Assembly (NCBI GenBank): GCA_000002445.1 | Contig: CM000208.1 | Coordinates: 1,728,001-1,792,000, forward strand | Direction of reading: 5' to 3' | DNA from: Trypanosoma brucei | Taxonomy: Eukaryota | DNA length: 64,000 nt | Shown here: in pieces, positions 1-64,000 of the stretch | Layout of the letters: the number at the start of each line of letters is the position of its first letter | How positions within the stretch are numbered: the first letter of the stretch is position 1 | Program-made: the position numbers and the translations under genes | The notes under the pieces: model-generated | Seen by the model: the letters and a program-made list of their open reading frames with translations, nothing else | Databases searched by the model: none | What the model was told of the DNA's origin: nothing

Positions 1-362
1 CAAACAATACCCTCCAGGAAAATTAAAGCGGCGGGAGATTATAGCTAAGTGACTTCACAGAGGCACCAAAGGATGCCGTTAGCACAAAAAAACAGATTTC
101 ATATGTACTACATGTCACACGAAAAAAAAAGAGAGTTAATTTCAGGAGTAGTATACTAAAAGAGCAGCCAAAAAACCAGAATAAAATGAGGAAACTTTTG
201 ATACAAACACAAGAAAAAGTTTGTACGCCATTATTTGCTTAAATTTATCAAACATCAGATACAACCCGTTAGTATTAAACCCAGCCTGCGACAATTGCAA
301 CACAACATTTAAAAATGTTCTCTCCTTATTTCATAACGAAAAGTGAAGTGCACAACACAGCA

Positions 363-682
363 CCAACGCTGATAGAACATCAGGCAGCAAGGGTGACGCT
401 ACTGCCAAATGCGCCATAAGTGATGCCTACACGAGGAGTGCCATTAAGGCTTTTGCCTCCAACTTTCCAGAGGAACTGAACCGCGTTTTCATAGCCCATG
501 GGTTGCTTGACGAGAACGTTCACTTCTGTCACACGAGCGTTGTGGTTAATGCCATGATCGACGCGGGCAAACCGTGCTGCAGCGTTGTTTACCCTGGTGA
601 GCGCCACTCCCTTCGGAAGAAGAAGGCATCGCGACTACACCATGACGCGATGCTCGCAAAGACACTTATGGAGGTGCTTTAA
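363..682 (+). pseudogene. Truncated 3'-terminal fragment (last ~107 codons plus stop) of the S9/DPP8-like serine peptidase gene. It duplicates 10098..10417 and has no 5' part. The preceding 1..362 is AT-rich and non-coding.
   Basis: Near-identical nucleotide match to 10098..10417, with one A/G difference at 377 versus 10112. The fragment encodes ...GLLDENVHFCHTSVVVNAMIDAGKPCCSVVYPGERHSL... and ends at the same TAA. The upstream 362 bp shows no similarity to the peptidase body. Confidence 0.8.
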
Positions 683-948
683 TTGTGGACTACTTGCGTT
701 GTGTAGTGTACTGGTAGCGGTTGCTTAATTACGAGGGAAACATGCTTGTTGCACATCTGTGTGGCTGGGGATGTGCTTGACCAATAATGATGATAACATC
801 TGCGGCAGTGCTCGCGTGCACTTTAATTTATTTTTGTATGGGAAGAGTCACACACCATTTCTACCTTCCCTGCCTTCCGTGCTACAGTAGTTGTACCCGT
901 TTCCGCTGTGCTGCAACCAATATGTTCATTTCACTATGCATTTCCAAT

Positions 949-964
949 ACACACACACACACAT
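949..964. repeat. (AC)8 microsatellite, duplicated at 10684..10699 within the segmental duplication. Other dinucleotide microsatellites: (AT)n at 20633..20647, (TG)10 at 44708..44726, (CA)10 at 48689..48709.
   Basis: Seen directly. Confidence 0.9.
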
Positions 965-3605
965 GCACATACATTTTCCTTCTAGTATATGTACCGTAGC
1001 ACCACAACGAATGCCCACCACCCTTGTGAGAATGATGAGATTGCCATCATACTATTGGAAGACGAGTCTGAACCCTGATGCATTTTATCATGCGGCACTG
1101 ACGATCTTACATTGCGGTTAGTTGTGATCCCCTTGCCCATGTGTTTTTGTATGCTGCTTGCAGGAACGTGGCAGGCCACCGAGGTCACACTCGTGCTTCG
1201 CGTGGTTCAACAACATGGTCCCAGATTGTAGGTTCTTTGTTACTGGTGTGTATGATGAGAAACCTATTTTTATGTAACTCGGGAGAACTGAGCATATTAC
1301 CTGATGAGTAAACAATCAATCGTTAGATAGTAGCACTGATGTTACCTCTTGGTTTTATGTGTGTTGTAACTTTCCACTGTTGTCATTATCATCCCCTTTA
1401 ATAGCGAGTGGTCTTTGTGTGCATCTCCGCAAACCACTCGTCTACACCGGGGGAAAGATAAACGAGTGGAATGTTGTTAGTGTTGTGTGTCTGTGTCCGT
1501 CGTACTAGTAAAGGATGATGAGGATGCGGCCACCCCACGCGACGTGATGCGGTGTGTTGTTGACACTGCAGGCGTGTAGTTTCCCCTCCGCTGCCGTTGC
1601 AAAAGCAAACCCATTTTGGGCAACATACGCAGCCGCGCGCCACAAGACGCCTCCACCGCTCGACGGGGTGCCGCCATGACGCGGGTCCCGAGCCAAAGTC
1701 CCTCGCCCGAATTTCCGAAGGCAGTGAGTGCCTCGCGTGGGGAGACCTGCGCGCAGTAAAACCTCGTGCCGCTGGCGGTGCGGGGGCCACCGGCTGTGGT
1801 GGTTGATCCCCTCTGGTGGATCCCACAGCAGCAACTACGCGGGCCGTACTTTCGTCGGTGCGAGACTCCCCACCCGGTGGTATGAATGGCGGGCACCACT
1901 GAGTACACGTATAGCCATGAGCGGCATGTGCAGAAGAGGGCTTACAAAGGAGGCAGCGCGAGCGAGCGAATGGGTAACACTGGCGCGCTGCAGAGAAAGC
2001 AGCATCATTTCACCGCATCCGTTTGCGGGCGTGTGGTGCGCACCCGCTGACTCGCATATGCGTTCACATTCACCTCCTCCTTCTTTTCTCATTTTTATCC
2101 CCTACTTGAGAACAGATACAAACTACCCCACCTTGCCATACCCCTTCACACACCTATTATGTATTGTACCTGCACCATCACGTGATGAGCATTCAATTCA
2201 CATCGCGACACACCGATGATTCAAATGAGTGAGCTACGAATGGAATAAATTAAATCGAGAAAGAACAGCTGAGATGCCTACGTGCTTGTGCGCTTGTGCT
2301 ACTTCCCCTCTTGTAGTCCCCCTTCTATACCTGTGTCGTCGTCATTCCATCTTAATCGAAGGTGATGTCTGTTCCTGATGACGAGCACTCATTTCAAGCT
2401 GCGCGAGCATAAGCGTGTTGCTCCGTGGTCGGGTGACGTGCGAGACACCGCTCACACCCTATTACTGTGATGGGTGCCCACTAGCCTTGTGAGAATGATG
2501 AGATTGCCATCATACTATTGGAAGACGAGTCTGAACCCTGATGCATTTTATCATGCGGCACTGACGATCTTACATTGCGGTTAGTTGTGATCCCCTTGCC
2601 CATGTGTTTTTGTATGCTGCTTGCAGGAACGTGGCAGGCTACCGAGGTCACACTCGTGCTTCGCGTGGTTCAACAACATGGTCCCAGATTGTAGGTTCTT
2701 TGTTACTGGTGTGTATGATGAGAAACCTATTTTTATGTAACTCGGGAGAACTGAGCATATTACCTGATGAGTAAACAATCAATCGTTAGATAGTAGCACT
2801 GATGTTACCTCTTGGTTTTATGTGTGTTGTAACTTTCCACTGTTGTCATTATCATCCCCTTTAATAGCGAGTGGTCTTTGTGTGCATCTCCGCAAACCAC
2901 TCGTCTACACCAGGGGAAAGATAAACGAGTGGAATGTTGTTAGTGTTGTGTGTCTCTGTGCTTTGAGTTGCCTCCGGTGTTCTTAACCTCAGACTCTGCT
3001 CTTACAGTTTCCGGTTTATCGTTTTTTTTCCTTTTGCCTTCATGTAAATATCTTTTTTTTTATCCTCTTGTGTGAACTTTGTACGGATGCTTTCCATCAC
3101 GGTACAACATAAGTGAGGTGTGTATTTTGTGATGTAATGTGGTTCTCGCGAGTGACGACTGGCCGTTGACCGGTTTGATCATAATAGCGAGTACATTAGC
3201 GCTTCATGATGTTTGTCTTTGCCCTGACGGTGTGGCACTGCAGAACGGGACAAGCTAACGTATCTGTGCTATGTTTTTGTCTGTACGTGCATATAAGATT
3301 TGTTTACCCGACGTTATATATTTGTTTGTGTTCGTTATTGTACACGTGTCTCTTCGCTGCTTGCACGATCCTCTTGCTACAAGAGCGGACGACCGTAGCT
3401 GCATCGGTAATAACTCCAACTGCTTTACCTCACTTTTCTGTTCCTTGTGTGGTAAGCAAACTGGCAAAGGTCTTAGCGGTTCGTGTGATTAGCAACGAAT
3501 CAGTAGCGATAGCCACCACCGTATCGTTTCGAATAGACACACGGCGAAAGGTGAAGGGACGTGTGTTACATTGAGTAAAATTGCAGAGGCACAGTATCGT
3601 TGATT

Positions 3606-4685
3606 ATGTCGGCCGGATCTCGTGGCCCACTTTCCCTGCTCATTGCCCGTGAACGTGATGCCAATGGTGTGAATGGCGATGTGAATGCAACGGCTGGACG
3701 CCTGCGTGACCGATACGATGGGAAGGGTGCCTCCGCCAGTGAGCGACGGCAGGATGCGACATCGCTGACCAACGAGTACTACGATATCGTTACAGATTTC
3801 TATGAATACGGTTGGGGGCAAAACTTCCACTTTGCTCCTCGGTACATGAATGAGACGTTCTACGAATCACTCGCACGGTATGAGTACTTTCTTGCGTACC
3901 ATGCTCAGTTCAAACCGACGGACACTGTGCTAGACGTTGGCTGCGGGATTGGTGGGCCAGCACGAAACATGGTACGGTTCACATCGTGCAACGTGATGGG
4001 TGTAAATAATAATGAGTATCAAATAAATCGCGCGCGGCAGCACGATTCCCGCTACGGGATGAGCGGTAAAATTAACTACACTAAGACCGACTTCTGTAAC
4101 ATGTGCTTTGGCGACAACGAGTTCGACGGAGCATACGCCATCGAGGCGACATGCCACTCAGAGAGTAAGGTAAAGTGCTATAGTGAAGTGTTTCGCGCTA
4201 TCAAACCTGGTGCCTACTTTATGCTGTACGAGTGGTGTTTGACGGACCTGTATGACCCGGCAAATGAGGAACACCAGCGTGTCCGGCATGGTATCGAACT
4301 TGGCGACGGTCTTCCTGAACTCGACACGATGCGGCAGGTTGTCGCAGCGGTAAAGGCCGCCGGTTTCGTTGTGGAAGAGAGCTTTGACATGGCGGAACGA
4401 TTCGAAAGTGGCGAGCCGAAGAGCGTCCCGTGGTATGAGCCACTGCAGGGGAGTTACACGTCGCTGAGTGGACTTCGGGCGACCCCTGCAGGGCGCTGGT
4501 TGACGAGTGTAACATGTCGTTTGCTCGAGGCTGTGCGCCTCGCACCGGCAGGTACATGTAAGGCGACAGAGATCCTCGAAGAAGGAGCGGTGAACCTTGT
4601 CAAGGGGGGCGAACTTGGGATATTCACGCCATCCTTCTTTGTGAAGGCGCGTAAACCGCGTCTTGGGGAAGAGCTGTCGTGCTAA
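3606..4685 (+). CDS. SMT: Sterol 24-C-methyltransferase (SAM-dependent; ERG6/SMT family).
   Basis: The track ORF starts at TTG 3600; the first ATG is 3606 (MSAGS...). The protein carries the SAM-binding motif VLDVGCGIGGP and the conserved YEYGWGQNFHF and EATCHSE motifs. It aligns along its full length with kinetoplastid SMT (about 360 aa). Confidence 0.93.
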   Translation: MSAGSRGPLSLLIARERDANGVNGDVNATAGRLRDRYDGKGASASERRQDATSLTNEYYDIVTDFYEYGWGQNFHFAPRYMNETFYESLARYEYFLAYHAQFKPTDTVLDVGCGIGGPARNMVRFTSCNVMGVNNNEYQINRARQHDSRYGMSGKINYTKTDFCNMCFGDNEFDGAYAIEATCHSESKVKCYSEVFRAIKPGAYFMLYEWCLTDLYDPANEEHQRVRHGIELGDGLPELDTMRQVVAAVKAAGFVVEESFDMAERFESGEPKSVPWYEPLQGSYTSLSGLRATPAGRWLTSVTCRLLEAVRLAPAGTCKATEILEEGAVNLVKGGELGIFTPSFFVKARKPRLGEELSC

Positions 4686-6147
4686 CTGTGGCCGGGGACT
4701 ATTGGTGTTTTCTTTAGAGGGTAGCAGTCTCATTTGCTCCATATGTGAGAGTGCCCTTCAGCTTCATCTCGGCACAGAGGCCGCACGCTGTGAAGTAGTG
4801 CTTGTTTGGCAGGAAGGGGAGCGGTCAGTTTTGTTGCGGTCGACGTGGTGGTGGGTGTAACCGCTGTACGTATCAGTTAGCGTATTTTTAACCATATATT
4901 CCCCCTATTTCTCTATACTGTGAAGCACACACGTGCGCGGACACACTAATTATTATACGCACGCATATACGAGGCGTTACGGTGTATCGCGTTCCACCAC
5001 TTGCGCGTGACGGGACCCTTTGATCGTATTTAAATGCTGGTGTCTTCCACATACTCCTTCCTTCAGTCTGCCTTCAACTCCGGTGAGGCGGCTGTGACTT
5101 GCGTGAATGCGAGTGAGAGTGTGTTATGAACAGCAACGGACGGAATGAAGTTACTTGCATCCTGGTCAATACTGGACAGATGTGTGCCGATGTTCCGGCC
5201 TCGCCCCGGGTGTGGGTCGTTGACGGCACGAGTGGACGGGCGTGCCGCCGCCATTTGCGTGTCTTCCTTGTTCTTAATTTTCTCCGTTATTTTATATTTA
5301 TTTGTTAGCAATGGATTTCGGTGGTGATCGGTACGCGCGCGAACGAATATGTAATCCGCTGTTATTATTTGTTTTTGTTTTCGTTTTATTTTACCGGACG
5401 CACGGTGAGAGTGGTATGGCTGCGTTCTACACCCCACGATGTGTGAAAACGATATGCAGACCTGAACAGCTTTGCGGTGCGAAGTCCTGCAGCTCACCTA
5501 TGACTGTTGGTAGGCGTACGCACGGTTGTAAAAGTGTCACAAGGTTTGTTTATCGTGGCGGAGTCGATGGTAGAACGACCGCAGCGTGCCTTCGGCCATT
5601 TGCGTCATTGTGCATGCTTGGGTGGGCATGAGAGGTGTGAGTCCTCTTGGGGAGACGTGTGCTTGGCAGAGGCCTCTCTGCAATGAATTTACCAACAGTG
5701 TTATTTTCCCGTAGGTTTTGAGCCCTGTTGCACTTCTCTGACCGGCTTTCATCCCCTTAACCGCTACCCTCTTCCGTTTTGTAACTGAATCAGTATGTGT
5801 GCAGCACCATCTACATGGATCTGGTGTCTGTATATTCACACATATGCTTCCTTCCTCCTAATTGTTGATTGTTCTTCCGTTTGCGGGGTGGCATTTGGCT
5901 ATTGGGTGTGAAACACCGTGCCCGCAAGTATGTTGCTGATTTTTTCCCAACTACCTGCACCCTATTCAAACTGTTCTTTTCTGTTACTTTTCCATATGCT
6001 CCCTTTGTAGCCATTGAACGGTAAGCGTAAACAGCGTTGGCGCGTGCTTCCTCCAGAATCATTTATCTAATAAGGTCGGGGGTGTGAAGAAACATAAGTG
6101 GTTACTGACCCTTAACGCAGTGTCTTTGCAGTGAGCCTCACTGAAGC

Positions 6148-7110
6148 ATGGTAACACCCGAGCAAGCTGCCCTTATCGAGGGGGCGTTCCGTTCGATGGA
6201 CCGTGACGGTACGGGGCTGGTGCGACTTGAGGATATTTTCCGTGTCTTCGATGACTCGAGACATCCTCGTGTTCGCGACGGTGAGCTGGCTCCAGCAGCG
6301 ACGCGTGACATGCTGATGCACCAGTTTGGCGCAACCGCGCAGGCACACGGTGGCGTCTCGTTTGATGTGTTCATGCGCTTCCACGAACGTATGGCCGAAG
6401 ATGCAGCTGTTGCGAAGGTGAATGATAAAGAGTTGTTCCTCACGGACACCATAATTGGTGTCTGGCGCCTGGGCACGCTCCTTCAACCGACCCTCATTCG
6501 ACCTCTCTTTCCCGTTAATGTTCGTCCAAGCGGATTATACGCAACTCAGTACATGTCACTTGTGTGGGTAGACGAAGTCGCTGGTCCGGGGTCGTTCGTT
6601 GTACACGTCGTTCGCGATGTTGTGCGGCCGATATTCTCCCGGGGTGACCTACCGCCACAGTTACGTGGCATGTTCGCCTACCCGACAGAACTTGCAGGCA
6701 TGAAGATTATCGAGGAGCGCTTGCAGATCGCCACCCAACGATGGCTGGACTTTGTGTGGGAATACGAAGAAGGCAAGCACGCTGCCGTTCCTGGCATTAT
6801 ATCGGCTCGCGTCGATCCCGATACGCTTCCACAGTACCTCCGTGACATGATTGTGGAACATGATGTGGCAAAAGCGATACCTTCGCTGTTCTTTGTGCCA
6901 ACATCTGTGGCTGTTAACCCCATGTACAAGCGTTCAAGCGAGGAGTATGGCTACGGAGTTCCTGAAGAAGTAAAGCGTATGAGCAGGTGGAAGGACCTTA
7001 CCTATTCTGGTCAGGCGTGTGGGCTGATATACCATGGCCGCGTGGGAAAGTTCACAAGGGAACGGCTGAACGCGCCCGTACAGGATGTGGCTAGTGCAAT
7101 GAACATTTGA
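6148..7110 (+). CDS. Hypothetical protein, 320 aa, with an N-terminal EF-hand-like calcium-binding loop (DRDGTGLVRLED).
   Basis: ATG verified at 6148. A long ORF in a T. brucei-like codon context; one canonical EF-hand loop near the N-terminus; no other recognisable domain. Confidence 0.6.
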   Translation: MVTPEQAALIEGAFRSMDRDGTGLVRLEDIFRVFDDSRHPRVRDGELAPAATRDMLMHQFGATAQAHGGVSFDVFMRFHERMAEDAAVAKVNDKELFLTDTIIGVWRLGTLLQPTLIRPLFPVNVRPSGLYATQYMSLVWVDEVAGPGSFVVHVVRDVVRPIFSRGDLPPQLRGMFAYPTELAGMKIIEERLQIATQRWLDFVWEYEEGKHAAVPGIISARVDPDTLPQYLRDMIVEHDVAKAIPSLFFVPTSVAVNPMYKRSSEEYGYGVPEEVKRMSRWKDLTYSGQACGLIYHGRVGKFTRERLNAPVQDVASAMNI

Positions 7111-7864
7111 GGGACGCAATTCCGCTTTCCAACGTTTTGTTGCTTATGTATATGCTGGTTGCGGTGGTGTGTGTAATTTCCATTCGCTTATACACGGGCC
7201 GCTTGGTTGCTTTGGGAGAGACGGTTGACTTTCTTTACCGTGATGTTGCCCGCCGTTATAGTAACCCTACATTTTTCAATTGTTGTACCCTTCTGTTTTT
7301 ACCCCGCCATTATTTTAGTACCCATGCTATTGAGAGTTTTACTGGAATGGGAGTAATGGGGAAGTGTAGCTTAATATTTCTATACTTTCTCAAAAAATGA
7401 TGGACGTATTTGATTGATGTAGTGTCGATTTACATTGTGCCATTGCCGCGGTTTTATGAGCTGATCACAATCCCATTGTTTGTAGGTTGTGGAAGACCAG
7501 CGGCGGTCAGACAAAGGCGGTCGATGGTGGAACTCGTGGGCATGTCTACGGGTTGTGTAGTACGTGGGTGCGCAAGTGGGCATTACTCGTTGTTCTTATA
7601 CTTTGTGTTCTACCTTTGTGAAGTATGCCCCTTAAACAGCTTACCTGTAGCTCTATGCATCTATAGCTGTCAGTTCGCCACCCTTGCCAGCTTGGTGTGA
7701 GCATCTTTTCTTACTTGCAACAGCTTGTGTCTTGCGTTTTTCCTCTAACCTCCGCATCCCTAACCCTTAATGAGTGGGTATCTACTTTTTTGTTTTTAGT
7801 AACGAGCTTCATCACCTAGAAATAGTCCACCTCACGTAGTCAGTCAGGAAGAGAGGGGTGTAAA

Positions 7865-10417
7865 ATGCCGACCTTGCCTTTGTCGAAATATATTGATGAA
7901 CTAAAAGCTCTTGAGGGGCTCCTCGCTGTAGATGGGAAGCCTCGTATGTTGAAGTTTGTTGGTGATCAGCTGTATTGGCTGCAGGGTATGGATCAGGAAC
8001 TTTACAGTGTAAATATTGCAGATCACAACGCAACCCCGAGTCGCGTCATTGATCGCTGTCGGAAAGGTTGCACAGCTGCAGAAGGCAAGGAAGGTTCCAC
8101 TGTTGAGACAAAGGAGGAGGAGTTGCTGCGGGAGCGGCTGCGATCTCGCGTGACGGGCATCAGCAGCTACCGTGTACGGTGCAGGGACGGTGCTGTTTTC
8201 TTCACAAGTGGAGCAAACATATTTCTATACCGCCCCGCAAGCGGCAAACCACCGCTGAAAGTACTTGACTATATCGGTGATGAGGAACTGAAGCAACGCT
8301 TCTCCTCAGAGAAGAAACCATTTCTCTGCATTGAATACTTTTCCCACTTGGCGAATGATGCGGGTGCATGTGATTCAACCAAGGAGCGTGCCGACGTGAT
8401 CTCTTTTGTGTACAGCAATAACTTGTATATTGCGACCGTTGTGGAAGGTAGTGGTGAGGCCAGCCACTCAAGGGAACCACCCTTGAGGGTGAATGTGGAA
8501 TGCGTGACAACTTTCGGCGACGAGTTACACAGTTGTGGGGACGCCGACTACATTATCCAGGAGGAATTCGGTCGTTACACCGGGCACTACGCCACAGCTG
8601 AATATGTGCTGTTCAGCTATACAGACGTGTCCATGCTGCGCGAGGTGATGCTAATTGACGGTTCGACTGACTCTGGTGTGGAAAAGATGCCGTACTGCCG
8701 TGTTGGTGACCCGAATGCCCGCACTGTGCTCGTAGTGTACGAAAGGCGGACAAAGCGTTATCGTGTTGTCCCGAGCAGTGCTATTGCAGCCATTGCACCG
8801 TGGGCGGAGTACATGCCTCGGTTTGGGTTTAAGGACGAACACACCATTTACTTTTCTGTTCTCAGTCGCACGCAGGAGAAAATGTCTCTCCTTTCGTGCC
8901 GTATTAACTCTCTACCTGTTGTTGATGCGGAAGCACTTGCATCGTGCTTTTCCGAAGCAGCGCGTGACACTGATGTCGCAGCGGTGGCTGCAGGAACAAC
9001 ACTGGCTACCCGTGCGGCGACAGTCAATCTCACCACAGAGTGGCACCAGCATATACCGTGGGCATGGGTAGATGTCCAACCCGGTGTCGCACTTCACCTT
9101 TGCGGCAAGTATGAAGTGCTCGTTCGCCACGCCAATGAGAGTGAGAGTGCGCACAGTCATGTGTACGCCCGTGCTCAAGGGGGTGATGAGGGTTCGTGGC
9201 GACCACTTACCTGTGGCGCTTGGAACGTGAGAGCTGGAGGCCTTATAGTGAAGGACGACAGGGTTTTCTTCCTTGCTAATGCAAGAAACAGGCTGGAGAG
9301 TGTGCTATACAGCGTTGTGATAAACCTGGATGCAGGTCCTGTTTCTGCCGAGGAGCTGACACAGCTAACACCCTCCGGCGAGCACGTGTACTCTTTCGCA
9401 GTGTTGAACAATACACTTTGCTATGTGTCGAGCACTGCGACCACACCAGCAGAGCTTCACATCTCCTCAATAAACAACCCTGGAAGCCGCTGGGTCGTTC
9501 CGACGCGGCATCTGTGGGATGATACCAGCGAAAAGGCAGTCACCCCACGTACAACGCTCGAGGGACTCACCGTCCCGCACATTATCAACATCGTGAACCG
9601 CCGTGGTGTTCCACTCAGTGGCCGACTGTTTGTATCTCCTCACGCGGCACTAGGTAAGCTGAACCCTTTAGCAATGTATATCTATGGTGGTCCCCACGCA
9701 CAACTCGTGTACGACAGTGACTTCGACGGTGCCTGCAAGCCAATTTTCCAGATGCTGGCGAGCTTTGGTATATCCGTACTTGTCGCTGACGGTCAAATGA
9801 GCAATGCGAATGGCCTACGGGACCATAGCATCTGCAAGCACAGCATGGGGAGCTTTGAGACCTCCGATTACGTGGATTGGGTGCGGCACATGACAAACTG
9901 CAAGGAACTACCGTGTGGGTTTTGTGCGGATCCTGAACGGGTTGCCATCTTCGGCTGGTCGTATGGAGGTTATGCAACACTGCTTGCAATGTCGCAGGCT
10001 CCAGATGTGTTTAAGATAGGGTTTGCAGGGGCACCTGTGGGGGATTGGACTCTCTATGACACTGGATACACAGAGCGCTATATGGGTCTGCTGCACACCA
10101 ACGCTGATGGAACATCAGGCAGCAAGGGTGACGCTACTGCCAAATGCGCCATAAGTGATGCCTACACGAGGAGTGCCATTAAGGCTTTTGCCTCCAACTT
10201 TCCAGAGGAACTGAACCGCGTTTTCATAGCCCATGGGTTGCTTGACGAGAACGTTCACTTCTGTCACACGAGCGTTGTGGTTAATGCCATGATCGACGCG
10301 GGCAAACCGTGCTGCAGCGTTGTTTACCCTGGTGAGCGCCACTCCCTTCGGAAGAAGAAGGCATCGCGACTACACCATGACGCGATGCTCGCAAAGACAC
10401 TTATGGAGGTGCTTTAA
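7865..10417 (+). CDS. Serine peptidase, clan SC family S9 (dipeptidyl-peptidase 8-like / prolyl oligopeptidase fold), 850 aa.
   Basis: ATG at 7865. The C-terminal alpha/beta-hydrolase domain carries the catalytic Ser in GWSYGGY, the Asp in HGLLDENVHF and the His in GERHSL. The N-terminal region matches a beta-propeller in length. Confidence 0.88.
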   Translation: MPTLPLSKYIDELKALEGLLAVDGKPRMLKFVGDQLYWLQGMDQELYSVNIADHNATPSRVIDRCRKGCTAAEGKEGSTVETKEEELLRERLRSRVTGISSYRVRCRDGAVFFTSGANIFLYRPASGKPPLKVLDYIGDEELKQRFSSEKKPFLCIEYFSHLANDAGACDSTKERADVISFVYSNNLYIATVVEGSGEASHSREPPLRVNVECVTTFGDELHSCGDADYIIQEEFGRYTGHYATAEYVLFSYTDVSMLREVMLIDGSTDSGVEKMPYCRVGDPNARTVLVVYERRTKRYRVVPSSAIAAIAPWAEYMPRFGFKDEHTIYFSVLSRTQEKMSLLSCRINSLPVVDAEALASCFSEAARDTDVAAVAAGTTLATRAATVNLTTEWHQHIPWAWVDVQPGVALHLCGKYEVLVRHANESESAHSHVYARAQGGDEGSWRPLTCGAWNVRAGGLIVKDDRVFFLANARNRLESVLYSVVINLDAGPVSAEELTQLTPSGEHVYSFAVLNNTLCYVSSTATTPAELHISSINNPGSRWVVPTRHLWDDTSEKAVTPRTTLEGLTVPHIINIVNRRGVPLSGRLFVSPHAALGKLNPLAMYIYGGPHAQLVYDSDFDGACKPIFQMLASFGISVLVADGQMSNANGLRDHSICKHSMGSFETSDYVDWVRHMTNCKELPCGFCADPERVAIFGWSYGGYATLLAMSQAPDVFKIGFAGAPVGDWTLYDTGYTERYMGLLHTNADGTSGSKGDATAKCAISDAYTRSAIKAFASNFPEELNRVFIAHGLLDENVHFCHTSVVVNAMIDAGKPCCSVVYPGERHSLRKKKASRLHHDAMLAKTLMEVL

Positions 10418-12345
10418 TTGTGGACTACTTGCGTTGTGTAGTGTACTGGTAGCGGTTGCTTAATTACGAGGGAAACATGCTTGTTGCACATCTGTGTGGC
10501 TGGGGATGTGTTTGACCAATAATGATGATAACATCTGCGGCAGTGCTCGCGTGCACTTTAATTTATTTTTGTATGGGAAGAGTCACACACCATTTCTACC
10601 TTCCCTGCCTTCCGTGCTACAGTAGTTGTACCCGTTTCCGCTGTGCTGCAACCAATATGTTCATTTCACTATGCATTTCCAATACACACACACACACATG
10701 CACATACATTTTCCTTCTAGTATATGTACCGTAGCACCACAACGAATGCCCACCACCCTTGTGAGAATGATGAGATTGCCATCATACTATTGGAAGACGA
10801 GTCTGAACCCTGATGCATTTTATCATGCGGCACTGACGATCTTACATTGCGGTTAGTTGTGATCCCCTTGCCCATGTGTTTTTGTATGCTGCTTGCAGGA
10901 ACGTGGCAGGCTACCGAGGTCACACTCGTGCTTCGCGTGGTTCAACAACATGGTCCCAGATTGTAGGTTCTTTGTTACTGGTGTGTATGATGAGAAACCT
11001 ATTTTTATGTAACTCGGGAGAACTGAGCATATTACCTGATGAGTAAACAATCAATCGTTAGATAGTAGCACTGATGTTACCTCTTGGTTTTATGTGTGTT
11101 GTAACTTTCCACTGTTGTCATTATCATCCCCTTTAATAGCGAGTGGTCTTTGTGTGCATCTCCGCAAACCACTCGTCTACACCGGGGGAAAGATAAACGA
11201 GTGGAATGTTGTTAGTGTTGTGTGTCTGTGTCCGTCGTACTAGTAAAGGATGATGAGGATGCGGCCACCCCACGCGACGTGATGCGGTGTGTTGTTGACA
11301 CTGCAGGCGTGTAGTTTCCCCTCCGCTGCCGTTGCAAAAGCAAACCCATTTTGGGCAACATACGCAGCCGCGCGCCACAAGACGCCTCCACCGCTCGACG
11401 GGGTGCCGCCATGACGCGGGTCCCGAGCCAAAGTCCCTCGCCCGAATTTCCGAAGGCAGTGAGTGCCTCGCGTGGGGAGACCTGCGCGCAGTAAAACCTC
11501 GTGCCGCTGGCGGTGCGGGGGCCACCGGCTGTGGTGGTTGATCCCCTCTGGTGGATCCCACAGCAGCAACTACGCGGGCCGTACTTTCGTCGGTGCGAGA
11601 CTCCCCACCCGGTGGTATGAATGGCGGGCACCACTGAGTACACGTATAGCCATGAGCGGCATGTGCAGAAGAGGGCTTACAAAGGAGGCAGCGCGAGCGA
11701 GCGAATGGGTAACACTGGCGCGCTGCAGAGAAAGCATCATCATTTCACCGCATCCGTTTGCGGGCGTGTGGTGCGCACCCGCTGACTCGCATATGCGTTC
11801 ACATTCACCTCCTCCTTCTTTTCTCATTTTTATCCCCTACTTGAGAACAGATACAAACTACCCCACCTTGCCATACCCCTTCACACGCCTATTATGTATT
11901 GTACCTGCACCATCACGTGATGAGCATTCAATTCACATCGCGACACACCGATGATTCAAATGAGTGAGCTACGAATGGAATAAATTAAATCGAGAAAGAA
12001 CAGCTGAGATGCCTACGTGCTTGTGCGCTTGTGCTACTTCCCCTCTTGTAGTCCCCCTTCTATACCTGTGTCGTCGTCATTCCATCTTAATCGAAGGTGA
12101 TGTCTGTTCCTGATGACGAGCACTCATTTCAAGCTGCGCGAGCATAAGCGTGTTGCTCCGTGGTCGGGTGACGTGCGAGACACCGCTCACACCCTATTAC
12201 TGTGATGGGTGCCCACTAGCCTTGTGAGAATGATGAGATTGCCATCATACTATTGGAAGACGAGTCTGAACCCTGATGCATTTTATCATGCGGCACTGAC
12301 GATCTTACATTGCGGTTAGTTGTGATCCCCTTGCCCATGTGTTTT
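10098..12345. repeat. Segmental duplication, copy 2 (the parental copy): the 3' end of the intact peptidase gene plus its downstream region. It contains 1.09 tandem copies of the ~1.47-kb unit (10743..12218, then a partial unit at 12219..12345).
   Basis: Matches 363..2953 (see copy 1). The internal repeat 12219..12345 equals 10743..10869. Confidence 0.9.
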
Positions 12346-12382
12346 ATCTCTTTGTGTTTTTTTTTGACATTAGTTTGTACGC

Positions 12383-12937
12383 ATGTCGTCTTTAGACTCT
12401 GTTAGAGAAGATATCCTCGATGTTTTTCATATTTTTGATGAAGACGGATCGGGCAGCATTACTATGCAAGAGCTCAAAAGGGCAATTTACACAATAACTG
12501 GAATTCGTATATCGCGTATTGATCTTTCCATACTGGTTCGGACATGTAAAGAAGAGATGTTGAAGGAGTCTGCCAGGAAATCGGAAGCTGGTGCTAATGT
12601 AGCTGGAAAAGCGGGGGAAAAGTTGTGGACACCTGAACCGGAGTCTGAGGTGAACACTGTTGATCCTCAGTTGTTTGCAGCTGTTGTGTTGAAGACGTTG
12701 AATAGACGAACGCAGGAGCAGGAACTGCTTTTTACCTTCCGTCTTCTCGAAGATAAGGATTATCCAGGTTTTATTACGAAAGATAGTTTGAAACGGGCAT
12801 CTGCAGATATTGACGAGCATTTGACAGATCAGGAGGTGAATGAGATGTTTGACAAACTTGTCACCGGGGTGTCCGCTGCTGCAATCGATTTTGTAACTTT
12901 TTCTTCGCTGATGGAAACACTACGAAAGTCGATTTAG
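12383..12937 (+). CDS. EF-hand domain protein (calmodulin/centrin-like), 184 aa.
   Basis: ATG at 12383. Canonical EF-hand loop DEDGSGSITMQEL; a second degenerate loop DKDYPGFITKDS. Confidence 0.7.
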   Translation: MSSLDSVREDILDVFHIFDEDGSGSITMQELKRAIYTITGIRISRIDLSILVRTCKEEMLKESARKSEAGANVAGKAGEKLWTPEPESEVNTVDPQLFAAVVLKTLNRRTQEQELLFTFRLLEDKDYPGFITKDSLKRASADIDEHLTDQEVNEMFDKLVTGVSAAAIDFVTFSSLMETLRKSI

Positions 12938-13534
12938 TTGCCGGAGTTTGTGTCTGCTTCTGTTGCGTGCAGCTTTTGTGGTGCTTCTTATTTATATTTC
13001 ATTGAGGTTGGGTCGCGCCCGTGAAAGTGCTCTGCTCTGACATATTTGTATATGTTTCTAATAGTTTTAGCTTGTTGCTTCATTCCTTCGCATTGTTGGG
13101 TGGCAGCAACGGAGAGGCTCCGTTTTTCATCTCTTTCTGCTCTTTTGCAGTGTTCTACCGGATGCTGCTGGATGTTATTTTCGTCTGTTTGTTTGTTTGT
13201 TTTTTCGTTCCCCTGTTTGCTTTCTCGAGAATTGATGGATGTACATGTGTGTTCTTTCTTTCGTTGGAGTATGTCATGTCAGAGGTTGGAGGTATTCTTT
13301 TCTCAAGGACGCTTGGATGAGGCTGATTCTTTTTTTTGTCACTTTTCACGCCCTTTGGTTAGCTTAGTCACTGTCTCATAAGGAGGGAAGGGGGTCACGT
13401 AAGGAGGGGTCGGCGACAGCAAGGATAACAGAACAAAAACTGCTGCGGGGTGAAAGCAAAAAGTCCTCTTGTTTTATAGTAAAAAAAAAAAAAGAAGAGG
13501 TGTAGAACCGTTGTCTCCCCCACAAAAGTTTGCA

Positions 13535-13981
13535 ATGACTGGCAATTCGCATTGTGTCTTGTGTAAGCGTTCCTTTGGCATTTTTTTGTGGAAACACAAA
13601 TGTGCGAAGTGTAATAGAAATGTCTGCGACGATTGTGCACCGAAAGTGAGTGGAGTGAGAAAATGTGAAGAGTGTTCCGCAGTGAAACCGGCTGACAGTA
13701 GCGCAAAGACCCCAGCGAACCAACCGCGTGTTCAGGGGTCAGAGGAAAATCCCGTCCTTGAAGCTGCCATGCGCCGCAGACAACAACACATGCTCGGAGT
13801 GGGGCCAAATACTGTTAACTCAGAGGAAAAAATTAGGCTGCTAACAGAGATTACTACAATCCTGAAACAGCGTGGAGAAGACGAACCGTTCGGTCTTCGC
13901 TCTATGGACGAAACAAAGCTGCGTGTTTACCTTCGGCATATTCGAGAAAAATACGGGATTACGGCTGTTAAACAATCATAG
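13535..13981 (+). CDS. Small FYVE-type zinc-finger protein (~148 aa).
   Basis: The track ORF starts at TTG 13469, inside a poly(A) tract; the first ATG is 13535. Cys pattern CVLCKRSFGIFLWKHKCAKCNRNVCDDC...CEEC. It resembles the FYVE consensus C-x2-C...(R/K)HHC-x-x-CG...C-x2-C, including the basic WKHKC patch. Confidence 0.6.
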   Translation: MTGNSHCVLCKRSFGIFLWKHKCAKCNRNVCDDCAPKVSGVRKCEECSAVKPADSSAKTPANQPRVQGSEENPVLEAAMRRRQQHMLGVGPNTVNSEEKIRLLTEITTILKQRGEDEPFGLRSMDETKLRVYLRHIREKYGITAVKQS

Positions 13982-15356
13982 GACCAGCAGCGATACGATG
14001 CGCATTTCCCAGACCATTTTTTGTACCCCATTGATGAGGATGTGGGAAAAGAAAAAGATGAATACAGTGCGGCTGCCAGACGTATGTGCCTCTTAATTGC
14101 ACGCAGCAATGTGCGCATTTTGTAGTCTGCTCCGTAATGACTTGTTTGATATTTCTTACGAGTTGTGGCAGCCTGCGACTTAACACGCTTGTGGTAACAC
14201 CCAGACCATATCATGCGCGGGAGTTGGTGGCAAACAGTCCGTCGTTGCCTCCCTAAATATTTTTTTTTGTGTCAGCTCCCTTTCTTTCAGTAATGGAAAG
14301 GACATGTTTAAACGAAATGTGAGGTGAATAATTGCATTGCCGTTTTGAAGGTGTGTGTTTTTCTCCCCGCTGGTGATCTGGCAACGCCAGGACCAATGAC
14401 AGTTCTCGTGTGATGTCATGATGATTGAAACCGGGTCGTGTAAGTGCGTAAAATCATCATCGAGTGTATCGCGGGCTCACAGGATCCAATCAATGGGGGA
14501 GAGGAGAAAATATTGATTTGATTGCAGGAATTAAAGTGTGACACCGCCCCGGTGCTGGAGAGAGATAGAGAAGTCGTGGAGATATTATGAATTCTGTAAT
14601 GGAATATCTTTTCTCTTGCGCAAACTCCTCCAGGACGGAAAGGCGACAGTTGTGTTTTGTTTGCTTTGTGAGGTATTTGGTGTTGGTGTCTGTTTACAAT
14701 GGAATAAAGGGAGAAAAGGTTGGGTGCATCAAAAAGCATCTGAAGGAAGGCAGTGGACATTTTCGAGAATGTAGGAAAAGAGAGATATCCATACTTTTTT
14801 TTCTTTTACCTTGTGCCGTGGATGGTGCCGAATTGTGGAGGTATTCTATTTTCTTTTGTACCTTTATATAATATGTAGGATGGGCAGTTATCATTATTAG
14901 CGTCCGGAGATTTTTAAAACGTTACTTTGTGTGTGTCGAACATTTTTGGGGGAACACAGTATTTATTGTTTTTTTCCGTCGGGGCGGTTGGTCGTTTTGT
15001 GAATGCAGCTTCCCGGTTATTTTCAAGTTCGTTTCCGAATATGTCACGTGGAGTTGAACGCTATGTGGCAGTGTTAACGTTGTTCGCGTGGCATTTCGTA
15101 AGCATGATGTGTTCAGTTTCCAGAAACTTGTGCATATATATATATATCCTATATTATTTTCTGCAAAATGCCTTCATTCACATTTACCATTCACCGTCGC
15201 CGTTTCCTTTTTTCTCTGGAAGCCGAGTGGCATCCTGCACTCGCCAAAACCAGTAATAGAAAAGAAAGTAGGGTACTCATAGCGAACTGCGTAAGCGCCG
15301 GCGTGTGCGCTTCGCAGAACATAGAGAAGTTGTGGAAGGCGCGCTGTAGGTTTGAC

Positions 15357-16355
15357 ATGAAGACAGTATACATTGTAGCGATGTGCGCAGGCGGTGGCGG
15401 ACTTCTTTGTATCCTCTTGGTAATCACCATATGCGTCCTCCGCAAGCGAACGAAGACGAGCAATACCGACGACGACGACAGCGCCGCGCAAAGTGGATGT
15501 GCACTTCACTACATAGATATGTCCGGTAATGAACGCGTCCTTGATGTGAACGCATTGGGTGCCAGAGACGGAATCACACTGTTGGCCACTATTGCTAATC
15601 ACTGCGGCGTGCAAGACTCTTCGGCGATTGCACTCACGTATGTGAATGATGCTCGTCGGTGTGTTGAAGTCGATCCTGATCTTCTGCTCCGAAGCGATGG
15701 GGAGTTGTCCGACCGGCTGATGCAGAGCAAGTTTTTCCCACTAAGGCTGGGATGGCGTGTGAAGCCACCACAACCAGAACAGAAAAGGCACCAAAAACAG
15801 CGTGTCGATGAGGACGCTAAGGCTTGTAGTGCTGAGGAAAGCCGTATTGCAACAAGAATCCACGAATGCCCTCAAGAGATGGCGAATGGCAGCTACAAGG
15901 ATGTAGTTGGCTCCACCCCGCTTCCACTTATTCTACCAACCAACTCGCACATCACATCCAGCAACCCCATAACAATTACTGCGGCACAGTACACCGTTGA
16001 AGGCTCTAACTACGTGCTGGATGTGAACACTGTCGTCGCGATGCAAGAGGCGTTACGTCAGCATACGCCCCGGTCCATTTTACTGGAAGATGGCTCAGTT
16101 ATACTTGTCGACCCCGCGAGGCGAACGGTGTGCTTGAGAACTCCTCAAGGCAATCAATGCGCGGTAACGGAGCATCCAGCTGGTGAACTCAAATATACCA
16201 TTGATAACAAGGGCGCTGGCCAGTGGTACCCATATAGATGTCCCATATATTTGCCACCCGGGCGGTGGTGTGTGAGGGCGGAGGCTTCGAGTGCGGATCA
16301 TCGTCGCGTTCGAACAACCTCCCGAGTTTTCACAGTAGATGTTGTTGAGAAATGA
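15357..16355 (+). CDS. Hypothetical membrane protein, 332 aa, with an N-terminal signal-anchor or transmembrane segment (MKTVYIVAMCAGGGGLLCILLVITICVLRKR).
   Basis: The long ORF nominally starts at ATG 15168. A polypyrimidine tract plus AG acceptor at ~15190-15226 lies inside that extension, so the first ATG after the acceptor (15357) is the likely start. The hydrophobic helix is followed by basic residues. Confidence 0.55.
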   Translation: MKTVYIVAMCAGGGGLLCILLVITICVLRKRTKTSNTDDDDSAAQSGCALHYIDMSGNERVLDVNALGARDGITLLATIANHCGVQDSSAIALTYVNDARRCVEVDPDLLLRSDGELSDRLMQSKFFPLRLGWRVKPPQPEQKRHQKQRVDEDAKACSAEESRIATRIHECPQEMANGSYKDVVGSTPLPLILPTNSHITSSNPITITAAQYTVEGSNYVLDVNTVVAMQEALRQHTPRSILLEDGSVILVDPARRTVCLRTPQGNQCAVTEHPAGELKYTIDNKGAGQWYPYRCPIYLPPGRWCVRAEASSADHRRVRTTSRVFTVDVVEK

Positions 16356-17094
16356 TAGATCACATACCGAGAGGTGATACTACGCAACGATAGCGAGATA
16401 AGCGGATATAATTTTCATTTGTCGTCGTCAATGTTGTTGTTGTTGTTGTTTTGGTTCTAATTTTTTTTTTTTTGGTGCGAGCGCTACTTCATTGTCTATG
16501 TGGAAAGCACCCAGTTCAGTGGTTTGACTTGTGCCACTGTTACCACCGGTTATTTATTTATTGTCTTACCCCTTTATTTTCTACTTGAACATGTATTTCA
16601 AACTTCTTGTGTTCCTGTGAGTATTCCCCCAAACCGGGTTCCCAATTACGCATATTTTTGATGGTGATGATGATGATATGTTGTATCCTAACATAAATAA
16701 GTTGGCTCGAAAGAAGTGGAAATATATAAATGAACAACGAATGTTAAGAGCGGGGAATCTGTCGGTAATTAACGTCTTTGGTATCGTTGGGTGCGTCTGT
16801 ATTGATATGTAGAACGAAATGTCCCTCTGCAAACAGATTTCTTACGGTAAACACCTTCCGTTTCGGACCGAAAAGTTGTTGGATTTTTTGTCTTTGTTTT
16901 TTTTTTCTTGCTTGGGCGGCTATCATATTCCGATACGGCTCTTTATTATTATTTCTCGCCCTTTTTTTTCTCTGCAGACTCCTTTGTTCCCACCTCGCCC
17001 GTGTATTGCGCTTCCCGTGGGGGGTAAAGGGGTAAGAAGGTGGCGGCACATAGCTGTTCAGGTGAAAAAAAAAGAGGAAAACGAAAGTGTTGCA

Positions 17095-18735
17095 ATGAAC
17101 ATTTCTGATATCGTGGGAGAGGTGATAACTGATGCAGTGGACGACAGACACTACTCGCACCTGGAGGCATTACTTGAGCATAACATTGATGAATTAATTA
17201 GGCGGTACCATGTCCTTGTGGGGCCCCTCAAAACATTAATGGAGATGGAATGCGGAGAGGCTGCTGCAGTGAATGGACCCTCACCCAAGAGCCACACGGG
17301 TGGGTCCGAGTTTCCGCAATGCTTCGCCATGGGCATGACATATTTCAGCCTTGCCATCATGCGAGGGCATGCTGCGGGAGGGATCGAAGATAGTGAAATC
17401 TCCTCTTTGATACTAACACTTGTGGAGCAGCATCTGTTATCACAGACATCAGGGGCATATAAACAACTCCGAGGTCATGCGCACGCGCTTCAACGCTTCG
17501 GGCAGTTGCTGAAGGGATATGTTGATCTTCTAGATCACAGCGATGTTGGGAATCACCTCCGTAAGCTTAGTTATCTTCAGAGTGCGGTGACGCTCTTTTC
17601 CCCATCAACTAACCATCTCACCGTTGCTCACCCACTTCTGGTGCGGGAGGCGGCGCGCAGTAACTGTCCAGCCCCTGCTCTGACTGTCATGCGGCAGCCA
17701 ATATTAGAATTATCGTGTGGAGAAACTGGCGCTGGACTCGCTTGTTGTTGTTCTTATTATTACGAGGGCGGCCTCTTGCTAGCCGCTATGCAGTGTTGGG
17801 AGTCGTCGGTTTCGTGGCTGCGAAACTCTCTGTCATTAGTGAAGGTTGTGTCGCGTGTGGGGAGTCCAGAACTTAAGGTAGTTTCCGCGACACCTTCTCT
17901 TTCTCCGGATGATACCGGTAACATCATAGTGTCTGCAACAAAAGCGTTCGTTCTCCTCTGCATTAGTGTCTACGGGGATTGGGGTGACGCTGCAGATCAC
18001 ATGAGAGTTCAGCAAGTTATTCAGCAGTATCGAAATAGCAATGTGGGATCGTACGTACGCCTGCTGGTGGCTGCGCAACGCCGTGATTTTGGGCAGTGGC
18101 ACACAATCAAAAGAAACTTTTCACCTGTTTGGGAACAGGATGGAACCGTGTCTCTTCTCGCCACAGCTGAATCACGACTGCAGCGGCACGTTGTCCTTGA
18201 TATCGCGAAAGTTTACAGTCGTGTGCGTCTCTCGACCATCGCGTCGGCGCTTCGTGTGTGTTGTCTCAGCGAGACAGAAGGTGGCGGCAACACATCAAGT
18301 GGTAGTGGTGACTCTGGGGAAAGCACACAAGGGAAAATTAACGCCGTTGAGCTGCTTTTATCAATGCGGGAAGATGGGGAACTCATCGCATCAGTCGAGC
18401 ATGTGCCTCGTAGGGAAGAGAGTGAAGAAGAAGCAGAGTTGAGTGAAGCGGAGGAAACGGCAGGTGATATTTCTGCGCAGCAACAGCATCTGGCTGTCAG
18501 GCTCGCTATTCCACCGAGGCGGATTCCTGCTGAGTTAGGTGAGAGTTGCAAAGTGTTCCATGATTTATACAGGCAGGGTGGAGAAAACCAGCACGTCATA
18601 GATGCGAAGATACAAGGAGTGTTGCACGGCGAAATTGAGCGGTGCAAGAGGGCGTATGCGGCACTGATGAAGGTGGCAATGGGTTCACGCGGCGTGGTGC
18701 CACCAGAATGTGAAGAAGCCCAAGTGATCGTGTGA
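17095..18735 (+). CDS. Hypothetical protein, 546 aa, no recognisable domain.
   Basis: The long ORF's 5' 90 codons (16819..17094) overlap a T-rich polypyrimidine tract and an AG acceptor at ~16975. The first downstream ATG is 17095 (MNISDIVGEV...). Confidence 0.6.
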   Translation: MNISDIVGEVITDAVDDRHYSHLEALLEHNIDELIRRYHVLVGPLKTLMEMECGEAAAVNGPSPKSHTGGSEFPQCFAMGMTYFSLAIMRGHAAGGIEDSEISSLILTLVEQHLLSQTSGAYKQLRGHAHALQRFGQLLKGYVDLLDHSDVGNHLRKLSYLQSAVTLFSPSTNHLTVAHPLLVREAARSNCPAPALTVMRQPILELSCGETGAGLACCCSYYYEGGLLLAAMQCWESSVSWLRNSLSLVKVVSRVGSPELKVVSATPSLSPDDTGNIIVSATKAFVLLCISVYGDWGDAADHMRVQQVIQQYRNSNVGSYVRLLVAAQRRDFGQWHTIKRNFSPVWEQDGTVSLLATAESRLQRHVVLDIAKVYSRVRLSTIASALRVCCLSETEGGGNTSSGSGDSGESTQGKINAVELLLSMREDGELIASVEHVPRREESEEEAELSEAEETAGDISAQQQHLAVRLAIPPRRIPAELGESCKVFHDLYRQGGENQHVIDAKIQGVLHGEIERCKRAYAALMKVAMGSRGVVPPECEEAQVIV

Positions 18736-19265
18736 GCAGGTTTTGACCGTGAGTCATGACTGAAATGTGTAAACAGTAACAGGATATGTTTGCGTTGGTA
18801 TACAAAATGTTTTGGACACGATTTTCATTTTACACGCTGCACTTGATTCTGTACTGGCCCTGAGCGGTCGCCCAACACCACTTAGTGAGTGTTTCCACTT
18901 TTTCATCTTTATCGGTGGCTGCTGGGCGTGCCCTTCCCCTTGGTGGTTGTTTGAAGTTGTTCGTTGATGTGCTTCTGTTTTCGTAATCCCTTTCTTTTTT
19001 TCGTTTCCATCGGTAGGTTGTGAAACACGAGGTCGAGAAGGCGCAACATTCACATATGTACCCACGGAGTAGGGTCGCCCACTAAAGTGACGGAACACTA
19101 AAAGAACTGGGGCTCCTTGCAGAAGAGAAAGAGGGCAGGTGCATACTGAAGGTCTTGTGTCCGTGTATTTGTGAAGAGCCCACATTCTTGAGTAATAACA
19201 CACACAGTAGTTTACCTTTTCAATTTTTTTTTATAAAAAATATGTTCCTTTTGCCAAGGGAAGTA

Positions 19266-20549
19266 ATGAGGAAGTACGCCATATTTTCCTTAGCAATCAT
19301 ACTGTTGCTATTTACAGTAGTGAGCAGTGAGCCTGGTGAGCGCGATGCGGAGTCCGGGGTGAAGAGAGGGGACGAAAAGCAGAACCTCGTCCTCACTAAG
19401 CTAATTGTTCTCAACCGTCATGGTCACCGCGCCCCTAACGCCCCCTACTGGTCCATGTGCCCCAACGACAGAAAAAACCGCCGCAAGTACAACGTTGGCG
19501 CGGAGGACCTTACGGCGCGCGGCATGAAGGAGGAGTATGAATTGGGGGAGTATTTACGGAACGCGTATCGCGACTTTATTGGACCTCGCTTCAACCGAAG
19601 TCGGCACTTCCTGCGCGCCGTGGGCGAACCCCGAATTCTGCAGTCCGCTCAGGCGGTTGCCCAAGGGCTCTTTCCTGATGGTTATGGGCCCGGTGGCTAT
19701 CTTCCGCGACAACCTCAGTTTGTGCCCGTATTTTCTGATATGGATACTCATGAATATCTTCTCGACGACGTACCGTGCTTCCGCCGCGCTGAGAGGGATA
19801 TGCGCAGATGGTTGAACACTAGCTTGAGTGACTTCATTGCTGACCCTAAAGTCAGCGAGGTGTTAAACTATATGAAACGGATGTGTGGGGTGTCTGAGAA
19901 GGACATGCCACCCGTATATGCTTTTCTGAAAACTGTAGCCGACGGGATGACATTCAATGCCGATTTCGGACTGAGCGTGTGCCATGGGAAGGTAACACCC
20001 GAAATGCTCTTCAAAATACGCAAAGTATCACTACGACTTCTTATGGCGCGACTTTATCACACTGACGAGCAACAAACCTACACCTCTGTAGATTTACCAT
20101 ACCGGATACTCTATATGCTAAATCGGTCAACCTCCCCAGGTGCGAAGGGAGTGAACGATTACTCCGACACAGAGCAGGAAGCCATCCTGTATTTTATGCA
20201 TCGCGAGGCCCTGTACGCTGTTGGAGAGTTCTTTGGTTTCACATTTAATGTCCCAGGTCTGCCGCACGGGGAGCTGCCAGTGGCTTCTACAATTGTATGG
20301 GAGCGGTTGGTTCCTGAGAAGAGCGTCGGGGAAGAGATTGTGCCATCAAGAACGTACGTGCGTCTCATACTATGGACACCAAAGGATGGTACAGCCACGG
20401 TTGCCATACCGCACTGCAGAACACCCCAGCTTTGCACACTCAAAGAACTTCAGGATATATACAGTGCGCGGGTGAAGCGCACTGGATCGTGGTTGAAGCT
20501 GTGCAACTTCACAATCACAGAATTAGACCATGACACGGACATTCGTTAG
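19266..20549 (+). CDS. Histidine acid phosphatase (branch-2 histidine phosphatase superfamily), probably secreted or lysosomal. It has a signal peptide and no C-terminal TM.
   Basis: The track start at 19155 is TTG; the first ATG is 19266 (MRKYAIFSLAIILLLFTVVSS, a signal peptide). Catalytic RHGxRxP motif in LIVLNRHGHRAPN; HD-like motif downstream. Confidence 0.8.
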   Translation: MRKYAIFSLAIILLLFTVVSSEPGERDAESGVKRGDEKQNLVLTKLIVLNRHGHRAPNAPYWSMCPNDRKNRRKYNVGAEDLTARGMKEEYELGEYLRNAYRDFIGPRFNRSRHFLRAVGEPRILQSAQAVAQGLFPDGYGPGGYLPRQPQFVPVFSDMDTHEYLLDDVPCFRRAERDMRRWLNTSLSDFIADPKVSEVLNYMKRMCGVSEKDMPPVYAFLKTVADGMTFNADFGLSVCHGKVTPEMLFKIRKVSLRLLMARLYHTDEQQTYTSVDLPYRILYMLNRSTSPGAKGVNDYSDTEQEAILYFMHREALYAVGEFFGFTFNVPGLPHGELPVASTIVWERLVPEKSVGEEIVPSRTYVRLILWTPKDGTATVAIPHCRTPQLCTLKELQDIYSARVKRTGSWLKLCNFTITELDHDTDIR

Positions 20550-21483
20550 CCTAGTTTCCACACTGACAACCAGCCAGCAGACGTTCTGGAGTTCATCCGT
20601 CAATGGCACTGGTATTGTTAAGGGAATATACATATATATATATATATAGTACGTGTGTATGTCGGGGGGATGCAGCGAGGCAGGATCGGATAGATTATTA
20701 CGAGGACAAGAGCAGAGCGACGTGCATCCTGCTTCGTGAGAGAGGACGACAAAAGAAAGAAATTAAAGAATTGAAGGGAGGAAATCCCACAGACACGCAC
20801 GTAACAAACACTGGCAGTCACAACGTGCCATCATACAAGTTCGTTTCTGACAAAGCAATAATCACAGGAGAGCGTGGTCGGGGGGGGGGTCAGCCCGCAT
20901 CCAAATGCCCCTATTCATGTCCCAATGCTCACATGCATATATGAATTTAATCTATAATTTGCCAGATGGAGAACCATCGGCACGTTGGGGGGAGAAGGTC
21001 GTTGAGAAATACTACAGATATTTCCTATTTTACCTGTAAAGTTCTCTCCTCCTCTCCCCTTACTCCCCCTTTCCAGTATTTCAATAAGGATCCGGCACCT
21101 ATTGGTTCCCTTTGAAAAGGGAAGGGTGAGACAACTGTGGTGTATTTTTTCTGGGGACTGGACACCTGATACGTTGTTGCTGGTGGGCTGTGATGCGGCC
21201 CTTCCGTGTTTTACAACTATGACCCTCCATGCCTTATTCTGATATAATTTGTTCAATCGTTGTCGTTCCCCTTTGTCTCTCCTTCTACGGTGCCGGTGCA
21301 GAAGCAGAATAACGAAACAATAAAAGTGTGACCGCTCGCTTCACCCAAGTCGACCACGGAAAACGTCACGCTTGTACTGTACGCGGGTTCTGGTGCATGG
21401 ACTGAGTTTTGATCGCGTTATTTTGTTTTAACTGTCATAACTGCTCAGGACAAACGACCAAGAGGAAATATAATACTTGCCTC

Positions 21484-22290
21484 ATGGATCCATCGAAGCG
21501 CATATGCCTGAAGAATATCCCACCCGAATGCACAAAACGTGAGATTGCGGAGTTCATCCGCAATCGCACCGGAGGCCAACCACACAGCATTGACCTCGGG
21601 CTTGACAGCAACGGCCGTGTGCGCCGCTACGCACATTTCTCAGTTGAAGGGGCGAAAAATGTCGTCTCAGCACTCACGGGGGCCACGTGGAAAGGTGTCA
21701 CAGTGAGTGCACTCCACGCCAATCCTCATTATACCTACCGTCTGGCCGAGTCACGACGGCGGCGCGAGCACTTGGAATCAGAGGAGAAGCAACAGAGAGA
21801 AGAATTATTGAGGAGAAAAACGGAGCGATGGCTTGCGAAGACGGGTGGTGAATTACCAAAGGGAAGGCCACCAAAACCTTTTTTCGCGTCGAGACAACGT
21901 TACGCAGAGGTGGCCTCTGAAATAGCGAAAAAGAGCAGAGAAGAACACAGGGCAAAGCGCTTGCAGGGTCGTATGCAACAAACTGTCGGAGGCCCCAGTC
22001 GACGGTGGGCTAGAGAGAGTCTAATAGATAAAGCAACGAGTGGACCAGTGCAACCCGGGGTGTCCTTTTCTAATTATTTGCGAAGCAGTTCGCATTGTGA
22101 GCACGAGGGTGGAAGTACAGACCCCAACTCAAGGGTTCTAAAACGTCAGAAGACGGAACGTGCGGGAAACCCGGCCATGAAACCGGTTCAGCAGCAGGAA
22201 ACACCGCAGACAGTCGGACCCACAAGGGAAGAAAGGAAATTGAGTGGTCTAAAGGCGAAACTGGAGGCGTTACGCGCCAAAATGAAGTAA
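21484..22290 (+). CDS. Putative RNA-binding protein with one RRM-like domain and a basic/acidic low-complexity C-terminus (268 aa).
   Basis: The track start at 21409 is TTG; the first ATG is 21484 (MDPSKRICLKNIPPE). RNP2-like ICLKNIP and RNP1-like RRYAHFSVEG; RE/K-rich tail. Confidence 0.5.
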   Translation: MDPSKRICLKNIPPECTKREIAEFIRNRTGGQPHSIDLGLDSNGRVRRYAHFSVEGAKNVVSALTGATWKGVTVSALHANPHYTYRLAESRRRREHLESEEKQQREELLRRKTERWLAKTGGELPKGRPPKPFFASRQRYAEVASEIAKKSREEHRAKRLQGRMQQTVGGPSRRWARESLIDKATSGPVQPGVSFSNYLRSSSHCEHEGGSTDPNSRVLKRQKTERAGNPAMKPVQQQETPQTVGPTREERKLSGLKAKLEALRAKMK

Positions 22291-22732
22291 AGGTTGGGGC
22301 AACTGCTGTGTGCGTGACACGGTAGTCCAACCCACCACCCAGGAAAGACACTAGGTGCGAATCTTCACATTTTCAGTTTTCTGGTAGCTTTGAACCGTGT
22401 TGAGGGGATGGCAGTTTGATTGGGTCGGCCACAGTGAAACTCTTCTCCCGAGAACCTTCTCAGTACTCCCTTACAAGGAAGTGAAGGTCGAATGATCACG
22501 CGCCTACATGGCCCGGTGACGCTGTGTGATAACGCCGTCAGGTGCGGAAACACTGAAGAAAGATAAAACAAGGTGGTATTAACATTTCGCGTGGTTTTCA
22601 AAGAATTATTGCCCCTAAACGCAGTTGCTTTCCACCTCGTAAAAGGTTACAAGTTAAACTTGGGAGGGAAGGGCGCAGCGAGACGGTGGAATGCCCATAT
22701 GCGCTCGTGGTAGCTTCTGGTGTATTTCTTAT

Positions 22733-22757
22733 CTGCGGGGGGCAGGGGGGGGGGGGG
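22733..22757 (+). repeat. G-tract: GGGGG-CA-G13 on the coding (sense) strand, between the RRM gene and the next gene. It has potential to form a G-quadruplex or slipped structure.
   Basis: Seen directly. Other G/C homopolymers: G10 at 20880..20889, C11 at 25265..25275, G10 at 37339..37348. Confidence 0.9.
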
Positions 22758-23006
22758 TTACCGCGTCGGTCACACTGCAATGTTCTCTTTTTTATGCATG
22801 CGGTACGTGAACGGAGAAACGTTGCGGGACGAAAGTAAGCAGCATCAAAGTAAAGTTTGGCTATTCAACCTTTGAGTGCCGTCATTCTTAGTAACTTTTC
22901 CTGCACCGCCGCTGGGGCACAGGGATCGTTGAAGCTACAAAAAGATTAGTTAAAGTGGGGCGACCCAATGATGAATTGATCCTTTCTCTCATCTACTTTT
23001 TATTTG

Positions 23007-24419
23007 ATGCGCTGCTTCTACCTGGCTGATGTAGATAGGATGGTGGGTTGCAGAAGGTTGTGGACAGGCGCTCTGTCAACTTTTCGGGTAATCGTCCGTC
23101 ACGCGACAGACGTAGTGGGCCGTCTCTCTAACAGTGCTGCCGAACGCTGCATTCTGTGGAACTATGGACTGGACGGGAAAACCCCACCGGAATGCCGTTT
23201 CCACCAGCAGGAAACACCTGAGGAACCGCATCACAGGTGTGAGGTGGTAGCACTCGTTTTCTTGGGGCAGTGCTTAACTTCTTTCATGAATGGATCTTAC
23301 CAGCCAACACTGATCACCATCTACGGCAGTGTTGTATCTTCCCTCACTCCATTCAAACGCCATCTGGAGCAGTTTGCAGAAAATGTGCAGTTCTATCGTC
23401 TGTTTCTTCAAGGCTCGGGCACTCTAGTGTGCGGTGCATGTGATGCTCCCCTTTTGGTGTGGCTGGTAATGCCGTGGGAGAAAGATGGACCAGCCATACA
23501 TAAGTTCGTTATCAGGCTTGCTCAGTCATTGCGTTGCAATGCGCTGGTCGTAGCAGTGCCCCTCAATGGCTCATGTGGGCAGAAAGAGACTGTAAAGCGC
23601 CTTTCTGTCTTGCTAGAGTTGGGAAGGCAAAGAGCGCGCGCACAGCGGGTTGTCCTTGGCGGAAGTAACCTAGCAGGGATGTTTGTTTTACTATACCTAC
23701 AGGAACGATACAGCTCCCTACGCTTAGGTCCTTACGCCGCGGCAGCGCCCGAAACGGCACACCGCGCGGTGTGCTGCAGTGTGATTCTCGTTGATCCGTT
23801 TGTTGGGTGGGAAGTTGCCCATCTCTTTCACACCAACGCACCCCAACGTTCTGCGTTTCAGGGAGTGTCGGATGCGAACCGAGATTCGATACCGCCAAAC
23901 CCACCACAAGCGTACTCCGCTCGTTCCCCACCATCCACCCCGATTTCTGTAAAGGATCGTTTCAAACATGCCGTGATGATGGCGAGTGGCTCCCGCGTCC
24001 GAAAGTGGTTTCCTCCGGCCATCGCGTACGAGGCACCGCCGATGGTTTTGCTTGGGAAGGAGTCCGGAATGTGGATAGAAGAGCTGCGTGACTTCAATGC
24101 GAAGGTGGATCGGTTTTGTGTCGAGGAGAACAGGCACAGGGTGCTTTTCTTCCCATATTCCATTAGAACCACAGCCGCAGGTATGCTGGTATCGGTGAAC
24201 TGCCGTGTGGAATTGGAGCGGATGCTGCGTATGGTGGAGGGTTTCATCATCCGGCACCTTTCACGAGACGGTTGGTGTGCGGGTGTCCGACATTCCAACA
24301 CTCCATTCAACTGGGGAGAGCCAATGGAAAGGCAACGGTCCCCAGCTGGGGAAGTAACGATATGGGCAGCGTTGCCGCCGTCACAGAGAGGAGTAGTTGA
24401 GACATCGGGGAGAAGATGA
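23007..24419 (+). CDS. Hypothetical protein (~470 aa).
   Basis: The track start at 23004 is TTG; the first ATG is 23007. The start could instead be ATG 23040 (MVGCRRLW) if the AG acceptors at ~23033-23037 are used. No recognisable domain. Confidence 0.55.
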   Translation: MRCFYLADVDRMVGCRRLWTGALSTFRVIVRHATDVVGRLSNSAAERCILWNYGLDGKTPPECRFHQQETPEEPHHRCEVVALVFLGQCLTSFMNGSYQPTLITIYGSVVSSLTPFKRHLEQFAENVQFYRLFLQGSGTLVCGACDAPLLVWLVMPWEKDGPAIHKFVIRLAQSLRCNALVVAVPLNGSCGQKETVKRLSVLLELGRQRARAQRVVLGGSNLAGMFVLLYLQERYSSLRLGPYAAAAPETAHRAVCCSVILVDPFVGWEVAHLFHTNAPQRSAFQGVSDANRDSIPPNPPQAYSARSPPSTPISVKDRFKHAVMMASGSRVRKWFPPAIAYEAPPMVLLGKESGMWIEELRDFNAKVDRFCVEENRHRVLFFPYSIRTTAAGMLVSVNCRVELERMLRMVEGFIIRHLSRDGWCAGVRHSNTPFNWGEPMERQRSPAGEVTIWAALPPSQRGVVETSGRR

Positions 24420-25663
24420 AACAGGGGGAGCGAAGTTGGGCAGAGAAAGTGGAAAAGTCGACAATGCCACGTGGATCTACTTCACATCCCAACGTTGCCC
24501 GTGTTTATAAGTTGGCCCTCAACTTATTATCGACCTTCTTTTCGCGCACAGGTGTAACTTACTGGTGCGATATCGGTGTCTCTCTACTTCCCTTCTCTCC
24601 GTCTAACATATATATTAAGTGATTAGGTCCATTTTATTTTATTTTATTGCTCATCTATTTGTTCTGTTCCCCTCGCTCATTTGGTTCGTTACGAATGTCG
24701 TGATCTTTATTTTTTTTTTCAGAATATATGATCGTCAATTGAAACACACAAACAACGATGACAACAGTGAGACAGAGCACATGATTGTTGCTTGGTTTCT
24801 TCACTCCCATAATTTGTGGACCCACATCATATACGTATGTGGGGAACCATATGTATATCTATTTGCTCCTTTACACATGTGTATATCTGTGTGTGTGTGT
24901 ATTTTTATTTTATTCTACCTACCTACTTACTTTAAACAATCCACACACTCCCAAGAAAAAAAAGGGGGCCTTGCGATGGTGTGTGCATATGTTTGTGCGT
25001 AACATCCTCTGCGAATGTGGACTCTCAACCCTGTGATCAAGAAGAAAGGAGAAAAAAGAATTGAAGTGTTGGGTAATAGCTCCAAAAGGGGGGAAAGTAG
25101 GTAAGACTTTCGACCCGCGCGAAAAAGTGGATCTCCATCGTTTTGCTTTTTTTTTTGTTTTTTTTTTTGCAGTTGCCATTGCATTTTGTTGTTATACCCA
25201 CTATCTCTTTCCTTCAAGCGCACTCCGGCATCGCGGTGTGTCTTACTCTAAAGGCATACCCCAACCCCCCCCCCCAAAAAAAAGATACAAAGCGGATTGA
25301 CACTAACGTCTCGCAGCAATCATTTTCTTCGTTGGTGTGTAAAAGAAAGAGAGAGGAAGAAAAAAAATGTGTAGATGTGCATCTGCCTTTGGGATGTGTG
25401 GCGCGCACTTTGAATTTATCAGATGCAGGAGCTGAGGCAAAAAGGGGGGAGTGATGCATTTGGTTCCTATCGTTCCTTTTCCTATCTCGTTTGTTTTTTT
25501 TTTTTGGTTACAAGCTCTCTTTTTGTGATTGTCATGAATTTTTTTTTGCTTGTTTTGTCCCTCCGAGTGATATAAGTGCTGATCTTCCGTTCATCTCATT
25601 TTTCGCACTTACCTTTTTGCCATTTATTTACGTGCATATGCAAGTTTTAGGTGTCGCACGCAA

Positions 25664-27316
25664 ATGGCAACATCCATTCAGCAAAATCCATTGCGGGTGC
25701 GCACGCTAGAAGTCCTGTGGCATTGGAGGGAAATCGACGATGAGGCGCTGCAGTTTGGTCTCCAGGGAGGTAGTATCGAAGGTATTGTTTCTATAGATTA
25801 CAATCGAGTAGAAGATCGCATAGTTACTTCAGGTGGCGACAGATACATACGCCTATGGAACCTCAATATCGCTGCAATTGACCGGTGGCTTAAAAATAGT
25901 GAGAGCGGCATGGAAGATTGCGTTCAGTTTATATGTGGTGGGGTAACACCGTGGATGCCTTTGACCGCACGGTGGGCACCAAACGGCCGTCTTATCGCCT
26001 CGGGCCACTGTGATGGAAAAATATGCCTGTGGTGGAAGGAGAGCAGTAGAGATGGTGAGCCTGAGCAATGGAAGGATTATAGACATCTTTCCGGACACGT
26101 GATTGATGTGCACGATGTGTGCTTCTCGCCAGACTCGCGTTACCTCCTCAGTGCCGGTGGTGATGGGACGGTTGTGCTGCACGATCTTGAGGGAAGCACC
26201 ATGCCGGTGGTGCAGCTTCAGGAGGCACACAGCAAGTTTTGTCGTGGTGTGGCGTGGGATCCTTGGATGCACTATGTTGCTAGTTGCGGCAGTGGGCCAG
26301 CGTTGTATATTATGCAAGGGCCGAAGCACGGAGCGAAGCGAGCCTCTCTGGTATCCCAGCGAAAGGCACAGGGAGATTTTATTGGCGAGTCGTGTAGTGC
26401 ATCATATCGACGCCTTGCATGGTCGCCGGATGGTGCGATTCTTGCGGTACCGTACGGTAAAGTTTCGCAACACAAACACTCACGTTCCGCTTGCAGTGGT
26501 GGTGGGTCGGAAGATGCGACAGCTGGAGCCGCTGCGGGAGAGGACCGTTGGAAGAATTCTATGGTACATTGCGTTTACATGTACATACGTAACGCTCCGG
26601 ATAAAGTTGCAGCCCGCTTAACGGTGCGGGGTGATGCGGAGGTGCGAGGTGTACAATGGGCCCCGTGTTTCCTGGAACCCATAGATGAAATAACGTGTAA
26701 TGAAGAACAAAACGACACGACTGCAGCTGAGGTAAGCAACCAAGCGAGAAAAAGTGGACCCACAGCAGAAGAAAAAGGTTCGTGGGGCCCCGCTGATTAC
26801 CGCATGGCATTAGCAGTATGGACTGCAGATGCTGTCATGGTATATACCACAGACAGTGAAGTTCGGCACAGTGACTTCACGGATTTACATATGCGCAGCA
26901 TCTACGATGTGGCATGGAGCCCTGACGCATCTTACCTTTTAACGGCTGGACTTGATGGTTACATTACCGTCATATCAACTGGCGGTTCTCTCGGTGTTGC
27001 CCACCGTTTGCCTTTGTTCTCCAAGAAACCAACGACAAGGAGGTTGTGCACCGTGTTGCAGAATGTGAAAACGGAAAGTGAAACGTTGGGACCAGGGAGA
27101 GGAGCAACAAAAACGACTAATGCAGCAACGAAAAAGGAACCCGTTGGTGGTGAAGAGGCGGAAAACGCGAGCAGTAACACTGTCGTGCACGCGCCGGTGA
27201 AAAAGAAAAAGAAGTTAGAGCCACAAGCGCAGGAAATGTATCCGGCAAAAGAGGAACCAGATACTGCTGTGAGCCTTGGTGAGCTTTCCAAACTTATGGA
27301 TAACCTCAACGATTAA
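25664..27316 (+). CDS. WD40-repeat protein resembling chromatin assembly factor 1 subunit B (CAF-1 p60/CAC2-like), 550 aa.
   Basis: ATG at 25664. Several WD repeats (GHxxxV...SGGDRYIRLW, ASGHCDGKICLWW, LSGHVIDVHDVCFSPDSRYLLSAGGDGTVVLHDL, VAWSPDASYLLTAGLDGYITV). The N-terminal architecture is like CAF-1B/HIRA. The tail is acidic and lysine-rich. Confidence 0.65.
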   Translation: MATSIQQNPLRVRTLEVLWHWREIDDEALQFGLQGGSIEGIVSIDYNRVEDRIVTSGGDRYIRLWNLNIAAIDRWLKNSESGMEDCVQFICGGVTPWMPLTARWAPNGRLIASGHCDGKICLWWKESSRDGEPEQWKDYRHLSGHVIDVHDVCFSPDSRYLLSAGGDGTVVLHDLEGSTMPVVQLQEAHSKFCRGVAWDPWMHYVASCGSGPALYIMQGPKHGAKRASLVSQRKAQGDFIGESCSASYRRLAWSPDGAILAVPYGKVSQHKHSRSACSGGGSEDATAGAAAGEDRWKNSMVHCVYMYIRNAPDKVAARLTVRGDAEVRGVQWAPCFLEPIDEITCNEEQNDTTAAEVSNQARKSGPTAEEKGSWGPADYRMALAVWTADAVMVYTTDSEVRHSDFTDLHMRSIYDVAWSPDASYLLTAGLDGYITVISTGGSLGVAHRLPLFSKKPTTRRLCTVLQNVKTESETLGPGRGATKTTNAATKKEPVGGEEAENASSNTVVHAPVKKKKKLEPQAQEMYPAKEEPDTAVSLGELSKLMDNLND

Positions 27317-27770
27317 ATATTCACCTCCATCATTCCCCCTAAACTATAATTTGGCCAAATCTTTGGTCTTAGAAAAAGTTATCACACACAAATAGAAAAA
27401 GGATAAGAGGTATATTACTCAGTCAGATGCTAGCATTTGTTATTGTCGTTGGTATTTAATTTTTCCCATGTCTTCAACCGCCTATAACTTACGTTTGTAC
27501 TGACGAATTTGTGCAAATGCGCCGCCTCAATAAGCCACGTAGCGGCGGATCGGGACGGGTGCGTGAAGTTGGTTGTGTGCCATTAACTTTTTAAACTAGT
27601 ACTCCTGCTCTTCCCTGTAAACTCCACTCTCACTCTGCACCAGACGCAACAGAAGAAAGGAAAAGGTAAAATAAAGGGAAACTAATATTGAGGAATATTT
27701 CTCCTTTTTTTCATATTAAGTTTTGTTAAGGGCGGCAGTGCAACTGGGGGCGGGTGGGGTCGTAATTTAA

Positions 27771-30422
27771 ATGATGTCCATCCCAAACCTCACGGATGCA
27801 CCAGGTGGAATACTCATAGCGCACAGCCACAACCAGTCAACGAGCGCCGTGCCTTCTGGCGGTTCAGTGGATCCTAACAATGATGTCCGCGGTAACATAA
27901 CGCGCCTTACTGCGCGCGCAAGGCAACTGTTGGTTAGCGACATAGACACGCGAGTTGTCCGAAACGGCCTCAGCACATACGAAATGTCGCGCAAAACAGC
28001 CACGGATGCACGGTTGTGGGCACAGGTAGCTGGTCAAGCAACCTCTTCACAGGCATCAGTAGAACTCTTTATGGCAAGCCTCGGTTTCAACCTTCAGGAG
28101 CAGCTGCGTCTCCTTCATCAATTACACACCAACCAACTGCCTATTGTAGGGAGAAACCAGTTGGATAGCCTCGATGCACCGTGGGATACACAAGCGAGTG
28201 ACGAACTGGGCACCGCACTGGAGGTGTTTGTGGCGAACCGTCGTCACGAGATCATGCAACGGAGTGTAGACGAGATGCACCAACGCGTAGGTGAGATGAT
28301 GCAAGAGCGCTCGGAGGCCATCATACGCTCTTCGTGGGAAAAGTACAGTGTTGAAATTGCAGATGTTTTTGAAACCGCTTCATTAAAGGCTGGAAGCGGT
28401 GGTGGCAGGGGAGGAAACAGCAGGAACAGCATCAGCAACGGCCAGTTGATGCATGCTAGTACACTTGGGGGGGCAGTTAACGGTGTAGCCGCTGCGGGCA
28501 CCGCGTTGCAGTCTCATGCAGGTGTTGTAGCGCTGCTAAACGGTCGTGACACCGCATCGACGAAGGCCCTCGCCAAAGTTTCTGCCTTTGCGCACATCGT
28601 TCACACTCAGCCGCCGCAAAAATGGAGTTCACACTTTACCAATCACGTTGTTGACGACACTCCAAATTCAGTGGAGGAGGTGGCCGTTCTGTGGACCACC
28701 GTTGGGCACATCTTGCAGCCCATAATAGAACGTGGCTCTGCAGCGACATCAATAACTTACGTCAGCTCCAGCCGGCGGGTGATGGAACGGAAGGCTTTGG
28801 CGGCGGTTTTCTCCATCATGCTGAAGGTCGAGTCAGATCGCCTCTCTGATATGGAAAACATGCACGCAACCCGCTTCATCGGCGTTGTGGAGCGCTACAC
28901 TTCTTCATCTAATCCGTGGGCACACATATTTACCTCGATGCGCTGCGGCCGCTACGATGCGGCGGCAGCCATTGCGGCTGCTGCTGGTTTCGGTTTAGTG
29001 GAAAAGACTCTTAGTTCCTATGCCTCGGGGAACGTGATGGAACAGTACACACCGTCTTGCCCGTTAGAACTTCGTGCTCTTTATTCAGAGGATTGCACAC
29101 GCTCAGATCCCTACAGACATACTGTTCTCTTTCTGTTGCTTGCGGGGAAAACTGGGGAGAGCAATGAGGTGGTTCAATCGACAGTAGCGTCATTGTCGTC
29201 AAAGGTTGCCCGGTCGCTGGAAGACACGTTATGGATACGACTTTTTTGTCTCCACACCGTTGATGCAAATAACAGTGAGAAGATACAGTCCTTGTCAGAT
29301 ATGCAGCGGTTACTGTTAGATGATATGCAGGATCTGGTCGCACTGACACGCGGTAATGTTGTTCGTTTGGCGTCTTTAATGTTCCATGCATTATTGCCGT
29401 CCTCGGGGGTTCGACTGCTGACGGAAAATGACTCCACATACGTCGATGGTGTCCACCTCGCGATGTGCTTTCACAACAGCAAGATGCTCCAATGCAGTGA
29501 TGCGGAGGTTCCACTCGACCTTAGCCGTGCCATACAGCAGTACTGCTCCATCGCACTACTCGACGCCGACAGACGTCGGATGAATGCTTCCCAAGTAGGA
29601 CCAGCCATTTTCTGGTACTTCTTTCGCACTGGTCTTATTGACACGTTTGTGGACTACTGCAGTAACGAATTGGTGTGTGCGAAGCTATTTGGTCAGCGTG
29701 CTGGTGGTGGCAGTAACGATGGTGCGCTCTTTCAACACGGGGGTGTACCCCCCAACGAACTTTTGGATGCAATGGTGCGCATCGCTGAGGACGCAATCGC
29801 ACGGGGAAAGACAGAGCTTGCGGTACATGTACTAACGGTGTTGGACCATGCTGCCACACTCGTTTCGGATGACGCTCGATCAGGGTATGCACTCAGCCGC
29901 GCTGTGCAGAAGATTTGCCCAGCACTCGCACAGGCATTTCACAATGAACCTACGAGTGAAAGTGCAAATCTCTTCGTGCACGCCGCCGTTCTTCGGGAGC
30001 GGTTGGCGCAAACGAAATGTGTAATTCCATCGGCCCAGACGGACACTTTCCACCTGCTGTGCCGGATGGGCGAAGTGCACGCTAACGCCGTGCGCGGTAA
30101 CGCCGAGATGGCAGTACGATGCTTCTGTAACCTTCCTTTTGTCCCGGCAAGTCCCGCCGATGTTGAGCGGTGTGCAGAACTTTTTGATACAGCACCAGAC
30201 ACCGTGGCAACTGCGGCGCCACCGATCATTATCCACGCACTGCGGCAGTTGTTGCGTCTTGTGAAAGAGCAGAGGGCGTTGCATGATGGGGCGAGTGACG
30301 AACTGCTGTTGCAACGAAATCAGGCACAGCAAATTATTGCATGGGTGCGTCGCTGGAAGAGGCATATGAACCGCTCTCTCTTAGATGAGCTAATCGTTCT
30401 AGAGCGGTTGTTTGTGCAGTGA
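27771..30422 (+). CDS. Hypothetical alpha-helical protein, 883 aa (~97 kDa). Possibly a Nic96/Nup93-family nucleoporin, by size and predicted helical composition only.
   Basis: ATG at 27771. A long ORF with no catalytic motifs, an N-terminal predicted coiled-coil stretch and a largely helical composition. The nucleoporin suggestion is inference and was not verified. Confidence 0.4.
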   Translation: MMSIPNLTDAPGGILIAHSHNQSTSAVPSGGSVDPNNDVRGNITRLTARARQLLVSDIDTRVVRNGLSTYEMSRKTATDARLWAQVAGQATSSQASVELFMASLGFNLQEQLRLLHQLHTNQLPIVGRNQLDSLDAPWDTQASDELGTALEVFVANRRHEIMQRSVDEMHQRVGEMMQERSEAIIRSSWEKYSVEIADVFETASLKAGSGGGRGGNSRNSISNGQLMHASTLGGAVNGVAAAGTALQSHAGVVALLNGRDTASTKALAKVSAFAHIVHTQPPQKWSSHFTNHVVDDTPNSVEEVAVLWTTVGHILQPIIERGSAATSITYVSSSRRVMERKALAAVFSIMLKVESDRLSDMENMHATRFIGVVERYTSSSNPWAHIFTSMRCGRYDAAAAIAAAAGFGLVEKTLSSYASGNVMEQYTPSCPLELRALYSEDCTRSDPYRHTVLFLLLAGKTGESNEVVQSTVASLSSKVARSLEDTLWIRLFCLHTVDANNSEKIQSLSDMQRLLLDDMQDLVALTRGNVVRLASLMFHALLPSSGVRLLTENDSTYVDGVHLAMCFHNSKMLQCSDAEVPLDLSRAIQQYCSIALLDADRRRMNASQVGPAIFWYFFRTGLIDTFVDYCSNELVCAKLFGQRAGGGSNDGALFQHGGVPPNELLDAMVRIAEDAIARGKTELAVHVLTVLDHAATLVSDDARSGYALSRAVQKICPALAQAFHNEPTSESANLFVHAAVLRERLAQTKCVIPSAQTDTFHLLCRMGEVHANAVRGNAEMAVRCFCNLPFVPASPADVERCAELFDTAPDTVATAAPPIIIHALRQLLRLVKEQRALHDGASDELLLQRNQAQQIIAWVRRWKRHMNRSLLDELIVLERLFVQ

Positions 30423-31043
30423 AGCGTTATATTTCGATACTGGTGAACACTCCCTCCCCCCTTCTCTAGTGAGTTGAATGACCGAATAGGGGAACAAATG
30501 GGAGGACACGAAATCAGTTGGGTCTTGCTGAACAGTTGGGGAAGCTTGAAAGAATAAAGGTAGGGTTAGGGAGGCAAGTTTTCTGACGGGGGAATATGAG
30601 GTGTGTTGAAGTGATTCTGTTGGTACCAGACCTGAAGGCAGAAAATAGCAAAATACAAAGCAAAGAGGAAGAGAAGGTCGACCGGAGCGATCTCTTGTCA
30701 TTTTTCTAGCACCTTCTTTAACACGCTATACATGGTTTTGGCTATGGTTCTCGCCTGGAGCTTTAGAGGGGGCGGTAACTTGTTGATTGGGTGAAGGAGG
30801 GAGGTGAACGTTAAAAGAAGACTGAAATCATATGATGGGTGGACACATCGTGCCCTCTTGTGCCGCCAGGCGCCAGTCTACCTAATGTGCTTGCGGTAAA
30901 CTGTCTCACCACGCTTTATATGGCGTGAACGCCGTGAAAGTCGTGCTGTAAGACCTTCAGATGTAACTTATCTTCTCGACATCACAACTATTAGGGCAGA
31001 AGTGTTGTTTAGCTCCCCAGAAAGGGGGAAGGGTGTTACTCCC

Positions 31044-31748
31044 ATGCAGCAGCGTCTTGTTCTCATTGCTACTGACTTTGTAACGCTCTACCAAGAGGCC
31101 CTCAGCCGACAACTACTAACTCCCGCTGCGTTGACACCCGATGCGTTCAAGGATCTCTTTGATCGTATTAACGTAGAATATATGCACTATGCAGGTGCCG
31201 GTGCGACGCAGCCATACTTCGAAGATGTTGTGGAGAATCTGTTGCAGCTTGCTGCAGCGTACATCACACTGCCGCCCGACGCTGCTCCTAACAGCCGAGC
31301 CTTTGGGGTTTATTTGACCTTTTTCCTGTATGCCACGCAGCCAGCCATCGAAACATCACCAGTAAAGGTGCAAATTTCTCTGGGAACTCTACAAAGGTAC
31401 GTGGAAGATATAGATTCCACAGCACGAGACAACCAGGGAGTGATAACAAGCCTCGGTTGCCGCGTGTCAGACGGCGAAAAGCGGCTCCTGTTGGCGCTAC
31501 ACAAGTCTGGGGCCCTGAAGGTCATGCCCTTTATCGATGACTCGCTCTACGTGCGTACTCTAATTGAAGTGCATGAGCAAGCGGGTCTTCCACTACTCAC
31601 ATGTGTGGCTCCCCAGCGGTCAAATCCAAGTCCACACATTGCATTGGAGGGGGGAACATGTGTAGACGATGATCTATCAAATCAACTCCATGCATACAGG
31701 GAAATGAGGCGTCGCATTAACACTGAAAGTCTGCTGAAGCGTAAATGA
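31044..31748 (+). CDS. Hypothetical protein, 234 aa. It shows weak resemblance to the SNAPC1 (SNAP43) domain of the snRNA-activating protein complex.
   Basis: The track start at 31002 is GTG; the first ATG is 31044 (MQQRLVLIATDF). The segment FGVYLTFFLYATQP...ISLGTLQRYVED has a pattern similar to the SNAP43 core (GGLYLLYLLWAAQP...). Low-confidence inference. Confidence 0.4.
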   Translation: MQQRLVLIATDFVTLYQEALSRQLLTPAALTPDAFKDLFDRINVEYMHYAGAGATQPYFEDVVENLLQLAAAYITLPPDAAPNSRAFGVYLTFFLYATQPAIETSPVKVQISLGTLQRYVEDIDSTARDNQGVITSLGCRVSDGEKRLLLALHKSGALKVMPFIDDSLYVRTLIEVHEQAGLPLLTCVAPQRSNPSPHIALEGGTCVDDDLSNQLHAYREMRRRINTESLLKRK

Positions 31749-32249
31749 GTGTAATGCTTCGGTGCTGTTTGCAGTTGCAGTTGCAGATGCAGATGTGCCA
31801 GTCGCTCTTAATGAAATATTCCATTCTTGTTTTGATAAGTACTGTTCTTGGTTACTTCTTCGCTGTTTAAACGTAACTGCTCGTATTTTTTTTTTATTTC
31901 CTGGTGTAAACACGTAAATCGGCATGGTTGCGACACAACACGATTAGGCGGAACTAGGTGGCTTACTCACCTTTACACAAATACGTGGAGAGGAGGAGGG
32001 AGCGATTGAGAAGCGGGGCAAACAACTTGTCTGCGCACAAGTTGAGACAAAGCCACCGCAAAGCCTGATGAGGCGCTTCGCGAGGCGTCTGCACACCCCA
32101 TTGATTCTGCGCAAGACGAGGGATACGCCTGTCACTCCGCTTCGCTTCTGCAGTGCTTCCACAAATAATGCCACAAGTGAAGTTGCCCTCAATCATGGTC
32201 GCAATCCACTGGATTTGGTTGATGTGCTGGGTGGTGGTGAAAGACCCCT

Positions 32250-34133
32250 TTGGAAAGGAATTGTGAGGCGACAGGGGCGGCCAACCTTTCCAAGGTAACA
32301 TTGAGGCAGATTGTGCGGGATGTTGCGGCAACTACAGGCGCACACCACAACTCCGATCGCGGCGTTGGAAATTACGAAAATGATACTGGCATTAGCGGTA
32401 GCAGCGGATTAAGTGGCGAAACGAACGCTGGTTGCGTAGAGGAGTCACCCTACAAGGTAGCAATTGCGGATCGGTACGGCATGCCCGCGGAGCTTCCCCC
32501 TTCTGCACCACAGTTTTTTAAAGATCTAGCCGAGCTGTGTCCAAGTGAGACTCTGAGGCGACAGTTGCTGGAGCTTCAGCGGACTCGCAATTGGAATGAC
32601 ATGACAGCCGTGCAGCGCGCGGCAATCCCTCTTGCGTTGGAGCATCGGGATATTCTTTGCATCGCACCCACCGCAACAGGCAAAACGTTCGGTTATTTGT
32701 TTCCGTCTATGCTACGTTTGGCGATGTACGCCGGAACAGATGGTAGTTCGAACCTCACAGGCAGTGTTAGTGAAGACTTGAATAGACCCAACATCGAAAA
32801 GCTTATGCAAGACAAAATGGAAAAAGGTGAAGTGTGTCGTTATTGTGAGTTGTCGGTGACAGAGGTGAGAGTTTGTCCCCTGACTGGGCAACCGCACCCG
32901 GACCCCGTTCCAGAGGATGCAGCGAAGCAGCAGCGGTCTCCCATGTGGGTGAGTGAGCTGTCATCCGTGGCCGAGCCCCTCCTTCTTGTACTCGTTCCTA
33001 CTTCCCAACTCGTCATGCAGGTATATCATCTTTGCAAGAAGTTAGATGCAGACTTCCGCGTTAAGTTTCTCGTTCGCGCCTCCAGTGCGGAGGAGCAGAA
33101 GCGCCACCTGAACGCACTTGAGGGATGTGATGTGTTAATCACCACACCGGAGACCATGCTTCCTGCCCTGTACAAACGCAAGTTATCGCTGAAGCGAGTT
33201 AAAGTGCTTGTTTTAGATGAGGTTGACGACCTATTATCTACCAATCACTTCGAGAAAGTAAAGATCATACTTGGTGCACTTCCCAAAGGTCCGCAGCGTC
33301 CTCAGCGACTGCTCTTCGGTGCCTCGCTTCCCCCATCTGTGTACCAGATGATTAAGGAACAGATGCTTCTTCCATCTCACCGTTTCGTTTTGGTTGATGT
33401 GAAAACTGATAAGCTCGGGCACCCGATTGCTCCCGCCCCTGGTTCCATATGTGGAGCTGCGGTTTGCGCATCCATAACGCATGTTGTTTTTATGGTTTCG
33501 CAAGCAGAGAAGATCAGCAGGTTGGCTTGGCTCTACAGCAGCGGTAAGTTGCGTAAGGATCAGCGAACCCTCATATTCTGTAATTCGCGCCATAATGTGG
33601 CGTACGTGTGTGAGCGGTTGCAAAACCTTGTACCCGGTCTGCGTGTGACGACACTCACATCCCACTCGTCCGCCACGGGGAAAACAGGTACGATGAAACT
33701 GTTCAGCAGAGGTGCCTCCACTTGTCTCATATGCACGGATATTCTCAGTCGTGGCATTGACTTTGCTGATGTGATATATGTTGTCCATTATGACGTACCA
33801 ACTGAGTTCGAGACGTGGGTGCATCGCAGTGGCCGTTGCGGAAGGCGAGGGCTGCGGGGTTACTGTTACACGTTCTTCCAACCGGAGAATGTACGGTTGG
33901 CGAAGCCACTTGTAGCACATCTGCGACAAACACAGCAACTGATTCCGCCAAAACTTCAGGAATATGCGCGACAATCCCTCATCGATGTGTTTAAAACTTC
34001 TTTATTTTACCATCCGACACGCCGATATCGACCGAGGGACCCGCAGCAGCAGGCCCCTGTTCTGGGACGCGCAACACCCCGCTTCCCGGATTATAAGCAA
34101 GACAGGCTGAACAAGAACTTTAGGCCTCTTTGA
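32250..34133 (+). CDS. DEAD-box (DEVD variant) ATP-dependent RNA helicase. The frame-0 body is open from 32250 but has no ATG before 32481. An upstream frame-1 ORF (ATG 32068..32298) encodes a mitochondrial-presequence-like leader that overlaps it; see findings.
   Basis: Q motif TAVQRAAIP; motif I APTATGKT; motif II VLDEVDDLL; motif III SAT; motif V/VI TDILSRGIDF and HRSGRCGRRG. The track start at 32250 is TTG. Confidence 0.8.
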   Translation: MERNCEATGAANLSKVTLRQIVRDVAATTGAHHNSDRGVGNYENDTGISGSSGLSGETNAGCVEESPYKVAIADRYGMPAELPPSAPQFFKDLAELCPSETLRRQLLELQRTRNWNDMTAVQRAAIPLALEHRDILCIAPTATGKTFGYLFPSMLRLAMYAGTDGSSNLTGSVSEDLNRPNIEKLMQDKMEKGEVCRYCELSVTEVRVCPLTGQPHPDPVPEDAAKQQRSPMWVSELSSVAEPLLLVLVPTSQLVMQVYHLCKKLDADFRVKFLVRASSAEEQKRHLNALEGCDVLITTPETMLPALYKRKLSLKRVKVLVLDEVDDLLSTNHFEKVKIILGALPKGPQRPQRLLFGASLPPSVYQMIKEQMLLPSHRFVLVDVKTDKLGHPIAPAPGSICGAAVCASITHVVFMVSQAEKISRLAWLYSSGKLRKDQRTLIFCNSRHNVAYVCERLQNLVPGLRVTTLTSHSSATGKTGTMKLFSRGASTCLICTDILSRGIDFADVIYVVHYDVPTEFETWVHRSGRCGRRGLRGYCYTFFQPENVRLAKPLVAHLRQTQQLIPPKLQEYARQSLIDVFKTSLFYHPTRRYRPRDPQQQAPVLGRATPRFPDYKQDRLNKNFRPL

Positions 34134-34480
34134 ACCCCTGAAAGGAGGTGAAAGTTGGCTTTCCCTACGGCTCATGTCAGTGCTTTAAAAGCCTTTGGCT
34201 TAGCTGGTTGCTCAACCCCTATTAATCACGCGATCGAGATTAATTACTGCCTTTGCACCACCTTTCCCTCTCCCCTTCACCCCACAAACGCGATGTATTT
34301 TTCCCCGATATTGCGTTTATCTGTTAAATGTGTTCACCTTTCCTTTATATACTCACTACAGAGGTAATATCTTGACACCAAGAGCAAAAAAGAAAAAAAA
34401 ACCTTTGCCATACGAAAAGAAATACAACATTAAGTGACCACAATACATCCAGACAAATTTTAAAACTACATCCTTGAGGA

Positions 34481-35470
34481 ATGTTTCGTAACCACGCATC
34501 GAGGATCACTGCCGCAGCTGCGCCTTGGGTGCTCCGGACGGCTTGCCGCCAGAAGTCTGACGCCAAAACACCTGTGTGGGGACACACTCAACTGAACCGT
34601 CTCAGTTTTTTGGAAACCGTGCCTGTCGTTCCTTTGCGTGTTTCCGATGAAAGCAGTGAGGACCGCCCCACCTGGAGCCTTCCCGATATTGAGAATGTGG
34701 CCATAACGCACAAGAAGCCAAACGGCCTCGTTGATACACTCGCCTACCGCAGCGTCCGCACCTGCCGCTGGTTATTTGACACATTCTCTCTCTACCGTTT
34801 CGGTTCCATCACGGAGAGCAAAGTCATCAGCCGCTGCCTTTTTCTTGAAACTGTTGCCGGTGTCCCGGGGATGGTCGGTGGAATGTTGCGCCACCTTTCA
34901 TCATTGCGGTACATGACGCGCGACAAGGGTTGGATTAACACTCTTCTTGTTGAAGCAGAGAATGAGCGCATGCACCTCATGACGTTCATTGAACTTCGCC
35001 AACCAGGGCTCCCCCTACGCGTTTCCATCATTATTACGCAAGCCATTATGTACCTCTTCCTCCTGGTCGCCTATGTGATTTCCCCCCGTTTTGTACACCG
35101 CTTTGTCGGTTACCTTGAAGAGGAAGCCGTCATTACATACACCGGCGTTATGAGAGCAATTGACGAAGGAAGGCTGCGCCCTACCAAAAATGATGTTCCC
35201 GAAGTGGCTCGCGTGTACTGGAACCTCAGCAAAAATGCCACATTCCGCGACCTCATCAACGTGATCCGAGCTGACGAGGCGGAGCACCGTGTCGTTAACC
35301 ACACATTTGCTGACATGCACGAAAAACGCCTGCAAAACAGTGTCAACCCCTTCGTTGTTCTGAAGAAGAACCCAGAGGAAATGTACTCCAACCAACCAAG
35401 TGGTAAGACAAGGACGGATTTTGGAAGCGAAGGCGCCAAAACTGCGAGTAATGTAAACAAACACGTGTAA
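34481..35470 (+). CDS. TAO: Trypanosome alternative oxidase (mitochondrial ubiquinol oxidase, di-iron carboxylate protein), 329 aa.
   Basis: ATG at 34481. N-terminal mitochondrial presequence (MFRNHASRITAAAAPWVLRTACRQ). Di-iron ligand motifs LETVAGVPGMVGG, EAENERMHL, LEEEAVITY and RADEAEHR. Its length and sequence match T. brucei TAO. Confidence 0.95.
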   Translation: MFRNHASRITAAAAPWVLRTACRQKSDAKTPVWGHTQLNRLSFLETVPVVPLRVSDESSEDRPTWSLPDIENVAITHKKPNGLVDTLAYRSVRTCRWLFDTFSLYRFGSITESKVISRCLFLETVAGVPGMVGGMLRHLSSLRYMTRDKGWINTLLVEAENERMHLMTFIELRQPGLPLRVSIIITQAIMYLFLLVAYVISPRFVHRFVGYLEEEAVITYTGVMRAIDEGRLRPTKNDVPEVARVYWNLSKNATFRDLINVIRADEAEHRVVNHTFADMHEKRLQNSVNPFVVLKKNPEEMYSNQPSGKTRTDFGSEGAKTASNVNKHV

Positions 35471-38400
35471 GAGCTGACATTACCTTTGATGGAGTTCCGC
35501 CTTTCAGAGTGATTTGAATGCATGCATTTGTGTTTCTTTTTTTTTTTGGCTCAATATTGTGTTCATGTGTGTGTGTGTGTGTGTGTGTGGTGCGTGTGGA
35601 TTGTGGGGATGGGGGCGGGGGAAATTATGAAATAATCGGCAGAGGGCAGGGTCAAATGAGAGGGAAAGAGGAATATATAAATATATATTTATTTATATTT
35701 ATATTTCTACTCGCTTATTTGTGCTTGGATGCCATCAGTGAAAATTATATGCGTCCTCGAACTCACCGGATGTAAGGAAGCGCGCAGGTTTACTCACGTT
35801 ACAGTGAAAATGTGTAACGCAAGAAAAAACAAAAAGGCTTGTGAGCAAAAAAGAGGAGGAAGGAGGAGAAGGTTAAAAAGAGGAGAGATGCAAAAAAAAA
35901 AAAGGTGAAACAGGAGCAAGAAAAGGTACAGATGTTCAAACAGAGGCAACAAAAAGAGAGACACAAAGTCATAAAATATATTTAGTGATCTATTGAAAGT
36001 GATTTGAGATATTTCAAAAAAAAAAATAAGTGACAACGATGGGAACAATTTTTAATATTAAAAAGAAAAGGGGAAAAAACTATTTTTCCCAACGTGGATT
36101 TTTTTTGTTTTTTCTCCCCTTTTCTTTTCCCACGTCTTTATCCTCTATCCCGTTGGCTGCTTTCCTTTTTTTGTTGTTGTTTTTTTTTTACTGTTTGTTT
36201 TTTGTTCCGTCCATTATTGATCGATTACTGAAGTTTTCGTATCATATGAAATATTTGCTTCTGTTTTGTTGTATAAATAAATATAAATTATTTTTCTTTT
36301 AATCTCTCTTTCCTACTCCTCTTTCATTTGACCTCGCTGTTTTGCCGTCATTTGCTTCCGGTTTTGTTTGGGATGTTTTATGTTAAGTTGTGTTGTGTTA
36401 TATTTTCCTCCTCGACATTATGCGAGAGGGAGAAATGACGGAGTGAAAGAAAGGGGGGAAAAAATGAAAAATAAAAATAAAAAAAAGATGGAACGGTACG
36501 GTGCCCCCAATGAAACCGATATGATTAAATGAGTGAACTGAAAGATTTGGTTTGTATTTTGTTGTGTTATGTTGTGTTATGTGGCGATGCCTTCCCCTGT
36601 GGAGGAGCAACAATAAAAGCAGTGCCTTGGGAATAATAAAAAGAAGAGAGAGAGAGAGAAGAGTAATGTGAAGGGCTGCACAAACATAGTTTTTTTTTCC
36701 CACACACACACACACACACGCACACTTTGGTTTGTTTCGTTTTGTGTTCTTTATTGTGTGCATGAGACTGTCATTAAAAAGAAAAAGAAATAAAAAGAGA
36801 GAAAACATAAAAGAATACGAAATGACGGTGACTTCATACAAGCGTATACGCATGAATATAATAAATATATTTAAATCATGGGTATATGTATTTATATTTA
36901 TATTTGTATGAAGTTGCTAGTGTTCGTGTGCATGTGTTTGGGTGGTGGGGAGAAGCAAGTGACTGAAATGAAAAAAAAAGGAAAGAGGTTATAAAAACAA
37001 TTATGATAATAATAATATACGCGTTGCTTTAGAAATACAGAATGTTTTTTTTTAAAAAAAAATAAATAAAACAGTGGACGGGAAGTGAGATATGTTTTCC
37101 TTTGTTACTATAACAAAACAACAACAACAATAATAATAATAACAATAGCAGTAACGGTAACGATAACGATAATTATAAGAGTAATTTAGAAAGTAAAAGC
37201 AACAAATATTTAATTATTCATTTATGTGGTAGAGAAAGAGAGAGAGAGAGTAAAAGGGGAAAAGGTAGGAATAGGAATAACATTGTTTGTGTTTGTGCTT
37301 TTTTTTCTTTTTTTTCTTTTTTTTCATGTGTGTGTGTTGGGGGGGGGGAACTTCTTTAATTCAACCACTTGTACAACAAAACTTCCAGTAATCGAAGGGT
37401 AAAATCAAATGAGAAGCGGGGGAAAATGTTTTTTTTTGTTTGTTTGTTTGTTTAATGAAAGGAGAAGTATATATGTATATTTATATATACGAATATGTGC
37501 ATCTTTTAAATATTTTAGGTCATCTTCAATATCCTTTCTTCTTTTTTTTTGTGTGTGTGAGAGAGGGAGAGAGAGATTTTTTTTTGTTCGCTTTGTGGCT
37601 CTGACGTGTTCGGCAATCCCATTAGAGAAAAGAAAAAGTTTAGGTATTTTTTTTTATTTAAAAAAAAAAAAGCGTCGTAAGATTTGCGGTCCCCGTATGC
37701 ACATGGCGGTTGCATCTCGTATGTTTTCTCCATTTTTTTTCTTTTTTATTCAGTTATCAACAGTTTCCTTTCTATCTTTTTTTTCTTTTTTTTCTTTATT
37801 ATAATAATTATTGTTCCTTTTCTTTTCATTTTACCTTTTTCTTTTCTGTTTTTGTGTCGTTTATGCTGTTAAAAGAAAAAAAAATGAAAGAAGGGAAAAA
37901 ATAAAAGGAGTGAAGGAGGGACGGACTGGCGGGTGGGAAAAGAAAAGAAAAGAAAAAAACAAAAAAAAGGAAAAGGAAAAAGGAATATATTTTACGATTC
38001 GAAGCAGCCAAAATGAAGTTGTGGTCAGTTAGACGGGGTGAAAGTTTTTTTTTAATTCTTTTCTTTTTCCACTGTTTTTACTCCCTTTCCCCCTTTTCTC
38101 TCCCGTCCTTATCATTATTATTATCATCATCATCCGCTTTGTTTTGTTATATTTTATTCATTTTTCATTTATATCCTTCAGATTCTTCTTTTGGTTGTTG
38201 TAATGACGATGGGTCTGTAGTTGTTTTTTTTTGTTTTTTTTGTCCCAAACTTTAACCAACCTTAAGTTTGAGGATCATTCAAAACGCATCAACTGGTGGA
38301 AAATACGGGGAAAGGGTTAATGGGCGAGAAAAAGAAAAAAATGAAACAACAGCAACAAATAAAAAAAGAGAGAGAGAACAAAAAAAAAAAAAAATATATA

Positions 38401-39594
38401 TATATATAAGAGAAACGGAAGGACAAAGTTGATAGTTATGATGTTTTTAAAAAAAAAAGAAAAGTTAACTTTCCTCCGTTTATTTCATATTTACACAAAT
38501 GACCATTATGCACCAGTTATACAGCATCAGAAAGAGAAAAGGGGAAAGGAAATAAATAAGGAAGGGAGGTACTCATGTCTGTTTTATGTTTTGTGCATTT
38601 GTATGTATGACTGTGCGTAGTTGCACACATTTTCTTCCTCCTTTCTTTCTTTTTATTTATTTGTTTGTTTCTTTCTTTCTCATCATTTGAATGGTGGTAA
38701 GAAGGTTATATGGGGGAGGAAAACAAAAAAATATATTTATATCTACATCCATACCTATATTTATTAAATTCCACATGCAGACACATATGTATATATAAAA
38801 ATGAGAGTGTTTAGAGACGGCGCATTTGTCACTGATCTCTCACGCTCTGATTTGAGATATGTTTTGCTTTTCATCTTCTCGCCTCTTCGTCCTTCTTTTC
38901 CTTGTTTTGTCTCTATCTTCTATCTTAATATCATTGTTTTTTTGTTTTTTTTTTAGAAATGAAGCCTTCAAAACAAAACAAAAAGCAATGATTATGTTAT
39001 GTTCTAACTTAGTTTCATTTAGATGAATATACGCGACATGTTCACAACGCATGGAAAAGTTGCTGAAGTAAACAGCATGGAAATCATGTGTATAATCGCG
39101 GAGGCGAAGTTGCGCGGAGGGAACAAGGGAAATGCATTGAATTAATATTATAAAAGCAACAGGAGATGTAAAAATATTTAAAAAAAAAAAGAAACAAAGT
39201 CACCAGTGAAATGGTTCTGATGCATGACGTTAAGGTGGATTTCATCACTCACAGGCTGTGTTAGTTTGTGTTATTTATCTTTAGATTTCAGGAATTATTT
39301 TCACTGAGAAGTCGAGTAAAATGAATGAATGACTTAATGAAAAGAGCTGGACTTCAATTCTCCCTCCAACCCTTAATGTTTTCAGTACTATTTCCTTTCG
39401 TTCTCTTCCTGCTGCTGCTATGCCCTTTTTTTTTAATTTTCTTGAACCTTCGTTTTGGATCAATCTATTTAAGCGAAAGACTTTCTCTAAGGTGGGACGC
39501 GTTTCCTATAAAAAGAAATAAAATTAACGAAAATAAAAAGAAGGAGGGTTGCGTGGTCTAAAGGTTCAGAAAAGGGGAAATTAAGGCATAGCAA
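35471..39594. repeat. A 4.1-kb AT-rich, low-complexity region with no genes. It is packed with homopolymer runs, (GT)n, (CA)n, (GA)n and (AAT/TTG)n microsatellites, and alternating homopurine/homopyrimidine blocks.
   Basis: Seen directly: (GT)12 at 35566..35589, (GA)8 at 36644..36659, (CA)10 at 36700..36719, and G10 at 37339..37348. All ORFs called here are F/L/K-rich low-complexity artefacts. Confidence 0.85.
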
Positions 39595-40860
39595 ATGAGT
39601 TCGGTAAAGAGTAAAGGTTCAAGTTGTTCCACAGCTGATGTTGTGCGCATCGATGGAATATATTACGATACGGCAAAACTTGCAGCAATTCATTGCGGTG
39701 GCCCAACGATGGTAAATATGGCAAATGGTACGGATTGCACACGTGTATTCCTCAGCTACCACCGTCGTCGGTTTCCCCACGAAAAATACAAGTCGCTGCA
39801 GGTTTCACCTTCGGATGTGTTGGATGGTGCGGTCACCGATGAACCCGACACTACAAACTTTGATAAATATTTGGACTTGTGCTCACTGATACGTCCCGTC
39901 ATTGCCCCGACTGGAGGCTTTGCACCATGGCATTATTTCATCAAGACGTTATTTTGGTGCAGTCTTGTTTTCTTCTTGGATATTTATGCCATATTTGCCT
40001 TTAGGTCCTTATACCTCACTATCATCCAATCATTAGCCATGGCAATGGTGGGACTTAATGTGCAGCATGATGCCAATCACGGCGCTATTAGCCGCTACCC
40101 GCTCATTAACACAATTTTTGGACTCACTCAAGACATATTGGGTGGAAGCCGCATCAGTTGGATCATTCATCATGATTTCATTCATCACGTGTACACAAAC
40201 GAACCTCATCATGACTTGGATCTGGATATTCCCTTATTGAGACTTCATCGCTTCGTTCCCAAGCGGCTGTGTTATGCATTTCAGCATATTTATTTTCTTC
40301 TTCTAGAGGCCGTGTTTGGGCCTGTTCATGTTATATCCAGCATGAAATTTGTTTGGCAGGGTCCCACTACGAAACAGCGGTTCCTGCAGCGAGAGTGGAC
40401 AATGAGCCGAATTTTGACACTTATTCCACCACTGCGTCTTGCCCTTAACATTCTTCACGCGCCAACGCTCCTCCATGCATTAATCTCGACATTCCTGCAA
40501 TATGCAATTGGCGGAATGTACCTCGCTTTCTTTTTCCTCATTTCCCACAACTTCCATGGAGTGAGGAAAGACGGAACTGAGGTGGGGGAGTGTTTTGTGA
40601 AGGCGCAAGTGGAAACAAGTAGTAGTGTTGGTGGTTGGTGGCTGGCACAGCTTAATGGTGGGCTAAACTACCAAATAGAACATCATTTATTCCCCCGTGT
40701 GCACCATAGTTATTACCACTACCTTGCTCCTATTGTGCGGGATTACTGTACGAAACTCGGTATTTCGTACACACGCTTCGATACCGTGTTGGATAACGTC
40801 GTGAGCACCTCTAAACACCTCGCCCAGTTCGGAAAAGGCATAGAAGACAAACGGTTGTGA
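39595..40860 (+). CDS. Front-end-type membrane fatty-acid desaturase (delta-4/5/6-like, QxxHH third histidine box), 421 aa, with an N-terminal cytochrome-b5-like region.
   Basis: ATG at 39595. Histidine boxes HDANHG, HHDFIHH and QIEHHLFP. Several predicted TM helices. Confidence 0.8.
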   Translation: MSSVKSKGSSCSTADVVRIDGIYYDTAKLAAIHCGGPTMVNMANGTDCTRVFLSYHRRRFPHEKYKSLQVSPSDVLDGAVTDEPDTTNFDKYLDLCSLIRPVIAPTGGFAPWHYFIKTLFWCSLVFFLDIYAIFAFRSLYLTIIQSLAMAMVGLNVQHDANHGAISRYPLINTIFGLTQDILGGSRISWIIHHDFIHHVYTNEPHHDLDLDIPLLRLHRFVPKRLCYAFQHIYFLLLEAVFGPVHVISSMKFVWQGPTTKQRFLQREWTMSRILTLIPPLRLALNILHAPTLLHALISTFLQYAIGGMYLAFFFLISHNFHGVRKDGTEVGECFVKAQVETSSSVGGWWLAQLNGGLNYQIEHHLFPRVHHSYYHYLAPIVRDYCTKLGISYTRFDTVLDNVVSTSKHLAQFGKGIEDKRL

Positions 40861-41649
40861 TTACTGGTGAGCTAACTCTCAGAGCTTTAAGGAATGTAAC
40901 ACATAACACGAACTTAACTTAAATTAACCTTTTGTTTGAATAAAACAGTTGCTTGCCCACATTGCCGAATGGCTGTTGTGGACAAGTGACGACACGAAAT
41001 GGAAGTTGAAGCGTGTCACAAAATAAACTAGAGGGGGTGACGGGAGGCGTAAAAACATCTTTCGTACCACTGAACGGAGCGCCGTTGGCGTTGTGTACAT
41101 TGCATTTTCCACTGGTAATTATGTGCTTCAGCTCTTTTAAACATACATGTGGACGACATGAGGGAATGTTTTCTTGGCTTTTTTTTTTCCTTTTACTATT
41201 TACTGCTGCAGTTATTATTATTATTTTTTTTTTTTATGTAATCGGTTCTGTGCGGGTATGCTGTTTTGTTGGCTAAATTTTTGTATTACCTCATGCCATG
41301 TGTTTGTGAGTTTGTCCTGTTAGCAACCCTCTTCACCCACTTGTACACTTCCCGCTACTTTCTGTTTAAAATGTGTTGATATCCATTCTTCATTTCCTTT
41401 CACTTAATTTATGTGTACGCATTTAGCAGCATCAGCTCCGTATCGAAGGCTCCATCTTGGCTTGCTCTACACCTTAAGCGGGAGGGAGAAAGAAATAATA
41501 ATAATAATAATAGTAACTAATTTTTTTTTTAAAAAAAAAGAGGAAACGAATAGCCAAAGAACGAGAGATCGACTATCGCTAGAGGGGAATAAAAATAAAA
41601 AGTGAAAGCGAAAGGAGAGGAGAGTTCCTGAAGATTCGTGTTGTGGTAC

Positions 41650-43236
41650 ATGCCAGCCGTCCGTACGAAAAGTGGCCATGGCGTGGAGTACACAGACGAA
41701 GCCATCACCGCAACGTATAGTTACAACACAACACGTGTGGAGAAGGAAGCAAATGGTGATGTGACTGTACAACCAATCCAACTCCACCTGAAGTTCCGCA
41801 CCCAACGCAAAGTACAACGCACAGGTGTTATGTTAATTGGATGGGGTGGAAACAATGGCACCACCGTGACGGCCGCTCTTATGGCTCATAAACACGGAGT
41901 CTCGTGGCGCACCAAAACTGGAACGAAACAACCGGATTATCTCGGCTCCATCACGCAGTCAAGCACGATGAGCGTAGGTCTTACAAGTGAAATGGAGGAG
42001 GTCTTCGTGCCCATGAAGGCTCTGGTACCAATGATAAATCCAGCCGAACTCGTAATTGGCGGTTGGGACTGCAGTGGTATGAATATTGCTGATGCCATGC
42101 GTCGGGCACAAGTTCTAGATGTCACGCTACAAGATGCCTTGTACAACTATTTGAAGGATATGCATCCGCTTCCCGCTGCATTCGACCTCGACTTTGTCGC
42201 GGAGAATCAACTCAGTCGTGCGGATAACATCATGCAGACAAAGAATAAGTGGGAGTCGGTGGAGCAGCTGCGGGCGGATATCCGCAACTTCAGGGAAAAG
42301 AATTCTCTTGAAGAAGTTATCGTACTTTGGACAGCGAACACCGAACGCTTCTCAGAGCATATCACCGGGGTTCATGACACTGCTGATCATTTGATCGATG
42401 CCATACGGCGGAATGAGAATGAAATTGCCCCTTCCGTACTGTATGCAACAGCAGCTATTATGGAAGGCTGCAGTTATATCAACGGAGCTCCACAAAATAC
42501 CTTATGTACTGGCCTTATAGAGCTTGCCCGTAGGCATGGTGTGTTTGTTGTTGGGGATGACTTTAAAAGTGGTCAAACAAAGGTGAAAAGTGGCCTGGTG
42601 GAGTTCTTCATGGATGCCGGTATTAAACCCGAGTGCATAGCCAGCTACAACCATCTTGGCAATAATGACGGATATAACTTGGCAGCCCCAAAGCAGTTTC
42701 GTTCGAAGGAGGTTACGAAAGGCGGTGTGCTGGACGATATGGTATCGTCAAACAGTATTCTTTACCCACCAGGAAGCCGAGGCCCTGATCACTGCATTGT
42801 TATTAAGTACCTCCCGTATGTGGGTGACAGCAAACGTGCATTGGATGAGTACAACTTCTCAATATTTATGGGAGGTGAACAAACAGTGGTGCTCCATAAC
42901 ACATGCCAGGACTCGTTGCTGGCTGCACCACTTATCATTGATTTGGTTGTGCTAACTGAGTTGATGCACCGTGTCACCGTGACGCAATGCGATGGGGAAG
43001 GTTGTTGTGACAAGAAGGAAAAAATGACATCATATACGCATATGGAAACGGTGCTTTCACTTTTATCTTACTTGCTGAAGGCTCCACGTGTGCCGGAGGG
43101 AACACCTGTGGTGAATGGACTAAATCGACAGGGGCAAGCCATTAAGAATGTATTGCGTGCACTCGTTGGACTTCCACCGGATAACAATATGCAACTGGAA
43201 TGCCGACTGCCTTTCCTTCGCGGCGTGGGAAGTTGA
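41650..43236 (+). CDS. INO1: myo-Inositol-1-phosphate synthase.
   Basis: The track start at 41638 is GTG; the first ATG is 41650 (MPAVRTKSG). NAD-binding motif GWGGNNGTT and conserved SYNHLGNNDG. Full-length similarity to eukaryotic INO1. Confidence 0.93.
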   Translation: MPAVRTKSGHGVEYTDEAITATYSYNTTRVEKEANGDVTVQPIQLHLKFRTQRKVQRTGVMLIGWGGNNGTTVTAALMAHKHGVSWRTKTGTKQPDYLGSITQSSTMSVGLTSEMEEVFVPMKALVPMINPAELVIGGWDCSGMNIADAMRRAQVLDVTLQDALYNYLKDMHPLPAAFDLDFVAENQLSRADNIMQTKNKWESVEQLRADIRNFREKNSLEEVIVLWTANTERFSEHITGVHDTADHLIDAIRRNENEIAPSVLYATAAIMEGCSYINGAPQNTLCTGLIELARRHGVFVVGDDFKSGQTKVKSGLVEFFMDAGIKPECIASYNHLGNNDGYNLAAPKQFRSKEVTKGGVLDDMVSSNSILYPPGSRGPDHCIVIKYLPYVGDSKRALDEYNFSIFMGGEQTVVLHNTCQDSLLAAPLIIDLVVLTELMHRVTVTQCDGEGCCDKKEKMTSYTHMETVLSLLSYLLKAPRVPEGTPVVNGLNRQGQAIKNVLRALVGLPPDNNMQLECRLPFLRGVGS

Positions 43237-44838
43237 TGGTGCAAAGGAAAAAAAAAAAAGAAAAGCGACTTTGACTGAACAAAGTGGGCATGTGCAGTTT
43301 GTTTAAGCGTGCGCATGTGCATGTGTGTACACACAGAAGGTAGCTGAATGTAACCGTCTACTTCGTTCCGCATATTTTGACTTAATAGCGGTAGTGTTGC
43401 GATTCCGCGCCTGTACGATAATAAAGGCAATTCAAACGCACAGCCGCGGTTTGTAATGACATATGCAACACGTGTGTATATTACTCCAAAGATGGTGGTA
43501 AAATAGAGGAGGCATGTGTGTGGAGGGAGGGGCGAAGAGATCGGGAACGGGATTGGGGGAACCACGTGTGTTATTATCCACATGGCTCCATTAATCAATC
43601 GGATTTGTGAGGGTTCTCTTCATTCCCCGATGTTTTCTTTTCATTTATCTATTCGTGTGCGTGTGAAAAGGTTTAAAAAAAGATAGGGAAGAAGCGTTAC
43701 ATCCCTATCAAAAAGAAAAAAAGAAAATTGAGTTTTTTCTACCTTATTTTGTGTTGACAAAAATCAATACATTCCTTCATATTCGGGCTCGTCTCCATTA
43801 TGACTTCCTCCATACGTGCTAAGAGGAAATGGAGAAGGCATGTGAAGCTGGTTTAGCGTTTGTTCTTTTTGTGTTGTTGTTGTTGTTTTCGCAAAATGGA
43901 AGGAACGAAATTTGAGCCCGCTCACAAACCCTCAGTTACAACCGATGGAGGTCGCGTGTTTCAGCAGCCAGCGAATGCGCTCATCAAAGGCAAAGTTTCC
44001 CTTGGGAAAATTAGTTACGTTTGAATAATAGCACCTGTCGCCCGAAACTCCATGGGAAGGATTCAGTGAGTTTATACCCTAATAATTACCCTTTTCTATG
44101 AGGAGCGTTGCCCTCCCGTCTTCTTAATTATCGCTTGTTTCCTCCGCAACGGGCCGTGAGGACAAAAACACAACGCTTTTTCCCCCCCTTTTGGAGGAAC
44201 TTGGCATGGTCTAGCAGGGTCCGTTTGTTTGTTGGGTGTTTTGTTTTGAATACTTTTTTCGTGCAACTCTCCGTTAACTCACGTCGTTGTGGGGTTGTAA
44301 AAAAGAAAGAAAAGATGTCACTGTCCCACTCGACTGTAGCGGTGGGAAAAAAAAAAACATTACTTTCGCGTGCATCAGCAGACGGTCAGGCGTCTGACGC
44401 GCCCACAGCTCTGTTCTTTTCCTCTTCTCGCCCTCAAACATATGCCTTTTTTTTTTCGGGTGTTTGTTTGCTTGCCTGCTCACTTTAAATTGCTTTTCCA
44501 CTCCCCTTTCCCGTTTGCATTCTACTTTGGTATTTTATTTCGTTTGGATACCCTCTCTGTTAACCTCGGAAAAAGTAAATTAACACAATATAGAATCCAC
44601 AAAAGGCGTGAAGTGAAGGAAGTGGTGGAGAGGGTGGGCACACCAGTAGTAACAGGGACGACAAAACAGACTCAGTTGCCTCTGCTATTGTTCCTTTGCA
44701 CCATTTCGTGTGTGTGTGTGTGTGTTTGAGTGCAAAGAAAAGAAAGAAAGGAAAAGGAGTGCGAGGGAAAGGGAAAGGGATACATCAAGGTTGAGTTGTA
44801 TATAAACTTACACTTTTACTTTCGCTAGGAACCGCGGG

Positions 44839-45816
44839 ATGCCTTTAAGGACCGATTACGCTCGCTATCCGCGTGATGTGCGTGAAAAACAGAACGTGAC
44901 GCGGCCCGCCGGGGAGCGGCGCCTGGCGGATCTTCACCTCACCGCATACCCCAGTGTTCTCAACAGTAATGCACTGGCGGCAGCAGATTCATCTGAAACC
45001 CCGCCAAAGCCCGTTGCGCAGAACAAACCGTACATGGAGAAACCTCCAGTGGAGCTGATGACAACAAATCAGTTGACCGCGCTCCTCAGTAAAATGGCGA
45101 AAGAGGAGGCACTCAAGGACACAACGAAGGGTACGCCACTCGGTGGCGTGGAGTGTACGGAACTGGATCGCAAAACAACCTACCGACTCGATTATTGCAA
45201 CAAGGACGTGCCGGGATTTCACACACGGCAGCGGGTTATACCAGACTACATGAAGAACTGGACTGAGACAGAGAAGGATGATATCCGAGAAGCCAGGAAG
45301 TATCCTTATCTCTCTATCCCGCAGAGTGTGCTTAATTGTCGACCAACTACGTACCGCCGTGATTACATTCCGACAGCACAGCCCAACGAATACAGGACTC
45401 TCTCTCACAAGACAAACCTCCAGGATATGCCTCCATCCTTCGCGTACTCAACGTATGCACTGGATGATCCACGGCGCATCATTAAGTACGACGAGGTTGT
45501 GGCCGCGTGCAGCAAACCAAAATGCATGCTGTGGAAGAGTTATAGTCCGCGCGATTCTTTCCGTGCGAAGACAGGAGTTGCAAAGGACGTTGCCGAGGAG
45601 TTGAGACTACTGCAAGAGTTGCGAGGGCCATCGAATCGATCGTCGGAATCGAGCTCCGTGGCTGGGAAACAGAGGGAAAGCAGTGTTGAATGCAAGAAAC
45701 CGATTCTCTTGCCAGGGTTGCGTGGAATGGGATATCGTATGGCACCGGGTGATGGCAAGGAGTACATTTGGCTTCCTCGAGATCACTTTTGTCATCGAAT
45801 CGTATATGACTACTAG
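44839..45816 (+). CDS. Hypothetical protein, 325 aa, with two copies of a TTYRxDY module (TTYRLDY, TTYRRDY).
   Basis: ATG at 44839. The short internal repeats are reminiscent of modules found in axonemal and microtubule-associated proteins. No firm family assignment. Confidence 0.55.
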   Translation: MPLRTDYARYPRDVREKQNVTRPAGERRLADLHLTAYPSVLNSNALAAADSSETPPKPVAQNKPYMEKPPVELMTTNQLTALLSKMAKEEALKDTTKGTPLGGVECTELDRKTTYRLDYCNKDVPGFHTRQRVIPDYMKNWTETEKDDIREARKYPYLSIPQSVLNCRPTTYRRDYIPTAQPNEYRTLSHKTNLQDMPPSFAYSTYALDDPRRIIKYDEVVAACSKPKCMLWKSYSPRDSFRAKTGVAKDVAEELRLLQELRGPSNRSSESSSVAGKQRESSVECKKPILLPGLRGMGYRMAPGDGKEYIWLPRDHFCHRIVYDY

Positions 45817-46426
45817 AACTTCTGCCAGCAGTTTGTTCGTGTAACAACTGTCATCTGACTTACACTGATTGGCACTGAGACAAAAGGATATGGTTGACGT
45901 ATGTAGAGATTTTATATGAAAATTGTGTGTTCCTACAATTGGCTTGAGCAGGTCCCTATTCCAATGGAATCTGTACTATATGTCCGCAGGGGTGTGGATG
46001 CCTTTCCACCTCCCCAGGCGAATGAAGGGAACGCAAGAGAGCCCTCTCTCGTGTACAGAAAAAGAAAAGGGGGGAAGAAGAAAGAAAGAGAGGTGTTTGG
46101 CATTATGTGGGTATGCATGACTCTTCTCTCGCTCTCTCTCTCCCTCTCTTACCTTGTACATTTTCTTTTTTGTGTGCCGTCCCTCCTCCTTCGCCTGATG
46201 AGCACAACCTCACTGCTATTATTAACTTCATCACCATGACACTTCCGGCAAATCCTGTTAGGGTCACACTGGCACGGGTAAAGCACATTTTGCCCATGTT
46301 TACATAACTCTATCTTTAATTTCATTTCTTCGTGTTTTGCCTTCCTTCCACCCCCGCACCGCCCCACGTACGCACGTGCGCCGTGTTCCTAAGGTAACAC
46401 AAGGAACATAAATCAAGCGATTACAC

Positions 46427-48667
46427 ATGGCTTCCGACTTGCAGAAGTCGCGGAACACAGTAAGCGCTGTGCGGAAAATGTTAGTCGGCGACCTTAAGGA
46501 CAACCCTGACGAGCGCCTGAAGGTGTACAACATGCTTGCCGACACTCCATTTAAAGGCACGGGAAAGTCGCCATCGGATCACTGGGTTTCCATGATGTTA
46601 AAGGCGGTGCAGGATCCCTGGTCTCGCATCCGCAAGTTAGGGAGACAATGTCTTCTACGCATCGCCTCCACGCAAACAGGCGTGCAAAAAAAGCGCTATA
46701 TCAAGCAGCTATTAAATCTCGTGCGGGACAGGTGGCCGCGAGTTAGAAATTGGTATGAAAAAGAGGGATTGCTCCTTCTGTTGCTCGATGTGCTTAGCTT
46801 CGCGGAGCCTACCTCGTTAGAGGAAGGTTTGTTAGCAAATATGCTGCTTCTATTGGTTCTACCGTCGGTGTCCGATCCTCAGTTACCGGTAAGTGACGCT
46901 GCGGTTGAGGTGGCACTTCTTGTCACACAGCGTAGTGAAAACCTCGCTTCCTTCACAGTAGATTACAACGTGGTAGCACTCAGAAAGACATGTATCTTTG
47001 ACAAAACCGGTGTTTCGGATCCTCTCACTACTGCTGGACATCTCGGCTGTTTGGCAAAGCTCCTGGCGCTGCATGCAGGGTTGTATACCACCCGTTTGAT
47101 GGCAGACCTGCATCCAATTCTCCAGCAGTTGTCTGCTTATCCTGCTGCTAGTCTTCGCCAACAGGTAGCTCGAGTATGGGCGCTACGCTCCGTAGAAAAC
47201 TTTGACATGGCTCTTACCACAATGGTTGAGAAGGCACACGCCCCCTCAGATAGTGATGAGTGGTGGTGCGTGGTAGAGACACTTCTCATGGCACTGCAGG
47301 AACAATTAACGTATTACCTGTGCTTCCCGGAGAAGGCAAGGGCGCTAAAGCAAATGGCACGCGGAACCATCGTTAAGTCACTTTACGCAGTTCTGGTCCT
47401 GATTGAGGCAAAGCAGTTCGAGGTGGCTCGCATGGCGAAGCAGGTTTTGCCTCTGCTCACGCAGTTTGTGGTTCGATTTACGGAATCCCTCGCATTCCTG
47501 GGGGAGTTGTTGGGTAAAGAAGCCGCACGATTTCAGGAGCGCACGAACTTTGCTTTCCCTTTCCTGTCTGATTTAGTCTGGTTTTTGGTAATTCGACGGT
47601 ATGTGCGGCCCGCTGGGGAGGCAACAGCAGTGCAGAAGGCCGTGATGCAATACCTGATTCCGAGCCTTGTTGGGGAAGGAGATGTGAGCGGCAACATCGA
47701 CACAGAAGGCGTAGCAGCAACCCGGGGGCATGTCGACGACCCACTGTCTGTCATACTTGTCTGCACTTACTTTCCCGAATGCTTAAAGGAACCCGCCGGC
47801 AAAAGACTTTTGAAGTTTGCCATTGATGAGGCGGCGTGGCGGAAGGCATTTTCATGTTTCGGGAATGTTGTCCAATACGCATCAGATTTCACACTTTTAA
47901 TCAGGCAGGAGGAAGTGTCAGCGGGGCAGCTGTTGCCGTTATGGTTCAATTGGCTAGCTGGAGCGTATACACATCAGCAGTGCTTGATACTGGATGCAAT
48001 AAAGGTTGCTATCGCCCCAAAGGAGCAGTTAGTAGGACGAAAGCGCCTCTCATTTGCATATCACTCGGCTTTCTACGCGCCCACAATGAAAGATGAAGGG
48101 GAGGAAGTACCGCTCGGCTTCCACTGGCTGAAGCAGCGCTTCCCAAGCGAGGAGTTGCTGCCAGAGACGCAGCCGGTGCCTATGAATAATATGGAGGGGG
48201 TGGAAGATGTCTTGGGCGACCTCCACAACGTGGTATACCGAAAACTGTACGCCTACAAAGGCACGGAACCATCAGTCCTTAATGCGGTGCGTTCCTTAAT
48301 GATGGCGGAGTGTGGGGCTATGCCACAGCATAAAACACTTGCCGCTGTCGTCTCCGCCGTTGTCACACGCTTGGACAGTGTGGCACCCGAGTGGCGCGGT
48401 GTGTTGGTAACGCAGGGTGCAAAATCGGTCGGCGAAACCACCGCCGCCACGTCCAGGACGGGGGATGCACCATCTGGTGGTTGCAACAATTGGGATGATT
48501 CCGACAGTGAGGAAAACGTCGCAGGTGTAAGTCCGGATGAAGAGATACGGAATGCACGAACAACCCTGTCTGCATTAGTTTACACACATTTTGATGGGAG
48601 GGAAGAGGCTTTTATTCAAGCTGTTTGTGCCACGGGTTCTGAGGATGTGAGGAAGTTGCTGCGCTAA
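46427..48667 (+). CDS. Hypothetical protein, 746 aa, predicted alpha-helical (ARM/HEAT-like) with an acidic C-terminal region.
   Basis: ATG at 46427. A long uninterrupted ORF with no catalytic motifs. Confidence 0.55.
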   Translation: MASDLQKSRNTVSAVRKMLVGDLKDNPDERLKVYNMLADTPFKGTGKSPSDHWVSMMLKAVQDPWSRIRKLGRQCLLRIASTQTGVQKKRYIKQLLNLVRDRWPRVRNWYEKEGLLLLLLDVLSFAEPTSLEEGLLANMLLLLVLPSVSDPQLPVSDAAVEVALLVTQRSENLASFTVDYNVVALRKTCIFDKTGVSDPLTTAGHLGCLAKLLALHAGLYTTRLMADLHPILQQLSAYPAASLRQQVARVWALRSVENFDMALTTMVEKAHAPSDSDEWWCVVETLLMALQEQLTYYLCFPEKARALKQMARGTIVKSLYAVLVLIEAKQFEVARMAKQVLPLLTQFVVRFTESLAFLGELLGKEAARFQERTNFAFPFLSDLVWFLVIRRYVRPAGEATAVQKAVMQYLIPSLVGEGDVSGNIDTEGVAATRGHVDDPLSVILVCTYFPECLKEPAGKRLLKFAIDEAAWRKAFSCFGNVVQYASDFTLLIRQEEVSAGQLLPLWFNWLAGAYTHQQCLILDAIKVAIAPKEQLVGRKRLSFAYHSAFYAPTMKDEGEEVPLGFHWLKQRFPSEELLPETQPVPMNNMEGVEDVLGDLHNVVYRKLYAYKGTEPSVLNAVRSLMMAECGAMPQHKTLAAVVSAVVTRLDSVAPEWRGVLVTQGAKSVGETTAATSRTGDAPSGGCNNWDDSDSEENVAGVSPDEEIRNARTTLSALVYTHFDGREEAFIQAVCATGSEDVRKLLR

Positions 48668-49248
48668 TTGTGGATGGCCGACACGCGCACACACACACAC
48701 ACACACACAACGTCGCGGCCCACCCTTCAGGCTTTCTCCAGTCCCACGGGGAATTAACGTTTGTTGTTCGTTTAGCTCGCCGTCCCATCGGAGTTGACAC
48801 GGGTTTTGTGTGCGTAGCGTCGGTCCGACATGCACTAGGTTACAGTTTGCGTGAAACCAGCAGTGGTGGGGAAGCGGAGGGGCGTGCTGCGCAGCTGAGG
48901 CTCCTAAAGGGCCGTTACGCCTCTGCGCCATCTATGCTACCCGGGTGGGCTCCTGTAAGGCACTTTGTCCACTCCCCTTTTTGACTGACGTTGTTTGTTG
49001 TATACATGATGTTTCGTGGCCAACTGCCGCATTTCTCCACTTTTTGGCTCTGTCTTCTCCGTGCAGCAGCCTCACATCGGTCAGCGCCCAACGTGTAACA
49101 ATTTAAATGTCAGACGAGTTTCTTGCTTTGTTTTGTGAGTTCTACGTTTACCCTCTTTAGTGTTCCCATATCTGTTTTCTACCCTCCACTAATACCTTCG
49201 GAACACTACTTCCAGGAAACGATAAAGGACAAAACAGGTGCCGAGGCG

Positions 49249-50754
49249 ATGCCTTACGCCTGCCTCCATGGCGGTTCTCTGTGCTTGTTGATATCGCTGC
49301 TTTCGTGCCTCGGTGCCCAGGCAGTACAAACCCTACACCTTGTGCAGCTTGTCCACCGTCACGGAGCGCGGTCTCCCAAGGTAAAACACAATCAAAGTCA
49401 AATATGCGGTGAGGTGCCGTGTGGGTATCTGAACGCTGCCGGGAAGATGATGCTAGTCAATGCAGGTGAATTTCTTAGGAATCACTACAACAGTAACGCA
49501 TCTGAGCCTTTCTTCCCGGAGGAGAGTTACAACTCCTGTGTGACCTACTCGCGTTCCACAGATGTCCCGCGTACGCTGCAGAGCGCTGGGTGTCTTCTGC
49601 GCGGAATGTTCCCCAATGCGTCGGAATTCTTTCCAGCTATACACACTGCAGATGTGAGTACCGATTGGCTACTGCGTTACGACGTGATACCTCAAGCATA
49701 CGCCTTCAGTCATTTAGATGAGCATTGGTGGAGAAATGTGTGTAACCCAAAGCTGGACACGCTTATCGACACCAACACGTTGTTATCCGTTTCGCGGGAG
49801 GTGTTCAGTGAAGGGTTCTGCGCTGATCCACAAAACCGGTGCCATTGCGCGGCGACGCTGTTCGACATTGGTGTCGCCATGCAGTCCGACGGTCGCATCG
49901 ATAAACACCCACTTTTGAGGGAAAATCTCGGCCGGTTGCGCGATATCAAGTTCTTTGAGGATTCTCACCGATTTGTTTACAACGCCTCTGATCGTACGCA
50001 CGCAAAGATGGGGAGTTTGGGGCAGCACCTTGCTCAGGAAATTTTGAAAAATGCGGAGAATCATATGAATGGACTAACGTCGTACAAACTCTATCACTAC
50101 AGCGCACATGACACAACGATAGCACCACTGGCTGCGACACTCGGGGACAGCACAACCACTGGAATCACGCCACCTTACGGTCAGCTGTATGCTTTTGAAC
50201 TGCTGTACGACCACGAAGTTAAAGGGTATATTATTCGGATAAGGCGCGGTGCGCCAGGTCAGAAACCCGAGGAAGGCTATGCATTTAGTTGGGGAGAGTT
50301 TCAGATGAAATGCATGAACGAAAACCACACTGTTTACACAGCTGAGGACAACAAGTGCCCTTACCACGACTTCCGGCGGTTCGTGAAATCCACCAAACCG
50401 CATGATCCCGCGGGACTTTGTTATCTCAACCGGAGGTACCGCGAGCTTTTCCACTGCCCGGGAAATGTTGGAAAACCACCTAATAAGCAGTGCAAAGTCT
50501 TTCGGCGTGTGTGTCCAGCGTGGTCCTGCGAAGAAGGTTACACGTTGAACAGTGTTACCTTAGAGTGCGTGTGCAGTTCCAGGAAATGTATGGAGAATCG
50601 TGACCTGAGCATCAGCACTGACACACTTGGCAGGAATCTTTTCACCATCTTCATCTTTGTGCTCTTGGCACTTCTCATCCCTATTTTTTCCGTATTCGTG
50701 TGCATCGGTAAAAAATTGCGGGCACGAACCCGCAGAACGAGGGCGAAGGGCTAG
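49249..50754 (+). CDS. Membrane-bound histidine acid phosphatase (type I membrane protein: signal peptide, luminal phosphatase domain, C-terminal TM plus a short basic tail).
   Basis: The track start at 49123 is TTG; the first ATG is 49249 (MPYACLHGGSLCLLISLLSCLGAQA). RHGxRxP motif in LVHRHGARSPK. C-terminal TM LFTIFIFVLLALLIPIFSVFVCIG followed by KKLRARTRRTRAKG. It is a paralogue of the 19266 gene. Confidence 0.8.
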   Translation: MPYACLHGGSLCLLISLLSCLGAQAVQTLHLVQLVHRHGARSPKVKHNQSQICGEVPCGYLNAAGKMMLVNAGEFLRNHYNSNASEPFFPEESYNSCVTYSRSTDVPRTLQSAGCLLRGMFPNASEFFPAIHTADVSTDWLLRYDVIPQAYAFSHLDEHWWRNVCNPKLDTLIDTNTLLSVSREVFSEGFCADPQNRCHCAATLFDIGVAMQSDGRIDKHPLLRENLGRLRDIKFFEDSHRFVYNASDRTHAKMGSLGQHLAQEILKNAENHMNGLTSYKLYHYSAHDTTIAPLAATLGDSTTTGITPPYGQLYAFELLYDHEVKGYIIRIRRGAPGQKPEEGYAFSWGEFQMKCMNENHTVYTAEDNKCPYHDFRRFVKSTKPHDPAGLCYLNRRYRELFHCPGNVGKPPNKQCKVFRRVCPAWSCEEGYTLNSVTLECVCSSRKCMENRDLSISTDTLGRNLFTIFIFVLLALLIPIFSVFVCIGKKLRARTRRTRAKG

Positions 50755-51532
50755 TGCATTGTTGTTTTGTGTTTGTGTGTATGTGTTTCCGTTTGGGGAT
50801 GACGGGGCATTTGTAGACCAGGGAAGCCGCAGTATGATACTGGTATCTGACTGTTCTGATGCATGTGGTTTGTCCGCTGCTTTCCTCCGTTTAGTCCGGC
50901 TCCGTTCGACCTCAAGCTCCTCATGCAAAGAACGTAACTGCCGAATACCGTAGACGCTTAGTTCCTCCGGTGGATGCAGTGTAAAAATCGGACCAACAAC
51001 CAGTGATATAACAAATCCCCACCATCTTCCTCTGGGACTGGCCTGTTGTAAATAAGTTTGTTTGCGTGAATTTTTTTGACCTTGTGCGGTAATCACGTGA
51101 GGCCCTGGGAGAAGGGTGACCCTTCCTCTACACCCTCAGGCCTGAAAGAAAGTGCTCTCCTGAAGGGCAAATTGCTCGCACTAAGCACATAAAACCCTCT
51201 GTTTGCGTTTTCTCACTGTGCATAAAGTGGAAGGGATATGTGTTCAGCGAAGTGATGAGACTTCGCCAATGTTTGGGCGTATGTTTGATATGTGTTGCTC
51301 GGGCCCCTCCCCCCACGGTGCTGGCCGGTCATTTTTTTTTGTTGGCGGACGCCAGCACTGCAGCGGAGAGGTGCCGATGCGCTGTATCTCTTTTGTGCGG
51401 CTTCATGGAAGTTACGACCGAAATAACCGGAAAGGAAACTCCAACTCACCGCCGTCGCGTTGGCCGCAAGACGGTCGTGTCGTGTTTCTCCTAACATTCG
51501 CGTCTCGGTACTATCGGCGGGGCAGCCGGCGC
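50755..51532. promoter_or_regulatory. Convergent strand-switch region. The + cluster ends at 50754 and the - cluster ends at 51533, so this is the presumptive Pol II termination zone.
   Basis: Gene orientation flips here. There is no long ORF, and no tRNA gene was detected in or near it. Confidence 0.7.
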
Positions 51533-51754
51533 TCATGCATGTAGCCTCGCAACTCCACGGAGCAGTTGGACTTCCTCGAGTTTTCTGTCAGCCTCCATGA
51601 GTTTCTGCTCGACGAAACCGTGCACAGCCTTTAGTTTTTTTGAGGTATTACATAACGCTTTTATTGCGGACAATTTCAAAGCTGCCCCAGCGTCCGCATG
51701 ATGACAACAACCACTTACTAACGCCACTACTAAAAATGCCACTGTTCTTCGCAT
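51533..51754 (-). pseudogene. Truncated copy B of a signal-peptide protein gene (73 codons from ATG: MRRTVAFLVVALVSGCC..., then a stop). It is paralogous to the decayed copy A upstream.
   Basis: The ATG at 51754-51752 was verified. Its N-terminal region aligns with copy A: CCHHADAGAALKLSAIKALCNTSKKLKAVHGFVEQK against CHFAFADSGALSLSGAAEALRNASGKLKSVYAFVQAK. Confidence 0.6.
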
Positions 51755-51806
51755 TTGCTGAAGAAAACAAAAGATGCCTGGCACCTGCAACCCACTAAGT
51801 TTTCCC

Positions 51807-53000
51807 TTAAACCACACAAACTAAGAAATACGAATTTAAAACAACCAAAAATAACAACGCGAGGGTCCTCCTGAGAGAGTCAGCCCTGCCAACACCACAT
51901 ATCGCCATCTCCTCCAACAGCTTCTCCTCTTGCACCGTTTCTCTGTTCCCGAGCACGACGAATGACTTCCCACTATCCTCATCTACCACTACTGTGCTTT
52001 TATTTCCGTGGGTGCCCGTGTTCACAATAGCTTGCGCGTATTCCCAGTTCCAGTGTGCGCCGGTTTCGTGCGCCAGCTCTTCGATGTGAGTATACAAGTT
52101 CACAAATTTGCGAAGCTCTCGGTAGGCGTTTCTAAGAACGGGGACGTTGTTAACGGGGTCTTCCTCCCAAGTTACATCGTGTATTAGAACCTCTGCACGG
52201 GTTTTTCCTGTCCCCCCAACGAATCCTCTTCCACTTCGTTTAAGGGAAATAATTCTATCTCCCCAGAGTATTCCTCTGGAGGTGCTGTTTTCGGAGAGGT
52301 AGCCGCCCCCGGACGGGTGTTTGTTAGGTGGCAGTTTGCGCTGTGGACGTAGCGTTCCAAGGGGTTTCCACCGCCACCAGTGAGCCTAAGCAATTCGTTC
52401 ATACTCTCCCGTGTCATGTTCATTTCCTCCACCCTTTCCATGCGGTGCATACCCCCCAAAGAAATAAATTCATCCTTCTCCGAGTCACTTAAATAGCAAT
52501 TCAACAACTGATTCCGCGTCGCGTGGTGCTCGCTATTTCCTACGCAAAAATCCCCTTTCCCACTGGAATACGCGCGCCGCCACACATTTATCATTTCATC
52601 CAACCTCCCCGCCGCTATCCCTGCTGCCCCTACCGCTGAGTATCCAAGATATCTCAACCTCTTCAATTCTCTCCTCTTCACCCTATTCACTTTACTCCCC
52701 ACACGTTTCAAAAACTTCGCGATCCCCGTGCACGAGGTCCAATTGCTATTTCCCCCTTCATTTCCCCTAACCTTCACAATCTTCAACCTCACCAACTCCA
52801 CCATATCCTCAAACTCCCTCACCTTCTCGGTTGCATACTTAGTTTTCGCTTGGACGAAGGCATACACCGATTTCAACTTCCCCGACGCATTACGGAGCGC
52901 TTCCGCAGCTCCACTCAAACTCAGTGCGCCACTGTCCGCAAAAGCAAAATGACAAAGAGAAAAATACAACGACTAGCGCATCCACGCGTCGATGAACTTT
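51807..53000 (-). pseudogene. Decayed copy A of the same gene. A signal-peptide-like segment (HRRVDALVVVFFSLSFCFC, no ATG) sits in one frame. The 261-codon body (52969..52184) sits in a second frame. A 98-codon segment (52103..51807) ending in a hydrophobic C-terminal tail (LALLFLVVLNSYFLVCVV) sits in a third. This is the layout of a secreted or GPI-anchored surface-protein relic.
   Basis: The track 'M' starts are TTG or GTG, and no ATG precedes the signal peptide. Three frames are needed to read it through, so there are at least two frameshifts. Confidence 0.55.
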
Positions 53001-56000
53001 ACTCTTGGCGGAAGGGGCGGGGGAAGGGGAAGTGAATAAGTTGTTAGTGGGCCTGTGAAGAAAAAAAATCAGTAATTTGACATGCCTTCTTTCCAGAACC
53101 GGCTGGCTTGTCTTTTCATATGGCGGTGCAACTACCGCGGCAATATTGGTGGGGGAGGGGAGATGCAATGAGATTGTTATTCCACTTTCAAACTTGGTGC
53201 ACAACCCTCGCAAGAAAACCTGGTTCCGCCTTACCAAAGCTGGGCACGGCATGCTCGACACAAAGACTAGTGATAATCGGCACGGGTGTGAATCGGTGCG
53301 GTGAGGTGTTGAGTCCGCTCACTCGCCCACATCGCGCAGTTGAATGCGGCGTGAAATGGCACTTTGATGGGGAAATGGGACTTCCCAACGTCAGAAGCCG
53401 AAATAAGATTATCAGAACAGAAATTATTCCACTCGGGCGTAGCAGTGCACGGGGGATGCAACGCACCCTTATGGATCTTGAAACAGACAACGGTCAACCA
53501 GCAGCGGGCCGCCTCCAACGTATGGATCGGAGTGTGCGTCAACAGAATTTACTTGTGCCATTACGAGCTTAGATCGCCCGCGTAAGGGGGAAATTGTTGG
53601 GAAATTTGCCCACAAATACGTACCCGCGGGCTTCGGAGGGGATCTTATCGCCTCCTAAGAGGTGGGACGTTATGGATGAATCCCTTCGGGAGCCGAATAG
53701 CGTGGCTGTGGCGGTGGAAAACCCACGGTGGAAACGGGCTGCCGCCACATCTCTGGGGACGAGCCTTGCAAGGCGCGTGGGTTACGGGAGATAAAGATTG
53801 CCAAGCCGAAAAGGGCGCACAGAAACAGTGCCATATGGCGGTGGGTGGTGCGGAACCTCGAAACCAAAAGCGGCCGAATCAGCAGGTTAGAATTTGACAC
53901 AGTGCTTACTCCAAGCTCTCTTAAACTTGATTGCAGTACCCGACAAACAACCGTTAGCAGGGAGGCATCAGGGGAATTGCCCTTCAGGGATGAGCAGCGC
54001 GAAGCCCGAAAACATGCCGAAAGATCCAATGATGGAACCACCGGGAACGGGGAATCGTAAGCCGAAGCCCTTGGCCTTGGCCTTAGGGAGGGGGGGGTTA
54101 AAGTTAACGGTAAATGAATTTTGTACAGGAGCCGCGCCCTTGGGAAATATACACTAAGGGGATTTGCAGAAGGTCTGTGGGAAAGGGAGGCTGCGCTTGC
54201 TGGGCTTTGTGACCACCTCACCGAAAGCACTGTCACACAATGAAAAGCGGGAGATGGTCATTATAATGCCAATCTTGGTGTCAAAACATGATGAAACGCC
54301 AATAGCAACCTGCAGTGGCCCTCGGCAGCACCATCCAAGGCGCGTCCCACAGCAATGCCCAGTGCGGCACGCCCATCCACTTCAAATATCACCTATCGCT
54401 AAGAGTGGCGGGATACCGTCACCAAATGTTTCCACCACTCCTAAAATACTGTGTTGCGATTTCGAAGTGGGGCAGCCAAGCAAGCGTTGAAGATATATCG
54501 ATGGAAAAAAGAAAGGGGCGTCGGCGGTTAGGTGATGTCCGCTACCGCAGCGCCCACGGCATCCGAGGGGAAGCGCAGTTGCCACAACCACGGCGCACGA
54601 CTCCGCGTAGTTCAATCCGACCTCTGAACATTCCACTATGTGCCAGGGGCAAGTGGGGGTAAAAAAGATACCAAGGACGACAGAGTAACCTGGATATGCC
54701 TGAATCCCTTCCCTAAACGCGCAAACTGACTGTGCAGTCCTGAAAACAGCAACACCGCACACGCCACGCACGGAGGAACGCAACACCACCCCAGGTTGGT
54801 TGATCAAACAAACAGGAAAGCAACATTCCGGGTGTTCGAAAGGAAAGCGAGAGAGCGACCACCAACTGGCGCCAAGGCTGCCGGAGAACAACAAAATCTC
54901 TCCGGGTTGTTAAAGCAGTTGGGGTGGAAGCAATAGTGAGAGGCGATACCGGAAGTGCTAGGCCCTTAAAGAATCCGGTACTATCCGAACAACAGGTTGC
55001 AGGAAATAACGGAAATTGGTGCACGAATGTGGCTGGCGGAATGGGGAACATATCTGCATGCAGATACGGATGCTGCACACCAAAAATAGATGGCCGAGCA
55101 ACACACCGCCACCAAATACATAGAACGCAAGCATGGCCACAACCTACAAAAGCAGCGCAACTCCCTTAAGTTTGAGTCCGAGGAATTTTCTCTACACCTT
55201 CCCCCGCTCCAACTCCCAAGGGCATTGCATGCAGAATGTGAAGTGGATACCGTCGTAACAGTTGGAATTAGTAGCTCAGGAGGGTTATCAAAGTTGAATA
55301 ATGATCACCCGCGATGATTTTGCAAGCCATTCCGTTGTATTGATCCCACCAAAACTGTCGGTGTGAGCAATGCCGTACCAACGCATTGGTCTATACACTA
55401 TACCTTCACTTTCCAACATATATTAAAAGGGCCAAGAAAAATTAGGCGCAGAGTGGGGGGATTTTTCCCACGACGGAAACTCCAACTGAACCACCATACA
55501 AGCGGTTGCACGAAAAGTGCGACGTGTGAAGCAGAGGCGACGGTTGCAGCACCAGCACGCATGGGCGACGCTGAAGTCTTCGGTTATCACTCGTTTGTGT
55601 TTACCCGTAAAGCGCCAAGCAGATTATAGGGGTTAAGTTTCTATTTCCCGATGTTCCCCCCACTAAACCGCTCACTGGCCCCCAAATTGAAAACTTTCCC
55701 TCCTTAATTACATGTTGCATCTATCGTGTTTTAGGGTTCTCAGCAGGGTCAATGCCGCTTGCGAAAACTACTTCATCAGTCTAAATACGGTACGCTTCAG
55801 AGAAAACACGATGACACAGACAAACTATGGTCTAAAAATATTTAGAAAAAAGGATAAAGAATAAGGGCTTCTGGAATGACGACGGCAGTGGAGCGTTCTC
55901 CTATTTTCCAACAAACACTCGGCCAAAAGTGAAATTATTCCCGCAATAGTTGAAATTGCTCACGAAGAATCATATGTTTGTAAAAGAAAAAATGTATGTA

Positions 56001-56393
56001 TATATATAGATAAATATAATTATTGTTATTCATACGTGCGCACTCGTACATAAATGTACTGCTAATACCTACAACACATCCAAACAGAAATGCAATAATC
56101 CCAACTCGAGTACGAAGCGGAGCAACGCTCACACAACTTCGTCCCCCATACCGTTTGTGGGAACCAGTGGCACGTCACATGTGTTCACTCCCTGTTCTGT
56201 ACATGCAGAACTGTTAAATCTCAATGAGTACATGTTTACCTGATGAAAAGAAAAAACTGGGCTCAAAGACTACGAAAAAAAAATAGGTAAATAAACTCCC
56301 TCCCGATCGATCACAACATAATAAATCTTCGAAAAAAAAAACTTTCCCCCTTACCGGTCCCCTTTCATCCGGTTAAAACAAAAAACTATAGCT

Positions 56394-59300
56394 TTACGGT
56401 TTCGCTTCATCTGAGGATTGAGTTACGGGTACGGCAAAAGATGCATCAGATAAGCATCGTGGCACCTCCTCCATCATAACCTCGTTGTCGCATATGACAA
56501 CCGCGTTCTGGCGTTCCCTTCCCAAAAATAAAACTGCCGACAGCCCCACCGCCAGTAACAAAAACGTGGAACCAACCAAAAGCAGCAATCCCGCACTGAC
56601 GCTCGATCCTTTCCCCTTTGCATTCGAGAACTTGGGGGAATCCTCAGTAGAGCATCCATCACAGAATGCAACAAGCTTTAACGAACACGAAGATTTCAAG
56701 AACATTCCGTCAGTCCCGTCCGCTGCATCGCTTACCTCCGTATCATTGCAGTCACCTGTGATGTCGCAATCATCAGTTTCATTGCAGTCACCTGTGATGT
56801 TGCAATCATCAGTTTCATTGCAGTCACCTGTGATGTCGCAATCATCGGTTTCATTGCAGTCACCTGTGATGTTGCAATCATCGGTTTCATTGCAGTCACC
56901 TGTGATGTTACAATCATCGGTTTCATTGCAGTCACCTGTGATGTCGCAATCATCGGTTTCATTGCAGTCACCTGTGATGTTGCAATCATCGGTTTCATTG
57001 CAGTCACCTGTGATGTTACAATCATCGGTTTCATTGCAGTCACCTGTGATGTCGCAATCATCGGTTTCATTGCAGTCACCTGTGATGTTACAATCATCGG
57101 TTTCATTGCAGTCACCTGTGATGTTGCAATCATCGGTTTCATTGCAGTCACCTGTGATGTTGCAATCATCGGTTTCATTGCAGTCACCTGTGATGTTGCA
57201 ATCATCGGTTTCATTGCAGTCACCTGTGATGTTGCAATCATCGGTTTCATTGCAGTCACCTGTGATGTCGCAATCATCGGTTTCATTGCAGTCACCTGTG
57301 ATGTTGCAATCATCGGTTTCATTGCAGTCACCTGTGATGTCGCAATCATCGGTTTCATTGCAGTCACCTGTGATGTTACAATCATCGGTTTCATTGCAGT
57401 CACCTGTGATGTCGCAATCATCGGTTTCATTGCAGTCACCTGTGATGTCGCAATCATCAGTTTCATTGCAGTCACCTGTGATGTTGCAATCATCGGTTTC
57501 ATTGCAGTCACCTGTGATGTTGCAATCATCGGTTTCATTGCAGTCACCTGTGATGTTACAATCATCGGTTTCATTGCAGTCACCTGTGATGTCGCAATCA
57601 TCGGTTTCATTGCAGTCACCTGTGATGTTGCAATCATCGGTTTCATTGCAGTCACCTGTGATGTCGCAATCATCGGTTTCATTGCAGTCACCTGTGATGT
57701 CGCAATCATCAGTTTCATTGCAGTCACCTGTGATGTTGCAATCATCGGTTTCATTGCAGTCACCTGTGATGTTGCAATCATCGGTTTCATTGCAGTCACC
57801 TGTGATGTTACAATCATCGGTTTCATTGCAGTCACCTGTGATGTTGCAATCATCGGTTTCATTGCAGTCACCTGTGATGTTGCAATCATCGGTTTCATTG
57901 CAGTCACCTGTGATGTTGCAATCATCAGTTTCATTGCAGTCACCTGTGATGTTGCAATCATCAGTTTCATTGCAGTCACCTGTGATGTTGCAATCATCAG
58001 TTTCATTGCAGTCACCTGTGATGTTGCAATCATCAGTTTCATTGCAGTCACCTGTGATGTTGCAATCATCAGTTTCATTGCAGTCACCTGTGATGTTGCA
58101 ATCATCGGTTTCATTGCAGTCACCTGTGATGTTGCAATCATCGGTTTCATTGCAGTCACCTGTGATGTTGCAATCATCAGTTTCATTGCAGTCACCTGTG
58201 ATGTCGCAATCATCAGTTTCATTGCAGTCACCTGTGATGTCGCAATCATCGGTTTCATTGCAGTCACCTGTGATGTTGCAATCATCAGTTTCATTGCAGT
58301 CACCTGTGATGTCGCAATCATCGGTTTCATTGCAGTCACCTGTGATGTTGCAATCATCGGTTTCATTGCAGTCACCTGTGATGTTGCAATCATCAGTTTC
58401 ATTGCAGTCACCTGTGATGTCGCAATCATCGGTTTCATTGCAGTCACCTGTGATGTTACAATCATCGGTTTCATTGCAGTCACCTGTGATGTCGCAATCA
58501 TCGGTTTCATTGCAGTCACCTGTGATGTCGCAATCATCGGTTTCATTGCAGTCACCTGTGATGTTGCAATCATCGGTTTCATTGCAGTCACCTGTGATGT
58601 TGCAATCATCGGTTTCATTGCAGTCACCTGTGATGTTGCAATCATCAGTTTCATTGCAGTCACCTGTGATGTTGCAATCATCAGTTTCATTGCAGTCACC
58701 TGTGATGTCGCAATCATCGGTTTCATTGCAGTCACCTGTGATGTTGCAATCATCGGTTTCATTGCAGTCACCTGTGATGTTGCAATCATCAGTTTCATTG
58801 CAGTCACCTGTGATGTCGCAATCATCGGTTTCATTGCAGTCACCTGTGATGTTGCAATCATCGGTTTCATTGCAGTCACCTGTGATGTCGCAATCATCAG
58901 TTTCATTGCAGTCACCTGTGATGTTGCAATCATCAGTTTCATTGCAGTCACCTGTGATGTTGCAATCATCAGTTTCATTGCAGTCACCTGTGATGTCGCA
59001 ATCATCAGTTTCATTGCAGTCACCTGTGATGTCGCAATCATCGGTTTCATTGCAGTCACCTGTGATGTTGCAATCATCAGTTTCATTGCAGTCACCTGTG
59101 ATGTCGCAATCATCGGTTTCATTGCAGTCACCTGTGATGTCGCAATCATCGGTTTCATTGCAGTCACCTGTGATGTTACAATCATCGGTTTCATTGCAGT
59201 CACCTGTGATGTCGCAATCATCGGTTTCATTGCAGTCACCTGTGATGTTGCAATCATCAGTTTCATTGCAGTCACCTGTGATGTCGCAATCATCGGTTTC

Positions 59301-59840
59301 ATTGCAGTCACCTGTGATGTTGCAATCATCAGTTTCATTGCAGTCACCTGTGATGTCGCAATCATCGGTTTCATTGCAGTCACCTGTGATGTTGCAATCA
59401 TCAGTTTCATTGCAGTCACCTGTGATGTCGCAATCATCGGTTTCATTGCAGTCACCTGTGATGTTACAATCATCGGTTTCATTGCAGTCACCTGTGATGT
59501 CGCAATCATCGGTTTCATTGCAGTCACCTGTGATGTTGCAATCATCGGTTTCATTGCAGTCACCTGTGATGTTGCAATCATCGGTTTCATTGCAGTCACC
59601 TGTGATGTTACAATCATCAGTTTCATTGCAGTCACCTGTGATGTTACAATCATCGGCGTAACCCGTAGCGTTCTTGTAGTCGAAGAAGAAATCATCATGT
59701 ACGGCATCAGCAGGGGGTGTGGCTACCTCAGCATTTGATTCTTCAAAGATTGGACCTGCCTCGTTAGCCATGCCAGGCACACACGCGGTGCTGGTGAATA
59801 AGACGGTCATAAACAAAGGAATGTAGTATTTGGCGGACAT
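56394..59840 (-). CDS. CRAM: CRAM: cysteine-rich, acidic, repetitive type-I membrane protein, a procyclic-stage flagellar-pocket putative lipoprotein receptor. It has a signal peptide, about 81 copies of a 12-aa repeat, a TM and a cytoplasmic tail.
   Basis: ATG at 59840-59838. N-terminal MSAKYYIPLFMTVLFTSTACVPG. The repeat CNETDDC(N/D)ITGD is 36 bp per unit. C-terminal TM AGLLLLVGSTFLLLAVGLSAVLFLG followed by a ~40-aa acidic tail. This matches the published description of T. brucei CRAM. Confidence 0.9.
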   Translation of the reverse strand: MSAKYYIPLFMTVLFTSTACVPGMANEAGPIFEESNAEVATPPADAVHDDFFFDYKNATGYADDCNITGDCNETDDCNITGDCNETDDCNITGDCNETDDCNITGDCNETDDCDITGDCNETDDCNITGDCNETDDCDITGDCNETDDCNITGDCNETDDCDITGDCNETDDCNITGDCNETDDCDITGDCNETDDCNITGDCNETDDCDITGDCNETDDCNITGDCNETDDCDITGDCNETDDCDITGDCNETDDCNITGDCNETDDCDITGDCNETDDCDITGDCNETDDCNITGDCNETDDCNITGDCNETDDCDITGDCNETDDCNITGDCNETDDCDITGDCNETDDCNITGDCNETDDCNITGDCNETDDCDITGDCNETDDCNITGDCNETDDCNITGDCNETDDCNITGDCNETDDCNITGDCNETDDCDITGDCNETDDCDITGDCNETDDCNITGDCNETDDCDITGDCNETDDCNITGDCNETDDCNITGDCNETDDCDITGDCNETDDCNITGDCNETDDCDITGDCNETDDCDITGDCNETDDCNITGDCNETDDCNITGDCNETDDCNITGDCNETDDCNITGDCNETDDCNITGDCNETDDCNITGDCNETDDCNITGDCNETDDCNITGDCNETDDCNITGDCNETDDCNITGDCNETDDCNITGDCNETDDCNITGDCNETDDCNITGDCNETDDCDITGDCNETDDCDITGDCNETDDCNITGDCNETDDCDITGDCNETDDCNITGDCNETDDCNITGDCNETDDCNITGDCNETDDCDITGDCNETDDCDITGDCNETDDCNITGDCNETDDCDITGDCNETDDCNITGDCNETDDCDITGDCNETDDCNITGDCNETDDCNITGDCNETDDCNITGDCNETDDCNITGDCNETDDCNITGDCNETDDCDITGDCNETDDCNITGDCNETDDCNITGDCNETDDCDITGDCNETDDCNITGDCNETDDCNITGDCNETDDCDITGDCNETDDCNITGDCNETDDCDITGDCNDTEVSDAADGTDGMFLKSSCSLKLVAFCDGCSTEDSPKFSNAKGKGSSVSAGLLLLVGSTFLLLAVGLSAVLFLGRERQNAVVICDNEVMMEEVPRCLSDASFAVPVTQSSDEAKP
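56745..59655. repeat. A 36-bp tandem repeat array of ~81 units that encodes the CRAM 12-aa repeat. The units differ at a few positions (aac/gac giving N/D; atcggt/atcagt silent).
   Basis: Seen directly: near-perfect periodicity of 36 bp over ~2.9 kb. Confidence 0.95.
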
Positions 59841-60374
59841 TGCCCTGTTTAAGAATAGCGTTAACTTGTGTCGCGAAAGCTCCTTGGGATGAGGAGGTAG
59901 GGGAAAGGAGAGATTTAGAACATTGGAGAGGACGCAAAGTGAATTCGGGCTTCAAGAGGCGCAGGATGGAAAAAAGAGTCAGAACATCGAGCGACAGCAT
60001 GGTGGTGAAATCTTTCAAACAAACTCACCCTTTTAAGGCACATACCTTATCCGTTTCTTCCCCCACCGTTGAGGCCACTGAAGCTTCTCCGCACTGCCAC
60101 ACTTGCAACAAAGGTGCCGTACACAAAACAAGTTGAAGGGAGAATTGACCGTGGACCACAAAAAATGTCTGAGAATTCCAATCGATGTGGCTCACGTCGA
60201 ACCCCAACACCGGAAGAAACGATCCCCAAAGAGAAGCCTAGCAGGCAAAGTCTTTTTATCAACCCCCATCCGGCCAGCTCTTCAATCAGTCTGAGAATAT
60301 GAGGTATATTTATCTGCTGAGCATGCGACAGGAGGATTGTGGAAGCACCACGCGGTACTGACGCTTGACGAGTG

Positions 60375-60830
60375 TCACTTATTTCGGCTGTCCAGCACAA
60401 GCGTCACTGGGCCATCGTTGGTCATATTGATATTCATGTAGGATTGGAATCGCCCTGTCGATATTTTGTGAGCCGCATAGTCCCTGCAAAGAGCCTCACG
60501 CAAGTTGTTAAACAGTTCAGATGCTCTCTCTGGCTTCATTGCCAGGTGGAAGTCGGGTTTATTTCCCTTAAGTACGTGCATGAGAGTAAATTGTGACACG
60601 AGAAGAATTCCGCCGTCCACCTGCTTCACATTACGGTCCCACGTTTTCTGCCCATCCTCACTACGCCATATGCGAAGCGACAGCAGTTTGTGGGCAATGT
60701 AGTCCACATCGCTCATATCATCTTCGTGGTGTATGCCCACCAACGCCACAATTCCACGCCCAACACTACCAACAACCTCCTCACCAACCGTTACGGCACC
60801 CTCCAGAACACGCTGAACGACAACTCTCAT
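60375..60830 (-). CDS. DTD: D-aminoacyl-tRNA (D-tyrosyl-tRNA(Tyr)) deacylase.
   Basis: ATG at 60830-60828. 151 aa with the MRVVVQRV N-terminus, the SQFTL motif and the NDGPVT C-terminal motif characteristic of DTD. Confidence 0.88.
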   Translation of the reverse strand: MRVVVQRVLEGAVTVGEEVVGSVGRGIVALVGIHHEDDMSDVDYIAHKLLSLRIWRSEDGQKTWDRNVKQVDGGILLVSQFTLMHVLKGNKPDFHLAMKPERASELFNNLREALCRDYAAHKISTGRFQSYMNINMTNDGPVTLVLDSRNK

Positions 60831-61671
60831 ACGTGACGCTTAAAACACGCCCCACATATACACCCCAATACACGTCCGCACATTTGAAAGGGGGAAAAAA
60901 GCAGAAGTGCACATTTCACACACGATTTAGTGGCAGGGAAGGAGGAAAAATAAAATCAACTACATACACATATAGCCATGTGAAACCCGTTTTAATATTG
61001 AGAATAATATCAACAATAATAATGGTAACAAATAGTAGTAGTGATGAAAATGGCCCCTCGCCGTCATGCATCGGCGAAACCTCTCATTGATATCCCAATG
61101 GGTTAACTCCCTTACCACCGGTGACGGAAAAGCAATTTCCCCACGCAAGTTTCAGACCAGCTGCAGACGAGGCCAACCCCTTCCTTAATCCTCAGTTCAA
61201 TCAGTGAAATCAGTTCACCGTTGCGTACCAAACCAGTAGAATTAAGAATCGCCACTGACCAAAACACGCACACAAAAAACCCAAATGGTTTGAGCGGCCG
61301 GCAGTGAGTGAGCCAACAAGAGGTCTCTGTGGATAATGCAAGCGCGCGAAAACCACCAATCAGATTAAGAGGTTGCGCCCATACCGTCAGCTGGGCTCTA
61401 CTCCGCCTCCCTCTATAGGTCCATAGTTGATAGTGTGGAAAGGGAATCTGTCACAGTGCCTCGGGTTTCCCGCAACACCAAACACGCACCTACGCTTAGG
61501 TGTAGTTGCGCTCAACCGCACCTCACACGGAACCGAAACGTGAGAAGAGGAACAGTCAACACATGATGGGGAATTTCCAAAGAAAACGGAGAGATCAGAT
61601 ACGGTAAATGCCCACAATAGCAACAGCAGCAATCAGGGATGAAGCCAATGGTGGTCCACGAGCTCCAAATC

Positions 61672-64000
61672 CTACGAAGCCTGCTGCTGTTCAAGCACGG
61701 CATGGAGCGTCTCAAAACCCTTCAGTTCGCGCAGTCGCTCCCGCTGCGACTCCACCGTGCAGCAACGGGACAATGCGATAGCAACGTTCTTCTGTGCTGC
61801 ACGCGCATGGCACCACTGCGGTGTACCATTTTTTCCTTCATGCTCCAACGAAAACAGGGACGCCCGCACCTTACGAAGGCTCTCCAACAAAACATCGACG
61901 CCGCGAAGTGCCACGTAGTGCTCACATCCTGCAGGTGGAACAAAGGAACAAATAAGAGCAGCATTACCAACCGCCACCGCGTGTCGGTCTCCCCCCAGTT
62001 GGACGACACGCAGCAAAGCGCGAACCCGCTCGAGCTCCCATAAGCCTTCCACACTCGAGAGAAGCTTCTTTGAATAGAACCCCGCAAGCAACGTTGTGGT
62101 GTGCTCCACAACTTCCCATAGCGCAGACGGTTTAGCCTCCGAACCCTCGCTGTCCACTGCGAGTCCATCCCTTTTCGCTTCAGCTTCATATATCTCCACT
62201 GCGTCGCCTCCAAGTATGGAGAGCGCGGAATCGAGCATCGACCACAGCGTACCTTCATCCTTCAATATGGCATCACGGAGTGAGTCGTCGAAAGGAGAAA
62301 ACTTTGAAAGAACCCCCGTCATTTTAGAACAAACGGTCGCTCTCTCCGTCGAGACTCCACCGGATTGGGCTCGGTCGCGCAGCACGTACCAAGCACAGAG
62401 TGCAAAGTGCATTTTGCCATTACCAGTTTCAACCATCGTGTCGCACCATTGCTTCACATAATCTCGCCGAGACTCCGCCTGCAGGAACAAATTGTACACA
62501 AGAGCAAATAACCCCTCTTCCGCCCGAGCTGACAAAGGGGCTGACGCACAAACCTTTGGGGGCGGCAGCATTTGAGCGAGAGCACACGTGAAACTGGACG
62601 TGGACATCGCTTTTGCGCACGTATGGTTTGTACATGACACACGGACGGCCAGTGACAGTCCTACTTCCTTCAGCAGCGTGGGCCCTGCCGTGAGAGCTGC
62701 GTCAACCACACGCACGCCAATTTTTTCTAGCGTCGGTGTCATTGCTTTTGCGACGACCTCTACTTTTAGGAGCGCCTCTAGAAGCCCACAAAGAAAGTAG
62801 AGTGGCTGCGGAGCAGGACGACCCCCTCTCAACACACTTTCCGATATTTTCTCCATTACTGGACCACAAGGAGTGTGAACTTCATTGGGAAAGCGCGTGG
62901 CTAAGCCTTCCAGAGCCTGGAGCAACCCAGACACAAGCGATAAACAAGTCTCTATATTTACCCCTCGAGCTGCTCCCTTGTCCATGCCTTCAACAGCTTC
63001 AACTAAAACTGCCGTTAGGTTGTTTGCCATTTCGTGAATACTTGAAGGCTCCAACTCATCTGCACATGCCTCACTTCCAACCAAAACAAGAGACAAGAGT
63101 CGAAGGGAAGCAAACAAGACCATTCCCTCAGGCGACATGTCTTTGGCACCCGCGGCACAAACAACACCGAAACGTTCTTCTGCACTACCAGAAAGCAGAC
63201 CGAGAATCAGCTCCGTCAACGAGTCCATTCCATCACGGAGAGCGAACAGGACCGCTGCGCCGAGATGAAAACACTGAACGACTTTCAGGCAGCGGCAGAC
63301 GGCCTTCAAAACCCGTATCATACACTTCCTCTTACGACCTTGCTTTTCCGCAACATTTTCTCTGTTTTCCTCACTACTCGCCTCACTCACATTCGGTAAC
63401 TCCTTCACGGCGGCAATGAGATCACATGTCGCATTAGACAGCTGTTCCGCGTCTCCTGAATAATGATGCTGGAAGGCAGCACAGCGTTCATGTTCACTCT
63501 TTATTCGCCGCAACCACTGAGCAAGATCCGCTGCCTCTTGATTTGAAACATCTTTCTGGAGCGCCGCTTCAGCATCTCGCAGCGCATCCAGCGGCCTGCG
63601 CAGATGTCTTAGCGCTGTGGCGCGCCGCAACAGAGCCTTCACATTCGTTGGCTCCTCGCGTAAAACATAGCTTGCGTCTTCCACAGCATCCAAGTAGCGT
63701 TTCAACTTCAGCTGAACAAGAGCGCGGTTGTTGTGCAGCGTAACCTGCAGTGACGCATCCACCACATTCAACCCAATGGCATTGGAGTACAATTTAAAGG
63801 CAGTTTCCCAATCAGAAGCTCTCACAGCCTTCGCCGCCTCCTCCTTCATTCGTAGTGCCTCATCCAAAGAGACCCTTTCCGCCCGGCTAAATAATGCTTC
63901 ATCCTTATTACAGTTCTTGCCTTTACCCTTGCAAGTGGGACCATCGGTTTCTTTCAACAGTGTATCAATAAATTCATCGTTCTCAAAACGCGAGTAGTAA
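61672..64000 (-). CDS. TPR-repeat protein. It is 5'-truncated by the window edge: the reading frame stays open through 64000, and the track start at 63957 is TTG.
   Basis: TPR-like helical repeats near the N-terminal end (AFKLYSNAIGL...HNNRALVQLKLKRYLDAVEDASYVLREEPTNVKALLRRATALRHL). A long ORF of more than 760 codons. Confidence 0.6.
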   Translation of the reverse strand, partial: YYSRFENDEFIDTLLKETDGPTCKGKGKNCNKDEALFSRAERVSLDEALRMKEEAAKAVRASDWETAFKLYSNAIGLNVVDASLQVTLHNNRALVQLKLKRYLDAVEDASYVLREEPTNVKALLRRATALRHLRRPLDALRDAEAALQKDVSNQEAADLAQWLRRIKSEHERCAAFQHHYSGDAEQLSNATCDLIAAVKELPNVSEASSEENRENVAEKQGRKRKCMIRVLKAVCRCLKVVQCFHLGAAVLFALRDGMDSLTELILGLLSGSAEERFGVVCAAGAKDMSPEGMVLFASLRLLSLVLVGSEACADELEPSSIHEMANNLTAVLVEAVEGMDKGAARGVNIETCLSLVSGLLQALEGLATRFPNEVHTPCGPVMEKISESVLRGGRPAPQPLYFLCGLLEALLKVEVVAKAMTPTLEKIGVRVVDAALTAGPTLLKEVGLSLAVRVSCTNHTCAKAMSTSSFTCALAQMLPPPKVCASAPLSARAEEGLFALVYNLFLQAESRRDYVKQWCDTMVETGNGKMHFALCAWYVLRDRAQSGGVSTERATVCSKMTGVLSKFSPFDDSLRDAILKDEGTLWSMLDSALSILGGDAVEIYEAEAKRDGLAVDSEGSEAKPSALWEVVEHTTTLLAGFYSKKLLSSVEGLWELERVRALLRVVQLGGDRHAVAVGNAALICSFVPPAGCEHYVALRGVDVLLESLRKVRASLFSLEHEGKNGTPQWCHARAAQKNVAIALSRCCTVESQRERLRELKGFETLHAVLEQQQAS

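What the first reader, a model, noticed from the sequence alone, without database searches (positions are those of the whole stretch)
53000..56393. A 3.4-kb GC-rich island without a coherent reading frame, between the pseudogene relics and the CRAM 3' end
This stretch yields 30 or more overlapping ORFs of 60-190 codons in all six frames, which suggests non-coding DNA of atypically high GC for a T. brucei intergenic region. There is no uninterrupted frame and no recognisable protein. It contains strongly self-complementary segments, for example GTGGCGGTGG...CCGCCAC at ~53705-53750. Three successive - strand ORFs in different frames at 55078..53670 could be a frameshifted pseudogene. CRAM's functional 3' UTR should occupy only the first few hundred bp below 56394, so most of this island is unexplained. 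It may be a degenerate gene or retroelement, or a long structured ncRNA.
Basis: seen in the sequence. Interest (0 to 1): 0.5.

Follow-up and report, generated by a model that had tools for sequence, protein, structure and literature searches.

The report
Orphan non-coding spacer after CRAM
The 3.4 kb below the CRAM gene is ordinary, fast-evolving, Trypanosoma brucei-specific non-coding DNA at the end of a transcription unit, not a hidden gene, mobile element or structured RNA, and public annotations already cover it with three doubtful short ORFs.

Summary
The stretch is real: no long ORF lies between the CRAM stop (56394) and the PAG1-like gene (ATG 52981). It has two parts. The 0.74 kb next to CRAM (55651-56393) is AT-rich (GC 0.39) with U-tracts and a 24-nt polypyrimidine tract, as expected of a 3'UTR and RNA-processing zone. 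The other 2.65 kb (52982-55650) is 52% GC.

The many short ORFs are only a modest excess over dinucleotide shuffles (29 vs 21.4±2.9). None shows coding codon usage, a Pfam domain or an Rfam match. There are no repeats and no excess RNA folding, and the cited hairpin folds no better than shuffles (z -0.7/-1.1).

T. b. gambiense has the same sequence at 98.7% identity, carrying non-triplet indels. Three ORFs annotated there or in TREU927 ("T. brucei spp.-specific", "hypothetical, unlikely", Tb10.6k15.3520) give pN/pS about 0.95, against 0.13 in neighbouring genes. T. vivax, T. cruzi, T. theileri and T. grayi have nothing similar at the syntenic place.

The block is not a decayed copy of PAG1, CRAM or the ancestral neighbour genes. 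It sits beside a recent PAG1-derived segment at a convergent strand-switch region, an arrangement already described.

Best reading: a passively transcribed, unconstrained spacer that yields at most low-level non-coding RNAs. Interest is low.

The parts
55651..56393 (-). AT-rich proximal segment (GC 0.39). It probably holds the CRAM 3'UTR plus the polyadenylation/trans-splicing zone.
   Evidence: Composition. The k-mer model classes it as '- strand intergenic'. U-tracts lie at 56341-56331, 56283-56274, 56256-56245 and 55992-55982. Divergence from T. b. gambiense is 1.9% with 3 indels.
55832..55867 (-). A 24-nt polypyrimidine tract (55867-55844) followed by the first AG (55833-55832). It is a candidate spliced-leader acceptor and would place CRAM's poly(A) site roughly 0.4-0.5 kb below the stop codon.
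   Evidence: The tract is identical in T. b. gambiense, but that AG reads AT there, and the next AG a few nt downstream is shared. Use of the site is inferred, not shown.
52982..55650 (.). GC-rich (0.52) orphan block with no coding signal, homolog, repeat or excess structure. The - strand is pyrimidine-rich (0.56).
   Evidence: It is 98.7% identical to T. b. gambiense, with indels of 4, 1 and 4 nt. Differences are spread evenly, and the longest difference-free run is 351 nt (p = 0.12).
53120..53572 (+). 150-codon ATG ORF, annotated in T. b. gambiense DAL972 as 'T. brucei spp.-specific protein' (CBH15786.1).
   Evidence: Both differences from the gambiense copy are non-synonymous. An exhaustive HMMER search of 1.84 billion proteins found no other credible relative. 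AlphaFold2 on the single sequence gave mean pLDDT 36.6.
53725..54060 (+). 111-codon ORF, annotated in T. b. gambiense as 'hypothetical protein, unlikely' (CBH15787.1). Its ATG reads ACG in this window.
   Evidence: It carries 3 non-synonymous changes and 1 synonymous change.
54713..55051 (-). 112-codon ATG ORF. It is Tb10.6k15.3520 'hypothetical protein' in TREU927 (EAN78124.1) and 'T. brucei spp.-specific protein' in gambiense (CBH15788.1).
   Evidence: The enclosing open stretch has a codon-usage score of -0.04, which is null level.
54372..54480 (-). Imperfect hairpin of about 110 nt, the only locally stable fold in the island.
   Evidence: z = -2.77 on - and -2.07 on +. Control regions reach -3.65, so it is within what 88 tests are expected to give.
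53705..53750 (.).
   Evidence: It forms an 11-bp stem but z is only -0.68/-1.11.
53004..53068 (-). Strong polypyrimidine tracts (53068-53057 and 53032-53010) with an AG at 53004. This is a candidate splice acceptor for the PAG1-like gene, whose ATG is at 52981, and it marks the distal edge of the island.
   Evidence: It is conserved in T. b. gambiense.
51559..52939 (-). Flanking context. This segment is 98.4% identical to the genuine PAG1 locus, running from PAG1 codon 39 to 277 nt past its stop. It includes the PAG1-like ORF (51836-52981), which is disrupted in this window.
   Evidence: The downstream fragment 51539-51820 hits Trypan_glycop (E 2.7e-5). The PAG-like protein aligns to it with z = 17.
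56394..59840 (-). Flanking context: the CRAM gene (1148 codons here).
   Evidence: Pfam CRAM_rpt, 77 stretches. CRAM is Tb10.6k15.3510 (PMC2837033).

Best explanation
The interval is the non-coding tail of the - strand polycistron that ends with CRAM and a PAG1-like gene at a convergent strand-switch region on T. brucei chromosome 10.

The first 0.5-0.75 kb below the CRAM stop is AT-rich and U-rich, and ends at a polypyrimidine tract plus AG. It serves as the CRAM 3'UTR and as the coupled polyadenylation/trans-splicing zone.

The remaining 2.65 kb, at 52% GC, is T. brucei-lineage-specific sequence under no detectable protein-coding or RNA-structure constraint. RNA polymerase II reads through it on the way to the PAG1-like gene and the termination zone. 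The internal and distal polypyrimidine/AG signals may turn it into low-abundance spliced-leader-capped, polyadenylated RNAs without a real ORF, or into long-UTR isoforms.

Its many short ORFs are a by-product of a stop-poor, strand-skewed, coding-like base composition.

Shown: absence of coding signal, homology, repeats and structure; near-neutral divergence; lineage restriction; the flanking architecture.
Inferred: transcription, RNA processing at the named signals, and any origin from decayed older coding DNA.
For: Context:
- + strand genes run to 50754. The PAG1-like gene, CRAM, DTD and the TPR gene are all on the - strand, so the two units converge at about 50.8-51.6 kb.
- The PAG1-like ORF is disrupted in this window.

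No coding signal:
- The 32 open stretches have codon-usage log-odds of -0.22 to +0.11. Out-of-frame ORFs in real genes score -0.04±0.075, and 18 real genes score 0.05-0.22.
- All six frames gave no Pfam family at E<=1. The long ORFs hit neither Pfam nor PDB.
- An exhaustive HMMER search of the 163-aa + stretch found only its own gambiense copy, plus a 24-residue hit to a repeat protein.

No selection:
- Against T. b. gambiense, the three annotated ORFs show 6 non-synonymous and 2 synonymous changes, pN/pS 0.95. The start codon of one is lost.
- Three neighbouring genes give pN/pS 0.13.
- The GC-rich block differs by 1.34%, with indels of 4, 1 and 4 nt. Neighbouring genes differ by 2.1% at synonymous sites, and two neighbouring inter-CDS spacers by 0.3-0.9%.

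Not RNA-structured.
Not repetitive or duplicated.

Lineage-specific:
- The syntenic flanks of T. vivax, T. cruzi, T. theileri and T. grayi carry other genes and nothing similar.

Processing signals and strand bias:
- Polypyrimidine tracts with AG lie at 55867-55832, 54518-54449 and 53068-53004.
- The - strand is 56% pyrimidine, like the other two spacers of this unit (0.55-0.56). Coding sense strands average 0.48.

Literature:
- PAG-like genes sit at convergent strand-switch regions enriched in histone H3.V (PMC2731899).
- T. brucei expresses 1428 mostly intergenic, trans-spliced and polyadenylated lncRNAs (PMC9200285).
Against: - No expression data could be consulted, so transcription, splice sites and poly(A) sites are all inferred.
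- At 52% GC over 2.65 kb, the k-mer make-up is closer to coding than to the window's intergenic DNA. Published T. brucei lncRNAs are described as less GC-rich than mRNAs. The composition therefore remains unexplained by a plain-spacer reading.
- The first AG after the 55867-55844 tract is not conserved in gambiense.
- The + strand frame from 53081 to 54487 has only 4 stops, though this is not significant (p = 0.07).
- Only one comparison genome at 1.3% divergence was available, so the tests for constraint have little power (8 substitutions in the ORFs).
- T. congolense, the best outgroup, could not be fetched.
Confidence: 0.6

Rival explanations
1. The GC-rich block is the wreck of one or more old protein-coding genes, on either strand, decayed beyond recognition. 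It would be left over from the rearrangement that created this salivarian- or T. brucei-specific end of the transcription unit. This concerns origin and is compatible with the best explanation's account of present behaviour.
For: - The k-mer model classes 53000-55500 as coding-like, by 0.02-0.06 bits/nt over the intergenic model.
- Stop trinucleotides are depleted as in genes, and open stretches are in modest excess (p = 0.02).
- The + frame from 53081 to 54487 has 4 stops in 469 codons.
- The region is a synteny break. Stercorarian trypanosomes continue with epimerase, MFS and a 1040-aa gene, where T. brucei has DTD, CRAM and the island.
- Neighbouring DNA is demonstrably made of gene fragments.
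Against: - No frame is significantly open (p = 0.07), and codon usage is at null level.
- Frameshift-tolerant alignment to the ancestral syntenic genes, to the PAG1-like protein and to CRAM's unique parts gave z <= 1.4.
- The same method recovers a gene with 50% of its bases substituted plus 8 indels, and recovers the real PAG fragment at z = 17.
- No Pfam hit in six frames.
Confidence: 0.2
2. The whole 3.4 kb is one long CRAM 3'UTR that helps give CRAM its procyclic-specific expression.
For: - It is contiguous with the CRAM stop and on the same strand.
- Its sense strand is pyrimidine-rich.
- Multi-kb 3'UTRs exist in T. brucei (own knowledge).
- The AG after the first strong polypyrimidine tract is not conserved.
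Against: - Composition changes sharply at about 55650, from UTR-like AT-rich to 52% GC.
- A conserved 24-nt polypyrimidine tract with nearby AGs lies 527 nt below the stop. Several more follow at 54855, 54668, 54518, 54190 and 54097. In trypanosomes such tracts normally trigger upstream polyadenylation (PMC2731899).
- Divergence is near neutral, with indels.
Confidence: 0.1
3. One or more of the annotated short ORFs (150 aa +, 111 aa +, 112 aa -) encode real T. brucei-specific proteins, i.e. young or de novo genes.
For: - They are annotated in T. b. gambiense and TREU927.
- The 150- and 112-codon ORFs are intact in both genomes.
- The longest difference-free run (54682-55033) overlaps the 112-codon ORF.
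Against: - pN/pS is 0.95 and one start codon is lost.
- Codon usage is at null level.
- Two of the ORFs lie antisense to the transcription unit.
- There are no homologs, and no confident fold (pLDDT 36.6; this is weak evidence because it is a single-sequence prediction).
- One carries the label 'unlikely'.
- The difference-free run is not significant (p = 0.12).
Confidence: 0.05
4. The block is a functional non-coding element. It could be a structured or regulatory lncRNA, or a polymerase-termination element working with the adjacent PAG1-derived sequence at the convergent strand-switch region.
For: - Its position is immediately upstream of a PAG1-like sequence at a convergent strand-switch region.
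- PAG1 carries elements on both strands that stop Pol I, and PAG-like sequences mark H3.V-rich termination regions (PMC2731899).
- Splice and poly(A) signals bound a 2.7-kb unit.
- There is one stable 110-nt hairpin.
Against: - There is no excess folding overall and no Rfam family.
- Divergence is near neutral, with evenly spread substitutions and indels.
- The island has no similarity to the PAG1 ORF or to PAG1 5'UTR nt ~520-1263.
Confidence: 0.05

Closest known systems
PAG-associated convergent strand-switch regions of T. brucei (Haenni et al. 2009, NAR 37:5007, PMC2731899)
   Same: A PAG1-like gene lies at the end of a transcription unit that faces another unit. The segment next to the island, 51559-52939, is 98.4% identical to the genuine PAG1 locus. 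The paper reports that all annotated PAG-like genes lie at convergent strand-switch regions enriched in H3.V.
   Different: The island is not itself PAG-related. It shows no similarity to the PAG1 ORF, to PAG1 5'UTR nt ~520-1263 or to the sequence downstream of PAG1. Homology stops 42 nt inside the PAG1-like ORF.
'T region' of the EP/PAG1 procyclin locus
   Same: It is a stretch several kb long at the distal end of a unit that encodes a procyclic-stage surface protein, beyond or between PAG genes. It contains only small ORFs (<240 bp in the T region) and lies next to an opposing transcription unit (PMC4721609; PMC2731899).
   Different: The T region is transcribed by Pol I, is known to give mature transcripts and overlaps antisense GU2 mRNA. 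None of this is known for the island. Sequence similarity could not be tested because no T-region sequence was available.
T. brucei intergenic lncRNAs (Guegan et al. 2022, PMC9200285)
   Same: It is intergenic, has low coding potential and is flanked by ordinary polypyrimidine/AG processing motifs.
   Different: Published lncRNAs are described as less GC-rich than mRNAs, whereas this block is as GC-rich as coding DNA. No RNA evidence was available here.
'Hypothetical protein, unlikely' and 'T. brucei spp.-specific protein' ORF calls in GeneDB-style annotation
   Same: Three island ORFs carry exactly these labels (CBH15786.1, CBH15787.1, CBH15788.1 / EAN78124.1 = Tb10.6k15.3520).
   Different: Nothing differs. 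The present analysis adds that they evolve neutrally and lack coding codon usage.

Membership tests
Protein-coding gene or pseudogene of a known family | Significant similarity of some reading frame to a protein family or to another protein | tested here: not met
   Six-frame Pfam scan at E<=1 found 0 families. The long ORFs hit neither Pfam nor PDB. Exhaustive HMMER on the 163-aa + stretch found only its own ortholog. The two concatenated-ORF searches are not counted, because they missed identical proteins that are in that collection.
Protein-coding gene or pseudogene of a known family | Coding codon usage, or one frame significantly free of stops | tested here: not met
   Codon log-odds are at null level. 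The best 470-codon window has 5 stops vs 8.3±1.8 (p = 0.07).
Protein-coding gene or pseudogene of a known family | Purifying selection between strains (pN/pS well below 1, indels in triplets) | tested here: not met
   pN/pS is 0.95 for the three annotated ORFs against 0.13 for neighbouring genes. Indels are 4, 1 and 4 nt. Power is low, with only 8 substitutions.
Non-LTR retroposon (ingi / RIME / DIRE / SIDER) | Reverse-transcriptase or endonuclease coding remnants | tested here: not met
   No RVT or Exo_endo_phos match, or any other Pfam match, in six frames at E<=1.
Non-LTR retroposon (ingi / RIME / DIRE / SIDER) | Conserved 5' signature, A-rich tail, target-site duplication, multiple genomic copies | not testable with these tools
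   No T. brucei retroposon library or whole genome was available. Within the window there is no second copy and no flanking direct repeat.
Structured non-coding RNA | Match to a curated RNA family | tested here: not met
   Rfam at gathering thresholds gave nothing in the island. At E<=10 there were only mir-297 (E 0.98) and sR4 (E 3.2), both far below their gathering scores.
Structured non-coding RNA | Folding energy below that of shuffles | tested here: not met
   Mean z is +0.10/-0.07 over 44 windows of 150 nt, and controls look the same. The single outlier is 54350-54499, at z -2.8.
Structured non-coding RNA | Compensatory base changes | not testable with these tools
   Only one related sequence, at 1.3% divergence, was available.
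Trypanosome lncRNA (trans-spliced, polyadenylated, >200 nt, non-coding) | Low coding potential together with flanking polypyrimidine/AG signals | tested here: met
Trypanosome lncRNA (trans-spliced, polyadenylated, >200 nt, non-coding) | Observed RNA with a spliced leader and a poly(A) tail | not testable with these tools
   No RNA-seq access. The supplementary tables of PMC9200285 are not held.
PAG-related sequence (Haenni 2009) | Nucleotide similarity to PAG1, PAG2 or PAG3 | tested here: not met
   A contig of the PAG1 locus (L009) matches only window 51559-52939. Its 858 nt upstream of that match and 876 nt downstream have no match in the island, even with word size 7. The protein-level frameshift-tolerant alignment gives z 0.3/-0.5. 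PAG1 5'UTR nt 0-520 was not available.
Convergent strand-switch / Pol II termination region | Opposed gene orientation on the two sides | tested here: met
   Genes are on the + strand up to 50754 and on the - strand from 51559 upward.
Convergent strand-switch / Pol II termination region | H3.V, H4.V or base J enrichment; end of nascent transcription | not testable with these tools
   Literature statement only: all annotated PAG-like genes lie in H3.V-enriched regions (PMC2731899).
CRAM 3'UTR | Contiguous with the stop codon and ending at a mapped poly(A) site | tested here: inconclusive
   The sequence predicts an end roughly 0.4-0.5 kb below the stop, upstream of the 55867-55844 tract. No mapped sites were available, and the original cDNA paper (PMC361037) is not held.

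The most novel reading that the evidence does not exclude
The 2.7-kb GC-rich block, bounded by splice and poly(A) signals, might be a T. brucei-specific non-coding RNA gene or a polymerase-pausing element. Together with the adjacent PAG1-derived sequence, it would help stop Pol II at this convergent strand-switch region, or tune the procyclic-stage expression of CRAM.
Probability: 0.08. Interest if true: 0.45.

Novelty: already known. Interest (0 to 1): 0.12.

Why it matters
It matters little in itself. The result removes a candidate: the interval hides no gene, retroelement or structured RNA.

It also gives sequence-based grounds to treat three public ORF annotations (Tb10.6k15.3520 and the gambiense proteins CBH15786 and CBH15787) as non-coding.

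The locus is a clear example of an arrangement already described, in which a lineage-specific surface-protein gene, orphan DNA and a recently copied PAG1 fragment pile up at a convergent strand-switch region. It could serve anyone studying how Pol II termination zones in trypanosomes gain and lose sequence.

Tried and rejected
1. Concatenated open stretches from each strand, searched against the 5.8-billion-protein collection, gave no hits. Later calls showed that identical proteins (P0016, P0018, P0019/P0020) are in that collection. These two negatives are therefore uninformative and are not used.
2. Decayed MFS transporter. T. cruzi, T. theileri and T. grayi have MFS genes downstream of the TPR gene. 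Several of these MFS proteins gave weak tblastn hits in the same order at 55068-54905 (-). Frameshift-tolerant alignment against locally shuffled and reversed decoys gave z -0.65 to 1.0, so the lead was rejected as hydrophobic and compositional noise.
3. Decayed GlcNAc 2-epimerase-like gene or the 1040-1050-aa syntenic gene: z <= 1.4.
4. Decayed PAG1-like or CRAM copy: z <= 0.3. The 17-nt inverted match 52361-52377 / 53708-53724 does not extend.
5. Long PAG1-type 5'UTR. The PAG1 locus contig shares nothing with the island. Only 5'UTR nt ~520-1263 could be tested.
6. + strand pseudogene in the frame 53081-54487: not significant (p = 0.07), and codon score only about 0.03.
7. tRNA genes, which are common at strand-switch regions: none.
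8. The bacterial promoter/terminator scan is irrelevant to this organism and gave shuffle-level counts.
9. Exact-protein look-ups failed for CRAM, the TPR gene, the 206-aa PAG1 remnant, the 150-aa ORF and TREU927 PAG1. TREU927 contigs appear not to be indexed.
10. Attempts to find the Tb927.10 identifier of CRAM, or any paper on Tb10.6k15.3520, failed.

Full report
WHERE THE WINDOW COMES FROM

The window is from chromosome 10 of a Trypanosoma brucei-group genome.
- Rfam finds three copies of the TB10Cs1 snoRNA cluster at 1154-12181.
- The sequence is collinear with T. b. gambiense DAL972 chromosome 10 (FN554973.1:1728373-1748825, locus L008) at 98.2% over 14.4 kb.
- It is collinear with a T. 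equiperdum OVI contig at 99.3%.

Genes lie on the + strand up to 50754; the last one is membrane-bound acid phosphatase 2. From about 51559 upward they lie on the - strand. In order these are a PAG1-like gene, CRAM (56394-59840, 77 CRAM_rpt hits), a D-Tyr-tRNA deacylase and a TPR protein. The finding therefore lies in the last inter-CDS space of a - strand transcription unit, just before a convergent strand-switch region.

THE OBSERVATION

The interval 53000-56393 has no long ORF.
- It holds 32 stop-to-stop open stretches of at least 60 codons across six frames, the longest 195 codons.
- With ATG/GTG/TTG starts it holds 22 ORFs.
- The longest ATG-initiated ORF is 150 codons.

The interval is not uniform. 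53000-55650 is 52.1% GC, while 55651-56393 is 39.3% GC. The 17 inter-CDS spaces of the + strand unit range from 0.33 to 0.53 GC. Only one of them, 581 bp long, reaches 0.52. The GC-rich block is thus unusual for its length but not outside the range.

The ORF excess shrinks once composition is respected. It is 29 vs 21.4±2.9 in dinucleotide shuffles of the GC-rich part (p about 0.02). No frame is significantly open: the best 470-codon window has 5 stops vs 8.3±1.8 (p = 0.07). Stop trinucleotides are depleted on both strands about as much as in real genes.

The quoted hairpin at 53705-53750 folds no better than shuffles (z -0.68/-1.11).

IS ANYTHING ENCODED?

A codon-usage log-odds score was trained on 18 genes of the window.
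- Those genes score 0.05-0.22 per codon, and the PAG1-like ORF scores 0.15.
- Out-of-frame ORFs inside genes score -0.04±0.075.
- The island's 32 stretches range from -0.22 to +0.11.

All six frames, with stops masked, gave no Pfam family at E<=1. The four longest ORFs gave nothing in Pfam, and three ORFs gave only chance-level PDB matches.

An exhaustive HMMER search of 1.84 billion proteins with the 163-aa + stretch found two things. One was a 150-aa T. b. gambiense protein, 99% identical, which is the same ORF. The other was a 24-residue match to a bacterial-type repeat protein.

That hit opened up the public annotation. Three island ORFs are already called:
- 53120-53572 (+): 'T. brucei spp.-specific protein'.
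- 53725-54060 (+): 'hypothetical protein, unlikely'.
- 54713-55051 (-): 'T. brucei spp.-specific protein', which is Tb10.6k15.3520 in TREU927.

CRAM is Tb10.6k15.3510 (PMC2837033), so these are its immediate annotated neighbours.

Compared with gambiense, these ORFs carry 6 non-synonymous and 2 synonymous changes (pN/pS 0.95), and one has lost its ATG. Three neighbouring conserved genes give pN/pS 0.13 (pS 2.1%, pN 0.28%). AlphaFold2 on the 150-aa ORF gave mean pLDDT 36.6, which is weak evidence because no alignment exists.

I conclude that these are ORF calls, not genes.

CAVEAT ON TWO SEARCHES

The two word-indexed searches with concatenated ORFs returned nothing. They also failed to return these identical proteins, which are in the same collection. 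I therefore do not use them as evidence.

IS IT A DECAYED COPY OF SOMETHING NEARBY OR ANCESTRAL?

Orthologs of the upstream TPR gene were used to fetch the syntenic flanks.
- T. vivax has the deacylase, then small ORFs and about 6 kb without calls.
- T. cruzi has MFS transporters and a ~1050-aa gene. T. theileri and T. grayi have a GlcNAc 2-epimerase-like gene followed by an MFS transporter; T. theileri then has a ~1040-aa gene and a second MFS gene, while T. grayi has 402- and 574-aa genes.
- None of these has DNA or protein similarity to the island.

Weak MFS hits in the same order at 55068-54905 prompted a frameshift-tolerant protein-to-DNA alignment with locally shuffled and reversed decoys. 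All candidates gave z <= 1.4. The PAG1-like protein and CRAM's unique ends gave z <= 0.3.

The method works. It recovers a gene after 50% base substitution plus 8 indels. It also finds the real PAG fragment at 51542-51835 with z = 17.

The island has no repeats, no tandem arrays and no second copy in the window.

IS IT A STRUCTURED RNA?

There is no Rfam family at gathering thresholds, and only two chance matches at E<=10. Folding z-scores over 44 windows of 150 nt average +0.10 (+) and -0.07 (-), the same as control regions. One hairpin of about 110 nt (54372-54480) reaches z -2.8, within the range of the controls. There are no tRNA genes.

HOW IT EVOLVES

Against gambiense, divergence by segment is:
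- GC-rich block: 1.34% (32 of 36 changes are transitions), with indels of 4, 1 and 4 nt.
- AT-rich part: 1.9%.
- PAG1-like segment: 1.8%.
- Strand-switch spacer: 1.3%.
- Two + strand spacers: 0.3-0.9%.
- Conserved CDS: 0.2-1.0%.

Differences are spread evenly, and the longest difference-free run is 351 nt (p = 0.12). This is near-neutral behaviour.

THE SURROUNDINGS

A Logan contig carrying the genuine PAG1 gene (Q01889) matches window 52939-51559 at 98.4%. The match runs from PAG1 codon 39 to 277 nt past its stop, and nothing else matches. A recent PAG1 fragment has therefore been placed at this strand-switch region.

The homology ends 42 nt inside the PAG1-like ORF, so the island is not part of that copy. 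It is also not homologous to PAG1 5'UTR nt ~520-1263.

The PAG1-like ORF is intact in gambiense (381 aa). In this window it has a stop at codon 3 and a frameshift. TREU927 annotates a 206-aa remnant.

Haenni et al. (PMC2731899) reported three relevant things:
- All annotated PAG-like genes lie at convergent strand-switch regions enriched in H3.V.
- PAG1 carries elements that stop Pol I.
- Polyadenylation is coupled to the downstream polypyrimidine/AG splice signal.

MECHANISM PROPOSED

The - strand carries these signals:
- U-tracts within 150 nt of the CRAM stop.
- A conserved 24-nt polypyrimidine tract at 55867-55844, with nearby AGs.
- Further tracts at 54855, 54668, 54518, 54190 and 54097.
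- A strong tract at 53068-53010, with an AG at 53004, just before the PAG1-like ATG.

The - strand is 56% pyrimidine, like the two other spacers of this unit, whereas coding sense strands average 48%.

I infer three steps:
1. CRAM mRNA ends about 0.4-0.5 kb below its stop.
2. Pol II reads through the 2.65-kb block.
3. The block is released, at most, as low-abundance spliced and polyadenylated RNAs without a real ORF. This would be comparable to the 1428 mostly intergenic lncRNAs described in T. brucei (PMC9200285).

None of these steps could be checked against expression data.

WHAT REMAINS UNEXPLAINED

The composition of the block is coding-like. It may be the unrecognisable remains of older genes at a synteny break. 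That concerns its origin and does not conflict with its present non-coding, unconstrained state.

VERDICT

This is an ordinary, lineage-specific, unconstrained spacer in a locus architecture that is already described. Public annotation already covers it with three doubtful ORFs. Interest is low.

Noticed in passing
window 51836-52981 (-): The PAG1-like gene is an intact 381-aa ORF in T. b. gambiense (CBH15785.1). In this window it has TAG at codon 3 (52975) and a 1-nt deletion at 52305 that is compensated at 51846. TREU927 annotates only a 206-aa remnant (EAN78123.1). The gene is thus polymorphic or decaying within the T. brucei group.
   Followed up: yes
window 51559-52939 (-); L009 859-2239: A 1.38-kb segment is 98.4% identical to the genuine PAG1 locus, from PAG1 codon 39 to 277 nt past its stop, including the start of the next PAG-type ORF. 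This points to a recent duplication or gene conversion onto this convergent strand-switch region, with sharp breakpoints.
   Followed up: partly
(method): the search for homologous proteins, given long concatenated ORF queries, returned nothing. Yet proteins identical to parts of the query (P0016, P0018, P0019/P0020) are in its collection. Negatives from such queries should not be trusted.
   Followed up: yes
window 1154-12181 (+): Three copies of the H/ACA snoRNA cluster TB10Cs1 (H1, H2 and H3; only two copies of H2 reach threshold). They are interleaved with protein-coding ORFs.
   Followed up: no
window 35471-39594: A 4.1-kb inter-CDS region that is very AT-rich (GC 0.27-0.39), with (GA)n, (GT)n and A/T runs. 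It lies between a 329-aa gene and the fatty-acid desaturase gene. It is the compositional opposite of the island and just as long.
   Followed up: no
window 54372-54480 (-): An imperfect hairpin of about 110 nt (MFE -52.4 kcal/mol for 54350-54499, z -2.8, 0 of 200 shuffles as stable). It carries three substitutions relative to gambiense (54394, 54398, 54435). It is within the range seen in control regions.
   Followed up: partly
window 56485-59661 (+) and 56732-59707 (-): ORFs of about 1000 codons that overlap CRAM are alternative frames of the 36-nt repeat array, not genes. The T. b. gambiense assembly splits or collapses CRAM into a 734-aa call and a 359-aa antisense call.
   Followed up: partly
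L002 (T. vivax) 16400-22499; L004, L006, L007: Synteny breaks right after the TPR gene. Salivarian species (T. brucei, T. vivax) have the D-Tyr-tRNA deacylase next. T. cruzi, T. theileri and T. grayi continue with an MFS transporter and further genes, preceded by a GlcNAc 2-epimerase-like gene in T. theileri and T. grayi. T. vivax also has about 6 kb without gene calls distal to the deacylase.
   Followed up: partly
window 52361-52377 vs 53708-53724: A 17-nt inverted match (16/17) links the PAG1-like ORF (GGGGNP region) to the island's quoted hairpin arm. About 0.1 such matches are expected by chance, and it does not extend.
   Followed up: yes
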